A DNA stretch of 64,000 bases from positions 1,440,001 through 1,504,000 of the forward strand of contig CAXXVS010000003.1 in NCBI GenBank assembly GCA_963674755.2, in the 5' to 3' direction. The notes under the pieces were generated by a model. That model saw only the letters and a program-made list of their open reading frames with translations, did not search any database and was not told the origin of the DNA. The stretch comes from Desulfobacterales bacterium (GTDB lineage: Bacteria; Desulfobacterota; Desulfobacteria; Desulfobacterales; UBA5852). Position numbers and translations under genes: made by a program. This document shows, piece by piece, positions 1 through 64,000 of this stretch (its first letter is position 1; every line of letters begins with the position of its first letter).

Positions 1-1013
1 CTACCGAAAAAATCCGCTGGAAAATGGTCATGCCCTGGTCCAAGGGGCTGCTCTTTTACGATGTCGCGGTTCACTTTGCCGACAGCGTGCGCCTGGCTTC
101 CGCCGGCCGTCTGGATATAAAGCCGTTTTCAGCAAACGAGCTGGTGCCGGCCATGCAGAGTTTCGACGCTGTCAGCCAAGGATCAGCCCAGGTTGGTCAC
201 GATTGGCCGGGTTACTGGAAGGGCAAGAATGAGGCCTTTGTGCCGCTGGGGGACGTTCCCTTCGGATTGGACCCGGAAGGCTACAATATCTGGCTGTATG
301 AAAAAGGCGGTCTGGGAATGATGCAGGAGCTTTACGGCCGTTACAACCTGGTGGCTTTACCCTGCGGCCAGACCGGCCAAGACATGGGATTGTTTTCAAA
401 TAAACGGGCCACCAAAATGGAGGATTTCAAAGGTCTGCGTGTGCGAACCGTGGGCTGGTATATGGATATCCTCAATGAACTGGGCGCTTCGGTCAGCCCT
501 CTGCCCGGTGGTGAAGTATATCTGTCCCTGGAACGCGGTGTCATTGATGCCGCCGAATTCTCGGCGCCAGCCATGAACTACCCCATGGGATTCGACGAAA
601 TTACCAAGTATGTCATCGAACCCGGTGTCCATCAACCTGGAAGCCAATGCGTCATTTTCTTCAACAAGGACGCTTATGACAAGCTTCCCGAAGATCTGAA
701 ATACATCATCGATATCTGTGCCAAGGAGACCCAGTTGTGGTCCATCAACTGGATCAATAACCTCAATGCCGAAGCGATCAATCGGTTTGCCAAGAAAGTT
801 GAAATCGTCCAGATGGACAAGGATACCCTCATCCAATTCCGTAAGACGACCCATGACTATGTTGAGAGTTTGAAAGCCAAGTATCCTGATGTGAAGAAAA
901 TCGTGGAGTCCCAGGAAGCCTTTGTGGAGTCATTTGCCCCATGGCGCCGAGCACGCGGCAACGTGACCCCCTGGCCGTACGAAGATTACATTAACGGAAC
1001 CATGCAACAGTAG
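1..1013 (+). CDS. dctP: TRAP transporter substrate-binding protein DctP (monocarboxylate/lactate type), 5' end outside the window
   Basis: Motifs DFKGLRVRTVG and PGGEVYLSLERGVIDAAEF. The frame appears open back to the window edge. It precedes dctQM. Confidence 0.9.
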   Translation, partial: TEKIRWKMVMPWSKGLLFYDVAVHFADSVRLASAGRLDIKPFSANELVPAMQSFDAVSQGSAQVGHDWPGYWKGKNEAFVPLGDVPFGLDPEGYNIWLYEKGGLGMMQELYGRYNLVALPCGQTGQDMGLFSNKRATKMEDFKGLRVRTVGWYMDILNELGASVSPLPGGEVYLSLERGVIDAAEFSAPAMNYPMGFDEITKYVIEPGVHQPGSQCVIFFNKDAYDKLPEDLKYIIDICAKETQLWSINWINNLNAEAINRFAKKVEIVQMDKDTLIQFRKTTHDYVESLKAKYPDVKKIVESQEAFVESFAPWRRARGNVTPWPYEDYINGTMQQ

Positions 1014-1156
1014 TGATTTACAGGCAAACACTCCGGGGCGGCGGGACGCCGTGGACGAGTGCCGACCTTTTTTACCGCGGCAACCCCCTTGCCCGTTACC
1101 CGGAGGCGGGCAAGGGCGGCCTTGCCCAGACGGCAATCTGGTTTAGAGGTGATTTC

Positions 1157-1663
1157 ATGCTGGAACAAGTCAGCGCAATAATAGATGGATTCAACCGCAA
1201 GGAGGGTGAATGGAGTGCCCTGTTAATTCTTCCTTTGACCGTCGTGGTGATTTACGAGGTGATCATGCGGTATGCTTTCGACGCACCTACGATCTGGGGT
1301 TTCGAGGCAACGACATTCATCTATGGTATCCATTTCATGCTCGGCCTGGCTTATTGCGATGTGGAGGATGGACATGTCAAGGTAGATATTTTTACTTCCC
1401 GTATGAGCCATAAAGCCCAGGCTCTTCTCGTCATTCTGACCAACCTGATTATCTTTCTGCCCGTGTTTACCTGCGTAACCATCTGGGCCTGGAAGTATGC
1501 CATTACATCCACCATGCAACTGGAGCTCAACTCGACAAGCTGGGCGCCGCCCGTGTGGCCGATCAAACTGATTATGGCTGTGGCGTTTACCTTTCTCTTG
1601 CTGCAAGGCGTTTCCACGGTAATAAAAGCGGTCAATACAATTACTTCCGCTCGTAAGGCCTGA
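1157..1663 (+). CDS. dctQ: TRAP transporter small permease DctQ
   Basis: About 4 TM helices; YEVIMRYAFDAPTIW and GHVKVDIF motifs; GAGGTG RBS before ATG 1157. Confidence 0.9.
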   Translation: MLEQVSAIIDGFNRKEGEWSALLILPLTVVVIYEVIMRYAFDAPTIWGFEATTFIYGIHFMLGLAYCDVEDGHVKVDIFTSRMSHKAQALLVILTNLIIFLPVFTCVTIWAWKYAITSTMQLELNSTSWAPPVWPIKLIMAVAFTFLLLQGVSTVIKAVNTITSARKA

Positions 1664-1686
1664 GCCGTGCTGGAGGTATAATCATC

Positions 1687-3030
1687 ATGAGTTTGGAACT
1701 ACTCACCCTGGCGATGTTCGTGACGCTGATTCTGTCCATCGCTCTTGGGCACCAACTGGCCTTCACCCTGGCAGGAGTGGCAACCCTGTTCGGGCTGATC
1801 GACAATGGATTCAATATTCCAGGATTGTTCGACCTGTATGCCAACAACGTTTGGGGGCTGATGAACAACTACACCCTGGTGGCCGTGCCCTTGTTCATCT
1901 TCATGGCCCAGTTGCTTGACCAGTCCAAAGTGGCCGAGGCTCTTTTCGAATCCCTGTATGTGGTCCTGGGCGGGATTAAAGGCGGGCTTGGCTTGGCCGT
2001 GGTGGTGGTCTGCACGGTGTTTGCAGCGACCACGGGCATCATCGGCGCCTCCGTAGTGGCCATGGGTTTGTTGGCCACACCGGCCCTGATGAACAAGGGC
2101 TATCAGAAAGAGATGGCCAGCGGCATCATTTGTGCGTCCGGCACTCTGGGCATCCTGATTCCGCCAAGCATCATGATGGTGGTGTATGCCGGCCTGACCG
2201 GGCTCAAGGAGACCTCAGTGGGCAACCTGTTTGCCGGCGCCATCTTTCCGGGACTGCTGCTGTCGGGGCTCTATTTTTTCTACATCGTGCTGCGCTGCAA
2301 TATAAACCCGAAGCTGGGCCCGCCCATTACACGCGAGGAAGCCAGCAAGTACACCCCCGCCCAAAAATGGTCCATGACCTTGAAATCGCTGTTGCCGCCC
2401 CTGGGGCTGATTTTGATGGTCATGGGCACCATCCTGGCCGGCGTGGCCACGGCCACTGAGGCCGCCGGCATGGGCGCACTGGGGGCTTTTCTTCTGGCGC
2501 TGTTCAACAAAGCCATCAGTTGGGATGTGATCCGCAAATCCAGCATGGCCACCCTAAAGACCACGGCCATGGTGATGATGCTCTTTATCGGCGGCACCTT
2601 TTTTTCAACGGTCTTTCTCAGCATGGGAGGCGGCGACGTGGTCGCCGACCTGTTCATCGGCAGCGGTATGAATCCCTGGTTAGCCCTGGGCATCATGATG
2701 CTCATCATATTCATCCTGGGCATGTTCATCGACTGGGCCGCCATTCTTTTAGTCACCGTGCCTATATTCATGCCCATCGCCATGGAACTGGGATTCGATC
2801 CCCTCTGGTTTGCCATCCTGATGTGCGTGAACTTGCAGACCTCCTTCCTGACGCCGCCCTTCGGCTATGCCTTGTTTTACTTTAAGGGCGTGGCGCCACC
2901 GGAGTACAACATCATGCATATCTATAAAGGAATCATCCCCTTTGTAGGAATCCAAATTCTGGGGCTGGTTGTTCTCGCGTTGTTTCCGGGTATCTGCACC
3001 TGGCTTCCGTCGTTCTTTTTCGGTGGGTAG
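1687..3030 (+). CDS. dctM: TRAP transporter large permease DctM
   Basis: 447-aa hydrophobic protein with SGTLGILIPPSI and SFLTPPFG motifs. Confidence 0.93.
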   Translation: MSLELLTLAMFVTLILSIALGHQLAFTLAGVATLFGLIDNGFNIPGLFDLYANNVWGLMNNYTLVAVPLFIFMAQLLDQSKVAEALFESLYVVLGGIKGGLGLAVVVVCTVFAATTGIIGASVVAMGLLATPALMNKGYQKEMASGIICASGTLGILIPPSIMMVVYAGLTGLKETSVGNLFAGAIFPGLLLSGLYFFYIVLRCNINPKLGPPITREEASKYTPAQKWSMTLKSLLPPLGLILMVMGTILAGVATATEAAGMGALGAFLLALFNKAISWDVIRKSSMATLKTTAMVMMLFIGGTFFSTVFLSMGGGDVVADLFIGSGMNPWLALGIMMLIIFILGMFIDWAAILLVTVPIFMPIAMELGFDPLWFAILMCVNLQTSFLTPPFGYALFYFKGVAPPEYNIMHIYKGIIPFVGIQILGLVVLALFPGICTWLPSFFFGG

Positions 3031-3196
3031 CGTGGAAATGTCAGGTTGGCATGCCATCTCAAGGAGAGGTCGATCCGAGCGGTTCGAATTGTGACGGTAA
3101 ACATCGCCCAGGAATAGAATGGCAATGCTTGAAACCCGTTCGACCCACGCCCAATCTTCCTGTCCTGGCAGGAAACAGCCAAGCATGGGGACAGTC

Positions 3197-3823
3197 ATGG
3201 AGAACACACAAATACTGGTCCAAACGTTTACCGCCGCAGCCGAAAAGGTGTCCGCCGCCGTGTCCCGGGTGTCCACCATGGCGCAGGCCTATGACTACGC
3301 CGTGGAGCTTTGCGAGCGTAAAGAAGCCTGCCAGTTGCTGATCGCCGGCTGCCAGGAATCCCTTTCCGCCCCGGCGGACACGCTTTGCCGTCATAAGCAG
3401 AAAAAGGTAATCGCCGCGCCCCTTCTCGCATCAAACGACGCCGCGCAGATGAAGGCGCTGTGCCAAGCGCGCGGCATCGTATTCATCCGCAGCGGAGTGC
3501 GCGACCACCTGGCCGGCGTCGACATCGGGTTCACCGTGGCCGAATATGGCATTGCCGAAACCGGCACCTTGGTCCTTGACGCCTCCAGCGAAGAACTTCG
3601 CCTGGCCACCATGGTCAGCGAAGTGCATGTGGCCGTATTGCCCATCAATCGGCTGCGCGCCACGTCCCTTCACCTGGAAGCGGAACTGGCGCAAATCATG
3701 AGCGCGGCGCCCAATTACTGCGCGTTCATCACCGGCGCCAGCCGTACAGCCGATATCGAGCGTGTTCTGGCGCTCGGCGTCCACGGCCCACTTGAATTGC
3801 ACATTCTCTTGATGGAGACCTAG
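3197..3823 (+). CDS. lutC: Lactate utilization protein C (LUD domain), copy 1; start uncertain (3119/3185/3197)
   Basis: C-terminal FITGASRTADIERVLALGVHGP motif typical of LutC. Confidence 0.88.
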   Translation: MENTQILVQTFTAAAEKVSAAVSRVSTMAQAYDYAVELCERKEACQLLIAGCQESLSAPADTLCRHKQKKVIAAPLLASNDAAQMKALCQARGIVFIRSGVRDHLAGVDIGFTVAEYGIAETGTLVLDASSEELRLATMVSEVHVAVLPINRLRATSLHLEAELAQIMSAAPNYCAFITGASRTADIERVLALGVHGPLELHILLMET

Positions 3824-3826
3824 CTC

Positions 3827-5983
3827 ATGCAAACTGCCCGCAACCTGAAAACCTACCGCAAGGAAGTGGCCAAAGCGCTCAGCAACGATTTTCAGCGCCA
3901 GGCCATGGACAAGTTTGCCGTGGCCTACCGGAATTCGCGTGACAACGCCTTTGCCGACCTGGATTCGGAGGCGCTGGTGGCGGAAATCGCCCGAATAAAA
4001 GACCATGCCCTGGAACGGTTGGACGATCTCTTCGCCCGGTTCAAGGAAAACGCTGAAAAGATCGGCGTCCAGGTCCACCTGGCCCGCACCGCCGAAGAGG
4101 CCAACGCGCTCGTTGCCAGCATTGCCGAAGAGAACCAGGTCCAGCGCATTGTCAAATCCAAATCCATGACCGCTGAAGAAACCCTGCTCAACCACTACTT
4201 GGAGGCCAGGGGGCTGGAAGTAACGGAAACCGACCTGGGCGAATGGATTATCCAACTACGCGGCGAAGGCCCCTCCCATATGGTAATGCCGGCGATCCAT
4301 CTTTCGCGCTTTCAGGTGGCCGACCTGTTCAGCGACGTCACGGGTAAAGCACAGGACGCCGAAATCGAGCGGCTGGTCAAGGTGGCCCGCCGTGAACTGC
4401 GGCGGAAATATGTGGAGGCCGATATGGGCATCAGCGGGGCCAACTTCGCCTTGGCCGAAACCGGCACCATCGGGCTCACCACCAACGAGGGCAATGCCCG
4501 TCTGGTGACCACCCTGCCGCGGGTACATGTGGCGCTGGTGGGCATCGATAAACTGCTGCCCGGGCTGGGAGACGCCCTTCGGATCAACAAGGTTTTGCCT
4601 CGGAATGCCACCGGCCAGGCCATCACGTCTTACGTCACCTGGATCACCGGAGCCAATGCCTGCGGTCCAGCTCCGGGAGGCAAAAAGATCATGCACATCG
4701 TTTTCCTGGACAACGGACGCAGCCGGATGGCCGGCGATCCCGACTTCGCTCAGGTGCTGCGTTGCGTTCGCTGCGGGGCCTGCGCCAATGTCTGCCCGGT
4801 CTACCGCATGGTAGGCGGACACCAGTACGGCCATATCTACATTGGAGCCATCGGCCTGATCCTGACCTACTTCTTGCACGGCCGCGACAAGGCCCGTAAC
4901 CTGGTGCAGAACTGCATCAACTGCGGCGCCTGCAAGGAGATCTGCGCCGCCGGTATCGATCTGCCGCGATTGATAAAGGCCGTGCACGCTAGAGTTCAGG
5001 ATGAGGAGGGTCACCCCCTGCAAAGCCTTCTGCTGGGGAAGCTGCTCAAAAACCGCAAACTTTTCCACAGCTTGTTGCAAACTGCGCGCACGGCCCAGAA
5101 ACCGCTTACCGGCGGCACGCCCTACCTGCGCCACCTGCCCATGATCGTTTCCGGGGAGCACAACTTTCGCCGCCTCCCGGCCATTGCTCCCAGAGCCTTC
5201 CGCGACTTGTGGCCAGGATTGCGTTCTCGGGTCAAGAACCCTGTGCTTCGGGTTGGACTCTTTTCCGGTTGCGTACAGGATTTCGTCTATCCGGAACAGC
5301 TCGTGGCGGGGGTGGACGTATTGGCCAAACATAAGGTGGCTGTAGAATTCCCCATGCAGCAGTCCTGCTGCGGTCTACCGGTGGAGATGATGGGCGAAGT
5401 GGATGCGGCCCGCCATGTGGCGGCCCAGAATGTGCTGGCCATGTCCAAAGGGGAATTCGACTACATCATTACCCTGTGCGCTTCCTGCGCTTCCCACCTG
5501 ATCCACGCCTATCCACGGTTGCTGGTCGATGATCCCGCGCTGGAGAAAAAGGCTAAAACCATGGCGGCGAAGGTAGTGCCATTCAGCGTCCTGATGAACG
5601 ATGTCTTGACTGTGGGCCAAACCGCCTCCAACGGTCCGAGGACTGCCACCACCTACCATGCGCCCTGCCACCTATGCCGCGGGTTGCATGTAAAAAAGGC
5701 TCCTCGCGAGCTGATCCGCAAAGTTGGGTTGGATTTCCGACCGGCCGACGAGGAGCAGACCTGCTGCGGTTTCGGCGGCACCTATTCGAGCAAGTTCCCG
5801 AAAATTTCGGCCCAAATTCTTGAGAAAAAACTTGAGGATGCGGCGGCAACAGGTGCACGACAGCTGGTCACCGAGTGCCCCGGCTGCATCCTGCAACTGC
5901 GTGGGGGGGTCCAACAGCGTGGTATGGATTTACGGGTAATGCATATTGCGGAAATGATATGGAATTGTGAGCGGCACGCTTAA
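3827..5983 (+). CDS. lutB: L-lactate dehydrogenase large Fe-S subunit (LutB/LUD + 2x[4Fe-4S] + CCG domains, LdhH-like), copy 1
   Basis: VKSKSMTAEE, ETDLGEWIIQL, NEGNARL, CVRCGACANVCP, CINCGACKEIC and two CCG motifs. Confidence 0.9.
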   Translation: MQTARNLKTYRKEVAKALSNDFQRQAMDKFAVAYRNSRDNAFADLDSEALVAEIARIKDHALERLDDLFARFKENAEKIGVQVHLARTAEEANALVASIAEENQVQRIVKSKSMTAEETLLNHYLEARGLEVTETDLGEWIIQLRGEGPSHMVMPAIHLSRFQVADLFSDVTGKAQDAEIERLVKVARRELRRKYVEADMGISGANFALAETGTIGLTTNEGNARLVTTLPRVHVALVGIDKLLPGLGDALRINKVLPRNATGQAITSYVTWITGANACGPAPGGKKIMHIVFLDNGRSRMAGDPDFAQVLRCVRCGACANVCPVYRMVGGHQYGHIYIGAIGLILTYFLHGRDKARNLVQNCINCGACKEICAAGIDLPRLIKAVHARVQDEEGHPLQSLLLGKLLKNRKLFHSLLQTARTAQKPLTGGTPYLRHLPMIVSGEHNFRRLPAIAPRAFRDLWPGLRSRVKNPVLRVGLFSGCVQDFVYPEQLVAGVDVLAKHKVAVEFPMQQSCCGLPVEMMGEVDAARHVAAQNVLAMSKGEFDYIITLCASCASHLIHAYPRLLVDDPALEKKAKTMAAKVVPFSVLMNDVLTVGQTASNGPRTATTYHAPCHLCRGLHVKKAPRELIRKVGLDFRPADEEQTCCGFGGTYSSKFPKISAQILEKKLEDAAATGARQLVTECPGCILQLRGGVQQRGMDLRVMHIAEMIWNCERHA

Positions 5984-6099
5984 AGCAGATTCATTGTATC
6001 GTCCCACTCTTGGGACCCTACCGCATAAGTAACGAAAGACAGACGATGGGTGACACAGTTTAGTCCATTTCTTTGGTTTGATACGATCCGACGCGTCCT

Positions 6100-7359
6100 T
6101 CAAATTTTCCTGCCAAAGGCCTGCCTGGCCAGTTTGCGGTTGCGCGGCCGGTAGGTGCCGTCGGCCTTTTCCCGCCGCATGACCTGCTCCATCAGCTTGA
6201 ACATCTTCATGCGCTGGGGCTCATCGTGGTAGAAGGTCCGCCAGGCATAGTCCAGCAGTTCCTGCAGCTTTTCCGGCGCCATCTGGCGGGGCTGGTAGAC
6301 CACCTTGTCGGCGGTGTACTGGTCCCAGTCGTAAGTCAGGATGCGTTTTTGCTCGTGCAGCTCCTCGTAAGCCCGGGTGTGGGGAAAGGGGGTCAGCACG
6401 GTGAACTCGGCCAGGTCCAGATCGATTTCCAGGAGAAAATCCACCAGGCGTTTGATGCTGTCCTCGGTGTGGCTGTCCAGGCCCAACAGGATGGTGCCCT
6501 CCACGCCGATGCCGTGGTCGTGGTAGCGCCTGATGCGGTCCCGGATGGTGTCCGAGCAGTCGAAGACCGCCTGATAGACGTACCAGGCCCCGGCTTGGGC
6601 GGCCAGGTCGAGCACGTCCGGCTTGTCCTCGATGGGATGGCTGCACCACTTCTTCTTCAGCGGGATCATCTCCCGGAAGAGGTCCCGCTCCCACTGGGTG
6701 TCCTGGGCCAGGGAGTTGTCCACGATAAAGAGGCGGTTGTTGTCGATGGCGGCCATTTCGGCAATGGTCTTCTCGATGGGCCGGGGACGGAAATGCCGGC
6801 CTCCCAGGAAGGCCACGCAGCAGGGGTAACAGTTGAAGCGGCATCCCCGGGAGGCATGCACCAGGTCCACCATCTGGATGCCCTTGTAGTTGTAAAGATC
6901 GCGGTCCAGGATGTCCCGGCGGGCCGTGCCCACCCATTCGATGGGGGGCCGGTCGTCCAGATAGTCGTAGACCGGCTTGAGGCGATCGTGCCGGAAATCG
7001 TCGATCACCCCCGGCATGCGCCCCTCGGCTTCTCCTAGAAAGACACTGTCGGCATGCCGTTGGGTTTCTTCAGCATGCAGCATGGTGGCGATGCCGCCGA
7101 AGATCACCTTGACGCCCCGGGCCCGGTAGGCATCGGCGATCTCCCAGCCCCGTTTGACCTGGATCGTCAGCATCATGGAGATGCCCACCATGTCCACCGG
7201 CTCGTCGAAGTCGATGGTCTGCAGGTTTTCATCGATGAAGTCCACCGCGATGTCCTCGGGCAGGCTGGCGGCGAAGACCACCGGGCCGTGGGGGGGCAGG
7301 TGAAACTCGGTTTGCTGGTACAGCTTGGCCCAGCGGGGATAGATGATGCGGAATTTCAT
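6100..7359 (-). CDS. B12-binding radical SAM enzyme
   Basis: N-terminal cobalamin-binding-like domain (DMVGISMM...VIFGGI...GEAE) and ASRGCRFNCYPC (CX3CX2C). Confidence 0.88.
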   Translation of the reverse strand: MKFRIIYPRWAKLYQQTEFHLPPHGPVVFAASLPEDIAVDFIDENLQTIDFDEPVDMVGISMMLTIQVKRGWEIADAYRARGVKVIFGGIATMLHAEETQRHADSVFLGEAEGRMPGVIDDFRHDRLKPVYDYLDDRPPIEWVGTARRDILDRDLYNYKGIQMVDLVHASRGCRFNCYPCCVAFLGGRHFRPRPIEKTIAEMAAIDNNRLFIVDNSLAQDTQWERDLFREMIPLKKKWCSHPIEDKPDVLDLAAQAGAWYVYQAVFDCSDTIRDRIRRYHDHGIGVEGTILLGLDSHTEDSIKRLVDFLLEIDLDLAEFTVLTPFPHTRAYEELHEQKRILTYDWDQYTADKVVYQPRQMAPEKLQELLDYAWRTFYHDEPQRMKMFKLMEQVMRREKADGTYRPRNRKLARQAFGRKI

Positions 7360-7520
7360 CGGAATCGAAACCTCCTGTGGCGAATCGGGAATGACGATGC
7401 GTTTGCGGCTTATAGGTGATCGTCGTTAGCCCGATTATGCGTTTACGTTTAGCTATTAGCACCTTTCGTTGTGACGCCAGCGATGTCGATTTTCTTAGGG
7501 TTTGCGCCTTGATTCCCATT

Positions 7521-7626
7521 GGCGCACGCGGAAACTCACCCGCCTAGGGCAAGCCATCAGCGGGTTCAGACCGTCCGCGCGCCTTTTCCCATCCGCTCCG
7601 TCGATGCTCGGCGCGGAACAACGGGA
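7521..7626 (+). repeat. Dispersed intergenic repeat, copy A
   Basis: Shares ...TCAGAC(C/A)GTCCGCGCGC(C/T)TTTT...CGATGCTCGG(C/T)GCGGAACAACGGGA with 32870-32975, and its 3' part with 39317-39341. Confidence 0.75.
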
Positions 7627-7724
7627 TGAAACCAGCGCCAAAATCCTTATAAAACAACCGCCCAATACATATCCAAAGCGGTCTGCTTTGGCGGGTGAAA
7701 CCGATCATCACGCTTGGTTGAATG

Positions 7725-8408
7725 CTATGGCCCGCTGCCCTGCTTGTCCAGCACCGGACGGGCCTCGACGAGCTCCAGATCGAGCTGGTAGGCGTTGGCT
7801 CCCATGGCTTCCAGATGGATGCGGCAGGGCACGGTCCCATGGCCCTCGACCCCGGGGGGGCGGCATTCACTGATTTCCACGCGGCGGATCATGCGCTGCC
7901 GGCGGTTGTAGCGTTCCAGAAGATAGGTCCCCTCCGGCCTGCGGATGACATCCAGGAAACCGTCCGCCAGGGCATAGCGGCAGGTCGGATTCCCCGAGGG
8001 ATTGATGCCGGTGGCGACGGGCTTTCCCCGGGGAGGGAAGAAGATCAGGCGGATGTCCTGCATCATCCCCCCGGCCAGGGTCGGCCGGTCAAAGGGCGGC
8101 AGCGCCCTGCGGATGGTGAGGGTCCCGTCGTCCCGGGCCTCGAACAGCCGCAGCCCCTCGATGGACAGCAAGGCGCATTCGATGGTGTTCGTAGCCGGTG
8201 AGAGGGATACGACCCCGAGCATGACGCCCCGGCGCCCGCCCGGCAGGTCCGTGGTGATGGTATGCACCATGCGCCAGGCGCGATGGGGAAAAGCGGCGTC
8301 ACAAACCGTCGCTACATCCCCGGGCGTCTGCTCCGCCGGCATGATGGGCGGCAGGCTGTGGCAGGCCATAATCAGCAGGGCAAACGACGGCAGCAGGAAG
8401 TGTTTCAT
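7725..8408 (-). CDS. Putative lipoprotein resembling DUF3261/ApeN of aryl-polyene-type clusters
   Basis: Lipobox-like LIMAC and LLSIEGLRLFEA...LAGGMMQDIRLIF; overlaps the upstream LolA-like gene by 4 bp. Confidence 0.6.
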   Translation of the reverse strand: MKHFLLPSFALLIMACHSLPPIMPAEQTPGDVATVCDAAFPHRAWRMVHTITTDLPGGRRGVMLGVVSLSPATNTIECALLSIEGLRLFEARDDGTLTIRRALPPFDRPTLAGGMMQDIRLIFFPPRGKPVATGINPSGNPTCRYALADGFLDVIRRPEGTYLLERYNRRQRMIRRVEISECRPPGVEGHGTVPCRIHLEAMGANAYQLDLELVEARPVLDKQGSGP

Positions 8409-9067
8409 GGGTGATCGGTAAACAGGGCGGGGTCCACGGGCTGGTTGACAACGACATCCGTGAACTGCAGCCGGGTGAAATTGTGGTCGTCCTCATAGAC
8501 CGTGACCGACTCGATGACCCCGGGGCTATCGGCCAGCTGCAGGACGATTTTCTGTATGACAGTGGAAAGCGCTTTTTTGCGCGGTGACAGGATGATACGC
8601 CCGCCGGGCTCCAGGCGGGCCTCGAACTCCGGATTTTCATCGAAGCGGCCGTTCATCCAGCGGCCGATTTCCTGCATCACGAAAGACATGGCCGGAAGGG
8701 CGGCGGAGGCATCTTCCGTCCAGGTCGGGCCGGTCTTGACGAAACGCTGCACCCGGCCCTCATTCATCAGCAGGACACTGGGCAGGGGGGCTTCATATTC
8801 CCAGCGCAGCCGGTCGGGTGCGGCAAAGATCAGCCGGCCGCGGGATACCAGGGGCTGCGCCAGAATCTGCAGGTGCTTCTCCTGGGTAAAAGCGGCCTGT
8901 ACGCTCCGGATGTCCCGGGCGGCGGCGTGGATGCTTTCCCAGGAGGTGGTCCAGCCCGCCGCGATCAGCAACAGGGCCGCGCCCGCCATAAATCCGATCC
9001 CGATCATAGCAGACCGTATGCGATCCCGCCGTCGCCCGTTGGGACGACCAACTCGTGGACGCTTCAT
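8405..9067 (-). CDS. LolA-like outer-membrane lipid/lipoprotein carrier (ApeL-like)
   Basis: Signal peptide, then AAFTQEKHLQILAQPLVSRGRLIFAAPDRLRWEYEAP, typical of the LolA fold. Confidence 0.82.
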   Translation of the reverse strand: MKRPRVGRPNGRRRDRIRSAMIGIGFMAGAALLLIAAGWTTSWESIHAAARDIRSVQAAFTQEKHLQILAQPLVSRGRLIFAAPDRLRWEYEAPLPSVLLMNEGRVQRFVKTGPTWTEDASAALPAMSFVMQEIGRWMNGRFDENPEFEARLEPGGRIILSPRKKALSTVIQKIVLQLADSPGVIESVTVYEDDHNFTRLQFTDVVVNQPVDPALFTDHP

Positions 9068-9068
9068 T

Positions 9069-9806
9069 TCAGCACATGCCGCCGTTGACGCCGATCACCT
9101 GACCGGTGATGTAGGAGGCCTCCTCCGAGCAGAGGAAGCGCACCAGGCCGCTGACCTCTTCAGGGCGCCCCACCCGTGACATGGGGATGGCCTGCTTGAT
9201 CATATCCACCGGCAGGTCCTTGGTCATCTCCGTATCGATCAGCCCCGGTGCCACCACATTGACCCGGATGCCCAACCGTCCCACCTCGGCCGCCAACGCC
9301 TTGCTGGCGCCGATCAGCCCTGCCTTGGCCGCCGAATAGTTGACCTGTCCCCGGTTGCCCATGATGCCCGAGACCGAAGAGATCGTGACAATCGAGCCCT
9401 TTTTGCGGCGGATCATTTTTTTGATGACCGGCTTGGTGACGTTGTAGAAGCCCTTGAGGGCCACATCGATGACCGAATTCCACTTGCTGTCCTTCATCAT
9501 AAGGAAGAGGTCGTCGGCCGTGATGCCGGCATTGTTGACCAGCACCTCGATGGCATCGTAGCGGGCGGTGATGTCCTTCATGGCCGCACCGGCCTTTTCC
9601 GGGTCGGCCACATCGAAGGCCACGGTTTCAATGGTCCCCCCGGCGCCTTCGATTTCCGCCCGGGTCTCATCGGCCGAAGCCTGGTTGGAGTGGTAGTTGG
9701 CCACCACATGGTAGCCGGCGGCCGCCAGGGTGGCCGATATGGCGCGCCCGATGCCGCGGGTGCCGCCGGTGACGATGGCCACGCGTTTTTCGTTGTCCGT
9801 GCTCAT
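9069..9806 (-). CDS. fabG: 3-oxoacyl-ACP reductase (ApeQ/FabG-like)
   Basis: TGGTRGIG, NNAG, YSAAK and VAPGLIDTEM motifs. Confidence 0.92.
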   Translation of the reverse strand: MSTDNEKRVAIVTGGTRGIGRAISATLAAAGYHVVANYHSNQASADETRAEIEGAGGTIETVAFDVADPEKAGAAMKDITARYDAIEVLVNNAGITADDLFLMMKDSKWNSVIDVALKGFYNVTKPVIKKMIRRKKGSIVTISSVSGIMGNRGQVNYSAAKAGLIGASKALAAEVGRLGIRVNVVAPGLIDTEMTKDLPVDMIKQAIPMSRVGRPEEVSGLVRFLCSEEASYITGQVIGVNGGMC

Positions 9807-10183
9807 GGGGAAGATCCTCCTGTGGGATCGAAGTCCGCCGCGATGGCCGCAGCCAGTTTCGATCCGGAAACGCTGAAGCGTCCCATTGGCGGAAATGTCA
9901 TACGCCTTGCGCTTGTGACGGCTTTTCCTACAACAGAAGCGACGCGTCTGTAAAGGGTGAAGCCCGAGGCCGGTGATCGCGGGTGTGGCCCAAAAAGCGG
10001 TTGAACTGGCCCCTGGCTTGAACTATGTTCTTTTAATTTAAACAGGGGATAAGCACAGCTTGACCCCGATCATCAAGGGCATCGATCCCCGCCGTCGGTG
10101 GGAGACGGGAGGTGCCGGCCAGCCCGGCATTTTCAGGAATGCGTTGCAGACGTGGTCTTAACAACATGTGGAGCGGTGATTGA

Positions 10184-10456
10184 ATGGACGATTTTATCGA
10201 GGAACTGAAAGTACAGATTATTGAAACCCTGGCCCTGGAAGATGTTACCCCCCAGGATATCGATCCGGAAGGCCAATTGGTGGGCGGCGATCTCGGCATC
10301 GACTCCATCGACGTGCTCGAACTGGTGATGATGGTGGAAAAGGAATACGGCGTGGTGATCGACAGCAAGGAGCTGGGGGCCCAGGTTTTCGCCAGCCTGA
10401 AAGCGCTGGGCGATTATATCCGGCAGGTGCGCAGCGAGGGACGGGCGGTTGGCTGA
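10184..10456 (+). CDS. Acyl carrier protein 1 (ApeE-like)
   Basis: Acidic 90-aa protein with the LGIDSIDVLEL phosphopantetheine motif. Confidence 0.92.
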   Translation: MDDFIEELKVQIIETLALEDVTPQDIDPEGQLVGGDLGIDSIDVLELVMMVEKEYGVVIDSKELGAQVFASLKALGDYIRQVRSEGRAVG

Positions 10457-12695
10457 CCGGCAACGGGTCTTTATCAGCGGCATGGGCATTATCAGCGCCA
10501 TGGGGATCGGCGTGGACGCGACGCTCAAGGCGCTGCAGCGCGCCGCCACGGGCATTCGCCCCCTGACGCTTTTCCCGTGCCCGTTTGAAACGCCCCTGCC
10601 GGTGGGTGAGGTGGGGGACCTGCCCCGGGTGGCGGTGGGCCTGCCGCGGACCCACCAGCTGGCGCTGGCGGCCGTTCAGGAGGCCATGCAGGATGCGGAA
10701 ACGGTTCCGGACATGGTCATTATGGGAGTGACCACCGGGGGGATGCTCTCCACCGAGCGTGATTTGAAGCAGGGGCGGCGCATTCCGCGGTTTTCGCCCT
10801 ACCATGCGGCCGGTTCGGTGGCGGGAGTGCTTGCGGAAGAATGCGGCTGCCGCGGGCCGGTGATGACCGTATCTACGGCCTGTTCCTCCGGCGCCGTGGC
10901 CATCAAACTGGCCCTGGAGGTGCTTCGGCAGGGGGGCGCCCGGACCGTCCTGGTGGGGGGAGCGGATTCTCTGTGCCGGTTGACCTATTACGGTTTCAAC
11001 AGCCTGCAGATCGTGGACCGCCACGGCGCCCGTCCCATGGATCGGGACCGCCAGGGCATGAATGTGGGCGAGGGGGCGGCCATGCTGCTCTTGACAGCGG
11101 CCCACCAACCGCCACCCCGGGCGGTGGCCGAGGTCCTCGGCGGGGGGCTGTCCTGCGATGCCCACCACCCGGCGGCCCCCCACCCCGAAGGCCGGGGGGC
11201 CTACGATGCCATGGCCGCCGCCCTGTCGGACGCCGGCTTGCCGCCCCTATCCATAGATTATGTCAATCTGCATGGCACCGGCACCAAAGAAAACGATTTG
11301 TCCGAAGCGGTTGCCCTGCGGCGCATTTTCAAAGAGAACCTGCCGCCCGTCTCCTCGGTCAAAGGCTGTTTCGGCCACTCGCTGGCCGCGTCCGGTGTTA
11401 TCGAAGCGGTTGTGGCGGCCCTGTGTATCCGGGAAGGCTTTTTGCCGGCCAACGTGGGCTGGCGTCATCGCGACGAGGCCATCGGCTTCTGCCCGCTGGA
11501 GGCCCCCCGGTCCCAGGCGGTGGGGAAAGTCCTTTCCAACTCGTTTGGCTTCGGCGGCAACAACGCCGTGCTGGTGCTTGGGGACGCCGCGCCCTTGTCG
11601 ACGGCCCCCTCCGCGTCGGACTGGCGCACGCTGCAGGTCCGCAGCTACGCTTGTCTTACCGGGGCCGGCGGCACCGCCGCTACGCTGGAACGATTTTTCA
11701 GGGGGGCGTCCTGCAAGGGCACACTGGCGGCGGATCGCCTGACCGAAGGCCTGCCGCCCCGATCCGTAAGGCGGATGAAGCGCCTGCCGCGGATCGCCCT
11801 GGGGCTGGCGGCCCGAACCCTGAGGCGGATCGAGGGCGTCGGTCCTATCAGCGATGTCTATTTCGGGACGGCCTGGGGGGCGCTTTCGGAAACCCATGAT
11901 TTTCTGGACAAACTTTACGCAACCCAGGAGTTTTTCACCAGCCCCATCGATTTCGTGGGATCGGTCCACAATGCCCCGGCCGGTCAGATCGCCATGCGGG
12001 AGGGCGCCCGGGGGGCCAACGTCACCATGACCGGCGGCGATGCCTCTTTCGAGCAGGCCCTGACCGCGGCCCGTTTTCTGGCCGCCGGCGGCCGACAGTC
12101 GGTCCTGGTGGGAGGCGCCGATGAAATGCATCCCATTTTTTCAGCCCTCTTCGATCGATCGGTGACAATGGCCGACACCCCTTCGGACGGCGGCGGCATG
12201 CTGCTGCTGGAAACGGCCGGCGAAGCGGCCGGGCTGACGCTGCAGCCGGGATTTTTGGCGCCGGTGGGGAATCTGGGCGATTCCCTGGAGGCTGCGGCCG
12301 CTTTTCATGGCGGACCGGACGGCATCAACCAGCGCATCGGTGCGATCATGGTTGGCATCCCCGCCGTCTGCCGGGAGGAGGCCACCCCGCTTCTGGAAGC
12401 GTTCCGGCGCCGACTGGGGTTTGAAGGCCCTTTTATCGATTATCGCCGCTATGTGGGGGAATTCGGCTCGGCTTCGGCCGTGGCCGCCGTGATCGCCCTG
12501 GCGCTCCTGGAGCGCGGGTCGGTTCCCGGCCCGCTGGCAGGAGGAAAAGAGTGGGCCCTGGCCGGCCGCGGCATCTTGCTGCTGGGCCTGGGGGCGACCC
12601 TGTCGACGATGCTGGCCGATTCGTCCGGCAGCGTTGTGCGCGACAGCGGGGGATCCTACTGCCGGAAGACCCCGTTTGGGGAGCCTATCCCTTGA
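10449..12695 (+). CDS. Fused ketosynthase / chain-length-factor protein
   Basis: The N-half has TACSS, HGTGT, GHSL and NSFGFGG (active KS). The C-half has RRMKRL...SPIDFVGSVHNAPAG and lacks the catalytic Cys (CLF, ApeC-like). Confidence 0.85.
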   Translation: MADRQRVFISGMGIISAMGIGVDATLKALQRAATGIRPLTLFPCPFETPLPVGEVGDLPRVAVGLPRTHQLALAAVQEAMQDAETVPDMVIMGVTTGGMLSTERDLKQGRRIPRFSPYHAAGSVAGVLAEECGCRGPVMTVSTACSSGAVAIKLALEVLRQGGARTVLVGGADSLCRLTYYGFNSLQIVDRHGARPMDRDRQGMNVGEGAAMLLLTAAHQPPPRAVAEVLGGGLSCDAHHPAAPHPEGRGAYDAMAAALSDAGLPPLSIDYVNLHGTGTKENDLSEAVALRRIFKENLPPVSSVKGCFGHSLAASGVIEAVVAALCIREGFLPANVGWRHRDEAIGFCPLEAPRSQAVGKVLSNSFGFGGNNAVLVLGDAAPLSTAPSASDWRTLQVRSYACLTGAGGTAATLERFFRGASCKGTLAADRLTEGLPPRSVRRMKRLPRIALGLAARTLRRIEGVGPISDVYFGTAWGALSETHDFLDKLYATQEFFTSPIDFVGSVHNAPAGQIAMREGARGANVTMTGGDASFEQALTAARFLAAGGRQSVLVGGADEMHPIFSALFDRSVTMADTPSDGGGMLLLETAGEAAGLTLQPGFLAPVGNLGDSLEAAAAFHGGPDGINQRIGAIMVGIPAVCREEATPLLEAFRRRLGFEGPFIDYRRYVGEFGSASAVAAVIALALLERGSVPGPLAGGKEWALAGRGILLLGLGATLSTMLADSSGSVVRDSGGSYCRKTPFGEPIP

Positions 12696-14041
12696 ATGTC
12701 CTGCTCGTGTCGGCCAACCGGCTCAAGGCCCCCTATGTGGTCTATCCCCTGGGGCTGGACTATGTGATGCAGGCCATCGAAGACCGCCATCAGGTGCGGG
12801 TGGTGGACCTCAACGCCTCTGGCGACGACACAGCCCTGGGAACGATGATAAAGGACTTCCCTCCCGACATCGTGGGACTTTCCATCCGCAACATCGACAA
12901 CACGGATGGCCTCGATTCGCGGGGCTTCATCGGGCAGCACCGGGATCTGGTGACCTTGATCAGATCCCAGACCGCGGCGCCCATCGTTCTGGGCGGCAGC
13001 GGCTTCACGATCTTCCCGGCCGAATTGATGGCCCTGCTGGGGGCCGACTACGGGATCATCGGAGAGGGCGAGCGCCTGGCCGCGCTGCTGGAGGCCATCG
13101 AAAAGGGGAGGGACCCCGCCGGGCTCCCCGGGGTGATCCTGCCGGGTCAGGCCGCGAATCTGCCTGAGCCGCTCGATACCCCCGTGGGCCGGACGCTCAA
13201 TGGGTCCCCTGCCGTAACGGATTACTATGTGCGCCACGGGGGCATGCTCAATCTCCAGTCCAAAAGAGGATGTCCGTTCCGCTGCATCTATTGCACCTAT
13301 CCCCACATCGAGGGGCGCTCCATGCGGCTGATCCCGCCCGGGGAAGTGGCGGCCACGGCCCTGGCCCTGCAAAAGGCCGGTGCGCGCTACCTGTTTATCA
13401 CGGATTCCGCCTTCAATGCGGATTATGCGCACAGCCGGGCGGTGGCGGAGGCCTTCCGGGGTGCCGGCCTGTCCATTCCCTGGGGAGCCTTTTTTGCGCC
13501 CACCCGTCCGCCGGGGGACTATTTCGTCCGTCTGGCCCAGGCCGGGCTGTCCCACGTCGAGTTCGGCACCGAGGCCATGGCGGACACCGTTCTTAAGGCC
13601 TACCGCAAGCCCTTTCGGGTGGCCGACATCCGCGTCGCCCATCAGGCGGCCCAGGCGGCGGGGGTGCATTGCGCCCATTATCTGCTGTTGGGCGGGCCAG
13701 GCGAGACAGCGGCCACCCTTGCGGAAACGCTTTCCAATATTGACAAATTGCGCAACACCGTTGTATTTTTTTTCTGCGGTATGCGGATTTACCCGCATAC
13801 CGCTCTTTATCGTTTGGCGGTCGCGCAAGGGGTCATTGCCCCGGACGCGGACCTGCTGAAACCCGTCTTCTACCGATCCGAGGATCTCGATGAAGACATC
13901 ATCCTGGAAAAGGTAAGGCAGGCGGCCGGCGGAAGAGCCAACTGGCTTTTCGGCGCCGGCGGGGAAGAAACGGAAAAGATCCTGGCTCGGTTGCACCGCA
14001 GCGGATTCACCGGACCGCTGTGGGAATTCCTGATTCGCTGA
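12692..14041 (+). CDS. Lipid-biosynthesis B12-binding radical SAM enzyme
   Basis: TTG start overlaps the KS-CLF stop (TTGA); VYPLGLDY, SIRNIDN, GGSGF, GEGE and KRGCPFRCIYC motifs. Confidence 0.88.
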   Translation: MNVLLVSANRLKAPYVVYPLGLDYVMQAIEDRHQVRVVDLNASGDDTALGTMIKDFPPDIVGLSIRNIDNTDGLDSRGFIGQHRDLVTLIRSQTAAPIVLGGSGFTIFPAELMALLGADYGIIGEGERLAALLEAIEKGRDPAGLPGVILPGQAANLPEPLDTPVGRTLNGSPAVTDYYVRHGGMLNLQSKRGCPFRCIYCTYPHIEGRSMRLIPPGEVAATALALQKAGARYLFITDSAFNADYAHSRAVAEAFRGAGLSIPWGAFFAPTRPPGDYFVRLAQAGLSHVEFGTEAMADTVLKAYRKPFRVADIRVAHQAAQAAGVHCAHYLLLGGPGETAATLAETLSNIDKLRNTVVFFFCGMRIYPHTALYRLAVAQGVIAPDADLLKPVFYRSEDLDEDIILEKVRQAAGGRANWLFGAGGEETEKILARLHRSGFTGPLWEFLIR

Positions 14042-14074
14042 GCGCCATCCGAAAAGAGAAGGACTTGATTACCA

Positions 14075-14422
14075 ATGCCGCCCAACACCGAACAGACCGC
14101 AGCCACAACCCGGCAGGTTGCCGTTCCGGCGGATTCGCTCTGGTTCCAGGGACATTTTCCGGGCGATCCCATGCTGCCGGGCATCGCCCAACTGCATCTC
14201 GTTGTGGAGACGCTAAAGGAGCGCCTGGGAGAAGGCCTACGTCTGACCAGCCTCAAACGGGTGCGGTTCAAACGCGTCATCCGGCCCGACGAGACCGTCG
14301 CGATCGCCGCCGATCCTGTGCCGGACAAGCCCGGCCTGTACCGCTTTCAATTGACAATCGGGGGCGAAAATGCCTGCGGCGGCTTGATGATGACCGATCG
14401 TGCCAATGCTGATGATCCGTGA
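14075..14422 (+). CDS. FabA/FabZ-like hot-dog dehydratase (ApeI-like)
   Basis: WFQGHFPGDPMLPG and VRFKRVIRP motifs. Confidence 0.85.
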   Translation: MPPNTEQTAATTRQVAVPADSLWFQGHFPGDPMLPGIAQLHLVVETLKERLGEGLRLTSLKRVRFKRVIRPDETVAIAADPVPDKPGLYRFQLTIGGENACGGLMMTDRANADDP

Positions 14423-14488
14423 CGGGACCCCCGTGACGGTTAATGTTTAGGGTGAATTTGGAAATAGCTTAGAAGGGAGACACCATCA

Positions 14489-14749
14489 ATGGCAGTTGAA
14501 AGCAAGGAATCCGAGATTGTCCTGAAGGTCGCCGAAGTGCTGATCGATGAGTTGAAGCTGGAGGATGTGACCCCGGCGACCTTCGATCCGGAGATCGACC
14601 TGGTGGATGAAATCGGCATCGATAGCATGGATCTGGCCACCGTGGCGCTGGTCCTGCAGGATCATTACGGTATCCGCTTTGACGAGGACGATTATCCGAC
14701 GCTGACGACCGTGCGCAAGATTGCGGCTTATATCGGGGAGCGCCTCTAA
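14489..14749 (+). CDS. Acyl carrier protein 2
   Basis: Acidic 86-aa protein with the IGIDSMDL motif; AGGGAG RBS. Confidence 0.9.
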   Translation: MAVESKESEIVLKVAEVLIDELKLEDVTPATFDPEIDLVDEIGIDSMDLATVALVLQDHYGIRFDEDDYPTLTTVRKIAAYIGERL

Positions 14750-14776
14750 TTCTGAAAATCCCATGGGGAAAACCGC

Positions 14777-15871
14777 GTGACTGTACCACAAATAAAGGAT
14801 GATCAACACGTTTGCCGCGAACCTGAAACCCAATGGAAATTCGCCGATATCCTGGCGGATGCGGCCATCAATGAACGCTGGCAAAAGGTGCGCCGCTATT
14901 TTTTCCTGCGGGAGTCCACCTATGACATGACCCGGCGCTGCAATATCCGCTGCGAGGGCTGCTACTTCTTCGAAGGCGCCAAGCAATTTGCCGATGAAAA
15001 TGCCGATCCGGACGCCTGGCGGCAGCTCATGCAGGACGAAAAAGCCCGCGGGGTGACCTTTGTGGTGCTGGCCGGCGCCGAGCCGGGGCTCGTGCCGGAA
15101 CTCTGCCGGGTGTGCTACGAAGAGATGCCCCTGGGAACCATCGCCACCAACGGTCTGGTCCGCATCCCGGAAACCGTGGGCTACAAAATCCATATCTCGG
15201 TATGGGGCAATGATGCCACCAGCCGGCGCGTTCGCGGGGCCGCGCACATGCTGGAGCGCCAGATCGAAAATTACCGGAACGATCCCCGGGCGGTTTTCGT
15301 CTACACCTTTACCCCGGCCAACATCGAGGACGCCCGCGAGGTGGCGGAGATTCTGGCCGCCCGGGATGCCAAACTCACCTTCAACATGTTTTCCGCCCCG
15401 GTGGGGTATGACGGCCCGTTGAAGCACACCCCGGCTTCCCTGCGGAAAGTCCGGGAAACGATGCTGCAACTCCTTGCCGACTACCCGGAGCATGTCCTGT
15501 TTTCCAATTACAATGCCGTGGTACACACCCACGAGTTGGGCCTGCATGCCTTGTTCGCCTGCCCCTATCCCCGACGGAATGCTTCCCACAATGTCGGCCT
15601 GGGGCGTTCCTTCCGTCAATACCGCACCGACCTGAACTGGGATCGCCAGGCGGCCTGTTGCGTGCCGGATACGGACTGCGGCGATTGCCGCCATTACGCC
15701 GCCGGGAGCGCCATCGTGACCGCCAAACTGTTCCGCCACGCCACCGACCCGGTAACCTTCAGCGCCTGGTTGGACTATGTGGACACCTACCTGGCGGTTT
15801 GGGTCAAGGGGTATGAAAAAGGCGCCAATCTCTACAGCGGTGTCACCGAACCTCCCTGTTGTGCGCCTTGA
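14777..15871 (+). CDS. Radical SAM enzyme of unknown function (paralog A)
   Basis: YDMTRRCNIRCEGCYFF, LAGAEP, TNG; C-terminal CCVPDTDCGDC Cys cluster. Confidence 0.85.
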   Translation: MTVPQIKDDQHVCREPETQWKFADILADAAINERWQKVRRYFFLRESTYDMTRRCNIRCEGCYFFEGAKQFADENADPDAWRQLMQDEKARGVTFVVLAGAEPGLVPELCRVCYEEMPLGTIATNGLVRIPETVGYKIHISVWGNDATSRRVRGAAHMLERQIENYRNDPRAVFVYTFTPANIEDAREVAEILAARDAKLTFNMFSAPVGYDGPLKHTPASLRKVRETMLQLLADYPEHVLFSNYNAVVHTHELGLHALFACPYPRRNASHNVGLGRSFRQYRTDLNWDRQAACCVPDTDCGDCRHYAAGSAIVTAKLFRHATDPVTFSAWLDYVDTYLAVWVKGYEKGANLYSGVTEPPCCAP

Positions 15872-15956
15872 ACAGGTGCCGGCCCAGGAGGGTTGCCCCC
15901 ACGCTGACCGGCAATCCCAGGGCTTTATGGCTGATTGTCGTTAGAAGGAGTTGTTG

Positions 15957-16955
15957 ATGAAAACGGTAAGTTCCCTGCTGGATGAGGCCTGGTATGCACG
16001 CTACAAGCGCATTTCCAAGCTGAACATCCGCAGTTCGATCTATGATGTCACCAACCGCTGCAACCTGCGCTGCAAGGGTTGCTTTTTCTTCTCTTCCGGC
16101 GAGGACAAGGCGGCCGACGAGGAAACCCGTCTGGAACGCTGGGAGACCTTTATCGACGACGAGATGGCCCGGGGGGTCAACCTGGCCATCCTGATCGGCG
16201 GTGAGCCCACCCTCCACCTGGATCGCGTGGAAGCCTTCTACCGGCGGCTGCCCACCTTCTGTGCCACCAACGGCCTGATCAAGGTGCCCCGGGACCGGTT
16301 CCCGGACCTGATGGTGGGGATCTCTCTGTGGGGGGACGAAAACGACGAGAAGGCCCTGCGAGGCAAAGACACTTTCGCCGTGTCGAGCCGCAACTACGCG
16401 GGCGATCCCCACACCTACTACCTTTACACCATCACCCCCAAACAGATCGGCAAGATCGAAACGGTGGTGCGCAAGATCCGGGATGTGGGCGTCAAGGTCC
16501 ATATGCAGCTGCTCTCCAACGACGAGGGCGTGGACGGTTTTTCCTGGAAGGACGAAGAGCTTCGGGATGTGCGCTTCGAGATGGACGAGATGCTGGACCG
16601 CTACCCGGACACCGTGATCTCCTGCAAATATTACCACCAGGTGATCACCTCGGGGGAGATGCTGGGGCGCCCCTTCGGGTGGAACGAATGCCCTTCGGTC
16701 ACCGAACCCCTGGACACCCGGGACCCCCAGCCCAAGCGCCTGATCCATTTCATCCGCTGGGCCTCGGACCTCGAGACCATGCACCGCTGCTGCACCTCGG
16801 AGACCCGGGACTGCCGGACCTGCAAGGACGGGGCCGCCCACATGAGCTGGATTATGGTCAACAAGCGGGCCCATATCCGCACCAGCGAAGATTTGCAGAA
16901 CTGGATCGAGGTTTACGAGATGTTCGCCAAACTTTACCAGTTCATTCCCTGGTAG
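15957..16955 (+). CDS. Radical SAM enzyme of unknown function (paralog B)
   Basis: YDVTNRCNLRCKGCFFF, LIGGEPTL, TNG; C-terminal CCTSETRDCRTC; GAAGGAG RBS. Confidence 0.85.
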   Translation: MKTVSSLLDEAWYARYKRISKLNIRSSIYDVTNRCNLRCKGCFFFSSGEDKAADEETRLERWETFIDDEMARGVNLAILIGGEPTLHLDRVEAFYRRLPTFCATNGLIKVPRDRFPDLMVGISLWGDENDEKALRGKDTFAVSSRNYAGDPHTYYLYTITPKQIGKIETVVRKIRDVGVKVHMQLLSNDEGVDGFSWKDEELRDVRFEMDEMLDRYPDTVISCKYYHQVITSGEMLGRPFGWNECPSVTEPLDTRDPQPKRLIHFIRWASDLETMHRCCTSETRDCRTCKDGAAHMSWIMVNKRAHIRTSEDLQNWIEVYEMFAKLYQFIPW

Positions 16956-17165
16956 AGCGGCGCGTGCCGCTCCCGCCGATGCATTTTCCGGCCGGAGCAC
17001 AGGACCTTTTTCGCCGCCGTTTCGGCCCTGATTCAGGACACGCCGAAGCGGCGGTTCGTTTTCTTCGACGTGGAGGAAAATGAACGCTTTTTTTAAACGC
17101 TTCCGGAAAGGTTCTATCTTTTTTCTACCCTTTTACCGGAAGCTGTGCATTAGCATTAACAACAA

Positions 17166-18416
17166 ATGAAATCTTCGAAAACCGTCATTGTCGGCTGGGA
17201 CATGGTCTCCCCCCTGGGGACCGAGCTGGAGGACCAGTGGACCCGTGCCGCCGCCGGGACGAGCGGCATCGGTCCCCTGACGCGCTTCGCCCTTCCGGAA
17301 AACTTCCCGGTGGCCATCGCCGGCCAGGTGCCGGACTGGGACGCCGGCCCCTATCCCTTCCTATCCCCCCGGCAAATGGCCCACTGGACATCGCCCATTT
17401 TCCCCCATGCCCTGCTGGTGGTGCACCGTGCCCTGGCCCGGGCCGGGATCGCGATCACCTCCGAGCTGGCCCCCCGGGTGGCCGTCACCTTCAGCAGCGC
17501 CGTCGGCGGCCTGGATGCGGTGCTCGCGGCCGACCGCAGGATGATCGCGGAAAACAAGCTGCCGCATCCCTTCACCAACCCCAATTCCTGCATCAACATG
17601 GTGGGGGGCAAGGTCTCCATCCTGACCGGCGCCACCGGCCCCATCACCGCCACCATCACGGCCTGCGCCACCGGCGTGACTTCCCTCATCATGGGGCACT
17701 TGCTCCTGGAACAGGGCCGGGCCGACCTGGCCATCTGCGGGGCCGTGGATTTCTGCCTGGTGGAGCCCATCGTGGCCGGCTTCGCCACCATGAACGGGGC
17801 CTACCAGCCCAAACCCGGCCAGGCACCGCTGCCGCCCGCACAGGCCAGCCGGCCTTTTTCCATGGGCCGGCGGGGATTCGTCATTGCGGAGGGGGCCGGC
17901 TGCCTCCTCCTGGCCACCGAGGCCTTTGCCCGGGACCACGGCCTGCCCCGGGACATTGCCCTGGCGGGCTGGAGCATGACCTCGGATGCCGCCCACTTCG
18001 TGGCGCCCAACCCGGCCACGGTTACCCGCTGCATCGCGGAAGCCGTGAACGACGCCGGTTTAAAGCCGGCCGAGGTGGATGCGGTCAACGCCCACGGGAC
18101 CTCCACCCGCATCGGAGACACGGTGGAAGCCGATGCCCTGACGGCTGTTTTCGGGGATCGCCCGCCGCCGGTGTCGGCCAACAAATCCATGACCGGCCAC
18201 GCCATGGGCGCTTCCAGCGCCATCGAAACCATTCTGGCCATCGAAGGCCTGCGGCGGGGGGCGTTGCTGCCCACCATCAACCACCAGCCGGACCCGGACA
18301 TCAAACTGGATGTGGTGGGGGAAGGGGCCCGCGCGCTGGATCAGACCTTCGTTTTGAAAAATGCCTTCGGGTTCGGCGGCTGCAACGCCTGCATCATTCT
18401 TCAGCGGCGGGGATGA
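17166..18416 (+). CDS. Beta-ketoacyl-ACP synthase (FabF family), KS-2
   Basis: TACATG, HGTST, GHAMGA and NAFGFGG motifs. Confidence 0.9.
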   Translation: MKSSKTVIVGWDMVSPLGTELEDQWTRAAAGTSGIGPLTRFALPENFPVAIAGQVPDWDAGPYPFLSPRQMAHWTSPIFPHALLVVHRALARAGIAITSELAPRVAVTFSSAVGGLDAVLAADRRMIAENKLPHPFTNPNSCINMVGGKVSILTGATGPITATITACATGVTSLIMGHLLLEQGRADLAICGAVDFCLVEPIVAGFATMNGAYQPKPGQAPLPPAQASRPFSMGRRGFVIAEGAGCLLLATEAFARDHGLPRDIALAGWSMTSDAAHFVAPNPATVTRCIAEAVNDAGLKPAEVDAVNAHGTSTRIGDTVEADALTAVFGDRPPPVSANKSMTGHAMGASSAIETILAIEGLRRGALLPTINHQPDPDIKLDVVGEGARALDQTFVLKNAFGFGGCNACIILQRRG

Positions 18417-18658
18417 TAGAGCCGTTCCGGCTCGGCCGGCAGTGCATCCTGTCCAAACCGGCCAATCCATGATATGGCCCCCCTTCGGAAAAGGTGAAAA
18501 AGGACCGGCCGAAACCGACATCCCGGGTGCGGCCCCTTTATTATCCGACAATTGCGGTTATATTGGAAAAATGTGTGACCCTGCAAGCCGCCGGCTGTCG
18601 CGCGGCCTGGGATGAATGATGATCCGTACCTGACCGTGAAAAGGTGATCCGCTAGACC

Positions 18659-19924
18659 ATGAAAGCACCGGCCAATCGACACGTCTACGTTGTGGGCTAC
18701 GGGACGGCCACCCCGCTGGGGTTGACCTTCCCCGAAACCTGGCGGCGCGCCGTCCGGGGGGAATCGGGCCTGCGCCCCATCACCCGCTGCCAGGTGGAGA
18801 CCCGCAACAACGTGGTGGGCGAGATTCCGGGCTGGAACCCCGAGACCCTGGATTTCGTCGATAAAAAAGAGGCCTACAACTGGAATGCGGACTTCGTTCT
18901 GCTGACCATGGCCGTCTGCCGGGAAGCCCTGGCCCATGCGGGGCTCCCCATGGACGAGAAGATCGGACCGCGCACGGCCTGCCTGGTGGGATCGGCCTTG
19001 AACGGAACCGACGCCTACCGGACCGCCATGGACAATTACGTCAACCGCGGGCCGCTGAAGGTCAGTCCCTATCTTCTGCCCAACCTGTGCGCCAACCTGC
19101 CGGCGGGCAAGAGCGGCATGCTGGAGGGGTTCACCGGTCCGATTTTTTCCCCCCAGGGGGCCTGCGCCTCGGGCAACCACGCCATCGGTATCGGGGCCCG
19201 CATGATCCGCGACGGGGATTGCGACGTGGCCCTGGTGGGGGGCGTGGATACCTGCCTGATTCCGGAGATCATTCACGGTTTTGCCAATATGCTGGCCACC
19301 ATCAGCATCGGCCCCAAGGATCGGGCTTTTGGGGATCCGGGACAGGCCTCACGTCCCTTCAGCAGCGACCGTAAGGGGATGGTACTGTCCGAAGGAGGCG
19401 GCGTCCTGGTGCTGGCAGCGGACGACATCGTGTCCGCCCATGGCCTCAAGGCCCGGGCCGAGGTCCTGGGGATCGGCTGGACCTCGGATGCCTTTCACTT
19501 CACCCAGCCCAACGCGGAGACCATCGTGCGGGCCATCCGGGAGGCCATCGACGATGCCGGCCTGCAGCCGGAGGACATCCAGGTTGTCAATGCCCACGGC
19601 ACCTCGACCCTCAAGGGGGACCGCACGGAAATCGAGTGCCTGCGCAGCGTCTTCGGCGGGCGCGTTGGACGGATTCCGGTCTCGGCCAACAAATCCCAGA
19701 TCGGCCATTCCCTGGGGGCGGCGGCGGCCATCGAGGCCGCCCTGGCCATCGAGGGCATGCAGCGGGGGCTGATCCTGCCCACCATCAACCACATCCCCGA
19801 TCCGCATTTCGACGATATCGACGTGGTGCCCGGCCAGGCCCGGCACCAGGCCCACGAAATCGTGCTCTCCAATGCCTTCGGGTTCGGCGGCACCAACTGC
19901 TGCGTCGTGCTGCGAGGTCTGTAA
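18659..19924 (+). CDS. Beta-ketoacyl-ACP synthase (FabF family), KS-3
   Basis: GACASG, HGTST, GHSLGA and NAFGFGG motifs. Confidence 0.9.
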   Translation: MKAPANRHVYVVGYGTATPLGLTFPETWRRAVRGESGLRPITRCQVETRNNVVGEIPGWNPETLDFVDKKEAYNWNADFVLLTMAVCREALAHAGLPMDEKIGPRTACLVGSALNGTDAYRTAMDNYVNRGPLKVSPYLLPNLCANLPAGKSGMLEGFTGPIFSPQGACASGNHAIGIGARMIRDGDCDVALVGGVDTCLIPEIIHGFANMLATISIGPKDRAFGDPGQASRPFSSDRKGMVLSEGGGVLVLAADDIVSAHGLKARAEVLGIGWTSDAFHFTQPNAETIVRAIREAIDDAGLQPEDIQVVNAHGTSTLKGDRTEIECLRSVFGGRVGRIPVSANKSQIGHSLGAAAAIEAALAIEGMQRGLILPTINHIPDPHFDDIDVVPGQARHQAHEIVLSNAFGFGGTNCCVVLRGL

Positions 19925-20404
19925 ATGAAGCCCAAACCCTTTCGGCCGGAACCGTTCGACGGAGCGCCCAACTATGTGCGCGATGACTCCGGCGGACAGG
20001 TTTGGCACCGCTGCCACACCCGCGTGCTCTACGCCGACACCGACCGCTCCCAGGTGGTCTACCACGGCAACTACCTGCGCTATTTCGAGTTCGGACGGGC
20101 CTCCCTGATGCGGGATGCCGGCTATCCTTACAAGGCGGTCGAAGAAAATGGGTTTGTCTACCCGATCATCGAGATCGGCCTCAAATATGTCAGCCCCTTG
20201 CACTATGACGACCCCATCTGGGTCAATACCCGCCCGGCCGACCTGGAGCGGGTGCGGCTGAGCTTCGACTACGTGATTACCCACCGGGAGACGGGCGACC
20301 TGATCTGTACGGGCACCACCCGCCACTGCGCCACCAACACCGCCGGTGTGCCGGTGGGCATCGACGAACAGACCTTAAACCTATGGCAGACTTTTCCCCG
20401 CTAA
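19925..20404 (+). CDS. Acyl-CoA/ACP thioesterase (YbgC/4HBT family, ApeK-like)
   Basis: RVLYADTDRSQVVYHGNYLRYFEFGR motif. Confidence 0.88.
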   Translation: MKPKPFRPEPFDGAPNYVRDDSGGQVWHRCHTRVLYADTDRSQVVYHGNYLRYFEFGRASLMRDAGYPYKAVEENGFVYPIIEIGLKYVSPLHYDDPIWVNTRPADLERVRLSFDYVITHRETGDLICTGTTRHCATNTAGVPVGIDEQTLNLWQTFPR

Positions 20405-21276
20405 GCGGCCCCCGACGCATTGCGTTGGCGATTTCAAACCCGGCCTGGCTGCAAGATCACCGCTTTATGGGGCAGGCCGTGCTGCCCGGCGTTTGGGCCC
20501 TTGAATACCTGGCCCGGGCGGTGGAGGGTGTATTCCCCGAAGCGGTGCTGACTTCCTGCACAGCGGTGCATTTCGACAAGTTCCTGGCGTTGCCGCCGCC
20601 TGGCATCGCGGCGGTCGATGCGGTGGCCGAGATCGCGCCACTTGCCGGAGGCCTATTCGAAACCGTGCTCCTTACCCGTCATGTGGCTCCCCGAAGCGGG
20701 ATATCCCGTATGAAGGCCCATGTCAGGGCCCGCTTCGGTTTGTGGAGGCGGGCAGGTCATGACCGGCGGCCGGAGCCCCGGCCCGTCGAAGCGCTGCGGG
20801 ATGTCTTCGAGGTGGAACCGGAGCGCCTGTATGCGGAGATGGTGCCTTTCGGTCGCACCTTCCGGAACGTCGTCTCCCCGGTCCGGCTCGCTACCGGCGG
20901 TGCCCGGGCTACGGTAGCGGGGGGCGATCCCAAAGGTGAAGACACCTTTTTGCGGCTGGGCTCGCCTTTCCCGCTGGATGCGGCTTTCCACGCGGCCTGC
21001 GCCTGGGCCCAGCGCTATCGCGGCATCGTGGCCTTTCCCGTGGCCCTGCAGCAGCGCCTGATCCACCAGTCCACCTGCTTCGGGCATCGTTACGATGCGG
21101 AGATCTGCTTCAGAGAAGAAGAGGGCCGGGATCTCCTGTTCGATCTTTATCTTCGTGAAGGCGGGGGACGGCTTTGCGAAGTCGTGCGAGGTCTTGTCAT
21201 GCGGGATGTCAGCGGCGGCAAACGGCAGCCGCCGGACTGGGTCCGAACCGGGTTGAATGACGATGTGACGCGCTGA
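20383..21276 (+). CDS. Stand-alone PKS-type double hot-dog dehydratase
   Basis: WLQDHRFMGQAVLPG (HxxxGxxxxP) and LDAAFH (catalytic Asp region). Confidence 0.78.
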   Translation: MADFSPLSGPRRIALAISNPAWLQDHRFMGQAVLPGVWALEYLARAVEGVFPEAVLTSCTAVHFDKFLALPPPGIAAVDAVAEIAPLAGGLFETVLLTRHVAPRSGISRMKAHVRARFGLWRRAGHDRRPEPRPVEALRDVFEVEPERLYAEMVPFGRTFRNVVSPVRLATGGARATVAGGDPKGEDTFLRLGSPFPLDAAFHAACAWAQRYRGIVAFPVALQQRLIHQSTCFGHRYDAEICFREEEGRDLLFDLYLREGGGRLCEVVRGLVMRDVSGGKRQPPDWVRTGLNDDVTR

Positions 21277-21287
21277 AGGGGAAAACG

Positions 21288-22034
21288 ATGCGGATACGAC
21301 AATGGCTTGGGCGCCTCATGCTGGCCGCGGCGACGATCTTGCCGGCGAGCTGCTCCTGGGTTGCCAAGGCCCCCATGGATGTTCTCTATTACCCTGCCGA
21401 CGAAGGCCAAACGCAGAAGAACCTGTTTGTTTTCATGCGCGGCATGGGCGGCAGCCATCGCAGCTTCGCGGAGGAAGGCCTGGTGGCGGATGTGCGCACC
21501 GCGGGGCTGCCCTTCGACATGGCCGCGCCCAACGCCCATCTGGGCTATTATGCCCGCCGCACCCTGATCGAGCGCCTGAAGGCCGACGTCATCGATCCGG
21601 CCCGCCGGCAGGGCAAGGACAATATCTGGCTGGTGGGGTTTTCCATGGGCGGGCTGGGTTCCCTGCTCTACCTGAAGGGCCACCCGGAGGATGTCGACGG
21701 GGTCTGTGTGATCGCGCCTTTTCTGGGGGACAATGACATCATTGAAGAAATCCGTTCCGCCGGCGGGGTGCGGGCCTGGCAGCCGGGGGATTACGATCCG
21801 GACGACGATTACCAGCGCATGCTTTGGCACTGGATCAAGGACAATGTCTCGGGCGATTCACCGGTACCGATTTTCCTGGGCTATGGGACGGACGACCGTC
21901 TGGCACCGGGCGGTGCCCTCCTGGCGGAGGTTTTACCAAAGGACCATGTGGTCACTATGCCTGGGGGGCACGACTACCCGACCTTCAAGGCATTGTGGAA
22001 GCGGTTTCTTGAGAGCAGGATCTACCTGCCATAA
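21288..22034 (+). CDS. Alpha/beta hydrolase, probably an exported lipoprotein
   Basis: GFSMGG nucleophile elbow, GTDD and GGHDY; N-terminal signal ending ...PASC. Confidence 0.78.
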   Translation: MRIRQWLGRLMLAAATILPASCSWVAKAPMDVLYYPADEGQTQKNLFVFMRGMGGSHRSFAEEGLVADVRTAGLPFDMAAPNAHLGYYARRTLIERLKADVIDPARRQGKDNIWLVGFSMGGLGSLLYLKGHPEDVDGVCVIAPFLGDNDIIEEIRSAGGVRAWQPGDYDPDDDYQRMLWHWIKDNVSGDSPVPIFLGYGTDDRLAPGGALLAEVLPKDHVVTMPGGHDYPTFKALWKRFLESRIYLP

Positions 22035-22121
22035 TCTTTTGGGGCATTTCATGTCCCAAAAGATTATAATGGACACCGCCAGTGCAAGCAGGCACCTGTG
22101 AGGTGGCGGGGTCTGCTTCCA

Positions 22122-22808
22122 TTACAATGTGAAGATTGAGTGGGGGGCGTCGCCATAGGGTGCCTGCGATTCACGAATCACCCGCCTGATGCCGCGTGCG
22201 ATGTGGGCGCCGACGCCGTCCACCGCCGTTAGATCTTCCAACGCCGCATTCAATACGTTTTGAACGCTGCCGAAGCGCTCCAGCAGGCGGGCCGCCCGTG
22301 CGGGCCCTACACCCGGAAGACTTTGCAGGATATACAGCTGCTGCTTGCGCCGGCCCTTGGGCCGGTAACCGGATCGTGAAAGTCCGCCGGCGGCCATACG
22401 GTTGACCTGGCGTCCGGCATAGACCATCAGGCGCGCGGTTTCCTCGGGGCTCAAGGCCCGCAGCACTGGAATTCCCAGGACCAGGCTGGTGGTGATGAGC
22501 GCCCCCTGCAAGGCTTCCCGCTGGATTTCACCCTGCCGCAGATCGCGGCTTTTACCTTCCAGAATGAGAACCCCTTTCAACGGCGAGGCGGCCAGGCGGG
22601 TCATTTGCCTGAAAAGACGGCCGTCGATGACCGAAAGGGCAAAATCCGGCAGGGTTTTACGTTCAAAAACCAGGCGCCCGTCCACTTGGAAATCGCCCAT
22701 GGTCAACCGTTGCACTTCGCAGGTGACGCCTTCCATGGCGCTCAGTGCCTGGCGGATCGGCTGCGAGCGTTCGCGGTCGTCGATGACGATATTGATGGTT
22801 GTCTTCAA
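22122..22808 (-). CDS. ERCC4/XPF-family nuclease with C-terminal (HhH)2 domain
   Basis: IDDRE, GDF...FERKTLPD...DGRLFRQ nuclease motif; LPGVGP and VDGVGA HhH motifs. Confidence 0.85.
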   Translation of the reverse strand: MKTTINIVIDDRERSQPIRQALSAMEGVTCEVQRLTMGDFQVDGRLVFERKTLPDFALSVIDGRLFRQMTRLAASPLKGVLILEGKSRDLRQGEIQREALQGALITTSLVLGIPVLRALSPEETARLMVYAGRQVNRMAAGGLSRSGYRPKGRRKQQLYILQSLPGVGPARAARLLERFGSVQNVLNAALEDLTAVDGVGAHIARGIRRVIRESQAPYGDAPHSIFTL

Positions 22809-22833
22809 GGGGTTGCCTTTACCGTTCGCTATT

Positions 22834-22980
22834 TAGTGTTCATCCAGAGATGGTAGATTTTGGTTTCGGCCAAGGCCGCAGTGATTTGGGAACCGCAGGC
22901 GTAGCTGAGCTACGTTGAGGATTTCCAAAGAGCGAGAACGCCGGGCGGGACCAAAAGATGCCATTTATGGATGGGCACTA
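22834..22980. mobile_element. 147-bp palindromic MITE-like element
   Basis: Imperfect terminal inverted repeats TAGTGTTCATCCAGAGATGG / CCATTTATGGATGGGCACTA; central GCAGGCGTAGC-TGA-GCTACGTTGAGGA hairpin; TA at both ends. Confidence 0.6.
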
Positions 22981-24290
22981 TTTAGGTATTCTCCGATGAT
23001 GCGGAGACGCTGATTAAACCCCTGTATCGTACTGTCGACGAGTTGTTGGGGGAAGTCTCCGGGCAAGTCCGCGACGGTGTTCTCAAGTGCTATGGGTGCG
23101 TTTGTGACGATGGCCTCGAAAATCTTATTCAGACGTGTTTGGGCGAAACCGGCCCTGATGGCGGTCTGAACAAAATGACGGGGGTCTATGGTGCGAAAGA
23201 CATAGTGCCTCTTGTCGCCAACGGCCATGGCGAATTTCATTTGGTTATGGCGCAGTTGGCCGGCATCCAGGTTGGGTTGGGCCGTCATGATGTCATAGAG
23301 CGGCGTCAAGTGGAAGCGCCCGCCGGGCAGCAGAAAGATGCTGAAATTCTTGGCGTGGCCGTCTGTGGCACCCAACAGCCAGAAGAGGATTTGGGCCCGC
23401 AGGAACATCTCCTGATCTGATCCCGGTTCATCACTGGCTTTGAGGAAGTTAAGAAGTGCCTTCAGCCCCGGTCCGCCATCCGGCTCATATTTTTTTGTAG
23501 GGGGAACGGAGAGAGACTGGCAGCAATCCTCCTGGGGAAGGCGCAGCAGGCGGTTGTCCCGGGTCCAATGTCGGTCGAACCGCTCGATCACGAGAACACG
23601 CTGGTCTTCGAAATCTTTAATCACCGCATCGGCGGCCGGCAGACCGAACGCTTTGACCAGCCGCAGGCATAGATATTCATTTTCGACGCTCCGGGTCAGG
23701 TCAATGCCATTCCTCAGTTTTCCAATCTGGGGTTTGAAGATATGGGTGGTGGCCGTCGTCCCCAGAGGGATGTGCCAACGCCCTTTCCATTGCAGGAGAG
23801 CTGTTTTTTCCTGGGCACCGGCAATGGAGATGCGAAAGGCATCATCCTCGCTGACGCCGAGCGGGTATTGATTCAGCTCCCGGATGATACGGGCGATTTC
23901 GCCATCGCTGACAGTTCGTCCTTCCACTAAGCCGGCACCCGCCGGCAGGACGTTCTCCGGCAGGAATTGGAGGGCACCCACACAGTCACGCCCGACCGCT
24001 GCCAGCAGGCTGTAGGCGTCGTAACCATCGGCATGCACCCGTTGGGCCATACGGCGGCGAATTTGTTCGCTGTCCGGCAGCAGGTTATCGAAAACCGCAA
24101 CCACGGGCGCGCCGATATAGTGGTCTTCGCGCAGCGGGAGCGACAATGAGACGGGCAGGGCATGCTTCCAGGCCAGCCATGTTTCGTCATACTGAAAATC
24201 GATGGCGCCGCTGACTTGTCGGTTGAGCCGGCCTACCAGACGGCTGTTCAGGTAGAGCGAGAGGGGGCTGCGCACACGCCGCCGCGCCAT
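22965..24290 (-). CDS. hipA: HipA serine/threonine kinase toxin
   Basis: SIAGAQEK, IFKP, QEDCCQ, DGHAKNFS and LTPLYDI motifs. Confidence 0.93.
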   Translation of the reverse strand: MARRRVRSPLSLYLNSRLVGRLNRQVSGAIDFQYDETWLAWKHALPVSLSLPLREDHYIGAPVVAVFDNLLPDSEQIRRRMAQRVHADGYDAYSLLAAVGRDCVGALQFLPENVLPAGAGLVEGRTVSDGEIARIIRELNQYPLGVSEDDAFRISIAGAQEKTALLQWKGRWHIPLGTTATTHIFKPQIGKLRNGIDLTRSVENEYLCLRLVKAFGLPAADAVIKDFEDQRVLVIERFDRHWTRDNRLLRLPQEDCCQSLSVPPTKKYEPDGGPGLKALLNFLKASDEPGSDQEMFLRAQILFWLLGATDGHAKNFSIFLLPGGRFHLTPLYDIMTAQPNLDAGQLRHNQMKFAMAVGDKRHYVFRTIDPRHFVQTAIRAGFAQTRLNKIFEAIVTNAPIALENTVADLPGDFPQQLVDSTIQGFNQRLRIIGEYLNSAHP

Positions 24291-24541
24291 TAGAAAATAT
24301 CCTCGATGGTGCGGGTGTCCGCTTTCGTGCGTGCCCGGATGACCAGTTCCAGATCAAGGGCGGCAAGGACGTCCACCAGCGTCTGGAGCTGGGTTTTCGG
24401 CTCGCCGTTTTCGAGGCGCGATATGGTGCCCTGCCGCCGGTGGGTCCGGGTGCCGACCTCGGCTTGGGTCAGGCCCAGCGTGCGGCGTCTGCGATGCAGG
24501 GCAGCGCCGATCTGATCGGCGGTGCGTGCAATCTGCTCCAT
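24290..24541 (-). CDS. hipB: HipB antitoxin (Xre HTH)
   Basis: 83-aa Xre HTH (GLTQAEVG...QGTISRLENG); TAATG translational coupling to hipA. Confidence 0.9.
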   Translation of the reverse strand: MEQIARTADQIGAALHRRRRTLGLTQAEVGTRTHRRQGTISRLENGEPKTQLQTLVDVLAALDLELVIRARTKADTRTIEDIF

Positions 24542-24577
24542 GAAGGTTCTCTCCCTCTTTGGTCTTAATGGCGTAAT

Positions 24578-24648
24578 TATACGCCTCTGCGTATAAATGT
24601 CAATATACGCATGAGCGTATAATTATATTTTATACGCTCATGCGTATA
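24578..24648. promoter_or_regulatory. Three 18-bp palindromic HipB operators (TATACGC-N4-GCGTATA)
   Basis: Copies at 24578-24595, 24604-24621 and 24631-24648, directly upstream of hipB. Confidence 0.85.
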
Positions 24649-24713
24649 AGATTGGAAGTATTGACCGATCGCCATTGGGTGCATCTACCCCTCAAGCATT
24701 TGGCCTTTCTGCT

Positions 24714-25085
24714 TCAATTTCGCCAAATGCCGATGGCCAGCATCAGCCAAGCCGCTATAAAGGCGACTCCGCCGATGGGCGTGATGATGCCCAGTGAGCG
24801 GATGCCGGTCATGCTGATGACATAGAGGCTTCCGGAGAAGAGCAGGATACCGGCCGCCATGAGCAGGCCGGCCGCCGGCAGCAGGGAGGATCCCTTGTAG
24901 AGTTGGGTCAGGATGCCCACCAGGATCAGGCCCAGGGAGTGGTAGAACTGGTATTGGACGCCGGTCTGGAAAACGGCCAGGATGTCTTGCGGCAGACGGG
25001 CCTTGAGGCCATGGGCGGCAAAGGCCCCCAGGGCAACGGACAGGGCGGCGCTGACGGCGCCTGTGGCAATCAGGAAACGGGTCAT
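24714..25085 (-). CDS. DUF423/YgdD-family membrane protein
   Basis: LGAFAAHGL, TGVQYQFYH, LFSGSLY and ITPIGG motifs. Confidence 0.88.
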   Translation of the reverse strand: MTRFLIATGAVSAALSVALGAFAAHGLKARLPQDILAVFQTGVQYQFYHSLGLILVGILTQLYKGSSLLPAAGLLMAAGILLFSGSLYVISMTGIRSLGIITPIGGVAFIAAWLMLAIGIWRN

Positions 25086-25253
25086 GGCATTGTCCCTATG
25101 TTAGGCGTTATCGGACCCCAACCACAAACGATGTTCTGGGGTGCAATCGCAACAAAGAAAATTATGGGCCGATGGCCTGAGATCTTTCCATTGCTATGCT
25201 TATCCTAATTTTACCAAATTGCCAGAAGGAAAGGCGATGGATCAGGCATGTCG

Positions 25254-25496
25254 CTATTTGCGGCCATTTTGAATCCCGAGCCACTCCTTAGCGTCTTCTT
25301 CAATATTATCGAGGGTAAATTGGGAGACGTCGGCATCGGAGATATCCCACAGATGCAACGAAGTCACCGTTCCGGAACAATAAGTGGCGGTCCATTGACG
25401 GAAATCATCCGCTTCCATCTTGCCGACGGCTTTGATGATCGTCAGATCCCGGGATAAATCGTAAGTCGTTTCGATGACTCCCATCGTGTGTTCCAA
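25254..25496 (-). pseudogene. Short hypothetical ORF, possibly a truncated remnant
   Basis: 80 aa with lower GC than its neighbours; protein-like N-terminus (DLTIIKAVGKM...LWDISDAD) that ends abruptly. Confidence 0.35.
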
Positions 25497-25519
25497 ATTT
25501 TAGGGGCTTCCGTATTAGA

Positions 25520-26884
25520 TCATGCAAACAAATCGGCTGCTGTCTGCCGGTCGTATTTGCCGGCGGCGGACATGGGGATTTTGTCAACGACAACGATCCG
25601 TCGGGGAAGCGCGTAAGGCTCCACCCTGGCCGCCAACGCCTGGCGAATCTCCATGGCATCGCGCGTGCCTTCCACCAGCGCCACGATTTCGTTTTCCCGG
25701 CCCCGACCGGCGGGCAAAGACAGCACCAGGGCGTCCGTGATGCCCGGCAGTTCCTTCAGACAGGTCTGCACGCCCTCCAGGTCCACCCGCCTGCCGCCCA
25801 CCTTGACGATGCCATCGGCCCGGCCTTTGAGGAGAAAACTCCCCTTGTTATCTTCACCCACACGATCGCCGGTCAGGAAAAACCCCTTGGCATCAGTTTT
25901 TAAGTTGGGGGAAAGATAGGGGCTGCGGACATAGAGCCGCTCGCCGATGATTTTGGTTTCCACGGAGGCCAGCGGCGAGAGGCCGGTTTCGTTGTTGGCC
26001 CGGTTGCGGGTGGCCACGCCGCCGGTTTCGGTGGAGCCGTAGACTTCGGTGACGCCGATCCCGGTCTGCTCGAAAAAGGCTGCACCGTCCTCGGGCTCCA
26101 GGCGGCCGGCCGAAGAGACGGCCAGGCGCAGGTGGCCGGCGTCGACGTCCACGCTGCGGAGCACCCGGTAGTGCATGGGCACTCCGGCGAAGATCGTGGC
26201 CTTGTGGCGGGTCAGGGCCTCCATGATGCCGTCGGGATAGACGGAGATGCCGGGGTTCACGCCGGCCGAGGCGACCATGGGGATCAGGACGGCGAAGAGC
26301 AGGCCGTAGATGTGATAGGGCACGGTCATGGCCACAAAACGGTCTTCCGGCGCTATGGCGAAGCGTTGCGCCATGAAAAAGGCTTCCCCGAAGAGATTGC
26401 CCACGGTTTTGGGCCAGACCTGGGGTTTTCCAGTTGTGCCGCCCGTGAACAGGCGCACCATCACCTTGTCGATCGGGGCAGGCTGTAAGCCCGCCTCCGA
26501 GAATCCGGCCGGGGTGATATAGACCGGCTGGAGGGGCGCGGGCAGGTCGTCCGGCCGGTCGGTGATAACCCGGCGGGCACCGGTGGCGGCGTGGATCTCC
26601 TGCAGGGCATTGGTGCTCAAGGCGTAGGGCAGCAATAGTGGGGGCGTTCCTTGGGCGGCGGCGGCCAGCATGGCTGCGGCGGTAAAGGCTTTGCCCTCGG
26701 TGTAGAGACAGACCGGCTCCTCGGGGGTATCAAAATCGGCCAGGGCGCCCACCAGGCCGTAGGCCAGATCGTAAAGCGCCTGGTAGGTGGTCAGGTGTTC
26801 GATAAAGGTCTTCTCCGGTATGGACGGCGCTGCCAGGAGCCGTGCCATCTGCTCTTCGAGTGGGATAGGGTAGTGCAAGGCCAT
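25520..26884 (-). CDS. AMP-dependent acyl-CoA/acyl-ACP ligase (ApeH-like)
   Basis: LFTGGTTGKP, VYGSTETGG, TGD, GRADGIVKVGG and GK motifs. Confidence 0.88.
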   Translation of the reverse strand: MALHYPIPLEEQMARLLAAPSIPEKTFIEHLTTYQALYDLAYGLVGALADFDTPEEPVCLYTEGKAFTAAAMLAAAAQGTPPLLLPYALSTNALQEIHAATGARRVITDRPDDLPAPLQPVYITPAGFSEAGLQPAPIDKVMVRLFTGGTTGKPQVWPKTVGNLFGEAFFMAQRFAIAPEDRFVAMTVPYHIYGLLFAVLIPMVASAGVNPGISVYPDGIMEALTRHKATIFAGVPMHYRVLRSVDVDAGHLRLAVSSAGRLEPEDGAAFFEQTGIGVTEVYGSTETGGVATRNRANNETGLSPLASVETKIIGERLYVRSPYLSPNLKTDAKGFFLTGDRVGEDNKGSFLLKGRADGIVKVGGRRVDLEGVQTCLKELPGITDALVLSLPAGRGRENEIVALVEGTRDAMEIRQALAARVEPYALPRRIVVVDKIPMSAAGKYDRQTAADLFA

Positions 26885-26887
26885 CCG

Positions 26888-28321
26888 TCAGTGATCCTTT
26901 TGGGGTTCGAAATTGCGCTTGGCTGCGATGAAGCCCGGCAAGTGGGCCATCACGTGCCACAGGCTCCAGCGGTGCTCCCATAGCCGGCGATGGAAGCGCC
27001 GCCGCCAGTCCGGGCTGGAATAGAAGCGTTTGACATGCTGGTTGTAGAGTTCGTCCAGGGCTTCCCGGGAGGCGATGGCCCGGGGCACGAAGACGAAGTT
27101 CAGGCAGTTCATCTGTCGCCAGTCTTCCCGGAAGGTACCGTGCTCCTGAAGATTCTGCCACACCGGGGCGCCGTGAAAAGGAGTGAACTTGGTCATGTTC
27201 ATGTCGTCCAGGCCGAGGGACATGACGAAATCGCTGGTGCGGCGGATGGAGGCCTCGGTTTCCCCGGGCAGGCCCATTATGAAAAGGCCCTTGGTCCGCA
27301 GCCCGTGGGCCTGGATGCGGCGAATGGTGTCCCGGACCGCCTCCGGATGGACGCCGGGTTTGTGGCGGTCCATCAACTCCGTGTCGCCGGTTTCGATGCC
27401 CAGGGACACTTGCAGGCAGTCGGCGGCTTTGAGCATCCGCAGCAGGTCGTCGTCGGCGTGTCCCACCCGCACCGCGCAGTTGAATTGTATCCCCAGGGGC
27501 TTGTCGCCCAGCAAAGTGCACAATTCGGTGATGCGGCGGCGGTGGGCGGTAAACAGGTCGTCGTAAATATTGATGTGGCGCACGCCGAAGCGGTCGTGCA
27601 GATAATGCATATGGGCGTAAATGTAGGCGGCGGAGTTATAGCGGTAGCCCTGCTTGAACACCGAGCGGTCGCAGTAGGAGCATTTGTAGGGGCATCCCCG
27701 GCTGGTGACCATGGTGGCGCCGGGGCGCTGGATGTAACTGAAAAGCGGCAGATGGTAGCGCCGGGGAAAGCCTTCCAGCAGATCGTAGGCCGGAAAGGGT
27801 AATTGGTCGAGATCCGGCAGGAGGCTGCGCGCCGGGTTGCTGACGACCTGTGCACCATCCCGCCAGATCAGTCCCGGGATGTCGGCCGGGGAGACCCCGT
27901 CGGCCAACTCGGCCAGGGTGGCCTCGCCTTCCCCCATGCAGAGAAAATCGATGGCGGCAAACGCTTTCAGCAAAGGCGCGCCGATGGCGGAGACGTGTAC
28001 TCCGCCGAAGATGCACACGATTTCGGGACGCTGCGCTTTGAGGGCCTCGGCCAGGGCGTAACCGTCCAGAAAGCCCGAGGTGGTGGCGGAAAAACCCACC
28101 AGATCGGGCTTCAGGGCCAGGATATCCCGGACCACCAGGTTATGGGGGCGGGTCCGGTCCCAGGCCAGGCAGTCGTAGACCTGCACCCGGTGGCGCCCTT
28201 CCCGCAGCCAGGCGGCCATGGAAAGCAGCCCCAAGGGCGCCATACGGTTGGCGATGGGGGTGAAGTCGGTTTGACCGGGCACCCAGTTGGAGCCGGCCGG
28301 ATGGATCAGGACGATGTTCAT
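26888..28321 (-). CDS. B12-binding radical SAM enzyme (class B methyltransferase-like)
   Basis: APLGLLSMAA, VGFSAT, FGGVH, GEGE, TSRGCPYKCSYC and GLPGET motifs. Confidence 0.9.
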   Translation of the reverse strand: MNIVLIHPAGSNWVPGQTDFTPIANRMAPLGLLSMAAWLREGRHRVQVYDCLAWDRTRPHNLVVRDILALKPDLVGFSATTSGFLDGYALAEALKAQRPEIVCIFGGVHVSAIGAPLLKAFAAIDFLCMGEGEATLAELADGVSPADIPGLIWRDGAQVVSNPARSLLPDLDQLPFPAYDLLEGFPRRYHLPLFSYIQRPGATMVTSRGCPYKCSYCDRSVFKQGYRYNSAAYIYAHMHYLHDRFGVRHINIYDDLFTAHRRRITELCTLLGDKPLGIQFNCAVRVGHADDDLLRMLKAADCLQVSLGIETGDTELMDRHKPGVHPEAVRDTIRRIQAHGLRTKGLFIMGLPGETEASIRRTSDFVMSLGLDDMNMTKFTPFHGAPVWQNLQEHGTFREDWRQMNCLNFVFVPRAIASREALDELYNQHVKRFYSSPDWRRRFHRRLWEHRWSLWHVMAHLPGFIAAKRNFEPQKDH

Positions 28322-28336
28322 AGGGGGCAGGTGATC

Positions 28337-29494
28337 CTAATGGCCGGTGTCTCCGCCGGGCGTGGGGTTGATGCTGCGTACGCCGGCCATGCTGCGGGCG
28401 GCCAGGCGTGCCAAAATCAGAGTGGTCCCGCCCATCAGGCAGGCCAGAAGGGGCGCCAGCACGAGGGCGCCGATCAGCCATTCGTATAGGCGTTCCAGGG
28501 CCTGGTAGCCGATTGTTTCCAGTGAAATTTCGGTCAGGAAACGGCCGTGGCGCAGGAGGTAACCCAACTCGATGCACAGGGCCGGCACCACCGGGGGCAT
28601 GCAGAGCTGGCTGGCCGCCAGGGCCGCGAGTTTGTTCAGTCGGAAATAGGTGGCCGCCAGGATGATGACGAGGGTGTGGCAGGCAATCAGGGGCAGGGCG
28701 CCCAGGAAGACCCCCATGCCGGCCGCCAGGGCCAGCTGGGTGGGGGAGGTGTTTTCCCGCAGCAGGGTGCGCAGGGACTGCATGGGATGCCATACGGAAA
28801 TGGCCCTCCCCGGCATGTCGTTCCCGGCCACCAGCTTGCGGTGGGGTACCGGGAGAACCGAGCGCAGGGTGTAATGAATGTTCAGCAGGAACCGCCACAG
28901 GCTGCGCCGTGGGGGCTCCCCCGCGCCCCCGGGCGTCGCCGGGTTTGCCTCCAGCGCTATCTCATGAAACGGCACGTCGGCCCAGGCGGATTTAATCAGG
29001 AGTTCGGTGGCAAGCGCCTTGCCCCCCTGAAAGAGCCGCAAATGGTCGATAACCGCCAGGGGGTAGATGCGCAGCGGGCTGGCAGGGTCTTCCAGATGGC
29101 GTCCGGTCTGGATTTTAAGCCAGAACCGCGGCAGGGACCGTTCGGCCCATCGTTCCCGCCACCCGATCCGGCCGGCTGCCTGGCGACACCCCATGACAAG
29201 CGCCGTGGGATGGGACCGGCAGGCCTCGACCAGCCGCTTCAGATTCACCTCGCTGGATATGGATGCGGCCGTGATGATGGCCAGATGGGAGGCATCGCGC
29301 GTTCGGGCCCGATGGGCGGCCTCCCGCAGGGTGGAAACCGTTAAACGGTCCGCCCCATGGCCGCCGACCGCAATCAGGACCCCATCGGCAGCGCGGGAGA
29401 TTTGTCGCGCGGCGGCGTTGAAATGCGTCCCGTTTTTTTTCGGGCCGGGCCATATGAAAAAGGCGATTCGGATTGTTATAAGTCCCCGTTGCAA
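28337..29494 (-). CDS. Degenerate GT2-like domain fused to a DUF2062-like membrane domain (start uncertain)
   Basis: FWLKIQTGRHLED...LRIYPL...ELLIKSAWA resembles GT2; C-terminal ENTSPTQLALAAGMGVFLG TM domain; no DxD motif visible. Confidence 0.6.
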   Translation of the reverse strand: MQRGLITIRIAFFIWPGPKKNGTHFNAAARQISRAADGVLIAVGGHGADRLTVSTLREAAHRARTRDASHLAIITAASISSEVNLKRLVEACRSHPTALVMGCRQAAGRIGWRERWAERSLPRFWLKIQTGRHLEDPASPLRIYPLAVIDHLRLFQGGKALATELLIKSAWADVPFHEIALEANPATPGGAGEPPRRSLWRFLLNIHYTLRSVLPVPHRKLVAGNDMPGRAISVWHPMQSLRTLLRENTSPTQLALAAGMGVFLGALPLIACHTLVIILAATYFRLNKLAALAASQLCMPPVVPALCIELGYLLRHGRFLTEISLETIGYQALERLYEWLIGALVLAPLLACLMGGTTLILARLAARSMAGVRSINPTPGGDTGH

Positions 29495-29607
29495 TTCGAA
29501 AATAAGAAAGGACGGGCATCGTCCGGAAATCCAAACCTACCGTTTAGCAGGCTCTCCGGCAGATGGCAAGGATGATGGTGGATGCGGACTTCGACGCGCT
29601 GTTCTTT

Positions 29608-30492
29608 TCAGGTAGGCGTGGTTTGGCGGACGGTCGCCTGGAATGAGGATAGGGGGCGGTCGGCAGCGGTCAGGGATGCTGTTGCCCGATATGTTTCCGA
29701 TTCCTGTTCCAGGCGGCAGAGAACCTGCACCCTTTGTCCGGGCCGCAACGGTTCGCGGAATTTGGCTTTGTCGAGGCGTTCCAGCACAACCGGGTTGCGC
29801 CAAGCGGAGGCCAACATGGCCAGGACCACCCGGACCTGGGCAAAGGCGGGCAGCACCGGGTTGCCGGGAAAATGGCCCTGGAAAGCGATGAAGGGCTGCG
29901 GGAAGCAGAAAGAACGGACGATGGTATGGTCATTCTCCCATTCCAGCGGGCAGAGGGCGGCGGAGGCCATGGCCTGGTCCCAGGGGGCAGGAGGGGTAAA
30001 AGTGGCTGGGGCTTCGCTCCCGGGCGCAGGGGCAGGTTTCTCGTCGGGAGGCACCAGCCAAAGCTTGAGTCGTCCCCGGGCCAGACATCGATCCCGGCGG
30101 TGAACCTGGCCCCGGACTACCACGAAGGCACCGATATGATCGCTTTCCTGCATGGTGACGCTGACCCGGTCCCCGATTCGGGCGGTGCCGCTGAAAGAAA
30201 CGGCGTCGGCGCCCACCAGATAGCCGGTCTGGGGCGGTGCATCGTGTTGCCGCTCGCGCCAGCCCTTCACCGCCGCAAAGGTCTGGGCAATGAGCTCCAA
30301 ATGGGCGGTGGGATTCAGGCGGCCGTCCGGATCGATAAAGAGCGGATTGCCGGGAATCGAAACTCCGGCACGGCCACCCCGGTCATCCACCGCCTGGAGG
30401 GTATCGATCAGACGTACCGGCCGCCGGTGGGGCAGCAATCCGGCGGCCGGTGCCGGCAGGCCGGCAATGGCATTTCGTTCAGATTGAGGCAT
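29608..30492 (-). CDS. Tandem hot-dog dehydratase (ApeP-like + ApeI-like fusion)
   Basis: N-domain LLPHRRPVRLID...ELIAQ; C-domain FQGHFPGNPVLPA...AKFREPLRPG. Confidence 0.78.
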   Translation of the reverse strand: MPQSERNAIAGLPAPAAGLLPHRRPVRLIDTLQAVDDRGGRAGVSIPGNPLFIDPDGRLNPTAHLELIAQTFAAVKGWRERQHDAPPQTGYLVGADAVSFSGTARIGDRVSVTMQESDHIGAFVVVRGQVHRRDRCLARGRLKLWLVPPDEKPAPAPGSEAPATFTPPAPWDQAMASAALCPLEWENDHTIVRSFCFPQPFIAFQGHFPGNPVLPAFAQVRVVLAMLASAWRNPVVLERLDKAKFREPLRPGQRVQVLCRLEQESETYRATASLTAADRPLSSFQATVRQTTPT

Positions 30493-30502
30493 GCCGGGCG
30501 GG

Positions 30503-31093
30503 CTATTGCACGCTGGTAACTTTGCCGTTGCTGAAGGTCACTGATTTCATGACCCAGCGGTTGCGCCAGTAGGTCCAGACGTTGTCTTCGAGGGAGGGCG
30601 TGCGGTGTTTGGCCGGGTAGCCCCAGGCGATTTCGACGCCCTTTTTGGTCATGCCCTTCAAAACGCGCCCCTCCTTGATGCCCTTGAGATCCGTGGCGCT
30701 GAAGCCTTTCAACGACAAGGGCTGGGGGCCGGTGATCAGATCGAGGTATTCCTTCACCGACATGCCGCCCATGTTGCCGGAGCGGTACTCGAAGTAGATC
30801 AGCTGGCCGTTGTCCTGGCGGGTCATGGTGAAACCGCCCCGCCATTTGCCAATGGAGACCACCGTATTGACCGGCACGAAGAAGTGGCCGGTGTCCGGCT
30901 GGACATAGTTGGCGTAGCTGGCAAGATATTCCATATTGCCGCGGTTGTTGCGGGTATAGCCGTGGATGTTGGTGTGGAGGTAAACACTGGAATAGCCTTC
31001 AATAGGACCCGAAGACACGCTGGCGCATCCCAGCAGACCGAGCAATGCCGTCGTCAAGATGGCCAGAATCATCAACGTGGATTTCGTTCGCAT
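30503..31093 (-). CDS. Hypothetical lipoprotein with a SmpA/BamE-like C-terminal motif
   Basis: Lipobox LLGC; GMTKKGVEIAWGYP...WTY; AAAGGAGG RBS. Confidence 0.7.
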   Translation of the reverse strand: MRTKSTLMILAILTTALLGLLGCASVSSGPIEGYSSVYLHTNIHGYTRNNRGNMEYLASYANYVQPDTGHFFVPVNTVVSIGKWRGGFTMTRQDNGQLIYFEYRSGNMGGMSVKEYLDLITGPQPLSLKGFSATDLKGIKEGRVLKGMTKKGVEIAWGYPAKHRTPSLEDNVWTYWRNRWVMKSVTFSNGKVTSVQ

Positions 31094-31378
31094 GATGTCC
31101 TCCTTTAGGTTTTGGATGGAGCCGGTTCGTCGGGGAAAGAAGTATGAAAAGATACAATAGAACAGTTCAAAAAGATTTCCATGGGGGAAGCCCTGTTTTT
31201 GCGACCATCGTCTGTTCGCGTCGGTTGTTGCGCTTCCGGCACATGGGGCTGATCGTGTTGTCATACGGGACTTCAGCTTGCGGAGAGCGGGCAGCGTAAG
31301 CTATCATGGGTTACCAAAAATTCCAGCGGGGCGCAACATCCGTCCCGCTTGCTATTTGGGGGAAGAAAAGGAGGCGCC

Positions 31379-32533
31379 ATGTTATTTGAATTTGCAACTG
31401 CCGGCCGCATCGTTTTCGGCCGGGGCTGCGCCGCCCGCGTCGGGGAAGAGGCCGCTGCCCTGGGACGGCGGGTATTTGTTCTGACCGGGCGCCACGGGGA
31501 CCGCTGGACGTTTTTGTGGCAAGATCTGGAACGTCGGCGGTTGCCCTGGCAGCGGTTTGCCATTCCCGGCGAGCCCACCGTGGAGATGATCGGGCAGGCG
31601 GCCGCGGCGGCGCAAAGGGCCGCGGCCGACGTCGTGATCGGCATCGGCGGGGGCAGCGTGATTGATGCCGCCAAGGCCGTGGCGGCCAAGGTCGCCAATC
31701 CGGGAGACCTGCTGGACTACCTGGAAGTGATCGGCCGGGGCCGGGCCCTCGCCAAACCGTCCCTGCCCTGCGTGGCCGTGCCCACCACGGCCGGCACGGG
31801 GGCCGAGGTGACCCGCAACGCTGTGCTGCGATCCGCGGGCCACGGGGTGAAGGTCAGCCTGCGCAGTCCCACCATGCTGCCGGTGCGGGCCCTGGTGGAC
31901 CCGGAGCTGACCTTGAGCGTGCCGCCGGCCGTGACCGCTGCTACGGGTATGGATGCCCTGACCCAACTCATGGAAGCCTTTGTCAGTTGCCGGGCCAATC
32001 CCCTGACGGACGGGATTTGCCGGGAGGGGCTGGCACGGGCGGCCCGATCTCTGGAACAGGTTTATGGCCAGGGCGACGATATTGATGCCCGGGAGGACAT
32101 GGCCCTGGCCAGCCTCTTCGGCGGTTTGGCCCTGGCCAATGCCGGCCTGGGAGCGGTGCACGGGTTTGCCGGCCCTCTGGGGGGCATGCGGTCGGCGGCC
32201 CACGGCATGATTTGCGCCGCGCTCCTGCCGGCGGTCATGACCGCCAATATCCGGGCTCTGGGTGAACGGCAGACGGGCCACTTGGCGTTGGAACGCTACC
32301 GTGAAACCGCTGTCCTCCTGACCGGCCGGGAAGATGTCACGGCGGAGGAGGGCGTGGATTGGATTCGGCAGCTTGGCCGGCGTCTGGAAGTGCCGCCGTT
32401 GGGGGCGTTGGGCTTCACGGCGGACCAGACCGCCGAAGCCGTCTCCAAGGCTCGTCAGGCCAGCAGCATGAAGGGCAATCCGGTGGCGCTGACGGAAGAA
32501 GAACTGGCGGCCATATTTATGGGCGCTTTGTAG
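31379..32533 (+). CDS. Iron-containing alcohol dehydrogenase
   Basis: GGGSVIDAAK, VPTTAGTGAEVT, DALTQLME and HG...H motifs. Confidence 0.9.
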   Translation: MLFEFATAGRIVFGRGCAARVGEEAAALGRRVFVLTGRHGDRWTFLWQDLERRRLPWQRFAIPGEPTVEMIGQAAAAAQRAAADVVIGIGGGSVIDAAKAVAAKVANPGDLLDYLEVIGRGRALAKPSLPCVAVPTTAGTGAEVTRNAVLRSAGHGVKVSLRSPTMLPVRALVDPELTLSVPPAVTAATGMDALTQLMEAFVSCRANPLTDGICREGLARAARSLEQVYGQGDDIDAREDMALASLFGGLALANAGLGAVHGFAGPLGGMRSAAHGMICAALLPAVMTANIRALGERQTGHLALERYRETAVLLTGREDVTAEEGVDWIRQLGRRLEVPPLGALGFTADQTAEAVSKARQASSMKGNPVALTEEELAAIFMGAL

Positions 32534-32646
32534 AGAATGCTCGACAATAATGTGAAGAAGGCACTATTTCTCGCGATGATTTTAGCGGTCAACTTATAGT
32601 GAAGAGCTCCGAAAAAAGCCTGTTTTGTTGACTTGTTTGTCCGCTT

Positions 32647-32975
32647 GTTACTGTTCTTTCGCGTGAAAAGAAAGGTAACCAAAAGAAAAGGCCCGTGTCC
32701 CGCTTAATCCTGCGCGTCGCCAAACCGGGCGAGGCCACAAGAATCATGTTGTCAGGTAAGGCGCCAAGTGCAGCGAGGCGCGCAGCAATCGTCAGATTGT
32801 GAGCACCCGAGCAAGCTTGGCAACGCGACCTGGCGGCATGAGGCGCCGCTGGATCGTCCGGTTTCGGCCGGAGCACGTGGTGACTCGCCCACCTTCGCTA
32901 AAGCTGCGGCGGACTCAGACAGTCCGCGCGCTTTTTACCGTTCCCTGCGGCGATGCTCGGTGCGGAACAACGGGA
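32647..32975 (+). repeat. Composite structured intergenic repeat, copy B, with nested hairpin
   Basis: The 3' part (32870-32975) matches copy A. Nested inverted repeats at 32722-32732/32854-32864 and 32744-32757/32828-32841. Confidence 0.65.
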
Positions 32976-33019
32976 ATTAACCCCAAAACCTCCTCAAAAC
33001 TCGCCCTTTCTGCGGGTGG

Positions 33020-34189
33020 TCAGCGGCGGGCTTCCATTAGAATCTCCAAATCCTCGACAGGGTAGGAAACGCAGGCGTGCACATAGCCTTGGATGCGGTC
33101 CGATTGGCGCAGGGGGACTCCGGCGGGCTGGAAGACGCGGCCTTTGAGGACGCGCACCCGGCACAGGCTGCATTCCCCCGAACGGCATTGGGAGGGCGGG
33201 GCCAGGCCGGCCTGCTCGAAGGTATTCAGCAGGGGCGTGCCGGCCCGGGCCGCGATGGTGGGGCCGTCGATGATGGTGACCTTGAAACGATCGTCTTCCC
33301 CGACAGCGGCGGGCCAGCCGGGGCTTTGGGAGACCCTGGCCGGCGGGCCGAACATTTCCCGGCGGATGCGGCGGCGGGGTACGCCCCGGGCTTCCAATTC
33401 TCCGAGGCAGAAATCGTACATGGCCTGCGGGCCGCAGAGATAGAGCATGGCGCCTGGCAGGGCGCCCGCTACACGTTCTATGAGGTCGCCGTTCATGAAG
33501 CCCCGCTCCCCGGCATAATCGGACTGCGGCTGTTCGATCACCGGCACGTAGACCAAATTGGGATGTCGGGCGGCCAGGGTGCAAAGCGCCTCGTGGTAGA
33601 TGATATCGTCTTCGGAGCGGTTGCCGTAGATCAAGGTGATATGGCGGTCCAGCCCCCGGTCGCAGACCTCCCGGATCATGCTCATGAAGGGCGTAATGCC
33701 GCTGCCCCCGGCGATGAAGACCAGGCGCCGTCCGTGAATCAGGGGATTGTAGACGAAGCAACCGTCCGGACCCGAGGCCGTCAGGGCGTCGCCTTCCCTG
33801 ACGTTGTCCAACAAATGGTTGGAGACCAGGCCGCCGGGCACCCGCTTGACCGTCAGGTCGTAGTAGGCGGTCTGGGAGGGAGGGGAGGCGATGCTGAGGG
33901 GCCGGTTGGTACGGATGCCGTCCGCCTGCACGTGCAGGGCGACATACTGGCCGGCCTGGAAGGGCGGCAGTACGTCCTCGGCGGACACCATGCGGAAGGT
34001 CTTGGTGCTGGGGGTCTCCTCAAAGATCCGGCTGACGCGCAAAGAGAGGCGTTGCGGGTGCAGGCGCGCCAGGTAGGCGGCCGCGACGCCCTTCTCGCTG
34101 CGGAAGTCTTCTCCCAAGGTTTCGGCAGCCCGGACGAGCTGGAGCACCTCCTGGTAGCCTTCGAGTTGTTCGGCGATGTCGCGTTTCAT
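33020..34189 (-). CDS. FNR-family FAD/NAD(P)-binding reductase with C-terminal [2Fe-2S] ferredoxin
   Basis: RPLSIAS, GGLVS, AGGSGITP, YLCGP and CRSGECSLC...C motifs. Confidence 0.88.
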   Translation of the reverse strand: MKRDIAEQLEGYQEVLQLVRAAETLGEDFRSEKGVAAAYLARLHPQRLSLRVSRIFEETPSTKTFRMVSAEDVLPPFQAGQYVALHVQADGIRTNRPLSIASPPSQTAYYDLTVKRVPGGLVSNHLLDNVREGDALTASGPDGCFVYNPLIHGRRLVFIAGGSGITPFMSMIREVCDRGLDRHITLIYGNRSEDDIIYHEALCTLAARHPNLVYVPVIEQPQSDYAGERGFMNGDLIERVAGALPGAMLYLCGPQAMYDFCLGELEARGVPRRRIRREMFGPPARVSQSPGWPAAVGEDDRFKVTIIDGPTIAARAGTPLLNTFEQAGLAPPSQCRSGECSLCRVRVLKGRVFQPAGVPLRQSDRIQGYVHACVSYPVEDLEILMEARR

Positions 34190-34219
34190 CGGCTGGCCCT
34201 TTCATATAAAAACATATTC

Positions 34220-34341
34220 ACCACGAAGAGCACGAAGGACACAAAGTTAAAAAGCGAAACGGCAATCGACCAAATGCTTATCACCATAGGGGACTCTGCC
34301 TTTTGGGTTTACCCTCCGTGCCCCTTCGTGCTCTTCGTGGT
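34220..34341. repeat. REP-like inverted repeat pair
   Basis: Perfect 19-bp inverted repeat ACCACGAAGAGCACGAAGG at 34220-34238 and 34323-34341. Confidence 0.75.
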
Positions 34342-34389
34342 AAACGCTTTTGGCTTTCAAAGGATGCGGGCGCTTCGACCTGCTCCTTG

Positions 34390-35886
34390 CTATTTCTCCA
34401 GTCGTCGCAGCACGGCCTGGCCGGTTTTGAAGCCGGACTCCAGGGTGGGCTGGAACCCGTTGGCGCCCACCCAGCCCCCGGAGAGATAGAGGCCCTCGAT
34501 GTGCATGCGGTTGGGCAGGAAGACCGGGGAATCCTTGATGTGCTTTTCAAAGCCGTAGATGGCTCCCCGGGGGGTACCCAGATAGCGCATGTGGGTGATG
34601 GGGGTGGCGATTTCCATTTCCTCGATGTGATCGCGCAAGCCGGGGAAAACCCGCTCGGCCTGCTGCAGCAGGCCCTCGGCCACCCGGTATTTTTCGGCGG
34701 CATACTGGGCCGGGGGCACCTGGAGCCAGGCATCGCCGAATTTAAGCGTGATCAGGGCGGCCTGGCTGGTGCCGGTCGGGGAGAAGCCCGGATCGATGAG
34801 GGTGTAGCAGGTCATCATGAGGCTGTCGCGCTGGTCGATATCGCGGATCTTCATGCGTTCGTAAGCCTGATCGGCATCGGTGTGCCCCAGGATGAAATTG
34901 GTGGAGGAGGTGATCCCGAGCGCATCAGGCGGCTGGTCGAGACCCAGGTAGAGGGTAAAGGCCGACGGGCTCAAGGACGTGCGTTTGAGCTCGCCCCAGA
35001 CCGTCTCGGGCACCTGGTCGGGGTCCAGCATTTCCACGAAAGTGGCGATCTTGGAGGCGTTGGAGATCACTTGGCGGGCCTGGATGGTTTCGCCCCCGGC
35101 GATGGCGACCCCGGCCACCCGCCCGTCTTCCACCAGGATTCGCTCCACCGGGCAGTTGTAGCGGATCCGGCCCCCGCATTCCGTGATGCGGCCGGCCAGG
35201 GCGCCGGAAAGGGCCTGGGAGCCGCCCTTGAGATGAAAGGGCAGGAATTCGATATAGGCAAACAACATGGCGGCCATGTCGATGAAGGCCAGCCGGCTGG
35301 GGGGCAGGCCCATATAGGTCCAATAGGGGGTCAGGGCGGCCTGCAGCAGGGGGTTGCGGATATGCTCGTCCAGCACGGCTTGCAGCGGCTTCAGACCGTA
35401 TTGGAAATACAGCGGGTATTTGTCCGGGTGGATCTCCGGGTCCTTGAAATAGAAGGCGCCGATGACTTCGCCGAAGACCCGATAGACCAGGTCGAAAAAG
35501 GCCTCGATGCCGTCGGCCTCGTCGGGGAAGCGGTCCTTGAGCGCCGCGATGGCCCGGGCCCGGTCGGGTTCCAGCACGATGTCGAGGGCCCCCGGAAGCA
35601 CCACATGGTAGAGATCGGTCATGGGCACGAAATCCAGCCGGTCTGTGACCTTCAACTGGTCCAGCACCATGCGCAGGGGGCCGGGCTTGGCAGGCGTGCC
35701 GATACCGCTCAGCTGGTGCAGGGCCACCTCGAATTCGAAGCGGCCCCGGCAGAAGCTGGTGGCAGAGCCTCCCGGGATATTGTGCCGCTCCAGCACCAGG
35801 ACTTGGGCGCCGCCCTGGGCCAGGGCGGCCGCGGCGGTCAGGCCGGCATTGCCGGCGCCGATGACGACGACATCATAGGGTCCCAT
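34390..35886 (-). CDS. Phytoene desaturase/CrtI-family FAD-dependent oxidoreductase (COG1233-like)
   Basis: DVVVIGAGNAGL, GGSATSFCRGRFEFE, GGSQALS, TP...RY...GAIYG and GLYLSG motifs. Confidence 0.85.
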   Translation of the reverse strand: MGPYDVVVIGAGNAGLTAAAALAQGGAQVLVLERHNIPGGSATSFCRGRFEFEVALHQLSGIGTPAKPGPLRMVLDQLKVTDRLDFVPMTDLYHVVLPGALDIVLEPDRARAIAALKDRFPDEADGIEAFFDLVYRVFGEVIGAFYFKDPEIHPDKYPLYFQYGLKPLQAVLDEHIRNPLLQAALTPYWTYMGLPPSRLAFIDMAAMLFAYIEFLPFHLKGGSQALSGALAGRITECGGRIRYNCPVERILVEDGRVAGVAIAGGETIQARQVISNASKIATFVEMLDPDQVPETVWGELKRTSLSPSAFTLYLGLDQPPDALGITSSTNFILGHTDADQAYERMKIRDIDQRDSLMMTCYTLIDPGFSPTGTSQAALITLKFGDAWLQVPPAQYAAEKYRVAEGLLQQAERVFPGLRDHIEEMEIATPITHMRYLGTPRGAIYGFEKHIKDSPVFLPNRMHIEGLYLSGGWVGANGFQPTLESGFKTGQAVLRRLEK

Positions 35887-36856
35887 CAGGCTCCTCTCGG
35901 GTTGGTGCGGTTCTGCGACCGGTGGCAAGAAAGGTCGCGACGGCCGGCACGAGTGCATCGAGCTCGTCCGGCGCTGTCCAGACAATCTCCGGGTCGGCGC
36001 GAAACCAGGTAAACTGGCGTTTGGCATAGCGGCGGGTGTCCCGCTTCAGCAGGCGCAGGGTCTCCTCCCAGTCCACGCCGTTTTGAAGATAGTCCACCAT
36101 ATGGCGGTAGCCGATGGACTGCATGGATTTCAGGCCGGCATGGTAGCCCCGGGCCAACAGGCGGCGGACTTCCTCCAGCAGGCCCTCGGCCACCATTTGA
36201 TCCACCCGCCGGTCAATGCGTGCGTAAAGGGCCGGGCGGGGAATGGTCAGGCCGATCTTGAAAGCGGCAAAGCGCGGTCGGGCAAAGCGGTGTTCCTGCT
36301 GTAAAGCGGATATGGGGCGCCCGGTGGCCTGGAAGGTTTCCAGGGCGCGGATGATGCGGAAGCGGTCGTTCACATGGATGTCCGCCGCCGCGGCAGGGTC
36401 CCTGGCGGACAGCCGGGCGTGCAGGTGGGCCGTGCCATGGGCCTCGGCCGACTGCTCCAGCTGCCGACGATATTCCGGATCGGGCGGCCGGCTGTCGAAG
36501 AGGCCGTAGAGCAGCGCTTTGATGTAGAGCCCGGTGCCGCCGGCCACGACGGGCACCAGCCCTCCTTGGTGGACGGCCTGTGCGACCTCGCCGGCCTCCC
36601 GGGCGTAGCGGGCGGCGTCATAGGGGACGTCGGGATCGACGATGTCCACCATATGGTGTTTAACGCGCGCCTGCTCCTCGGTCGTGGGTTTGGCGGTACC
36701 GATATCCATGGTCCGATAGATCTGCATGGAATCGGCCCCGACGATTTGCCCCTCGAACCGCCGGGCCAGATCGATGGCGGTGCGGGTCTTGCCGATCCCG
36801 GTGGGTCCGCAGACGACGATCACACGGGGGGCTGGATGGGGGGCGGAAGCAGTCAT
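35873..36856 (-). CDS. miaA: tRNA dimethylallyltransferase
   Basis: GPTGIGKT, DSMQIY, GTAKP, GGTGLY and YAKRQFTW motifs. Confidence 0.96.
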   Translation of the reverse strand: MTASAPHPAPRVIVVCGPTGIGKTRTAIDLARRFEGQIVGADSMQIYRTMDIGTAKPTTEEQARVKHHMVDIVDPDVPYDAARYAREAGEVAQAVHQGGLVPVVAGGTGLYIKALLYGLFDSRPPDPEYRRQLEQSAEAHGTAHLHARLSARDPAAAADIHVNDRFRIIRALETFQATGRPISALQQEHRFARPRFAAFKIGLTIPRPALYARIDRRVDQMVAEGLLEEVRRLLARGYHAGLKSMQSIGYRHMVDYLQNGVDWEETLRLLKRDTRRYAKRQFTWFRADPEIVWTAPDELDALVPAVATFLATGRRTAPTREEPDGTL

Positions 36857-36991
36857 GGTCTCCTGCATAATCCAACTTCCTGCCGGGGGCAAGGGGCATG
36901 TACCGGCGCCGGACTGCGCTGCTGTGGCTTATCCTTCCCGGGCCTGTTTGTCCGACCGCCGTTCGGCCGTATACGAAGGCGGCTTTTCTTA

Positions 36992-37069
36992 TTGACATTA
37001 AATGGACGATGCTATAATTAGGTCCAAAATTTAAAAGGTCCGTTGTAAAACAACCCCTTAGAGTATAAT
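36992..37069 (+). promoter_or_regulatory. Tandem sigma70-like promoters upstream of dsrC
   Basis: TTGACA(36992)...TGcTATAAT(37013) and TTGTAA(37043)...TATAAT(37064). Both have a short 15-nt spacer and both -10 boxes continue TAGG. Confidence 0.5.
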
Positions 37070-37115
37070 TAGGCGGAACGCCGAAAATAATATTATTAAA
37101 GGAGGGTATTCGTAA

Positions 37116-37436
37116 ATGGCCACAGTTGAATACATGGGCAAGTCGTTTGAAGTTGACGAAGACGGATTCATCGGGAACTACGAAGATGGCAAGTGCGAAG
37201 AGTGGGTGCAGTATGTCAAGGCTCAGGAAGGCATCGATGAGCTCAGCGACGAACACCGCAAAGTCATCACGGTTCTCCAGGAGTACTACGAGAAAAACGG
37301 TATCGCACCGATGGTGCGGGTGCTCTCCAAGGTGACCGGCTTCAAACTGAAACACATTTATGAACTGTTCCCGTCAGGACCGGGCAAGGGAGCGTGTAAG
37401 ATGGCAGGTCTCCCCAAGCCGACCGGCTGCGTCTAA
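37116..37436 (+). CDS. dsrC: DsrC, sulfur carrier of dissimilatory sulfite reductase
   Basis: VDEDGF, YELFPSGPGKGACKMAGLPKPTGCV with both C-terminal Cys (CX10C). Confidence 0.95.
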   Translation: MATVEYMGKSFEVDEDGFIGNYEDGKCEEWVQYVKAQEGIDELSDEHRKVITVLQEYYEKNGIAPMVRVLSKVTGFKLKHIYELFPSGPGKGACKMAGLPKPTGCV

Positions 37437-37474
37437 GCGACGATTCCTGGCGGCAACAGCACGTTGCAAATTTT

Positions 37475-37506
37475 AAAGGCCCTGCTGACGCAGCAGGGCC
37501 TTTTTA
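37475..37506 (+). terminator. Rho-independent terminator after dsrC
   Basis: AAAGGCCCTGCTG-ACG-CAGCAGGGCCTTT followed by a T run. Confidence 0.85.
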
Positions 37507-37525
37507 TTTGGCAAGGGAGGCAGCT

Positions 37526-37912
37526 ATGGACATTGCGGTCAAAACCGGCGCCCGCACGGAACTGGTGGACATTACCGCCGAGGTGCAGACCGCGGTTCGC
37601 GAAGCCGGCATTCGCGACGGGCTCTGCATGGTCTTTGTGCCTCACACCACGGCCGCGGTGACCATCAATGAGAACGCCGATCCGACCGTGAAGGCCGACA
37701 TCCTGAAGGTACTCAACAAGGTCATTCCCTGGGACGACGGCTACCGCCACTTGGAAGGCAACTCGGCGGCCCACATCAAATCGAGTCTGGTGGGCGCGTC
37801 GGAGCTGGTCGCCATCGCCGGCGGCAAGCTGCAGCTCGGGACCTGGCAGGGGATTTTTTTCTGCGAATTCGACGGGCCCCGGCGACGCAAGGTACACCTC
37901 CATTTTATCTGA
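37526..37912 (+). CDS. yjbQ: YjbQ/UPF0047 family protein
   Basis: HTTAAVTINENADP, HLEGNSAAHIK and LGTWQGIFFCEFDGPR motifs. Confidence 0.9.
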   Translation: MDIAVKTGARTELVDITAEVQTAVREAGIRDGLCMVFVPHTTAAVTINENADPTVKADILKVLNKVIPWDDGYRHLEGNSAAHIKSSLVGASELVAIAGGKLQLGTWQGIFFCEFDGPRRRKVHLHFI

Positions 37913-37955
37913 ACCGAATGCGCCGTGCCCGCATCACAAACAGACAGGACCCACG

Positions 37956-38423
37956 ATGACCTCAGCCGCCGTGTTGCTGGACGACACCGATCGTCTCATC
38001 CTAAACCGGATTCAGTCGGATTTTCCCGTAACCGCCAGGCCCTATGAGGCGATCGGCCGGGAGCTGAATCTGCCCGAAGCCGAGGTGCTTGAACGCCTCA
38101 CACGCCTCAAAGCGATCGGGATCATCAGGCGCATCGGAGGGAATTTTTCCCCCGAGAAACTGGGCTTTGTCAGCACGCTGTGCGCCGCTTCGGTGCCGCC
38201 GGACAGAGTTGACGGGTTCGCCGCCACCGTGAACCGCTACCCCGGCGTGACCCACAACTATATGCGCGACAACCACTTCAATGTCTGGTTCACGTTTATC
38301 GCGCCCTCCATGGAAGAGATCGAGGCCAACCTGGCGGCGATCATACGGGAGACGGGGGTTCACGAGATTCTCAATCTGCCGGCCACCCGCGTCTTTAAAA
38401 TCCGCGCCAAGTTCGACGTTTAA
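37956..38423 (+). CDS. ahbA: Siroheme decarboxylase alpha subunit (Lrp/AsnC-like)
   Basis: QSDFPVTARPY, GIIRRIGG, STLCAA and VTHNYMRDNHFNVWFT motifs. Confidence 0.85.
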   Translation: MTSAAVLLDDTDRLILNRIQSDFPVTARPYEAIGRELNLPEAEVLERLTRLKAIGIIRRIGGNFSPEKLGFVSTLCAASVPPDRVDGFAATVNRYPGVTHNYMRDNHFNVWFTFIAPSMEEIEANLAAIIRETGVHEILNLPATRVFKIRAKFDV

Positions 38424-38438
38424 CCCGACGGAGACCCC

Positions 38439-39287
38439 ATGCCCACGCTCCGTATTGCCGCCACCATGCTCCGGTCGCCGGTGGGGCGGGTCGATGAAAA
38501 CCTGGCCGCGGTCGTGGCCTGGACCCGGCAGGCGCGCCGGGAAGGCGCCCGCCTGATCTGTTTCCCGGAGATGACCCTCACGGGTTACAGCACCCGGGGG
38601 GCCATCATGCGCCATGCGATGAGGGCCGATAGCCCGGCGGCCGAAAGGCTGCGGCAGCTGGCGCAGCAGGAAGACATCACGATTCTCGTGGGCGCCGCCG
38701 AACCGGCGCCGGACGGACGGATTTACGCGGCCCACTGGGTGGTGCGGCCGGGTAGGCCCATTGCCGTCTACCGTAAAACCCATATCGCCCCGCCGGAGAA
38801 ACGGCATCTATGCCCGGGCGATCAGGCGCCGGTCTTTGGGGTAGATCCCTACCGCATCGGTATCCAACTCTGCTACGATGCCCATTTCCCCGAACTCTCC
38901 GCCCACATGGCCTGGCAGGGGGCGGATATCCTCTTTTTCCCCCATGCCTCACCCCGTGGAACACCGGATGATAAGCTGGCCTCCTGGCTGCGCCATCTGA
39001 CGGCCCGGGCTTTTGACAACGGCGTTTTCGTGGTGGCCTGCAACCAGGCAGGAGAGAACGGCGAGGGGTTGTCCTTTCCGGCCACGGCGGTGGTTATCGG
39101 TCCTTCCGGGGACGTGCAGGCCCGGGACACATCGGGACGGGAAGGCTTGTTGCTGGCTGACGTGGAATCTTCCCTCCTGACCCATGTGCGCGGACATCGC
39201 ATGCGTTATTTCTTCCCGAACCGGCGGCCTGCGCTATACCGGCGGCTGCTGGACGAGCAATCCGATGCCGGATCGGATGAATCCTGA
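38439..39287 (+). CDS. Carbon-nitrogen hydrolase (nitrilase superfamily)
   Basis: FPE, YRKTH and LCYDAHFPE motifs. Confidence 0.9.
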   Translation: MPTLRIAATMLRSPVGRVDENLAAVVAWTRQARREGARLICFPEMTLTGYSTRGAIMRHAMRADSPAAERLRQLAQQEDITILVGAAEPAPDGRIYAAHWVVRPGRPIAVYRKTHIAPPEKRHLCPGDQAPVFGVDPYRIGIQLCYDAHFPELSAHMAWQGADILFFPHASPRGTPDDKLASWLRHLTARAFDNGVFVVACNQAGENGEGLSFPATAVVIGPSGDVQARDTSGREGLLLADVESSLLTHVRGHRMRYFFPNRRPALYRRLLDEQSDAGSDES

Positions 39288-39316
39288 TGCCGGATCCAAC
39301 CTCCCGCCCCAGCCGC

Positions 39317-39355
39317 CGATGCTCGGTGCGGAACAAAGGGGCATAACCCCGAAAC
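39317..39355 (+). repeat. Dispersed intergenic repeat, partial copy C
   Basis: CGATGCTCGGTGCGGAACAAAGGGGCATAACCCC matches the 3' end of copy B. Confidence 0.65.
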
Positions 39356-39416
39356 AACCAAGACGCTAGGTCCCCTTAATGGCGTCTGCCGGGTGTTATT
39401 GTTTTGTTGACAGGGA

Positions 39417-40175
39417 TCAGGTGAGGATGGAGTGCACCAGGCGGATGCGCCCTCCGGAAGATCGCACCTGGATATGAAATCCCGGCAGGGTTTGCACGAG
39501 AGGTCTTCCCAGAAGGAAATCAAGCATGCCGGCGGGAGTATGGCCGTTTTCCACCAACAGCTGGCGCAGACTCTCATCGTATTTGACCATGTCGGTGACA
39601 GCGCCCAGCGCCGCCTTTTGGTCCGATGGCCCTTCTGACAACCGTCCGGCCAGATCGCGGATGCGGCGGTAGTCGCAGCGCCGTTCATGATCCGCGATCA
39701 GTTCCCACAAGCCTTCCACTCCCTGCAGCAGATCCCGCCGGGATAGGCGTTCCCGGTCGTAGAGCCCTTCGATGGCACGGGTATCCCAGCACTGCAAGGA
39801 CCGGCATTCCACCGGGCGATGGTCGTAGATAGTGCAGCGGTTCGTGGCATTTTCAAGAAACCGGCAGCACCAGCCGTCAGCAAGGCCTTTGATCTTGATG
39901 ATATCGTCTCCGGCGAAGGTGGGCCGCCCGGCCACATTGTCCTGCACCGGCTCACCGGGCCGGATGGTGTAGAGCGCCTCGGCGCGAATGAGGCCGTCGT
40001 CGATAAGGTGCGCATCCTGCCGATGCAGGGCGGGACCGCCCTTGCGGCAGCAGGTGCCGCAACGCCGGCAGGTTTGATGGCCGTTGGGTGGTGAATCGGG
40101 ATTTTGTGAGGCGGAAGAAGGCATAGCGGTCGCCAAGAATGAAGCCGGGGGGCGATGAAGTGAGTCTTCATGCAT
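39417..40175 (-). CDS. YkgJ-family cysteine-cluster protein (start uncertain)
   Basis: CRRCGTCC, CCRFL and CTIYDHRPVECRSLQC motifs. Confidence 0.8.
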   Translation of the reverse strand: MHEDSLHRPPASFLATAMPSSASQNPDSPPNGHQTCRRCGTCCRKGGPALHRQDAHLIDDGLIRAEALYTIRPGEPVQDNVAGRPTFAGDDIIKIKGLADGWCCRFLENATNRCTIYDHRPVECRSLQCWDTRAIEGLYDRERLSRRDLLQGVEGLWELIADHERRCDYRRIRDLAGRLSEGPSDQKAALGAVTDMVKYDESLRQLLVENGHTPAGMLDFLLGRPLVQTLPGFHIQVRSSGGRIRLVHSILT

Positions 40176-40221
40176 GCCCCCCGGGATGTGTCGGTTTCAG
40201 AACCCGCCTGGTCCGGCGGCG

Positions 40222-43893
<3,672 letters not shown>

Positions 43894-44009
43894 TTAGTAT
43901 TTGCTAAACCCTTGCCCGGCGTGAGTTTGCCGTTGTCTCCATGCGAAAGGATAAGATGAAATGCATATTAGAATCCGGCCTTTTTGTAAAGGCCAAATAT
44001 CGCCGAGAT

Positions 44010-46184
44010 TTAGTCGTGAATGTCTCCTGTGGACGCTGTCAAGCGTTCGGCCAAGACTTCGGCGATATGGCGGACGCTGAGCTTAAGGTTGTCGCTTTGG
44101 GCGCCGCCGCGCAGCTGCATGACGCAGCCCGGGCACTCGGTGACCAGGAGGTCGGCGCCGGTGGCCATGACGTCATCGAGCTTGCGCGCGAGGATTTGGG
44201 CCGAGATCTGGGGGAACTTGCCGGAATAGGTCCCCCCGAACCCGCAGCAGGTCTCCTCTTCGGCGGCCGGAAGGAAGTCGAACCCGGCGCTGGCGATGAG
44301 ACCGTGGGGGGCTTCGCGCTCCCCCAGCCCCCGGCACAGGTGGCAGGGGGCATGGTAGGTGACCTTGCGCCCGTCGGCCTGAAAGGCGTTTCGGTCGAGC
44401 TTGAGCACCCGGTGAGCGAACTGGCTAAACGTGAGCACCTTGGCCCCGAAGGCCTCTACCTCGGCCGCCTCCTTGGGATCGGCTGCCAAAGCCCGGGCAT
44501 AGCCGTGCTTTAAATGGGAGGCGCAGGAGGCGCACAGGGTCACGATATAATCAAAGGCCCGGTGGTCCACGGCGGCCATGTTCCGGCGGGCCACCTCCCG
44601 GGCGGCCGCCTTCTCCCCCATCATCTGCACCGGCAGCCCGCAGCAGGACTGCTCTTCCGGGAACGCCAGGGCGACCCCGTGACGGGCCAATAAGGTTACT
44701 GCCGCCTCCAGCTGCTCCGGATAGACAAAATCCTGCACGCAGCCGGCAAACAGCGCCACCCTAAAGCGGGGCTGGGCAACCTCCGGTTTAATGGCCGGCC
44801 AGCGGTCCCGAAAGGCCTGCTCGGCAATGGCCGGCAAGGCCCGGAAGTTGTGCTCGGCGGAAAACACCATGGGCAGGTGCCGCAGATAGGGTGTGCCCCC
44901 GGTGACCGGCTTCTGGGCCTGGCGGGCCGAGCGCAGCAGGCCGTGGAACAGCTTGCGGTTCTTGAGCGTCAGGGCCAGCATGCGGCCTGAGACCGAATGG
45001 CCCTCCTCGTCCTGGATGCGGGCGTGGATCTCCTTGATCAGATAGGGCAGGTCGATACCCGCCGCGCAGACCTCCTTGCAGGCCCCGCAGTTGATGCAGT
45101 TCTGCACCAGGTTTTTAGCCTTCTCCCGTCCGTGGAAGAAATAGGTGGCGATCAGCCCGATGGCCCCGATGTAGATATGCCCGTACTGGTGGCCCCCCAC
45201 CATGCGGTAGACCGGACAGACATTGGCACAGGCCCCGCAGCGCACGCAGCGCAGCACCTGGGAAAATTCCGGATCCCGGGCCAGGGCTCGCCGGCCGTTG
45301 TCCAGGAAAACGATGTGCATTGCCTTGCGGCCCTCCGGGGCGGCGGCGCAGGCGCTGGGTCCCGTGATCCAGGTCACATACGAGGTGATGGTCTGGCCGG
45401 TGGCGTTGCGCGGCAGGGCCCGGTTGATCCGAAGGGCGTCGTGTAAGGTCGGCACGAGTTTGTCCAGGCCGATCAGGGCCACGTGTACCCGCGGCAGGGT
45501 GGTCACCAGCCGCGCATTGCCCTCGTTGGTGGTCAGCCCGATGGTGCCCGTCGCGGCGATGGCGAAATTGGCGCCTGTAATTCCCATGTCGGCTTCCACG
45601 TACTTGCGCCGCAGCTCCCGGCGGGCCACCTTGACCAGACGCTCGATCTCGCTGTCCTGGGCCCTGCCGGTGACATCGGTAAACAGATCCGCCACCTGGT
45701 AGCGGGATAGATGGATAGCCGGCATCACCATGTGGGAGGGCCCCTCGTGGCGTAATTGGATGATCCATTCCCCCAGGTCGGTCTCGGTGACCTCCAGGCC
45801 TTCGGCCTCCAGGTGGTGGTTGAGAAGGGTCTCCTCGGCGGTCATGGACTTGGATTTGACGATGCGCCGGGAGTTGGTCTCCCGCGCGATATCGGCGATG
45901 ATGCGGTTGGCCGCATCGGCCGTTTCGGCCAGGTGCACCGTGACGCCGGCCTTTTCCGCGTTGGCCTTGAAGGTGGCATACAGGGCGTCCAACTGGCCGA
46001 TGGACTGGTCCTTTGCTTCAGCGATCTCATTCACCAGCGCTTTGATATCGATAGCGCCAAAGGCCTTGGCCCGCCCGCTGCGGTAGGCCACGGCGAACTT
46101 GTCCAGGGTCTCCCGCAGAAAGGTATTGTCCAGGGCGCCCCGGACCTCTTTCTTATAGGCTTTCAGGTTGCGCGCGGTCTGCAT
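44010..46184 (-). CDS. lutB: L-lactate dehydrogenase large Fe-S subunit (LdhH/LutB-like), copy 2
   Basis: Same motifs as 3827-5983 and visibly paralogous. Confidence 0.9.
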   Translation of the reverse strand: MQTARNLKAYKKEVRGALDNTFLRETLDKFAVAYRSGRAKAFGAIDIKALVNEIAEAKDQSIGQLDALYATFKANAEKAGVTVHLAETADAANRIIADIARETNSRRIVKSKSMTAEETLLNHHLEAEGLEVTETDLGEWIIQLRHEGPSHMVMPAIHLSRYQVADLFTDVTGRAQDSEIERLVKVARRELRRKYVEADMGITGANFAIAATGTIGLTTNEGNARLVTTLPRVHVALIGLDKLVPTLHDALRINRALPRNATGQTITSYVTWITGPSACAAAPEGRKAMHIVFLDNGRRALARDPEFSQVLRCVRCGACANVCPVYRMVGGHQYGHIYIGAIGLIATYFFHGREKAKNLVQNCINCGACKEVCAAGIDLPYLIKEIHARIQDEEGHSVSGRMLALTLKNRKLFHGLLRSARQAQKPVTGGTPYLRHLPMVFSAEHNFRALPAIAEQAFRDRWPAIKPEVAQPRFRVALFAGCVQDFVYPEQLEAAVTLLARHGVALAFPEEQSCCGLPVQMMGEKAAAREVARRNMAAVDHRAFDYIVTLCASCASHLKHGYARALAADPKEAAEVEAFGAKVLTFSQFAHRVLKLDRNAFQADGRKVTYHAPCHLCRGLGEREAPHGLIASAGFDFLPAAEEETCCGFGGTYSGKFPQISAQILARKLDDVMATGADLLVTECPGCVMQLRGGAQSDNLKLSVRHIAEVLAERLTASTGDIHD

Positions 46185-46813
46185 CAGGCGTCCTCCCGGA
46201 TTAAGATGTGAAGTTCAAGGGGGCCGTGGACCCCCAGGGCCAGCACCCGCTCGATGTCCGCCGTGCGGCTGGCCCCGGTGATAAAGGCCGTGTAGTCGGG
46301 CGCCTGCTGCATGCGCCGGGTAAGATCGGCTTCCACGTCATAGGCGGATGCCCACAGGCAGGAGCGAGGCAGCACCGCCACGTGGATTTCGCTGATCATG
46401 GTGGCCAGGCGGATGTCCTCATTGCGGGAGTCGATCACCAGGGTGCCGGTATCGGCCAGGCCGAAGTCCGCATAGGTCAGGCCGATGTCGATGCCGGCCA
46501 GATGCGCCCGCAGCCCCTCCGTGGTGACCCGGATGCCGCTGGCGGCGCAGCGTTCGCTCAAAAGGCCCACCTCCTCCCGGGGCAGGCCCGGGGCTGCGAT
46601 CACCTTGGTTTGTTTGGTCTCGCAAAGCGTTTCGGCCGGAGGTGAAAGGGATGTCTCGCAGCCCGCCATCAACAGCTGGCAGGCTTCCTTGCCCTCGCAT
46701 AAATCCACCACGTAATCCAAGACCGCATCCGCCGAGGATACCCGGCGCACCACCGCCGATACCGATTCGGCCTTCTGAATGAAAAGCGTCATCATTTCAT
46801 CATGTTGATGCAT
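46184..46813 (-). CDS. lutC: Lactate utilization protein C, copy 2
   Basis: FITGASRTADIERVLALGVHGP motif; AAGGAG RBS; TGATG coupling to lutB. Confidence 0.88.
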   Translation of the reverse strand: MHQHDEMMTLFIQKAESVSAVVRRVSSADAVLDYVVDLCEGKEACQLLMAGCETSLSPPAETLCETKQTKVIAAPGLPREEVGLLSERCAASGIRVTTEGLRAHLAGIDIGLTYADFGLADTGTLVIDSRNEDIRLATMISEIHVAVLPRSCLWASAYDVEADLTRRMQQAPDYTAFITGASRTADIERVLALGVHGPLELHILIREDA

Positions 46814-46875
46814 CGTCTTGCTCTCCTTTGTCAGTAGACGGTGGCCGCCTGCGCGGCCACCGTAAAAGAGGTCGC

Positions 46876-48591
46876 CTATTTCGCGGCCGCCTGGAGAAAG
46901 GCGCTCAGCGGATCCTGGTAGCCAAAGACATAGATGGCCAACAGGCCGATGATGCCGGTCAACGTGCAGTAATAGATCGTAGGAATAATCGTTCGACGCA
47001 AGGTGATCCCTTCCTGACCTAGCAGCCCCACCGTCGCCGAAGCGGCCACGACGTTGTGAATACAGAACATGTTGCCGGCCGCCGCTCCCACCGCTTGCAA
47101 CGCCACCACCAGGGAGCCGGAGATCATCAGGTTCTCGGCCACCCCGTGCTGGAAGAGGCTGAACATCAGGTTGCTGACCGTGTTGCTGCCGGCGATAAAC
47201 GCGCCCAGGGCGCCGATAAAGGGGGCGAAAAAGGGCCACACATAACCGACATTGGCCGCCACCCACTGGGCCATGGCAAGCGGCATGCTGGCATAGCCCG
47301 CCGTGTTGACCCCCGAATTGATGTAGACCCGCACCATGGGAATTGTAAAGATCAAAACGAAACCCGCCCCCAGCAGGATCTTGCTGGATTCTTTGACCGC
47401 CGCGCCCAGTTCCTTACTGCTCATGTGGTGCAGGAAAAAGGTGATGATGACCACGAAGAGCAGCATGGCGCCGGGCAGGTAGAGGGGGGCGCTGGAGCCG
47501 GTGATGCCGGTGCCCAGAATATCGCTCCATTTGATGGCGACACTGCTGAGCCAGCCCCCCAAAGGCAACTGCCGCAGGCGGCTCAACACCAGAACGAGGG
47601 CCACCAGCACATAGGGGGTCCAGGCCAGGATAAGATTCATCGGCTTCTTGGCGGTCAGGGACTCCAGGCTGATTTCCATATCCGATACCCAGCCCTTCTG
47701 CCACTCCTCCCGCGGCGGAAAATCCCAGACGTCCTTGGGCACCAGAAACCCTTTCACTGCGCAGAAAGACATAATGGCCAGGCCCACCAGAGCCCCGATC
47801 AGGGATGGAAATTCCGGTCCTAGAAAAATGCCTGTCAACACATAGGGCACCGTGAAGGCCAGACCGCCCAGAATGGTGAAAGGCAAAATCGAAAGACCCT
47901 CGGTCCAGGATTTGTTCTTACCGAAAAAGCGCGTCATCATGATCACCATGAAGGTCGGAATCAGGGTGCCGCAAATGGCATGGATGATAGCACTCTGGGC
48001 GGTAATCAGCTGCAGGTAGTCGTTGAAATTCATGCCCACCTGGGCCAGCTGGGCCGTCAGTTCGGGGCTCTCCAGCCCGCCCTTGACCCCGATCAGAATC
48101 GGCGTTCCCACCGCTCCGAAGGTCACCGGTGTGCTCTGGATCATCATTCCGATCATGACCGCGGCCATGGCCGGAAAACCGACCGCCACCATGAGGGGCG
48201 CGGCAATCGCCGCCGGCGTGCCGAAACCCGAGGAGCCCTCGATAAAGGCCCCGAACAGCCAGGCGATCAGGACGAGCTGCACCCGCCGGTCCGGGCTGAT
48301 GTTGGCAAAACCGGAACGGATGGCGGTAATGGCCCCCGAATGCTTGAGGGTGTTGAGCAGCAGAATGGCGCCGAAGATGATGTACAAAATGTTGACCGTC
48401 AGAAAGAGACCCTGGATGGTGGAGGCCACCACACGCACCGTATCCACCTTCCAGAAACCGATGGCCACCACCACCGCCACCACGTAACAAATGGGCATGG
48501 CCCGCTTGGCCGGCCAGCGAAATCCCACCAGGAGCACGGCCGCCGTCAAAATCGGCAACACCGCTAAAAATGATTGTAGTCCTAGACTCAT
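46876..48591 (-). CDS. lldP: L-lactate permease
   Basis: FIEGSSGFGTPAA, PVTFGAVGTP and FIAGSNTVSN motifs. Confidence 0.92.
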   Translation of the reverse strand: MSLGLQSFLAVLPILTAAVLLVGFRWPAKRAMPICYVVAVVVAIGFWKVDTVRVVASTIQGLFLTVNILYIIFGAILLLNTLKHSGAITAIRSGFANISPDRRVQLVLIAWLFGAFIEGSSGFGTPAAIAAPLMVAVGFPAMAAVMIGMMIQSTPVTFGAVGTPILIGVKGGLESPELTAQLAQVGMNFNDYLQLITAQSAIIHAICGTLIPTFMVIMMTRFFGKNKSWTEGLSILPFTILGGLAFTVPYVLTGIFLGPEFPSLIGALVGLAIMSFCAVKGFLVPKDVWDFPPREEWQKGWVSDMEISLESLTAKKPMNLILAWTPYVLVALVLVLSRLRQLPLGGWLSSVAIKWSDILGTGITGSSAPLYLPGAMLLFVVIITFFLHHMSSKELGAAVKESSKILLGAGFVLIFTIPMVRVYINSGVNTAGYASMPLAMAQWVAANVGYVWPFFAPFIGALGAFIAGSNTVSNLMFSLFQHGVAENLMISGSLVVALQAVGAAAGNMFCIHNVVAASATVGLLGQEGITLRRTIIPTIYYCTLTGIIGLLAIYVFGYQDPLSAFLQAAAK

Positions 48592-48750
48592 GGATGACCT
48601 CCTTAGGTAAAGAAATTTTGCTTAACCTCTCCTATGTGCCATTTGACAGCCGTCAGTGGGCTGCCTCTTCTGTGCCATGGCAGGGGGGATGCGGCCGGTG
48701 CCCATAACCCAGGAAAAATCCACAAAAAATATCCATATGGTTTTATGGTT

Positions 48751-48765
48751 ATTGGTATGACCTTT
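48751..48765. promoter_or_regulatory. FadR/GntR-type (LldR-like) operator 1
   Basis: ATTGGTATGACCTTT in the divergent lldP/glcD region. Confidence 0.6.
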
Positions 48766-48904
48766 ATTACGACTATTTTTAATAGCCTGTCAATAACATT
48801 AAAATAAGGTTGCAATAATATATTAAAATAATATATATCAAGGATATACCGCATAATTCTTATTTTTCGGCAATATTGCCGCCGCCCATAAAGGATTAGT
48901 GGAT

Positions 48905-48919
48905 ATAGGTAATACCAAT
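48905..48919. promoter_or_regulatory. FadR/GntR-type (LldR-like) operator 2
   Basis: ATAGGTAATACCAAT (reverse complement ATTGGTATTACCTAT), just upstream of the glcD RBS. Confidence 0.65.
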
Positions 48920-48935
48920 AAATTCAGGAGGCGTT

Positions 48936-50324
48936 ATGGCACTAAAATCGGTTGTAAAGGAATTTTCAGCGATCGTTGGGGCAGAGAATGTTTTTACCGC
49001 TTCGGCCGACTTGGCCACCTATGCTTACGATGCAGCGGTTTTGGATCAGGTGGTTCCCTCACTGGTGGTCCGCCCTACGAACAGCGAAAGTCTTGGCAAG
49101 GTGGTGCGCCTTTGCAATGAAAACCGGCTTCCCCTTACCGTGCGGGGTGCCGGCACCAACCTGAGCGGTGGAACGATTCCCCAGCGCGAGGGGGTGGTGG
49201 TGCTGACCAACGGCCTCAATCGAATTCTTGAAATCAATGAGGCGGATCTTTACGCCCGGGTTCAGCCCGGCGTGGTCACCGCCAAACTGGCGGCCGCCGT
49301 GGAAGCTAAGGGGTTGTTCTACCCGCCGGACCCCGGCAGCATGGCGGTGTCGACCCTGGGCGGGAATGTGGCGGAGAACGCCGGCGGGCTGCGGGGCCTT
49401 AAATATGGGGTTACCCGGGATTATGTCATGGGGCTCGATTTTTTCGACGTGGACGGCGGACTGGTGAAAACCGGCGGACGTACTGTGAAGTGCGTCAGTG
49501 GTTACAATCTGACCGGGCTGATGGTCGCTTCGGAGGGCACCCTGGGCGTATTCAACGAGATCATTCTTAAACTGATTCCCCTGCCGACCTACCGCAAGGC
49601 CCTGATGGCGGTATTCGATTCCATGGGGCAGGCGTCCGAAGCGGTGGCGGCCATCATTGCCAATCGGGTGGTGCCGGCCACCCTGGAATTCCTCGATAAC
49701 TTCACGATCCGGGCCGTGGAGGATTTCAGCCACGTGGGGCTGCCCCTGGATGCCGGGGCCATCCTGCTGGTCGAGTGCGACGGATATCCCGGGCAGGTGG
49801 ACGAGGATTCCGCCAAGGTGGAGAAAATTTGTCAGGAGCTTGGCGCCACCTCGATTCGGGCGGCCAAGGATGCCAAGGAACGGGACGATGTGTGGGCGGC
49901 CCGGCGGGCGGCCTTGTCGGCTCTGGCCAAGCTCAAGCCCACCCTGGTGCTGGAGGATGCCACCGTGCCGAGGAGCAAAATTCCGGCCATGATCCATGCG
50001 CTCGAGCAGATCAGCAAGGAGTTCGATCTGACCATCGGTACCTTCGGCCATGCCGGCGACGGCAACCTGCATCCGACCATTTTGACCGATCGCCGGGACA
50101 CCCGGGAATGGGCGCGGGTGGAAGCCGCCATCGAAGCGATTTTCGACCGGGCCCTGGCCCTGGGCGGCACGCTGTCCGGTGAGCATGGGATCGGGATTGC
50201 CAAGTCGAAATTCCTGGAGCAGGAGACCAGCGCGGCCACCATCGTGTACTCCCGGCGCATCAAGGCGGCCCTGGACCCCAGGAACATCCTCAACCCCGGC
50301 AAGATCATAGGAGGCAAGGCATGA
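48936..50324 (+). CDS. glcD: GlcD-like FAD-linked oxidase (D-lactate/glycolate dehydrogenase subunit)
   Basis: RGAGTNLSGG, YPPDPGS, SEGTLG, GHAGDGNLH and SGEHGIG motifs. Confidence 0.88.
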   Translation: MALKSVVKEFSAIVGAENVFTASADLATYAYDAAVLDQVVPSLVVRPTNSESLGKVVRLCNENRLPLTVRGAGTNLSGGTIPQREGVVVLTNGLNRILEINEADLYARVQPGVVTAKLAAAVEAKGLFYPPDPGSMAVSTLGGNVAENAGGLRGLKYGVTRDYVMGLDFFDVDGGLVKTGGRTVKCVSGYNLTGLMVASEGTLGVFNEIILKLIPLPTYRKALMAVFDSMGQASEAVAAIIANRVVPATLEFLDNFTIRAVEDFSHVGLPLDAGAILLVECDGYPGQVDEDSAKVEKICQELGATSIRAAKDAKERDDVWAARRAALSALAKLKPTLVLEDATVPRSKIPAMIHALEQISKEFDLTIGTFGHAGDGNLHPTILTDRRDTREWARVEAAIEAIFDRALALGGTLSGEHGIGIAKSKFLEQETSAATIVYSRRIKAALDPRNILNPGKIIGGKA

Positions 50325-51616
50325 ATCGCATGAATGAGCTGGCCCGCATGATGAAGGAACTCGAAGACCAGATGACGGTCTGCATGAAATGCGGCATGTG
50401 CCAGGCGGTTTGCCCACTGTTTGCGGATACCGGACGCGAAGCGGACGTGGCCCGGGGCAAGCTGGCGCTGCTGGACGGTTTGCTGCATGAAATGTTCGAG
50501 GATCCCGAAGGGGTTTCCGACCGTCTGAATAAATGTCTGCTTTGCGGTTCTTGTGCCGCCAATTGCCCCAGTGGTGTCAATGTGTTGGAGATTTTCATTA
50601 AGGCCCGGGCGATCCTGGCGGGCTTTCAGGGGCTGCCTCCGGCCAAGAAGGTCATTTTCCGGGGGATGTTGGCCCACCCGGAACTGTTTGACAAAGTAGG
50701 GGAGTGGGGCGCCAGATTCCAGAAACTGTTCACCAAGCCCGCCAACGAGGTGATCGGTACCTCCTGCGCGCGGATCCGGTCCCCGCTGATCGGCGACCGG
50801 CACTTCCGCCCCCTGGCCGAAACGCCCTTTCACAATAAACTGCCGGAATTGCACACGGCAACCGGCTCCTCCGGCCTCAAGGTGGCTTTTTATGTAGGCT
50901 GTCTGGCCGACAAGATCTTCCCGTCCCTGGCCCAGGCCACGGTGGATGTTCTGGCCCACCACGGGGTGGGGGTCTTTATGCCCGCCAATCAGGCCTGCTG
51001 CGGCATTCCGGCCGTTTCTTCGGGAGACACGGACACCTTCCAGAAGCTGGTGCGCCATAATCTCCGGCAGTTGGCCGCCGAGGAGTTCGACTATCTGGTG
51101 ACCTCCTGCGCCACCTGCACCTCCACCATCAAGGAAATCTGGCCCATGATGGCCCGGGCGGATCACGGACTCCGGGAAGCCGCCCGGCACCTGGCAGATA
51201 AGACTTTAGATATTCACCAGTTTCTGGTATCCAAGGTCGGTGTCCGAGATGTGGCGCCCGGCAATGGTGACCGGACGGTCACCTACCATGATCCCTGCCA
51301 TTTGAAAAAATCGCTCAAGGTTTTTGCCGAACCCCGCGCCATTCTCAACGCCAGCCGCGGGTATCGCCTCAAGGAGATGAGCGAATCCGACTGGTGCTGC
51401 GGCATGGGCGGCAGCTTCAATGTCCAGTATTACGAAATTTCCAGCCATATCGGAGAACGCAAGCGGAACAACATCGTGGCCACCGGCTGCGATGTTGTGG
51501 CCACGGGCTGCCCGGCCTGCATGATGCAGATTTCCGACGCGCTCTCCCAGGCCGGAGATCGGATCGCGGTGAAGCATCCGATAGAAATTTATGCGGAGTC
51601 GTTAAACGCTCAATGA
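50321..51616 (+). CDS. glcF: GlcF-like Fe-S subunit
   Basis: CMKCGMCQAVCP, CLLCGSCAANCP and two CCG domains; ATGA overlap with glcD. Confidence 0.87.
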   Translation: MNRMNELARMMKELEDQMTVCMKCGMCQAVCPLFADTGREADVARGKLALLDGLLHEMFEDPEGVSDRLNKCLLCGSCAANCPSGVNVLEIFIKARAILAGFQGLPPAKKVIFRGMLAHPELFDKVGEWGARFQKLFTKPANEVIGTSCARIRSPLIGDRHFRPLAETPFHNKLPELHTATGSSGLKVAFYVGCLADKIFPSLAQATVDVLAHHGVGVFMPANQACCGIPAVSSGDTDTFQKLVRHNLRQLAAEEFDYLVTSCATCTSTIKEIWPMMARADHGLREAARHLADKTLDIHQFLVSKVGVRDVAPGNGDRTVTYHDPCHLKKSLKVFAEPRAILNASRGYRLKEMSESDWCCGMGGSFNVQYYEISSHIGERKRNNIVATGCDVVATGCPACMMQISDALSQAGDRIAVKHPIEIYAESLNAQ

Positions 51617-52371
51617 AGACATCCCTAAAACCGATCAAGCCCAAAAACATTTCCGATCAGGTGTTCGAACAGCTGCGGGACCTCATTTACCGCGGCGAAT
51701 TGCGCCCCGGCGACCAAGTGCTGCCCGAAAGAGATCTTTCCCTGGCGTTGGGCGTGAGTCGCACCACGGTGCGCAACGCCATCAACAAATTGGTGGTGCT
51801 GGGGCTCCTGGAACACAAGCAGGGCCAGGGAACGTTCGTGCGTCATCCCGATACCCGGACCCGACATCCCCTGGCTGAGGCCCTGCGGATGGAGATGGAA
51901 GGGGCGACCTTCGAGGACCTCCTGGAAGTACGCATGGGGCTGGAGTGCAATGCCGCGATGCTGGCCGGCAAGCGTGCGGACGAAGAAGACATCAATCATA
52001 TGATCGACTGCCTGGAGGCCATGGAAGAGGATTTTCGCCAGCATGGAAAGAACATCAATCCGGATGTGGATGCCGATTTTCACATGGCCATCGCTTACGC
52101 CACCAAGAATCCGGTGCATATTTACGTCATGAAGAATTTTCATGATTTTCTTTTTGTGGGCATCCAGGAAAACCTGCGCCTGCTATATGAGGACGCCAAA
52201 AACATCGAGGAGGTCTTGGCCCAGCACCGCAAAGTATTCGACGCGATCCAGCGCCGCGACCCGGAGATGGCCTTCAGCGCCATGAAGCTGCACATCCGCT
52301 ACGTCTTGCTGTTTTTCCGGGATCACAATAGCAAAACCTGGCTGGATAAGATCCGTGTGACAGACTCCTGA
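51613..52371 (+). CDS. FadR/GntR-family regulator (LldR/LutR-like)
   Basis: LRPGDQVLPERDLSLALGVSRTTVR...GQGTFV followed by an FCD domain; ATGA overlap with glcF. Confidence 0.9.
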   Translation: MKTSLKPIKPKNISDQVFEQLRDLIYRGELRPGDQVLPERDLSLALGVSRTTVRNAINKLVVLGLLEHKQGQGTFVRHPDTRTRHPLAEALRMEMEGATFEDLLEVRMGLECNAAMLAGKRADEEDINHMIDCLEAMEEDFRQHGKNINPDVDADFHMAIAYATKNPVHIYVMKNFHDFLFVGIQENLRLLYEDAKNIEEVLAQHRKVFDAIQRRDPEMAFSAMKLHIRYVLLFFRDHNSKTWLDKIRVTDS

Positions 52372-52392
52372 TCCCAATTGCGTTTCAGACCA

Positions 52393-52436
52393 AAACCATA
52401 CGGCTTGCCGGCGATTGCCGGCAGGCCGTATGGTTT
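52393..52436. terminator. Bidirectional terminator hairpin
   Basis: AAACCATACGGCTTGCCGGC-GATT-GCCGGCAGGCCGTATGGTTT between convergent genes. Confidence 0.75.
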
Positions 52437-52466
52437 ATCAGGGCAAGATTGCGTGGGGGGAGAAGC

Positions 52467-54077
52467 CTAAAGCAAGCTCTCGAAGAAATCGTTGCCCTTG
52501 TCGTCGATCAGGATGAAGGCCGGGAAGTCTTTGACCGTGATCATGTAGATGGCCTCCATGCCCAGCTCCGGGAAGGCCACGACCTCCACGTTGGTGATGC
52601 ATTCCTTGCCCAGACGGGCGGCCGGACCGCCGATGGAGCCCAGGTAGAAGCCGCCGTATTGCTGGCAGGCGTCCAGGACCTGCCTGGAGCGGTTGCCCTT
52701 GGCCAGCATGACCATGGAAGCCCCGCGGGCCTGAAAGAGGGGCACATAGGGATCCATGCGGGCGGCCGTGGTGGGACCGAAAGCGCCGGAAGCATAGCCC
52801 GGCGGGGTTTTGGCCGGTCCGGCATAGTAGATGATGTGGTTCCTGATGTAGTCCGGCAGGTCCTCGCCCCGATCGAGCATCTCCTTGAGTTTGGCATGGG
52901 CGATGTCCCGGGCCACCACGATTTTGCCGGTCAGCAAGAGGGGGGTGGCCACCGGGTATTGGGTGAGGGTGGCGCGGATGGCCTCCATGGGTTGGTCGAG
53001 GTCGATGGCCACGGCGTCGTTCATGGCCAGGCCGGGTTCCGGCAGAAAACGGGCCGGATCGGTGTCGAGCTTTTCGAGGAAGACGCCCGCGGGGGTGATC
53101 TTGGCCTTGATGTTGCGGTCGGCGCTGCAGCTGACGCCGATGCCGATGGGGCAGGAGGCGCCATGGCGCGGCAGGCGGACGATACGCACGTCGTGGCAGA
53201 AGTATTTGCCGCCGAACTGGGCGCCGATGCCCAGATCCCGGGAAATCTGCAGAACTTCTTCCTCCAGGGCCATATCCCGGAAGGCGTGGCCGCCGGCACT
53301 GCCCTGGGTGGGCAGGGCATCGAGGTAGCCGGCCGAGGCCAGTTTGACGGTTTTAAGGGTCATCTCGGCCGAGGTGCCGCCGATCACGATGGCCAGGTGG
53401 TAGGGCGGGCAGGCGGCCGTTCCCAGGCTTTTCATCTTGGCGGTGATAAAGGGGATCAGGGTGTCGGGGTTCAGGACAGCCTTGGTCTCCTGGTAGAGGT
53501 AGGTCTTGTTGGCCGAACCGCCGCCCTTGGCCACGAAGAGAAATTTGTAGCTGTCCCCGGGGGTGGCGTAGAGCTCGATCTGGGCCGGCAGGTTGCAGGC
53601 CGTATTTTTTTCATCGAACATGCTCAAGGGGGCGTTCTGGGAATAGCGCAGGTTGTTGCGCGTATAGGCATTGAAAACGCCCCGGGCGATGGCCGCTTCA
53701 TCGGCGTCGCCGGTGGTCCACACCTGCTGGCCCTTTTTCCCCATGACGATGGCTGTTCCGGTATCCTGGCACATGGGAAATTCTCCCTCGGCCGAAATGA
53801 CGGCGTTCTTCAGCATCTCCAGGGCCACGAAGCGGTCGTTCTGGGAGGCTTCCGGATCATCCAGAATGCGCCGCAGGGATTCGAGATGGCGGGTCCGGTA
53901 CAGGTGGGACACGTCTCGGAAGGCTTCTTCCGTCAGGGCGGTCAGGGCCTCCGGTTGAATGATGGTCATATCCCGACCCTCGAAACTGGCTTGCGTGATT
54001 CCGTCCTGGGTGATGAGGCGGTATTCGGTGTCGTCCTTTCCCAGCGGGAACATGTCCTGGTAGCTGAATTCGGTCAT
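52467..54077 (-). CDS. fumA: Class I (Fe-S) fumarate hydratase
   Basis: [30 protein letters not shown] and GPTT motifs; AAGGAGG RBS. Confidence 0.93.
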
Positions 54078-54230
54078 CGCGAGAACTCCTCCTTGTAAAA
54101 AAGCCCCCGCATCGTGCGGCGGCTGAATTTCGGGATAAGGCCGACTCCGCCGATCGTTCCATCGGCAAAACCCCGCCTTCGGCAGGGCCAAGTTAGCTGT
54201 GCCGGATGTTATGGCCCTGCGGCGGATCCG

Positions 54231-56015
54231 TCAGGCGGCATCCAAAATATGGCGCATTTTTTCGCTGAGCTGTTTCATGTTAAAGGGTTTTTGGATAAAG
54301 TCATTGCAGCCCCGTTCCAGGATCTCCGAGGCCTCGCCGCTGATGCTGTAGCCGCTGGAGAGAAGCACCTTGATATCCGGGTTGATTTTTTTCAATTCGT
54401 CGTAGGTTTTGCCCCCGCCCATATCCGGCATGATCATGTCCAGGATGACGAGATCGATTTCCTTCTCGTGGTCTTTGTAGGCCGCCAGGGCTTCCAGGCC
54501 GTTGCGGGCCGTGATGACTTTGTAGCCCAGCTCGTGCAATATCTCTTCGCCCACTTCCATGGTGATGTCCTCGTCATCCACCAGAAGAATAGTTTCACTG
54601 CCCTGCCGCAGTTCGCGCGGCTTCCGGGCCTCTTGTTCGACAATCTTGTCGGAGGCCGGCAGATAGAGGTTGAAGGTCGTGCCACGTCCCTTTTCGCTGT
54701 AGACGTTGATGTGGCCGCCATGGTTCTTGATGATGCCGTAGGCCGAGGCCAGCCCTAAGCCGGTGCCGCGTCCCATCTCCTTGGTGGTGAAGAAAGGCTC
54801 GAAAATGCGCTCCTGGGTGGCCTGGTCCATGCCGACGCCGGTGTCGACCACCGAGAGCTTGACATAGCGGCCGGGCTTCACCTTGTAAGGCGTTTTGTAG
54901 GTGTCGTCCAATTCCACGTCTTCGCTCAGCAGATGCAGATCGCCGCCGCCCGGCATGGCCTGCCAGGCGTTGACAAAAAGGTTGAGGAAGACCTGTTCCA
55001 TCTGGCCGCGATCCACGTCCACCGGCCAGGTGTCCCGAAGATACGCGGTGTGGATGCGGATTTCCTTCTTGGTGCGGCCGAACATCTGGGCGCTCTGGCT
55101 CACAAGCGCCCCCAGGGCAGTGGTTTTCACATTGTATTTGCCGCCCCGGGCAAACCCCAGCAGCTGTTTGGTCAGCTCCGACCCGTTCTGGATGTATTTT
55201 TCGATATTTTTCAGCTTCTCGTAGTGGGCGTGATCCGGCTCGATGCGGGCCAGCATGAGGGAGGCATTGCCCAGGATGCCCATCATGATGTTGTTGAAGT
55301 CATGGGCGATGCCGCTGGCCAGGGTGCCGACGGCTTCCATCTTCTGGGCCTGCTGCAGCTGGGCCTCCAGGCGCCGTTTTTCCTTTTCCACCCGCAGGCG
55401 CTCGGACACGTCCCGGCCCACGACCCGGAACCCGGCCGGCTCCCCTTTCTGGTCGCGCATGAGGGAAATGGAGAGTTCCAGAACCACTTCCGATGCATCG
55501 GGCCGGATGATTTCATAATTCGAAACGGGTTGGGATTCCCCGGTGAGGTAAATGTGGTTGAAGGCGTGGGAGAGCCGATCGGCGCTTTTGGGGCCTGCCA
55601 GGTCGCGGTTGTTCATTCCGATCAGTTTGGCGGTCGGGCGGTCGGCCATGCGGCAGAGGGCGCCGTTGACGAAAGTCAGCGTGCCCTGCAGATCGACCTC
55701 GAAATACCCCTCCTCCATGCTCTCGATGATGGTGCGATACTTGGCTTCGCTGTCCTGCAGTTGGGCATCCGATTCCCGGCGCTTGTTTATGGTGTACTGG
55801 ACGTGGGAACCGAAGATGGCAAACAGGCACAATACGAAGATGCGGCTCCAGCTGTTGTAGGAATCGGTCCCGGTCAAACGCTGGAGGAAATCGGCGCCTG
55901 GTGTGGAGAAAAAGTAGAAGAGGGATTCCAGCAGCCAATAAACCGCGGCCAGGGCGATGCCGGTCAGCACCATGGATTCGGAGAGGTTTTTGCTTTTGGG
56001 GAATTTCAGTGCCAT
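54231..56015 (-). CDS. Membrane-bound PAS hybrid histidine kinase/receiver
   Basis: 2 TM helices, PAS, AHDFNN, FFTTK...GTGLGL, and a receiver domain (LVDDE, LDMIMP, KP). Confidence 0.92.
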   Translation of the reverse strand: MALKFPKSKNLSESMVLTGIALAAVYWLLESLFYFFSTPGADFLQRLTGTDSYNSWSRIFVLCLFAIFGSHVQYTINKRRESDAQLQDSEAKYRTIIESMEEGYFEVDLQGTLTFVNGALCRMADRPTAKLIGMNNRDLAGPKSADRLSHAFNHIYLTGESQPVSNYEIIRPDASEVVLELSISLMRDQKGEPAGFRVVGRDVSERLRVEKEKRRLEAQLQQAQKMEAVGTLASGIAHDFNNIMMGILGNASLMLARIEPDHAHYEKLKNIEKYIQNGSELTKQLLGFARGGKYNVKTTALGALVSQSAQMFGRTKKEIRIHTAYLRDTWPVDVDRGQMEQVFLNLFVNAWQAMPGGGDLHLLSEDVELDDTYKTPYKVKPGRYVKLSVVDTGVGMDQATQERIFEPFFTTKEMGRGTGLGLASAYGIIKNHGGHINVYSEKGRGTTFNLYLPASDKIVEQEARKPRELRQGSETILLVDDEDITMEVGEEILHELGYKVITARNGLEALAAYKDHEKEIDLVILDMIMPDMGGGKTYDELKKINPDIKVLLSSGYSISGEASEILERGCNDFIQKPFNMKQLSEKMRHILDAA

Positions 56016-56119
56016 GCCGTCGCCAGTTCAGGATGAGGATCATTCATTTTATAGGCAAAAGTCCGGGGTGAGTCAATCATTGCCGCGCGATTGATCATTG
56101 GCCCCGTGTCGGGGGGGAC

Positions 56120-56815
56120 TCACAGATCTGCCAGGCGTCCATGCTCGGCCAGGGAGGCCAACTGGTCCCGGTCCAGAAGGCCGATTTCCCTGCCGTTGAC
56201 GCGGATCAGTCCCTTGGACGACATGCGGTTCAGGATCCGTGACAGGGTCTCGGGAATCGTGCCGATAATGCTGGCCAGCTGGGCTTTGGAGATGTTGAGC
56301 GCCAGGCGTTCCGCGCCCTGCTTCTCGTCGCTGAGATAGAGCAGATAGGACGCCAGACGGGCCGGGACTTCCTTGAGAGAGATGCTTTCGATCTGCACCG
56401 TAAATTCCCGCAGGCGGTTGGACAGGATGGCCAGCATGTTGAGGGCCAGGGTGGGGCGGGCCCGGATCAGGTCCACAAAAGCCCGGCGCGGGAAAAACAG
56501 CAGGCGGCTTTCGGTGATGGCCTGGGCGTTGGCCGGAAAGGAATCGCCGGCAAAGACCGCCACCTGCCCCAGGGGTTCTCCGCTGCCCAGGATGTGCAGG
56601 ATCTGTTCCTTGCCCTCGGGGGACATCTTGAACACCTTTATTTGGCCGCTGAGGATCAGAAAAAAACCGCGGCCCTCCTCGCCGTCGCTGAAGACCAACT
56701 GGTTGCGCTGATAGGTGCGCTCGGAGGCAATCTGCTGGATACGCTCCAGCTCCCCGTCGGGCAATCCCCTGAAAAACAAGACGTTGGCAAGCAATTGGCG
56801 GATATCCGTTTCCAT
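56120..56815 (-). CDS. hcpR: Crp/Fnr-family regulator, HcpR-like
   Basis: cNMP-binding domain plus GTIPETLSR HTH; divergent from the cytochrome/hcp genes. Confidence 0.78.
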   Translation of the reverse strand: METDIRQLLANVLFFRGLPDGELERIQQIASERTYQRNQLVFSDGEEGRGFFLILSGQIKVFKMSPEGKEQILHILGSGEPLGQVAVFAGDSFPANAQAITESRLLFFPRRAFVDLIRARPTLALNMLAILSNRLREFTVQIESISLKEVPARLASYLLYLSDEKQGAERLALNISKAQLASIIGTIPETLSRILNRMSSKGLIRVNGREIGLLDRDQLASLAEHGRLADL

Positions 56816-56888
56816 GGTGCTCCTCGCTGGGGCGGCGTTTGAGGGACCGTGTCGTGCCGATGATGCCCCACGCCTTAGATCAAAAAGA

Positions 56889-56902
56889 TTGACCTAAGTC
56901 AA
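56889..56902. promoter_or_regulatory. Crp/Fnr (HcpR-type) box TTGAC-N4-GTCAA, site 1
   Basis: TTGACCTAAGTCAA between hcpR and the napC-like gene. Confidence 0.75.
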
Positions 56903-57185
56903 TTTTTGAGGTTGCCCGCTATGGTACCATAAAAAATGAATGCTATTTATCTATTGACAGTCCATCGGTGAGAAAGATACGCATGACGATACAGACAATT
57001 GCCTTCACGCAGATCCAACTCGCCCGTCGCTTTACCGGATCCCGGGGTACTGCACTTCCATAGCGCCTGTTGGCCCTCTTATTGCCGCCGAATGAAATGA
57101 CCGCCTAACGGAACGTTTTCAGAGCCGCAGGACACCCCATAAAATGTTTTGAACGGATTTACCGACACCACGGCAGGCACGGATC

Positions 57186-57716
57186 ATGAAAAAAAAGTAT
57201 ATTATTGCAGGATCCCTCATTGTCCTGGGCGTTCTTATCGCGTTTCCCCTTTTCAGCATGACCTACTACACCATGGTGCGTACCTCCACCCCGCAGTTTT
57301 GCTCGTCCTGCCACGAAATCGGTTTTGCTTACAATACCTGGAGAACCTCCACCCACGTCAACAACGGCCAGGGGTTCGTCGCCGTTTGCATGGACTGCCA
57401 TCTTCCCGCCCCACAAAACACGTTCGACTTTTTTTACGCCAAGACCTTCCACGGTCTCAAAGACGTGGCGGCACATTTCTTCGCGGGCCCGTACAATCAC
57501 GAGGAGAGTCGGGAGAAAGCCTACGCCTCCATCAAAAACGATCAATGCCTGAAATGTCACCAAAACCTCATCTATATGCCCTATAAACGCGGGGCCATGC
57601 TGGCCCATCGGTCGGTCCTCTATCCCCGGCCGGGGTATGAGCTGAGCTGTTTTGATTGCCACCGGAACCTGGTGCATAACGAGAAGCCTTATTACAACTA
57701 TAAAACGTGTGGTTAG
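57186..57716 (+). CDS. Tetraheme NapC/NirT/NrfH-family quinol dehydrogenase
   Basis: N-terminal TM helix and 4 CxxCH (CSSCH, CMDCH, CLKCH, CFDCH). Confidence 0.9.
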   Translation: MKKKYIIAGSLIVLGVLIAFPLFSMTYYTMVRTSTPQFCSSCHEIGFAYNTWRTSTHVNNGQGFVAVCMDCHLPAPQNTFDFFYAKTFHGLKDVAAHFFAGPYNHEESREKAYASIKNDQCLKCHQNLIYMPYKRGAMLAHRSVLYPRPGYELSCFDCHRNLVHNEKPYYNYKTCG

Positions 57717-57808
57717 CGGCTGTTCTCAAAAGCATTTTGGGCACACGCGTCCGATCAGGCGCTTTAACTGCGGTGGGCTTTTATCCAGCATACAAGGAGG
57801 GGCGAGCA

Positions 57809-59215
57809 GTGAAAAAGGAACGCATAGCAATGATGTGGGTGGCGATGCTTCTGATTTTGGGGAGTTGGCACCCCCAAGTCGCCGCTGAGGAACCGCAAGC
57901 CACGAATTTCCCCAAAGCCAAAGCGTTTCGTATCGAGCGCGGCATGTCCCCGGCGGCCCAAGCCTGTATCGAATGTCACAAGGCGGAAAGCCCCGCGATT
58001 TTCGTGGATTGGTCCATGAGTCTTCACGCCAAGGCCAATATCACCTGTCTGGACTGCCATCAGGCCGAAGCGACCGACGCGGATGTAAGCCAGCAGCACT
58101 TCAAGCAGTATGAACGGACCGACACGCCCTGGGGCACAGCCGATTATCGGGCGCCGGTGTCCGCGGTGGTGACCCCCAAGGATTGCTCTCGCTGTCATCC
58201 GGATGAAGTCAAGCAGTACGGCCAAAGCAAGCATGCGCACACCCTGGAGATCATTTGGAAAATAGACCCCTGGCTGAATGCCGGCCTGAACAGCGATGTC
58301 GAGCGGGCAACCGGCTGCTTTCATTGCCATGGCACGGTATTGAAGACAAAAGACGGCCAGTTGGACCCCTTGACATGGCCCAACGTGGGGGTGGGAAGGC
58401 GCAACATGGACGGCAGCCTCGGCAGTTGCAGCAGCTGTCATACCCGGCACCGGTTCTCCGTCATGGACGCCCGCAAACCGGAAGCCTGCGGCCAGTGCCA
58501 CCTCGGCCCCGACCATCCCCAAATCGAGATTTTCAAGGAATCCAAACATGGCGACATTTATGACGCCTTCGGCCAGGATTATAACTGGGACGCCGCACCG
58601 GGGACCTGGACGCCGGGCGTGGACTACCGCGGTCCCACCTGCGCGTCGTGCCACATGTCAGGGTCCGGCAAGGTGTTGACCTCCCACAACGTGGGCGAAC
58701 GCCTTTCCTGGGAACTCCAGGCGCCGCTCACGATTCGTCCGTCGGAGTTCAAACCCTTTCCATCGCCCACCAACTGGGAAGTGGAACGCAACAAAATGAA
58801 AGACGTCTGCCTTCAGTGCCATGGACCTGAGTGGGTGAACGACCACTTTATCAAGCTGGACAAGGTGGTCATGGACTATAATGACGTTTACTTCAAACCG
58901 ATGAAGAAGAAGCTGGACGAACTCTATGCCAAGAAACTGATGGATCCCCAAAAGTTTTTTACGGAGCCGCTCTTTTTCGAGTTCTATGAGTTGTGGCACC
59001 ATGAAGGCCGACGGGCCCGCATGGGGACGGCCATGATGGCCCCGGACTATACCTGGTGGCATGGTTTTTATGAATGCAAGAAGCGCTATGTCCACTTCAT
59101 GAAGGAAGCCGACGACTTGCTGAAAAATAACCAAAAGGCCTATGAGGCCCCGGTGTTTCCGGGATCCGGCGGCAACACCCAGAAACCGCCCGAGATTTTC
59201 GGCAAAGCCGAATAG
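57809..59215 (+). CDS. Octaheme HAO-family cytochrome c (reductive, epsilon-Hao-like)
   Basis: Signal peptide; 8 CxxCH; CHTRHRFS, CHLGPDHPQIEI...SKHG, GPTCASCHM and APDYTWWHG motifs. Confidence 0.87.
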   Translation: MKKERIAMMWVAMLLILGSWHPQVAAEEPQATNFPKAKAFRIERGMSPAAQACIECHKAESPAIFVDWSMSLHAKANITCLDCHQAEATDADVSQQHFKQYERTDTPWGTADYRAPVSAVVTPKDCSRCHPDEVKQYGQSKHAHTLEIIWKIDPWLNAGLNSDVERATGCFHCHGTVLKTKDGQLDPLTWPNVGVGRRNMDGSLGSCSSCHTRHRFSVMDARKPEACGQCHLGPDHPQIEIFKESKHGDIYDAFGQDYNWDAAPGTWTPGVDYRGPTCASCHMSGSGKVLTSHNVGERLSWELQAPLTIRPSEFKPFPSPTNWEVERNKMKDVCLQCHGPEWVNDHFIKLDKVVMDYNDVYFKPMKKKLDELYAKKLMDPQKFFTEPLFFEFYELWHHEGRRARMGTAMMAPDYTWWHGFYECKKRYVHFMKEADDLLKNNQKAYEAPVFPGSGGNTQKPPEIFGKAE

Positions 59216-59517
59216 AACCGGGGCCGTATCCGGTTTGACAAGGGTAACCATAAACGCGTGGGGGGGCAGGGGCGTAACGCTTCGGCCCCCCATGCGTTGG
59301 TTCGTGTGGCGTTTCCCTCTGGCGATCACTGGGCGGAGACGCGATGCGTATTCATCCGCCTGCTGGCCAGCGCGAGAAACCGGCACCCTATACTTCCCCG
59401 TACCCCGCCCGTACCCCTCCTGATGCGACCGGGTAGGAGCGCTTGCCCCCCCCAGCGCCCTGATTACCCCGTCGCTACCCAAGCCTTTCCCGTTTTTTTG
59501 AGGATCTGAAGGGAAAG

Positions 59518-59531
59518 TTGACTTACGTCAA
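59518..59531. promoter_or_regulatory. Crp/Fnr (HcpR-type) box TTGAC-N4-GTCAA, site 2
   Basis: TTGACTTACGTCAA about 95 bp upstream of hcp. Confidence 0.8.
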
Positions 59532-59626
59532 TGCGCATTTACGGTCATGGGGATAGATAGGCGGACAGGATGAACGAAAAGGACGACAGTCAAAGCGGTT
59601 AACCCATATCCTCAAGGAGGCATTCC

Positions 59627-61255
59627 ATGTTTTGTTTTCAATGCGAACAGACGGCCAAAGGCGAAGGCTGCACCAAACTCGGCGTGTGCGGCAAACAGCC
59701 GGATACGGCGGCCTTGCAGGATCTTTTGATTTACGCGGTAAAAGGGCTTTCGATGGTGGCCCGGGCCGGCCTCAAGGTTGGCGTACGGGCCGGCGCCGTG
59801 GACCAATTTGTCTGCGAGGCGATTTTCTCCACCCTGACCAATGTGGATTTCGATCCGGACCGCTTCGTGGCCCTGATCAACGAATGTGTGGCCCTGCGGA
59901 GCCGGTTGGCGACCAAGGTCAAAGCGGCCGGCGGGCAGGTGGACGAGGGCCAGGCGGCGGTCACCTTCACGCCGGAAGCCACCCGCGAAGGCATGGTGGC
60001 CCAAGGCGGGACGGTGGGCGTTCCCACGGGGCCGGAGATCAACGTGGATATCCGTTCCCTGCGGGAACTTTTGGTCTACGGCACCAAAGGTCTGGCCGCC
60101 TACGCGGATCATGCCCGGATCCTGGGACAGGAAGACCCGGCCATCTATGATTTCATTTACGAGGCCATGGCCGCCACCCTGGACGAGAGCCTCGGGGTGG
60201 ACGAGCTGGTGGGCCTGGCCCTCAAGTGCGGGGAGGTGAACCTGCGGGCCATGGAACTCCTGGATGCCGGCAACACCGGCACTTACGGCCACCCGGTGCC
60301 CACCAAGGTGCCCCTGGGGGCCAAACAGGGCAAGGCCATCCTCGTTTCGGGGCACGATCTCAAGGATCTCGAGGAGATCCTCAAACAGACTGCAGGCAAG
60401 GGCATCAACGTCTATACCCACGGCGAGATGCTGCCCTGCCACGGGTATCCGGGGTTGAAAAAATATTCCCATTTCTACGGGCACTACGGCACCGCCTGGC
60501 AGAACCAGGCCAAGGAATTCGCCGCTTTCCCGGGCGCCATTCTGATGACCACCAATTGCATCCAGCGGCCGGCGGAAAGTTATAAGGATAACATTTTCAC
60601 CACCGGCCTGGTGGGCTGGCCCGGAGTGTCGCATATCGCCGACAAGAACTTTGCCCCGGTGATCGCGAAAGCCCTGGACATGCCGGGTTTCAGCGCGGAT
60701 GCGCCCGGTAAGGAAGTCCTGGTGGGCTTCGGCCACAATGCCGTCCTGGGGGTGGCCGGACAAGTTGTCGAGGCCGTCAAGAACAAGGCCATCCGGCACT
60801 TTTTCCTGGTGGGGGGCTGCGACGGGGCCAAGACCGGCCGCAACTACTACACCGAACTGGTGGAGAAGATCCCTGGGGACTGCGTCGTGCTGACCCTGGC
60901 CTGCGGCAAGTTCCGTTTCTTCGACAAGGATCTGGGGGACATCGGCGGCATTCCACGCCTGCTCGATATCGGCCAGTGCAACGATGCCCATTCGGCGATT
61001 CAGATTGCGGTGGCCCTGGCCGGGGCGTTTGACTGCGGCGTGAACGATTTGCCCCTGTCCATGATTTTGTCCTGGTACGAGCAGAAAGCCTGTGTGATTC
61101 TGCTCTCCCTGTTGCATCTGGGGATCCGGGACATCCGCCTGGGACCCAGCCTGCCGGCCTTCATTTCGCCCAACGTGCTGGATGTACTGGTGAAAAACTT
61201 CAACATCATGCCCATCGGCTCCCCGGACGAGGATCTGAAGGCCATCCTGGGGTAG
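59627..61255 (+). CDS. hcp: Hybrid cluster protein (hydroxylamine/NO reductase)
   Basis: MFCFQCEQT...C...GVCGK, SGHDL, THGEMLP, GGCDG, GQCND and WYEQKA motifs. Confidence 0.97.
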   Translation: MFCFQCEQTAKGEGCTKLGVCGKQPDTAALQDLLIYAVKGLSMVARAGLKVGVRAGAVDQFVCEAIFSTLTNVDFDPDRFVALINECVALRSRLATKVKAAGGQVDEGQAAVTFTPEATREGMVAQGGTVGVPTGPEINVDIRSLRELLVYGTKGLAAYADHARILGQEDPAIYDFIYEAMAATLDESLGVDELVGLALKCGEVNLRAMELLDAGNTGTYGHPVPTKVPLGAKQGKAILVSGHDLKDLEEILKQTAGKGINVYTHGEMLPCHGYPGLKKYSHFYGHYGTAWQNQAKEFAAFPGAILMTTNCIQRPAESYKDNIFTTGLVGWPGVSHIADKNFAPVIAKALDMPGFSADAPGKEVLVGFGHNAVLGVAGQVVEAVKNKAIRHFFLVGGCDGAKTGRNYYTELVEKIPGDCVVLTLACGKFRFFDKDLGDIGGIPRLLDIGQCNDAHSAIQIAVALAGAFDCGVNDLPLSMILSWYEQKACVILLSLLHLGIRDIRLGPSLPAFISPNVLDVLVKNFNIMPIGSPDEDLKAILG

Positions 61256-61359
61256 CGGGATCGGACTGGCTATCCGTTTGATCGGCATTATCCTAGACGG
61301 GCGGTCGGCCAACGTTTCCGGCCGCCCGCCAGGCGCACGTTCAACGGGAGGATACAGCG

Positions 61360-62085
61360 ATGAAATGCCCGGGACAGGATATGCAATTCTGGAAAGCAGG
61401 GGATATTTTCGAAGTGGAATGCCCCCATTGCGGCCGTACCGTGGAGTTTTTCAAAGACGACACGGCCCGGCGCTGCGGCCACTGCGGCCATCGTTTTGCC
61501 AATCCCAAAATGGATTTCGGCTGTGCCGCCTATTGCCCCTTTGCCGAACAATGCATCGGCGATCTGCCGCCCGAGGTGGCCGCCCAGCAGGAAAATCTGC
61601 TGAAGGACAAGGTGGCCGTGGCTGTCAAACAATACTATGGCCGGGATTTCCGGCGCATTGGCCATACTTCCCGCGTAGCCCGTTATGCCGAACAGCTGGC
61701 CCGGGCGGAAAACGCCAACCTGGCGGTGGTGTTGGCGGCGGCCTTTCTACTGGATGTGGATCAGGCCGGACCGTCCCAGACGCCCGGCGATAAGGACGGG
61801 ACCGGCCGCGGCAATGGGGGGACGGCGGTGGCACGGGCCATTTTGGACCGGGTCCATGCCCGCCAGGACATGACGGACGCGGTTTGTGATGTGATCCAAC
61901 AGGTCCAGGGCGGCAACGGCGATGCCTCCCGCGAGGTGGGGGTTGTGCGCGATGCCATGCTCCTGGCCGGGTTGGAAGAACAGAAAAGAGACGGGAATCT
62001 GCAAGCGGACAGCCTGTCCAGGATGTCGACGGCCTGTCATACCGCCGCCTGTCAGCAGCAAGCCGAAACTCTCCTGAATGCGTGA
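61360..62085 (+). CDS. Cys-rich zinc-ribbon protein fused to a degenerate HD-like domain
   Basis: MKCPGQD, CPHC, CGHC, CAAYCPFAEQC; RIGH...RV...AAFLLDV (LD where HD is expected). Confidence 0.7.
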   Translation: MKCPGQDMQFWKAGDIFEVECPHCGRTVEFFKDDTARRCGHCGHRFANPKMDFGCAAYCPFAEQCIGDLPPEVAAQQENLLKDKVAVAVKQYYGRDFRRIGHTSRVARYAEQLARAENANLAVVLAAAFLLDVDQAGPSQTPGDKDGTGRGNGGTAVARAILDRVHARQDMTDAVCDVIQQVQGGNGDASREVGVVRDAMLLAGLEEQKRDGNLQADSLSRMSTACHTAACQQQAETLLNA

Positions 62086-62111
62086 AAACGGAACTAATGA
62101 GGTAAGCATCA

Positions 62112-62870
62112 ATGAAAGTCGTGCGAAAGATCATCGAAATCGACGAAGAACTCTGCGACGGCTGCGGCCAGTGCGTCACCGGGTGTGCGGAAGGGGCGCT
62201 CGCCATTATCGACCACAAGGCGCGTGTCATTTCGGACAATCTGTGTGATGGCCTGGGCGCCTGCATCGGGGAGTGTCCCACCGGCGCCCTGCAGATCGTG
62301 GAGCGCGAAGCCGAGGAGTTCGACGAGAACGCGGTCGAGAATCACCTGGCGCAGCAGCCCCGCGAACAAGCGGTCAGCACACCGGCCATGGGGGGCGGGT
62401 GCCCGTCGGCCGGCATCCAAATGTTCACCCCGCAGGCTCCGGATGCCGGGCCGCGCCACAAGGCGGCCAAGGACGATGAAATGCCTTCCGCCCTGTCCCA
62501 CTGGCCGATCAAACTGCGCCTGGTACCGCCCCATGCGCCGTTTTTAAAGGAGGCGGATTTGCTGGTATTGGCCGATTGCGGCGCCATTGCTTTTCCTACG
62601 CTGCATCGCGACTTGCTGCAGGGCCGCGTGGTGCTGGCGGGCTGTCCTAAATTTGATGATGTGGCCCTGTACGAAGAGCGGCTCACCCAGATTTTCAGGC
62701 AGGCGCACATCCGGACCGTTACCGTGGTCCGCATGGAGGTCCCCTGTTGCGCCGGGCTGCAAGCCCTGGTGCTGAAATGCCTCCGGTCGTCCGGTGCAGA
62801 CATCCCGGTGGAAGAAATCGTGATTTCCGCCACGGGCCGGCGGGTGGACCCCTCCCGCCGTTTATCCTGA
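62112..62870 (+). CDS. 2x[4Fe-4S] ferredoxin-domain protein (FrdX-like, hcp-associated)
   Basis: CDGCGQCVTGC, CDGLGACIGECP, GCP, WPIKLRLV, GCPKFD and MEVPCC motifs. Confidence 0.85.
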   Translation: MKVVRKIIEIDEELCDGCGQCVTGCAEGALAIIDHKARVISDNLCDGLGACIGECPTGALQIVEREAEEFDENAVENHLAQQPREQAVSTPAMGGGCPSAGIQMFTPQAPDAGPRHKAAKDDEMPSALSHWPIKLRLVPPHAPFLKEADLLVLADCGAIAFPTLHRDLLQGRVVLAGCPKFDDVALYEERLTQIFRQAHIRTVTVVRMEVPCCAGLQALVLKCLRSSGADIPVEEIVISATGRRVDPSRRLS

Positions 62871-63315
62871 GCTGCCGGGGATCAGGGGCATGGTGGCCCC
62901 CGGTCCCGATGTGCCAAAACGCAAAACTTGCAAGTCCGGCACGAGTCTGCTATCACTTGCCTTGCTTGGAAGCCTACTGCGCAGCGGGTGTTAACACCCG
63001 TTACTTGGCGCCATCCCCTCGAATCCCTATTGCATCTTCAAGCAGTGTGTTCAGGCTTCTGATTTTCCGTAGCAATTGCCTCATATTTTTTATTTTATGA
63101 GACAGTCTGTCTCAGATTAACGCCCTTATGCCTATCGATCCCTGATCGGCTGGCCTGGTGTCGGGTTTTGGGTTCTGTCTCACGACGGCGATGGCCGCAG
63201 CGGTTGGCCTTGTGTATCACAAAGACAGTGTCGCGGTTTGGCGATCGTTTTCCCGGATTGCGGTATGCTGAAATAAATTTATAGAATTCAATGGGTTGTA
63301 AATTTTCGCATTCAA

Positions 63316-63331
63316 TGGCATGCCATTTGAA
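63316..63331 (+). promoter_or_regulatory. Possible sigma-54 promoter
   Basis: TGGCATG-CCAT-TTGAA has correct GG-N10 spacing but GA instead of GC at -12; AT-rich region upstream. Confidence 0.35.
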
Positions 63332-63407
63332 ATAGAAACAGGCACAATGACGACCGATAGCACCCCAGGGGGAACTACCGGGAGTATCTATAGGAGCCTG
63401 TTCAGCC

Positions 63408-63617
63408 TTGAAACCTTGCGACCAGAACATTCTAAAGACGCTGCACCTCGTGGATGAGATGATCGCCCTGGCGAACCGCGGCGACGAAGACCGCGAGGAC
63501 GTGGGATGCGGCGTCTTGTACGGTGTCCTCAGAGATACGGCCTATAAGCTGAAGCGTATGGCCGAGGAAGAAAAGCGTTCCCATCAGGAAAAGGGGTGGT
63601 GGCCCCTGGAGCAATGA
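63408..63617 (+). CDS. Small hypothetical protein
   Basis: TTG start with AGGAG upstream; helical 69-aa protein (REDVGCGVLYGVLRDTAYKLK). Confidence 0.6.
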   Translation: MKPCDQNILKTLHLVDEMIALANRGDEDREDVGCGVLYGVLRDTAYKLKRMAEEEKRSHQEKGWWPLEQ

Positions 63618-63689
63618 TACCCTGATCGATTTCAACCGTGGTTTTTTGTTAAATTATTTCACCTTAATTTTTTTAAAGGAGGATGACGA

Positions 63690-64000
63690 GTGTCAACGTT
63701 AAAAGGAAGCCAGACCGAGAAGAACTTGCTCGCCTCGTTTGCCGGGGAATCCCAGGCGCGTAATCGCTATACCTATTTCGCCAAACAGGCCCAAAAAGAC
63801 GGTTACGTTCAGATTGCGCGCATTTTTGAAGAAACGGCCAATCAGGAAAAGGAGCATGCCAAACGGCTGTTCAAGTTTCTCGAAGGGGGCGAAGTCGAGG
63901 TGGTGGCCGCCTTCCCGGCCGGTGTTATCGGTGGAACCTACGACAATTTGATGGCCTCCGCCGATGGTGAGCGTTACGAACACACGGAAATGTATCCGGG
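63690..64000 (+). CDS. rbr: Rubrerythrin, 3' end outside the window
   Basis: GTG start after AAGGAGG; my translation reads MSTLKGSQTEKNLLASFAGESQARNRYTYFA...EETANQEKEHAKRLFKFL. It is absent from the ORF track because no stop falls in the window. Confidence 0.93.
   Translation, partial: MSTLKGSQTEKNLLASFAGESQARNRYTYFAKQAQKDGYVQIARIFEETANQEKEHAKRLFKFLEGGEVEVVAAFPAGVIGGTYDNLMASADGERYEHTEMYP

Follow-up and report, generated by a model that had tools for sequence, protein, structure and literature searches.

Gene organization of the locus

The window, a 64,000-nt stretch from a Desulfobacterales bacterium, carries seven plus-strand open reading frames between positions 14489 and 21276, encoding an acyl carrier protein (ACP2), two radical SAM enzymes (rSAM-A and rSAM-B), two ketosynthases (KS2 and KS3), a thioesterase and a dehydratase (Table 1), a gene content that the earlier note had described correctly. 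ACP2 has its serine within a DSM Ppant motif, the thioesterase ATG abuts the KS3 stop codon (TAA-ATG), and the PKS-type dehydratase contains HxxxGxxxxP and the conserved Asp. Because most homologues of rSAM-B are 332 aa long, its likely start is the ATG at 15957; its residues are numbered here from the TTG at 15951. The dehydratase gene immediately upstream of ACP2, which the earlier note had left aside, is part of the conserved block.

Table 1. Features of the ACP2-rSAM-KS block and of the surrounding lipid island.
Feature	Positions	Strand	Profile support
FabG ketoreductase, LolA-like protein, lipoprotein-like ORF, second B12 radical SAM	6100..9806	-	
ACP1, ApeO-like KS fused to chain-length-factor domain, TIGR04072 B12 radical SAM ("ladderane island")	10184..14041	+	NF006617, NF006618, PF13723, TIGR04072
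Upstream dehydratase, ApeI/FabZ-like single hot-dog	14075..14422	+	PF22818, 29 bits (cut-off 28.5)
ACP2, dedicated acyl carrier protein	14489..14749	+	PF00550, E 5e-10
rSAM-A, non-B12 radical SAM, twitch-like Cys domain (C262, C294/295, C301, C304)	14777..15871	+	
rSAM-B, twitch-like Cys domain (C247, C280/281, C288, C291) and B-specific Cys104	15951..16955	+	
KS2, FabF-like ketosynthase, intact Cys-His-His	17166..18416	+	TIGR03150, 320 bits
KS3, FabF-like ketosynthase, intact Cys-His-His	18659..19924	+	TIGR03150, 357 bits
YbgC/4HBT hot-dog thioesterase	19925..20404	+	TIGR00051, 81 bits (cut-off 68.7)
PKS-type double hot-dog dehydratase, His/Asp dyad motifs	20383..21276	+	PF14765, PF21089 over cut-off
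Acyl-AMP ligase, B12 radical SAM, DUF2062 protein with GT2-like N-terminus, ApeP/ApeI-like dehydratase fusion	25520..30492	-	

The description of these genes as a self-contained module does not hold. The segment lacks a ketoreductase, enoyl reductase, malonyl transferase and acyl acceptor, and the block usually lies inside a larger aryl-polyene/TIGR04072 island. At this locus, the plus-strand portion of the island reaches 69.7 bits for NF006617 (cut-off 70) and 318 bits for NF006618, and its B12 radical SAM gene (12551–14041) scores 415 bits for TIGR04072 (cut-off 360). The divergent arrangement at 6100..9806 recurs in many orthologous loci, and the genes at 25520..30492 are a detached portion of the same island. 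PlsY is encoded at 30 of 80 loci, and MMPL, LpxL-type, GT2 and LPA acyltransferase genes at others; those missing here are found elsewhere in this genome. Taken together, and partly dispersed in the genome, the surrounding island provides the components that define aryl polyene clusters (ApeO/ApeC KS-CLF, ApeI/ApeP, KR, LolA/MMPL export and acyltransferases), which the ACP2-A-B-KS-KS block alone does not. The block is an optional add-on to this aryl-polyene/TIGR04072 "ladderane-island" lipid cluster: TIGR04072 shares a contig with the rSAM pair in 17 of 23 pair-positive genomes, of the 59 genomes in which TIGR04072 exceeds its cut-off, 43 lack the pair, and one genome (G319) carries the pair without any match to TIGR04072 at E 1e-60.

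Two intact ketosynthases

The earlier note had called the ketosynthases divergent and catalytically intact, and both descriptions stand. KS2 and KS3 are 41% identical, each possesses FGFGG and a Cys-His-His triad (C167/H310/H345 in KS2, C169/H313/H350 in KS3), and these elements are kept in the consensus of 71 full-length KS2 and 64 full-length KS3 orthologues. For both, FabF outscores the PRK09116 family, and both fall under the cut-off of the FabF equivalog TIGR03150 (493.75 bits), which together with the retained triad suggests that they work like FabF and form subfamilies of their own.

Conservation of the block and origin of the radical SAM pair

ACP2-rSAM-A-rSAM-B-KS2-KS3 is one inherited unit in many oxygen-avoiding bacteria. 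Among 301 Desulfobacterota genomes, the rSAM pair and the KS3 orthologue occur in the identical 23, while 10 of 201 Spirochaetota genomes contain the pair, with A and B together in all 10. Gene order was compared over 80 loci, counting those with room on the contig: rSAM-A lies directly upstream of rSAM-B at 75/75, ACP2 is in place at 67/67, KS2 at 74/76 and KS3 at 64/67. The position of the pair behind a dedicated ACP and ahead of two ketosynthases, as first described for this locus, is therefore a strict linkage. Accessory genes follow closely, with the ApeI/FabZ-like dehydratase at 64/64 loci, the thioesterase at 55/60 and the PKS-type dehydratase at 46/54. rSAM-B is the most conserved gene of the block (median identity 80%, 74 loci), and ACP2 has a median identity of 70% among orthologous loci. 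A divergent spirochaete copy is reduced to ACP2-A-B-KS2-KS3 and lies beside another ACP and a gene resembling acyltransferases. Named hosts include Desulfogranum japonicum, which has the whole block, and Desulfosarcina widdelii and Desulfonema limicola, which have rSAM-B orthologues.

rSAM-A and rSAM-B are homologous (28% identity over 332 columns, E 2e-37), as had been proposed. Their presentation as tandem paralogues arisen by local duplication is contradicted by phylogeny, which places them in two deep branches that both also include outside members (AU p 3e-81). This bears on the earlier idea of a two-subunit complex, in which A and B would form an obligate heterodimer performing one C-C coupling or ring closure that needs two radicals. 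Their constant adjacency and co-occurrence in the orthologous loci of both phyla speak for such a complex, and A-like P0284 and B-like P0273 from another lineage, both with 3 contigs (longest 71,540), hint at a second pairing. Against it, A and B each have complete SAM and auxiliary Cys sets, other members of their two branches are single genes, the sole second copy in 78 distant loci is the same gene again, inverted and frameshifted, and two loci (L082 and L083) have genes inserted between A and B. An obligate heterodimer is accordingly rather unlikely, and the two enzymes likely act sequentially.

The radical SAM family and its predicted fold

Both proteins are members of the radical SAM superfamily. 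Each has the CX3CX2C motif (C55/59/62 in A, C37/41/44 in B), which is kept in 63/63 A and 63/63 B sequences, and the B model matches the radical SAM fold. rSAM-B reaches the PF04055 cut-off and rSAM-A stays below it (24.7 vs 29.5 bits). In addition to CX3CX2C, the other motifs listed in the earlier note (TNG, SxWG, YTxTP and the C-terminal CC clusters) were recovered in both, the latter as CC-x5-C-x2-C in A and CC-x6-C-x2-C in B. A further conserved Cys upstream of the cluster (C262 in A, C247 in B) had been overlooked and is kept in 63/63 sequences of either enzyme. Four C-terminal Cys are conserved family-wide, the second residue of the "CC" pair being variable (17 of 54 distant representatives). 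Cys104 of rSAM-B, before TNG, is kept in 62/63 orthologues.

The assignment as non-B12 enzymes is borne out by profile searches, in which neither protein matches the B12-binding domain (PF02310) or TIGR04072. The family is also as unfamiliar as first thought: no NCBIfam family is over its cut-off, the best scores being 29.6 bits (A) and 34.2 bits (B) against cut-offs of 180–650 and confined mostly to the N-terminal motif region. NirJ, AhbC, ScmE, PapB, Tes, MoaA, viperin and PTO1314 are among the named families below their curated cut-offs for both. Pfam matches are limited to Radical_SAM/Fer4_12. The SPASM subclass, with seven to eight Cys and two auxiliary clusters, was considered and rejected, given just five C-terminal Cys, one of them variable, and no PF13186 match at E 0.01.

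Structural comparison used the rSAM-B model alone (pLDDT 88.9). Its top folds, aligned across residues 20-327, are BlsE (7vob; Z 17.9, rmsd 3.7, 257 residues) and SkfB (6efn; Z 17.8, rmsd 4.7, 244 residues; Foldseek TM 0.51). Tes aligns at Z 13.2, lipoyl synthase at Z 10.8-11.1, HemN at 9.7 and Cfr at 8.8; sequence identity to any solved radical SAM enzyme is at most 21%. Judged by the short C-terminal domain, the four family-wide Cys and the fold predicted for B, the pair is assigned to the twitch subclass. The auxiliary Fe-S cluster that the earlier note had proposed is thus probable, and the four conserved Cys with a varying second Cys of "CC" fit a fully ligated, electron-accepting cluster. 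Many different reactions are housed in twitch folds, so the fold itself does not single out desaturation or cyclisation.

LipA acts on an octanoyl chain and has an auxiliary cluster. By analogy, A and B could insert sulfur into acyl-ACP, or introduce methyl branches independently of B12 like RlmN/HemN; most hosts are sulfidic anaerobes and spare conserved Cys residues are present. Such chemistry is nonetheless very improbable, because the four conserved Cys point to a closed cluster, lipoyl synthase, HemN and Cfr rank far below the twitch enzymes, and the island already has B12 radical SAM enzymes.

Distant relatives and the likely substrate

It had been reasoned that homologues occurring mostly as singletons away from fab genes would count against action on acyl-ACP. 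This is the case for distant homologues, which are singletons with an ACP match at 1 of 78 loci, but not for the true orthologues, all of which are paired and adjoin fab genes. For the wider family, the case for an acyl-ACP substrate consequently depends on neighbour types. Single-copy relatives on metagenome loci adjoin acyl-transfer or hydrolase-type genes in 46 of 77 cases, with labels assigned by hand and no background control: LuxI (6), MBOAT (10), TPR-alpha/beta-hydrolase (11, of which 10 with GxSxG), GNAT or GNAT-like (16), HlyC (1), acyltransferase-3 (1) and ACP+KS (1). Twelve GNAT-like assignments, in two groups, have weak or absent Pfam support, and 28 of the 77 loci, many of them short contigs, are unlabelled. 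LuxI and HlyC use acyl-ACP as acyl source; enzymes of the MBOAT, GNAT and alpha/beta-hydrolase types can take CoA esters or other substrates as well. One relative (P0165) is a natural TubC_N-thioesterase-rSAM fusion, and plasmid singletons adjoin ACP+TauD+NRPS or PaaC-like diiron+hot-dog genes. The family is best read as a widespread acyl-thioester-tailoring family.

TPR proteins and sulfotransferase-autotransporter sets also occur at singleton loci, and these contexts could equally represent protein-modification systems. A and B might then modify ACP2 itself, a KS or, in singleton loci, a secreted protein, and the peptide and protein modifiers SkfB, SuiB, anSME, ChlB and CteB are among the top folds of the B model. 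This alternative is improbable: the restricted Pfam matches mean that a leader-binding domain was not detected in A or B, no conserved small peptide gene was conspicuous among the recurring neighbours (ORFs of at least 65 aa), and the thioesterase fusion and LuxI/MBOAT neighbours indicate acyl groups. Given these contexts and the strict ACP2/KS linkage, acyl-ACP2 is probably the substrate of both enzymes, and the earlier proposal to that effect stands as the best inference.

Like other twitch enzymes, A and B could instead perform carbinol chemistry, acting on hydroxyacyl-ACP2 as epimerase, dehydrogenase or radical dehydratase. BlsE is the closest fold of the B model, with SpeY, EpeE and DesII also among the matches, and an Fe/2OG hydroxylase-type neighbour (PhyH, JmjC, Asp-beta-hydroxylase or 2OG-FeII) is present at 9 of 54 scanned singleton loci. 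In epimerases a Cys serves as hydrogen donor, a role that the spare Cys104 of B or the fifth Cys of both enzymes might fill. This is unlikely, as the block belongs to anaerobes and has no hydroxylase, two ordinary dehydratases are already there, and epimerisation by two separate radical enzymes would be costly.

Proposed pathway

We propose, with a probability of about one half, that the block builds a special acyl chain on ACP2 which rSAM-A and rSAM-B modify in two sequential oxidative radical steps. ACP2-A-B-KS2-KS3, usually with the thioesterase and two dehydratases, would assemble a single special fatty-acyl chain on the carrier that the block encodes. A 5'-deoxyadenosyl radical in A and in B would take a hydrogen atom from the chain, and the electron would then go to the four-Cys auxiliary [4Fe-4S] cluster of each enzyme, which would make the net chemistry oxidative. 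The outcome would be a new C=C bond and/or a new C-C ring, formed without oxygen; provided that acyl-ACP2 is the substrate, oxidative desaturation or ring closure is put at slightly under even odds. KS2 and KS3 may elongate the chain before and after radical modification, with a ketoreductase borrowed from the island. An acyltransferase (PlsY, LPA- or LpxL-type) could move the finished chain onto an envelope glycolipid resembling aryl polyenes, for which MMPL/LolA would serve as exporter. A precedent for two related radical SAM enzymes working sequentially on one lipid is GrsA/GrsB (PMC13459092, section 2.4).

More speculatively, and with considerable doubt, the twitch-type family may be a general oxygen-independent acyl-ACP desaturase/cyclase whose single copies, in bacteria at large, tailor the acyl groups carried by quorum signals, by surface polymers and by acylated proteins, two deep branches having been jointly recruited in sulfate reducers, syntrophs and spirochaetes, among them hosts that can be cultured, to yield a fatty acid that contains a ring and is possibly ladderane-like. 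A simpler read-out is available in the LuxI-linked single-copy relatives, where an unusual acyl-homoserine lactone would expose the family reaction.

Comparison with known systems

FAS II "ladderane-island" clusters marked by TIGR04072 have been described in Kuenenia (kuste3335-3352) and Desulfotalea psychrophila (Rattray 2009, PMC2649909; Javidpour 2016, PMC4790861). They share TIGR04072, polysaccharide deacetylase, acyl-AMP ligase, GT2 and a phytoene-desaturase-like gene with the loci studied here. None of the four named radical SAM genes of Kuenenia (kuste2803, 3342, 3343, 3608) has an ACP on one side and two intact KSs on the other, unlike the A/B pair. The anammox ladderane candidate cluster I (kuste3603-3608) was rejected as a counterpart: one subunit of its FabF pair is inactive (bioRxiv 10.64898/2026.05.19.726425) and it is characterised by a phytoene-desaturase-like gene and a B12 rSAM, whereas here both KSs are intact, the rSAMs are non-B12 and the block has no desaturase-like gene. 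Ladderane ring formation is still an unsolved problem, and the small size and strong conservation of the block, together with its presence in named species, make the question directly testable.

Aryl polyene/flexirubin clusters (ApeA-R), in the parts of PMC8253772 drawn on here, have in common with this island at least two ACPs, an ApeO-like KS with chain-length-factor domain, ApeI/ApeP dehydratases, a hot-dog thioesterase, LolA-like and MMPL export, and acyltransferases; an aromatic amino-acid lyase, as in aryl polyene clusters, occurs in some orthologous loci. The gene roles given in those parts do not include an rSAM pair, a PKS-type double hot-dog DH or a second FabF-like KS pair, all present here.

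The twitch enzymes BlsE and SkfB and their SPASM relatives SuiB and anSME resemble A and B in combining a radical SAM core with a short C-terminal Cys domain. Identity to BlsE/SkfB is 17-21%, the Cys spacing of A/B is C-x(27-33)-CC-x5/6-C-x2-C, and the surrounding genes concern acyl-carrier chemistry rather than peptides or nucleosides. Among lipid-modifying radical SAM enzymes, Tes/Mss/Gms, GrsA/GrsB and Jaw5 activate C-H bonds of acyl chains, and the reactions described in the consulted sections of the review include no twitch enzyme acting on acyl-ACP and no radical reaction that proceeds without oxygen or B12 on a fatty chain attached to a carrier (PMC13459092). Tes is larger than A/B, and its family NF045702 gives 25 bits against a cut-off of 450; according to the same sections, Grs are B12 enzymes and Jaw5 is HemN-like, unlike A/B. 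What these enzymes share with the proposed action of A and B is auxiliary-cluster-assisted C-C formation in Tes, sequential action in GrsA/B and modification during chain growth in Jaw5 (PMC13459092).

Composition and conservation of the block

The block is a real, conserved and uncharacterised module with an unnamed radical SAM (rSAM) enzyme family at its centre. The seven genes named in the earlier note, running from ACP2 to the terminal dehydratase (DH), were confirmed on one strand with tight spacing, and an ApeI-like dehydratase is a further member. rSAM-A (A; 364 aa) and rSAM-B (B; 332–334 aa) share 28% identity over their length (E 2e-37), carry every motif cited in the note and possess a further conserved cysteine 27–33 residues N-terminal to the CC. 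The ketosynthases KS2 and KS3 are indeed catalytically intact, with a Cys-His-His triad shared by consensus sequences built from 71 and 64 orthologues. Family searches assign the thioesterase (TE) to the YbgC/4HBT type and the last gene to the PKS-type double hot-dog dehydratases.

Positions of the block genes and of associated or related loci
Feature	Position	Remark
ApeI-like dehydratase	window 14075-14422 (+)	just upstream of the seven genes
rSAM-A	window 14777-15871 (+)	
rSAM-B	window 15951-16955 (+)	
Stem, 13 pairs	window 17054-17085	between B and KS2
B12 rSAM	window 6100-7359	
Partial second copy of B12 rSAM	G000:C3:1435395-1436306	98% identical, about 10 kb upstream
Further short fragment	near C3:1438614	
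Genes splitting the island	window 22122-25085	ERCC4/HhH nuclease, HipA/HipB-like pair, DUF423
Detached island half	G000:C1:742467-756531	ACP, DAK2-DegV, thioesterase, GT2, MMPL-methyltransferase, LpxL-type and LPA acyltransferases, ACP3, KS
Detached island half	G000:C2:1713081-1719706	aromatic amino-acid lyase, AMP ligase, two KS-family genes, ApeP
Two A/B pairs of a spirochaete	G317:C4:93722-95757; G317:C11:13430-15505	each near a TIGR04072 gene
Diiron/rSAM/hot-dog unit	L089:9180-11535 (Alteromonas plasmids); L088:11246-13643; L090:11881-15879	
luxR-luxI-phyH-rSAM cassette	L158:767-3568	also L166, L136, L141, L150, L180
rSAM/sulfotransferase operon	L140:7896-13492	also L142, L143, L155
Relative beside imuA/imuB	L081:9898-11025 (genome G035)	also L146

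A scan of GTDB species recovered 539 stretches related to B, the best 80 of which lie in Desulfobacterales, Desulfobulbales, Smithella/Syntrophaceae and Spirochaetota. Among these best 80 of 539, counting for each gene the loci whose contig has room for it, A lies upstream of B in 75/75, ACP2 is present in 67/67 and the ApeI-like gene in 64/64, followed by KS2 (74/76), KS3 (64/67), the thioesterase (55/60) and the dehydratase (46/54). One divergent copy retains ACP2-A-B-KS2-KS3 only and thereby defines the core. In an evenly drawn sample of 301 genomes from the same phylum, B occurs at at least 71% identity in 23, and exactly those 23 hold a KS3 orthologue, a co-occurrence that is not a formal statistic since kin genomes are not independent. 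Within the same family, 12 of 17 genomes have the pair, as do 10 of 201 Spirochaetota, one spirochaete harbouring two pairs. Excluding six close relatives, B shows the strongest constraint among the block genes (median identity 80%), ahead of KS3 (71%), ACP2 (70%), KS2 (69%), A (68%), TE (63%) and DH (36%).

Five promoter-like sites are predicted (2.4 ± 1.6 in shuffles) as well as 11 terminator-like sites (11.2 ± 3.7 in shuffles). One RNA run contained a small share of words, with short contigs mostly less than 95% alike. A horizontal island was rejected on composition, GC being 0.59–0.65 as in the flanks, and extra copies were likewise rejected, the genome holding one A and one B.

Enzyme family and origin of the pair

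Neither A nor B reached any NCBIfam family (best scores 30–34 bits), and the Atlas clusters of the family bear automatic names only. Searches of the accessible literature listed no paper on the pair or the family, though an earlier depiction of the pair may exist. In PDB sequence searches, the top match of B was SkfB (E 0.005), DH had no match, and the hits of ACP2 and the KSs were generic ACPs and FabFs, no entry among them being labelled anammox. B, modelled with AlphaFold (pLDDT 88.9), is closest in fold to BlsE (Z 17.9, rmsd 3.7, 257 aligned) and SkfB (Z 17.8, rmsd 4.7, 244 aligned), followed by SuiB, anSME, viperin and Tes. The upstream cysteine, the first cysteine of the CC and the CxxC are kept in 60 of 61 full-length distant metagenome relatives, and the second cysteine of the CC is substituted in 6/60 of these and in 17/54 distant representatives. 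Since this residue varies and the other four are kept, A and B are read from sequence as each carrying one putative auxiliary cluster on four cysteines, of the twitch rather than the SPASM type.

A profile of A and B retrieved 140 representatives (E ≤1e-30) among 50%-identity clusters. In quick, midpoint-rooted trees, the first built without 17 partial rows and the second on a 33-row subset, A clusters with a branch from Acidobacteriota (Pyrinomonadaceae), Myxococcota and Reinekea; this nearest sister branch is 40–55% identical to A. B groups with the representative P0137, a thioesterase fusion and PaaC-linked plasmid proteins. Forcing A and B together in the 33-row subset lowered the log-likelihood by 115.5 (p-AU 3e-81), in a topology test run after the first tree had been seen; the local duplication implied by the word "tandem" is thus rejected. 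No A-B fusion occurs among the 150 best representatives, the sole protein above 600 aa being the thioesterase fusion.

Dependence on the surrounding lipid island

The description of the block as "self-contained" had to be abandoned, as it lacks a ketoreductase, enoyl reductase, malonyl transferase and acceptor enzyme. Upstream lie ACP1, an ApeO-like KS with a fused chain-length-factor domain, and a B12 rSAM of family TIGR04072, with FabG and a LolA-like gene oriented divergently. Of the 301 genomes, 59 score above the TIGR04072 cut-off, and a full-length match shares a contig with the pair in 17 of 23 pair-positive genomes; the pair is missing from 43 of the 59, and one genome (G319) has the pair and no TIGR04072 match at E 1e-60. 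The commonest other neighbours in the 80 loci are polysaccharide deacetylase (40), PlsY (30) and MMPL-methyltransferase (11), and GT2, LpxL-type and LPA acyltransferases, DAK2-DegV and aromatic amino-acid lyase also recur. Most of these genes are found elsewhere in this genome, at C1 742–756 kb and C2 1713–1720 kb, which are detached halves of the same lipid island; PlsY and a deacetylase of this type gave no match in this genome at E 1e-8. The module thus forms an optional sub-line within the kind of island known from Kuenenia and Desulfotalea (PMC2649909).

Within the window, the island is split by a nuclease gene, a putative toxin-antitoxin pair (by sequence reading) and DUF423. The partial second copy of the B12 rSAM is either a local duplication or an assembly relic. 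A second sub-module of a small ACP, divergent KS, LPA acyltransferase, B12 rSAM and SPASM rSAM recurs at loci L101, L105-L106, L086 and L093 and travels with the island; a phytoene-desaturase-like gene may replace the SPASM rSAM.

Single-copy relatives

Sixteen plasmid records carry the family, each time as a single gene, and four of them were examined. A PaaC-like diiron protein, rSAM and hot-dog protein form a unit in Burkholderia, Alteromonas and Tistrella, adjoining a type II thioesterase, an AHL synthase and an ACP/halogenase set in Burkholderia; a Methylomagnum plasmid combines ACP, TauD, rSAM and NRPS. In the thioesterase fusion noted above, P0165, the rSAM is joined to a docking domain as well as the thioesterase. 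A Tn3 transposase adjoins the unit in the examined Alteromonas plasmid, one of 11 Alteromonas records. Two queries of viral contigs found no relatives.

Scanning metagenomes with one sub-branch yielded 78 loci from the best 80 of 96 matches, neighbours being labelled by Pfam scan in 54 and via BLAST clusters in the rest. Among these best matches, an acyl-transfer or hydrolase-type gene adjoins the rSAM in 46 of 77 loci, PhyH is the sole labelled neighbour in 3 and 28 have no label; collapsing at 70% identity leaves 42 lineages, 24 of them with a label. An Fe/2OG oxygenase neighbours the rSAM in 9 of the 54 Pfam-scanned loci. Fab genes are thus no fixed companions of the family. The expectation that homologues would not be singletons away from fab genes holds for the A/B pair, with A on the same contig as B within about 2.5 kb in 23/23 genomes, and fails for the distant relatives, which are single genes with an ACP at just one of the metagenome loci. 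The family nonetheless appears repeatedly tied to enzymes moving acyl groups, on neighbour counts taken without a background control. The simplest unifying reading is that it would tailor acyl-thioesters, using a housekeeping ACP where no private one is encoded.

Several recurrent arrangements contain a single family member. The luxR-luxI-phyH-rSAM cassettes may yield an AHL whose acyl chain is unusual, and would be the simplest system in which to assay the family; at L158 the rSAM gene is truncated by the end of the contig. In Novosphingobium, luxI is known to be linked to phyH, with no rSAM mentioned in the available part of the source (PMC3704786). A TPR protein that ends in a GxSxG alpha/beta-hydrolase-like domain adjoins the rSAM, upstream at L124, L125, L126, L127, L128, L134, L138, L156 and L181 and downstream at L118; at most of these loci it is immediately upstream, and an RTX-repeat protein is also present at one. 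The operon of rSAM, a 170-aa protein without Pfam match, sulfotransferase and autotransporter could be a protein-modification system. At L081 and L146, the relative lies beside imuA/imuB/dnaE2-like genes and a glucose/sorbosone dehydrogenase-like protein; these loci have no acyl-related neighbour and are counter-examples to the acyl-transfer pattern.

Proposed mechanism

A and B would act sequentially on a growing acyl-ACP2, the two specialised KSs flanking these steps, with a net oxidation through the auxiliary cluster that desaturates the chain and/or closes a C-C ring. The recurrent neighbours, part of them Pfam-scanned, showed no enoyl reductase; the chain may therefore remain unsaturated, a state that would favour radical addition to an alkene. 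Some aerobic relatives combine a single rSAM with an oxygenase; the anaerobes have two rSAMs, one of which might stand in for the oxygenase. Alternatively, A and B may form an obligate heterodimer, perform carbinol chemistry, transfer sulfur or methyl, or modify a protein. Precedents for the proposed mechanism are Tes, GrsA/B and Jaw5 (PMC13459092).

Comparison with known systems

The ladderane comparison rests on published descriptions of anammox genes, and no ladderane link is claimed. Of the four rSAMs in the Kuenenia candidate list, the available part of PMC4790861 places none between an ACP and a pair of intact KSs. One subunit of the anammox FabF pair is inactive (bioRxiv 10.64898/2026.05.19.726425), whereas KS2 and KS3 are both intact. 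D. psychrophila itself showed no ladderanes (PMC2649909). With respect to aryl-polyene (APE) clusters, as far as described in the available part of PMC8253772, the island of this module has aryl-polyene-like parts. The module belongs with the known rSAM-decorated type II FAS/aryl-polyene islands, as a variant.
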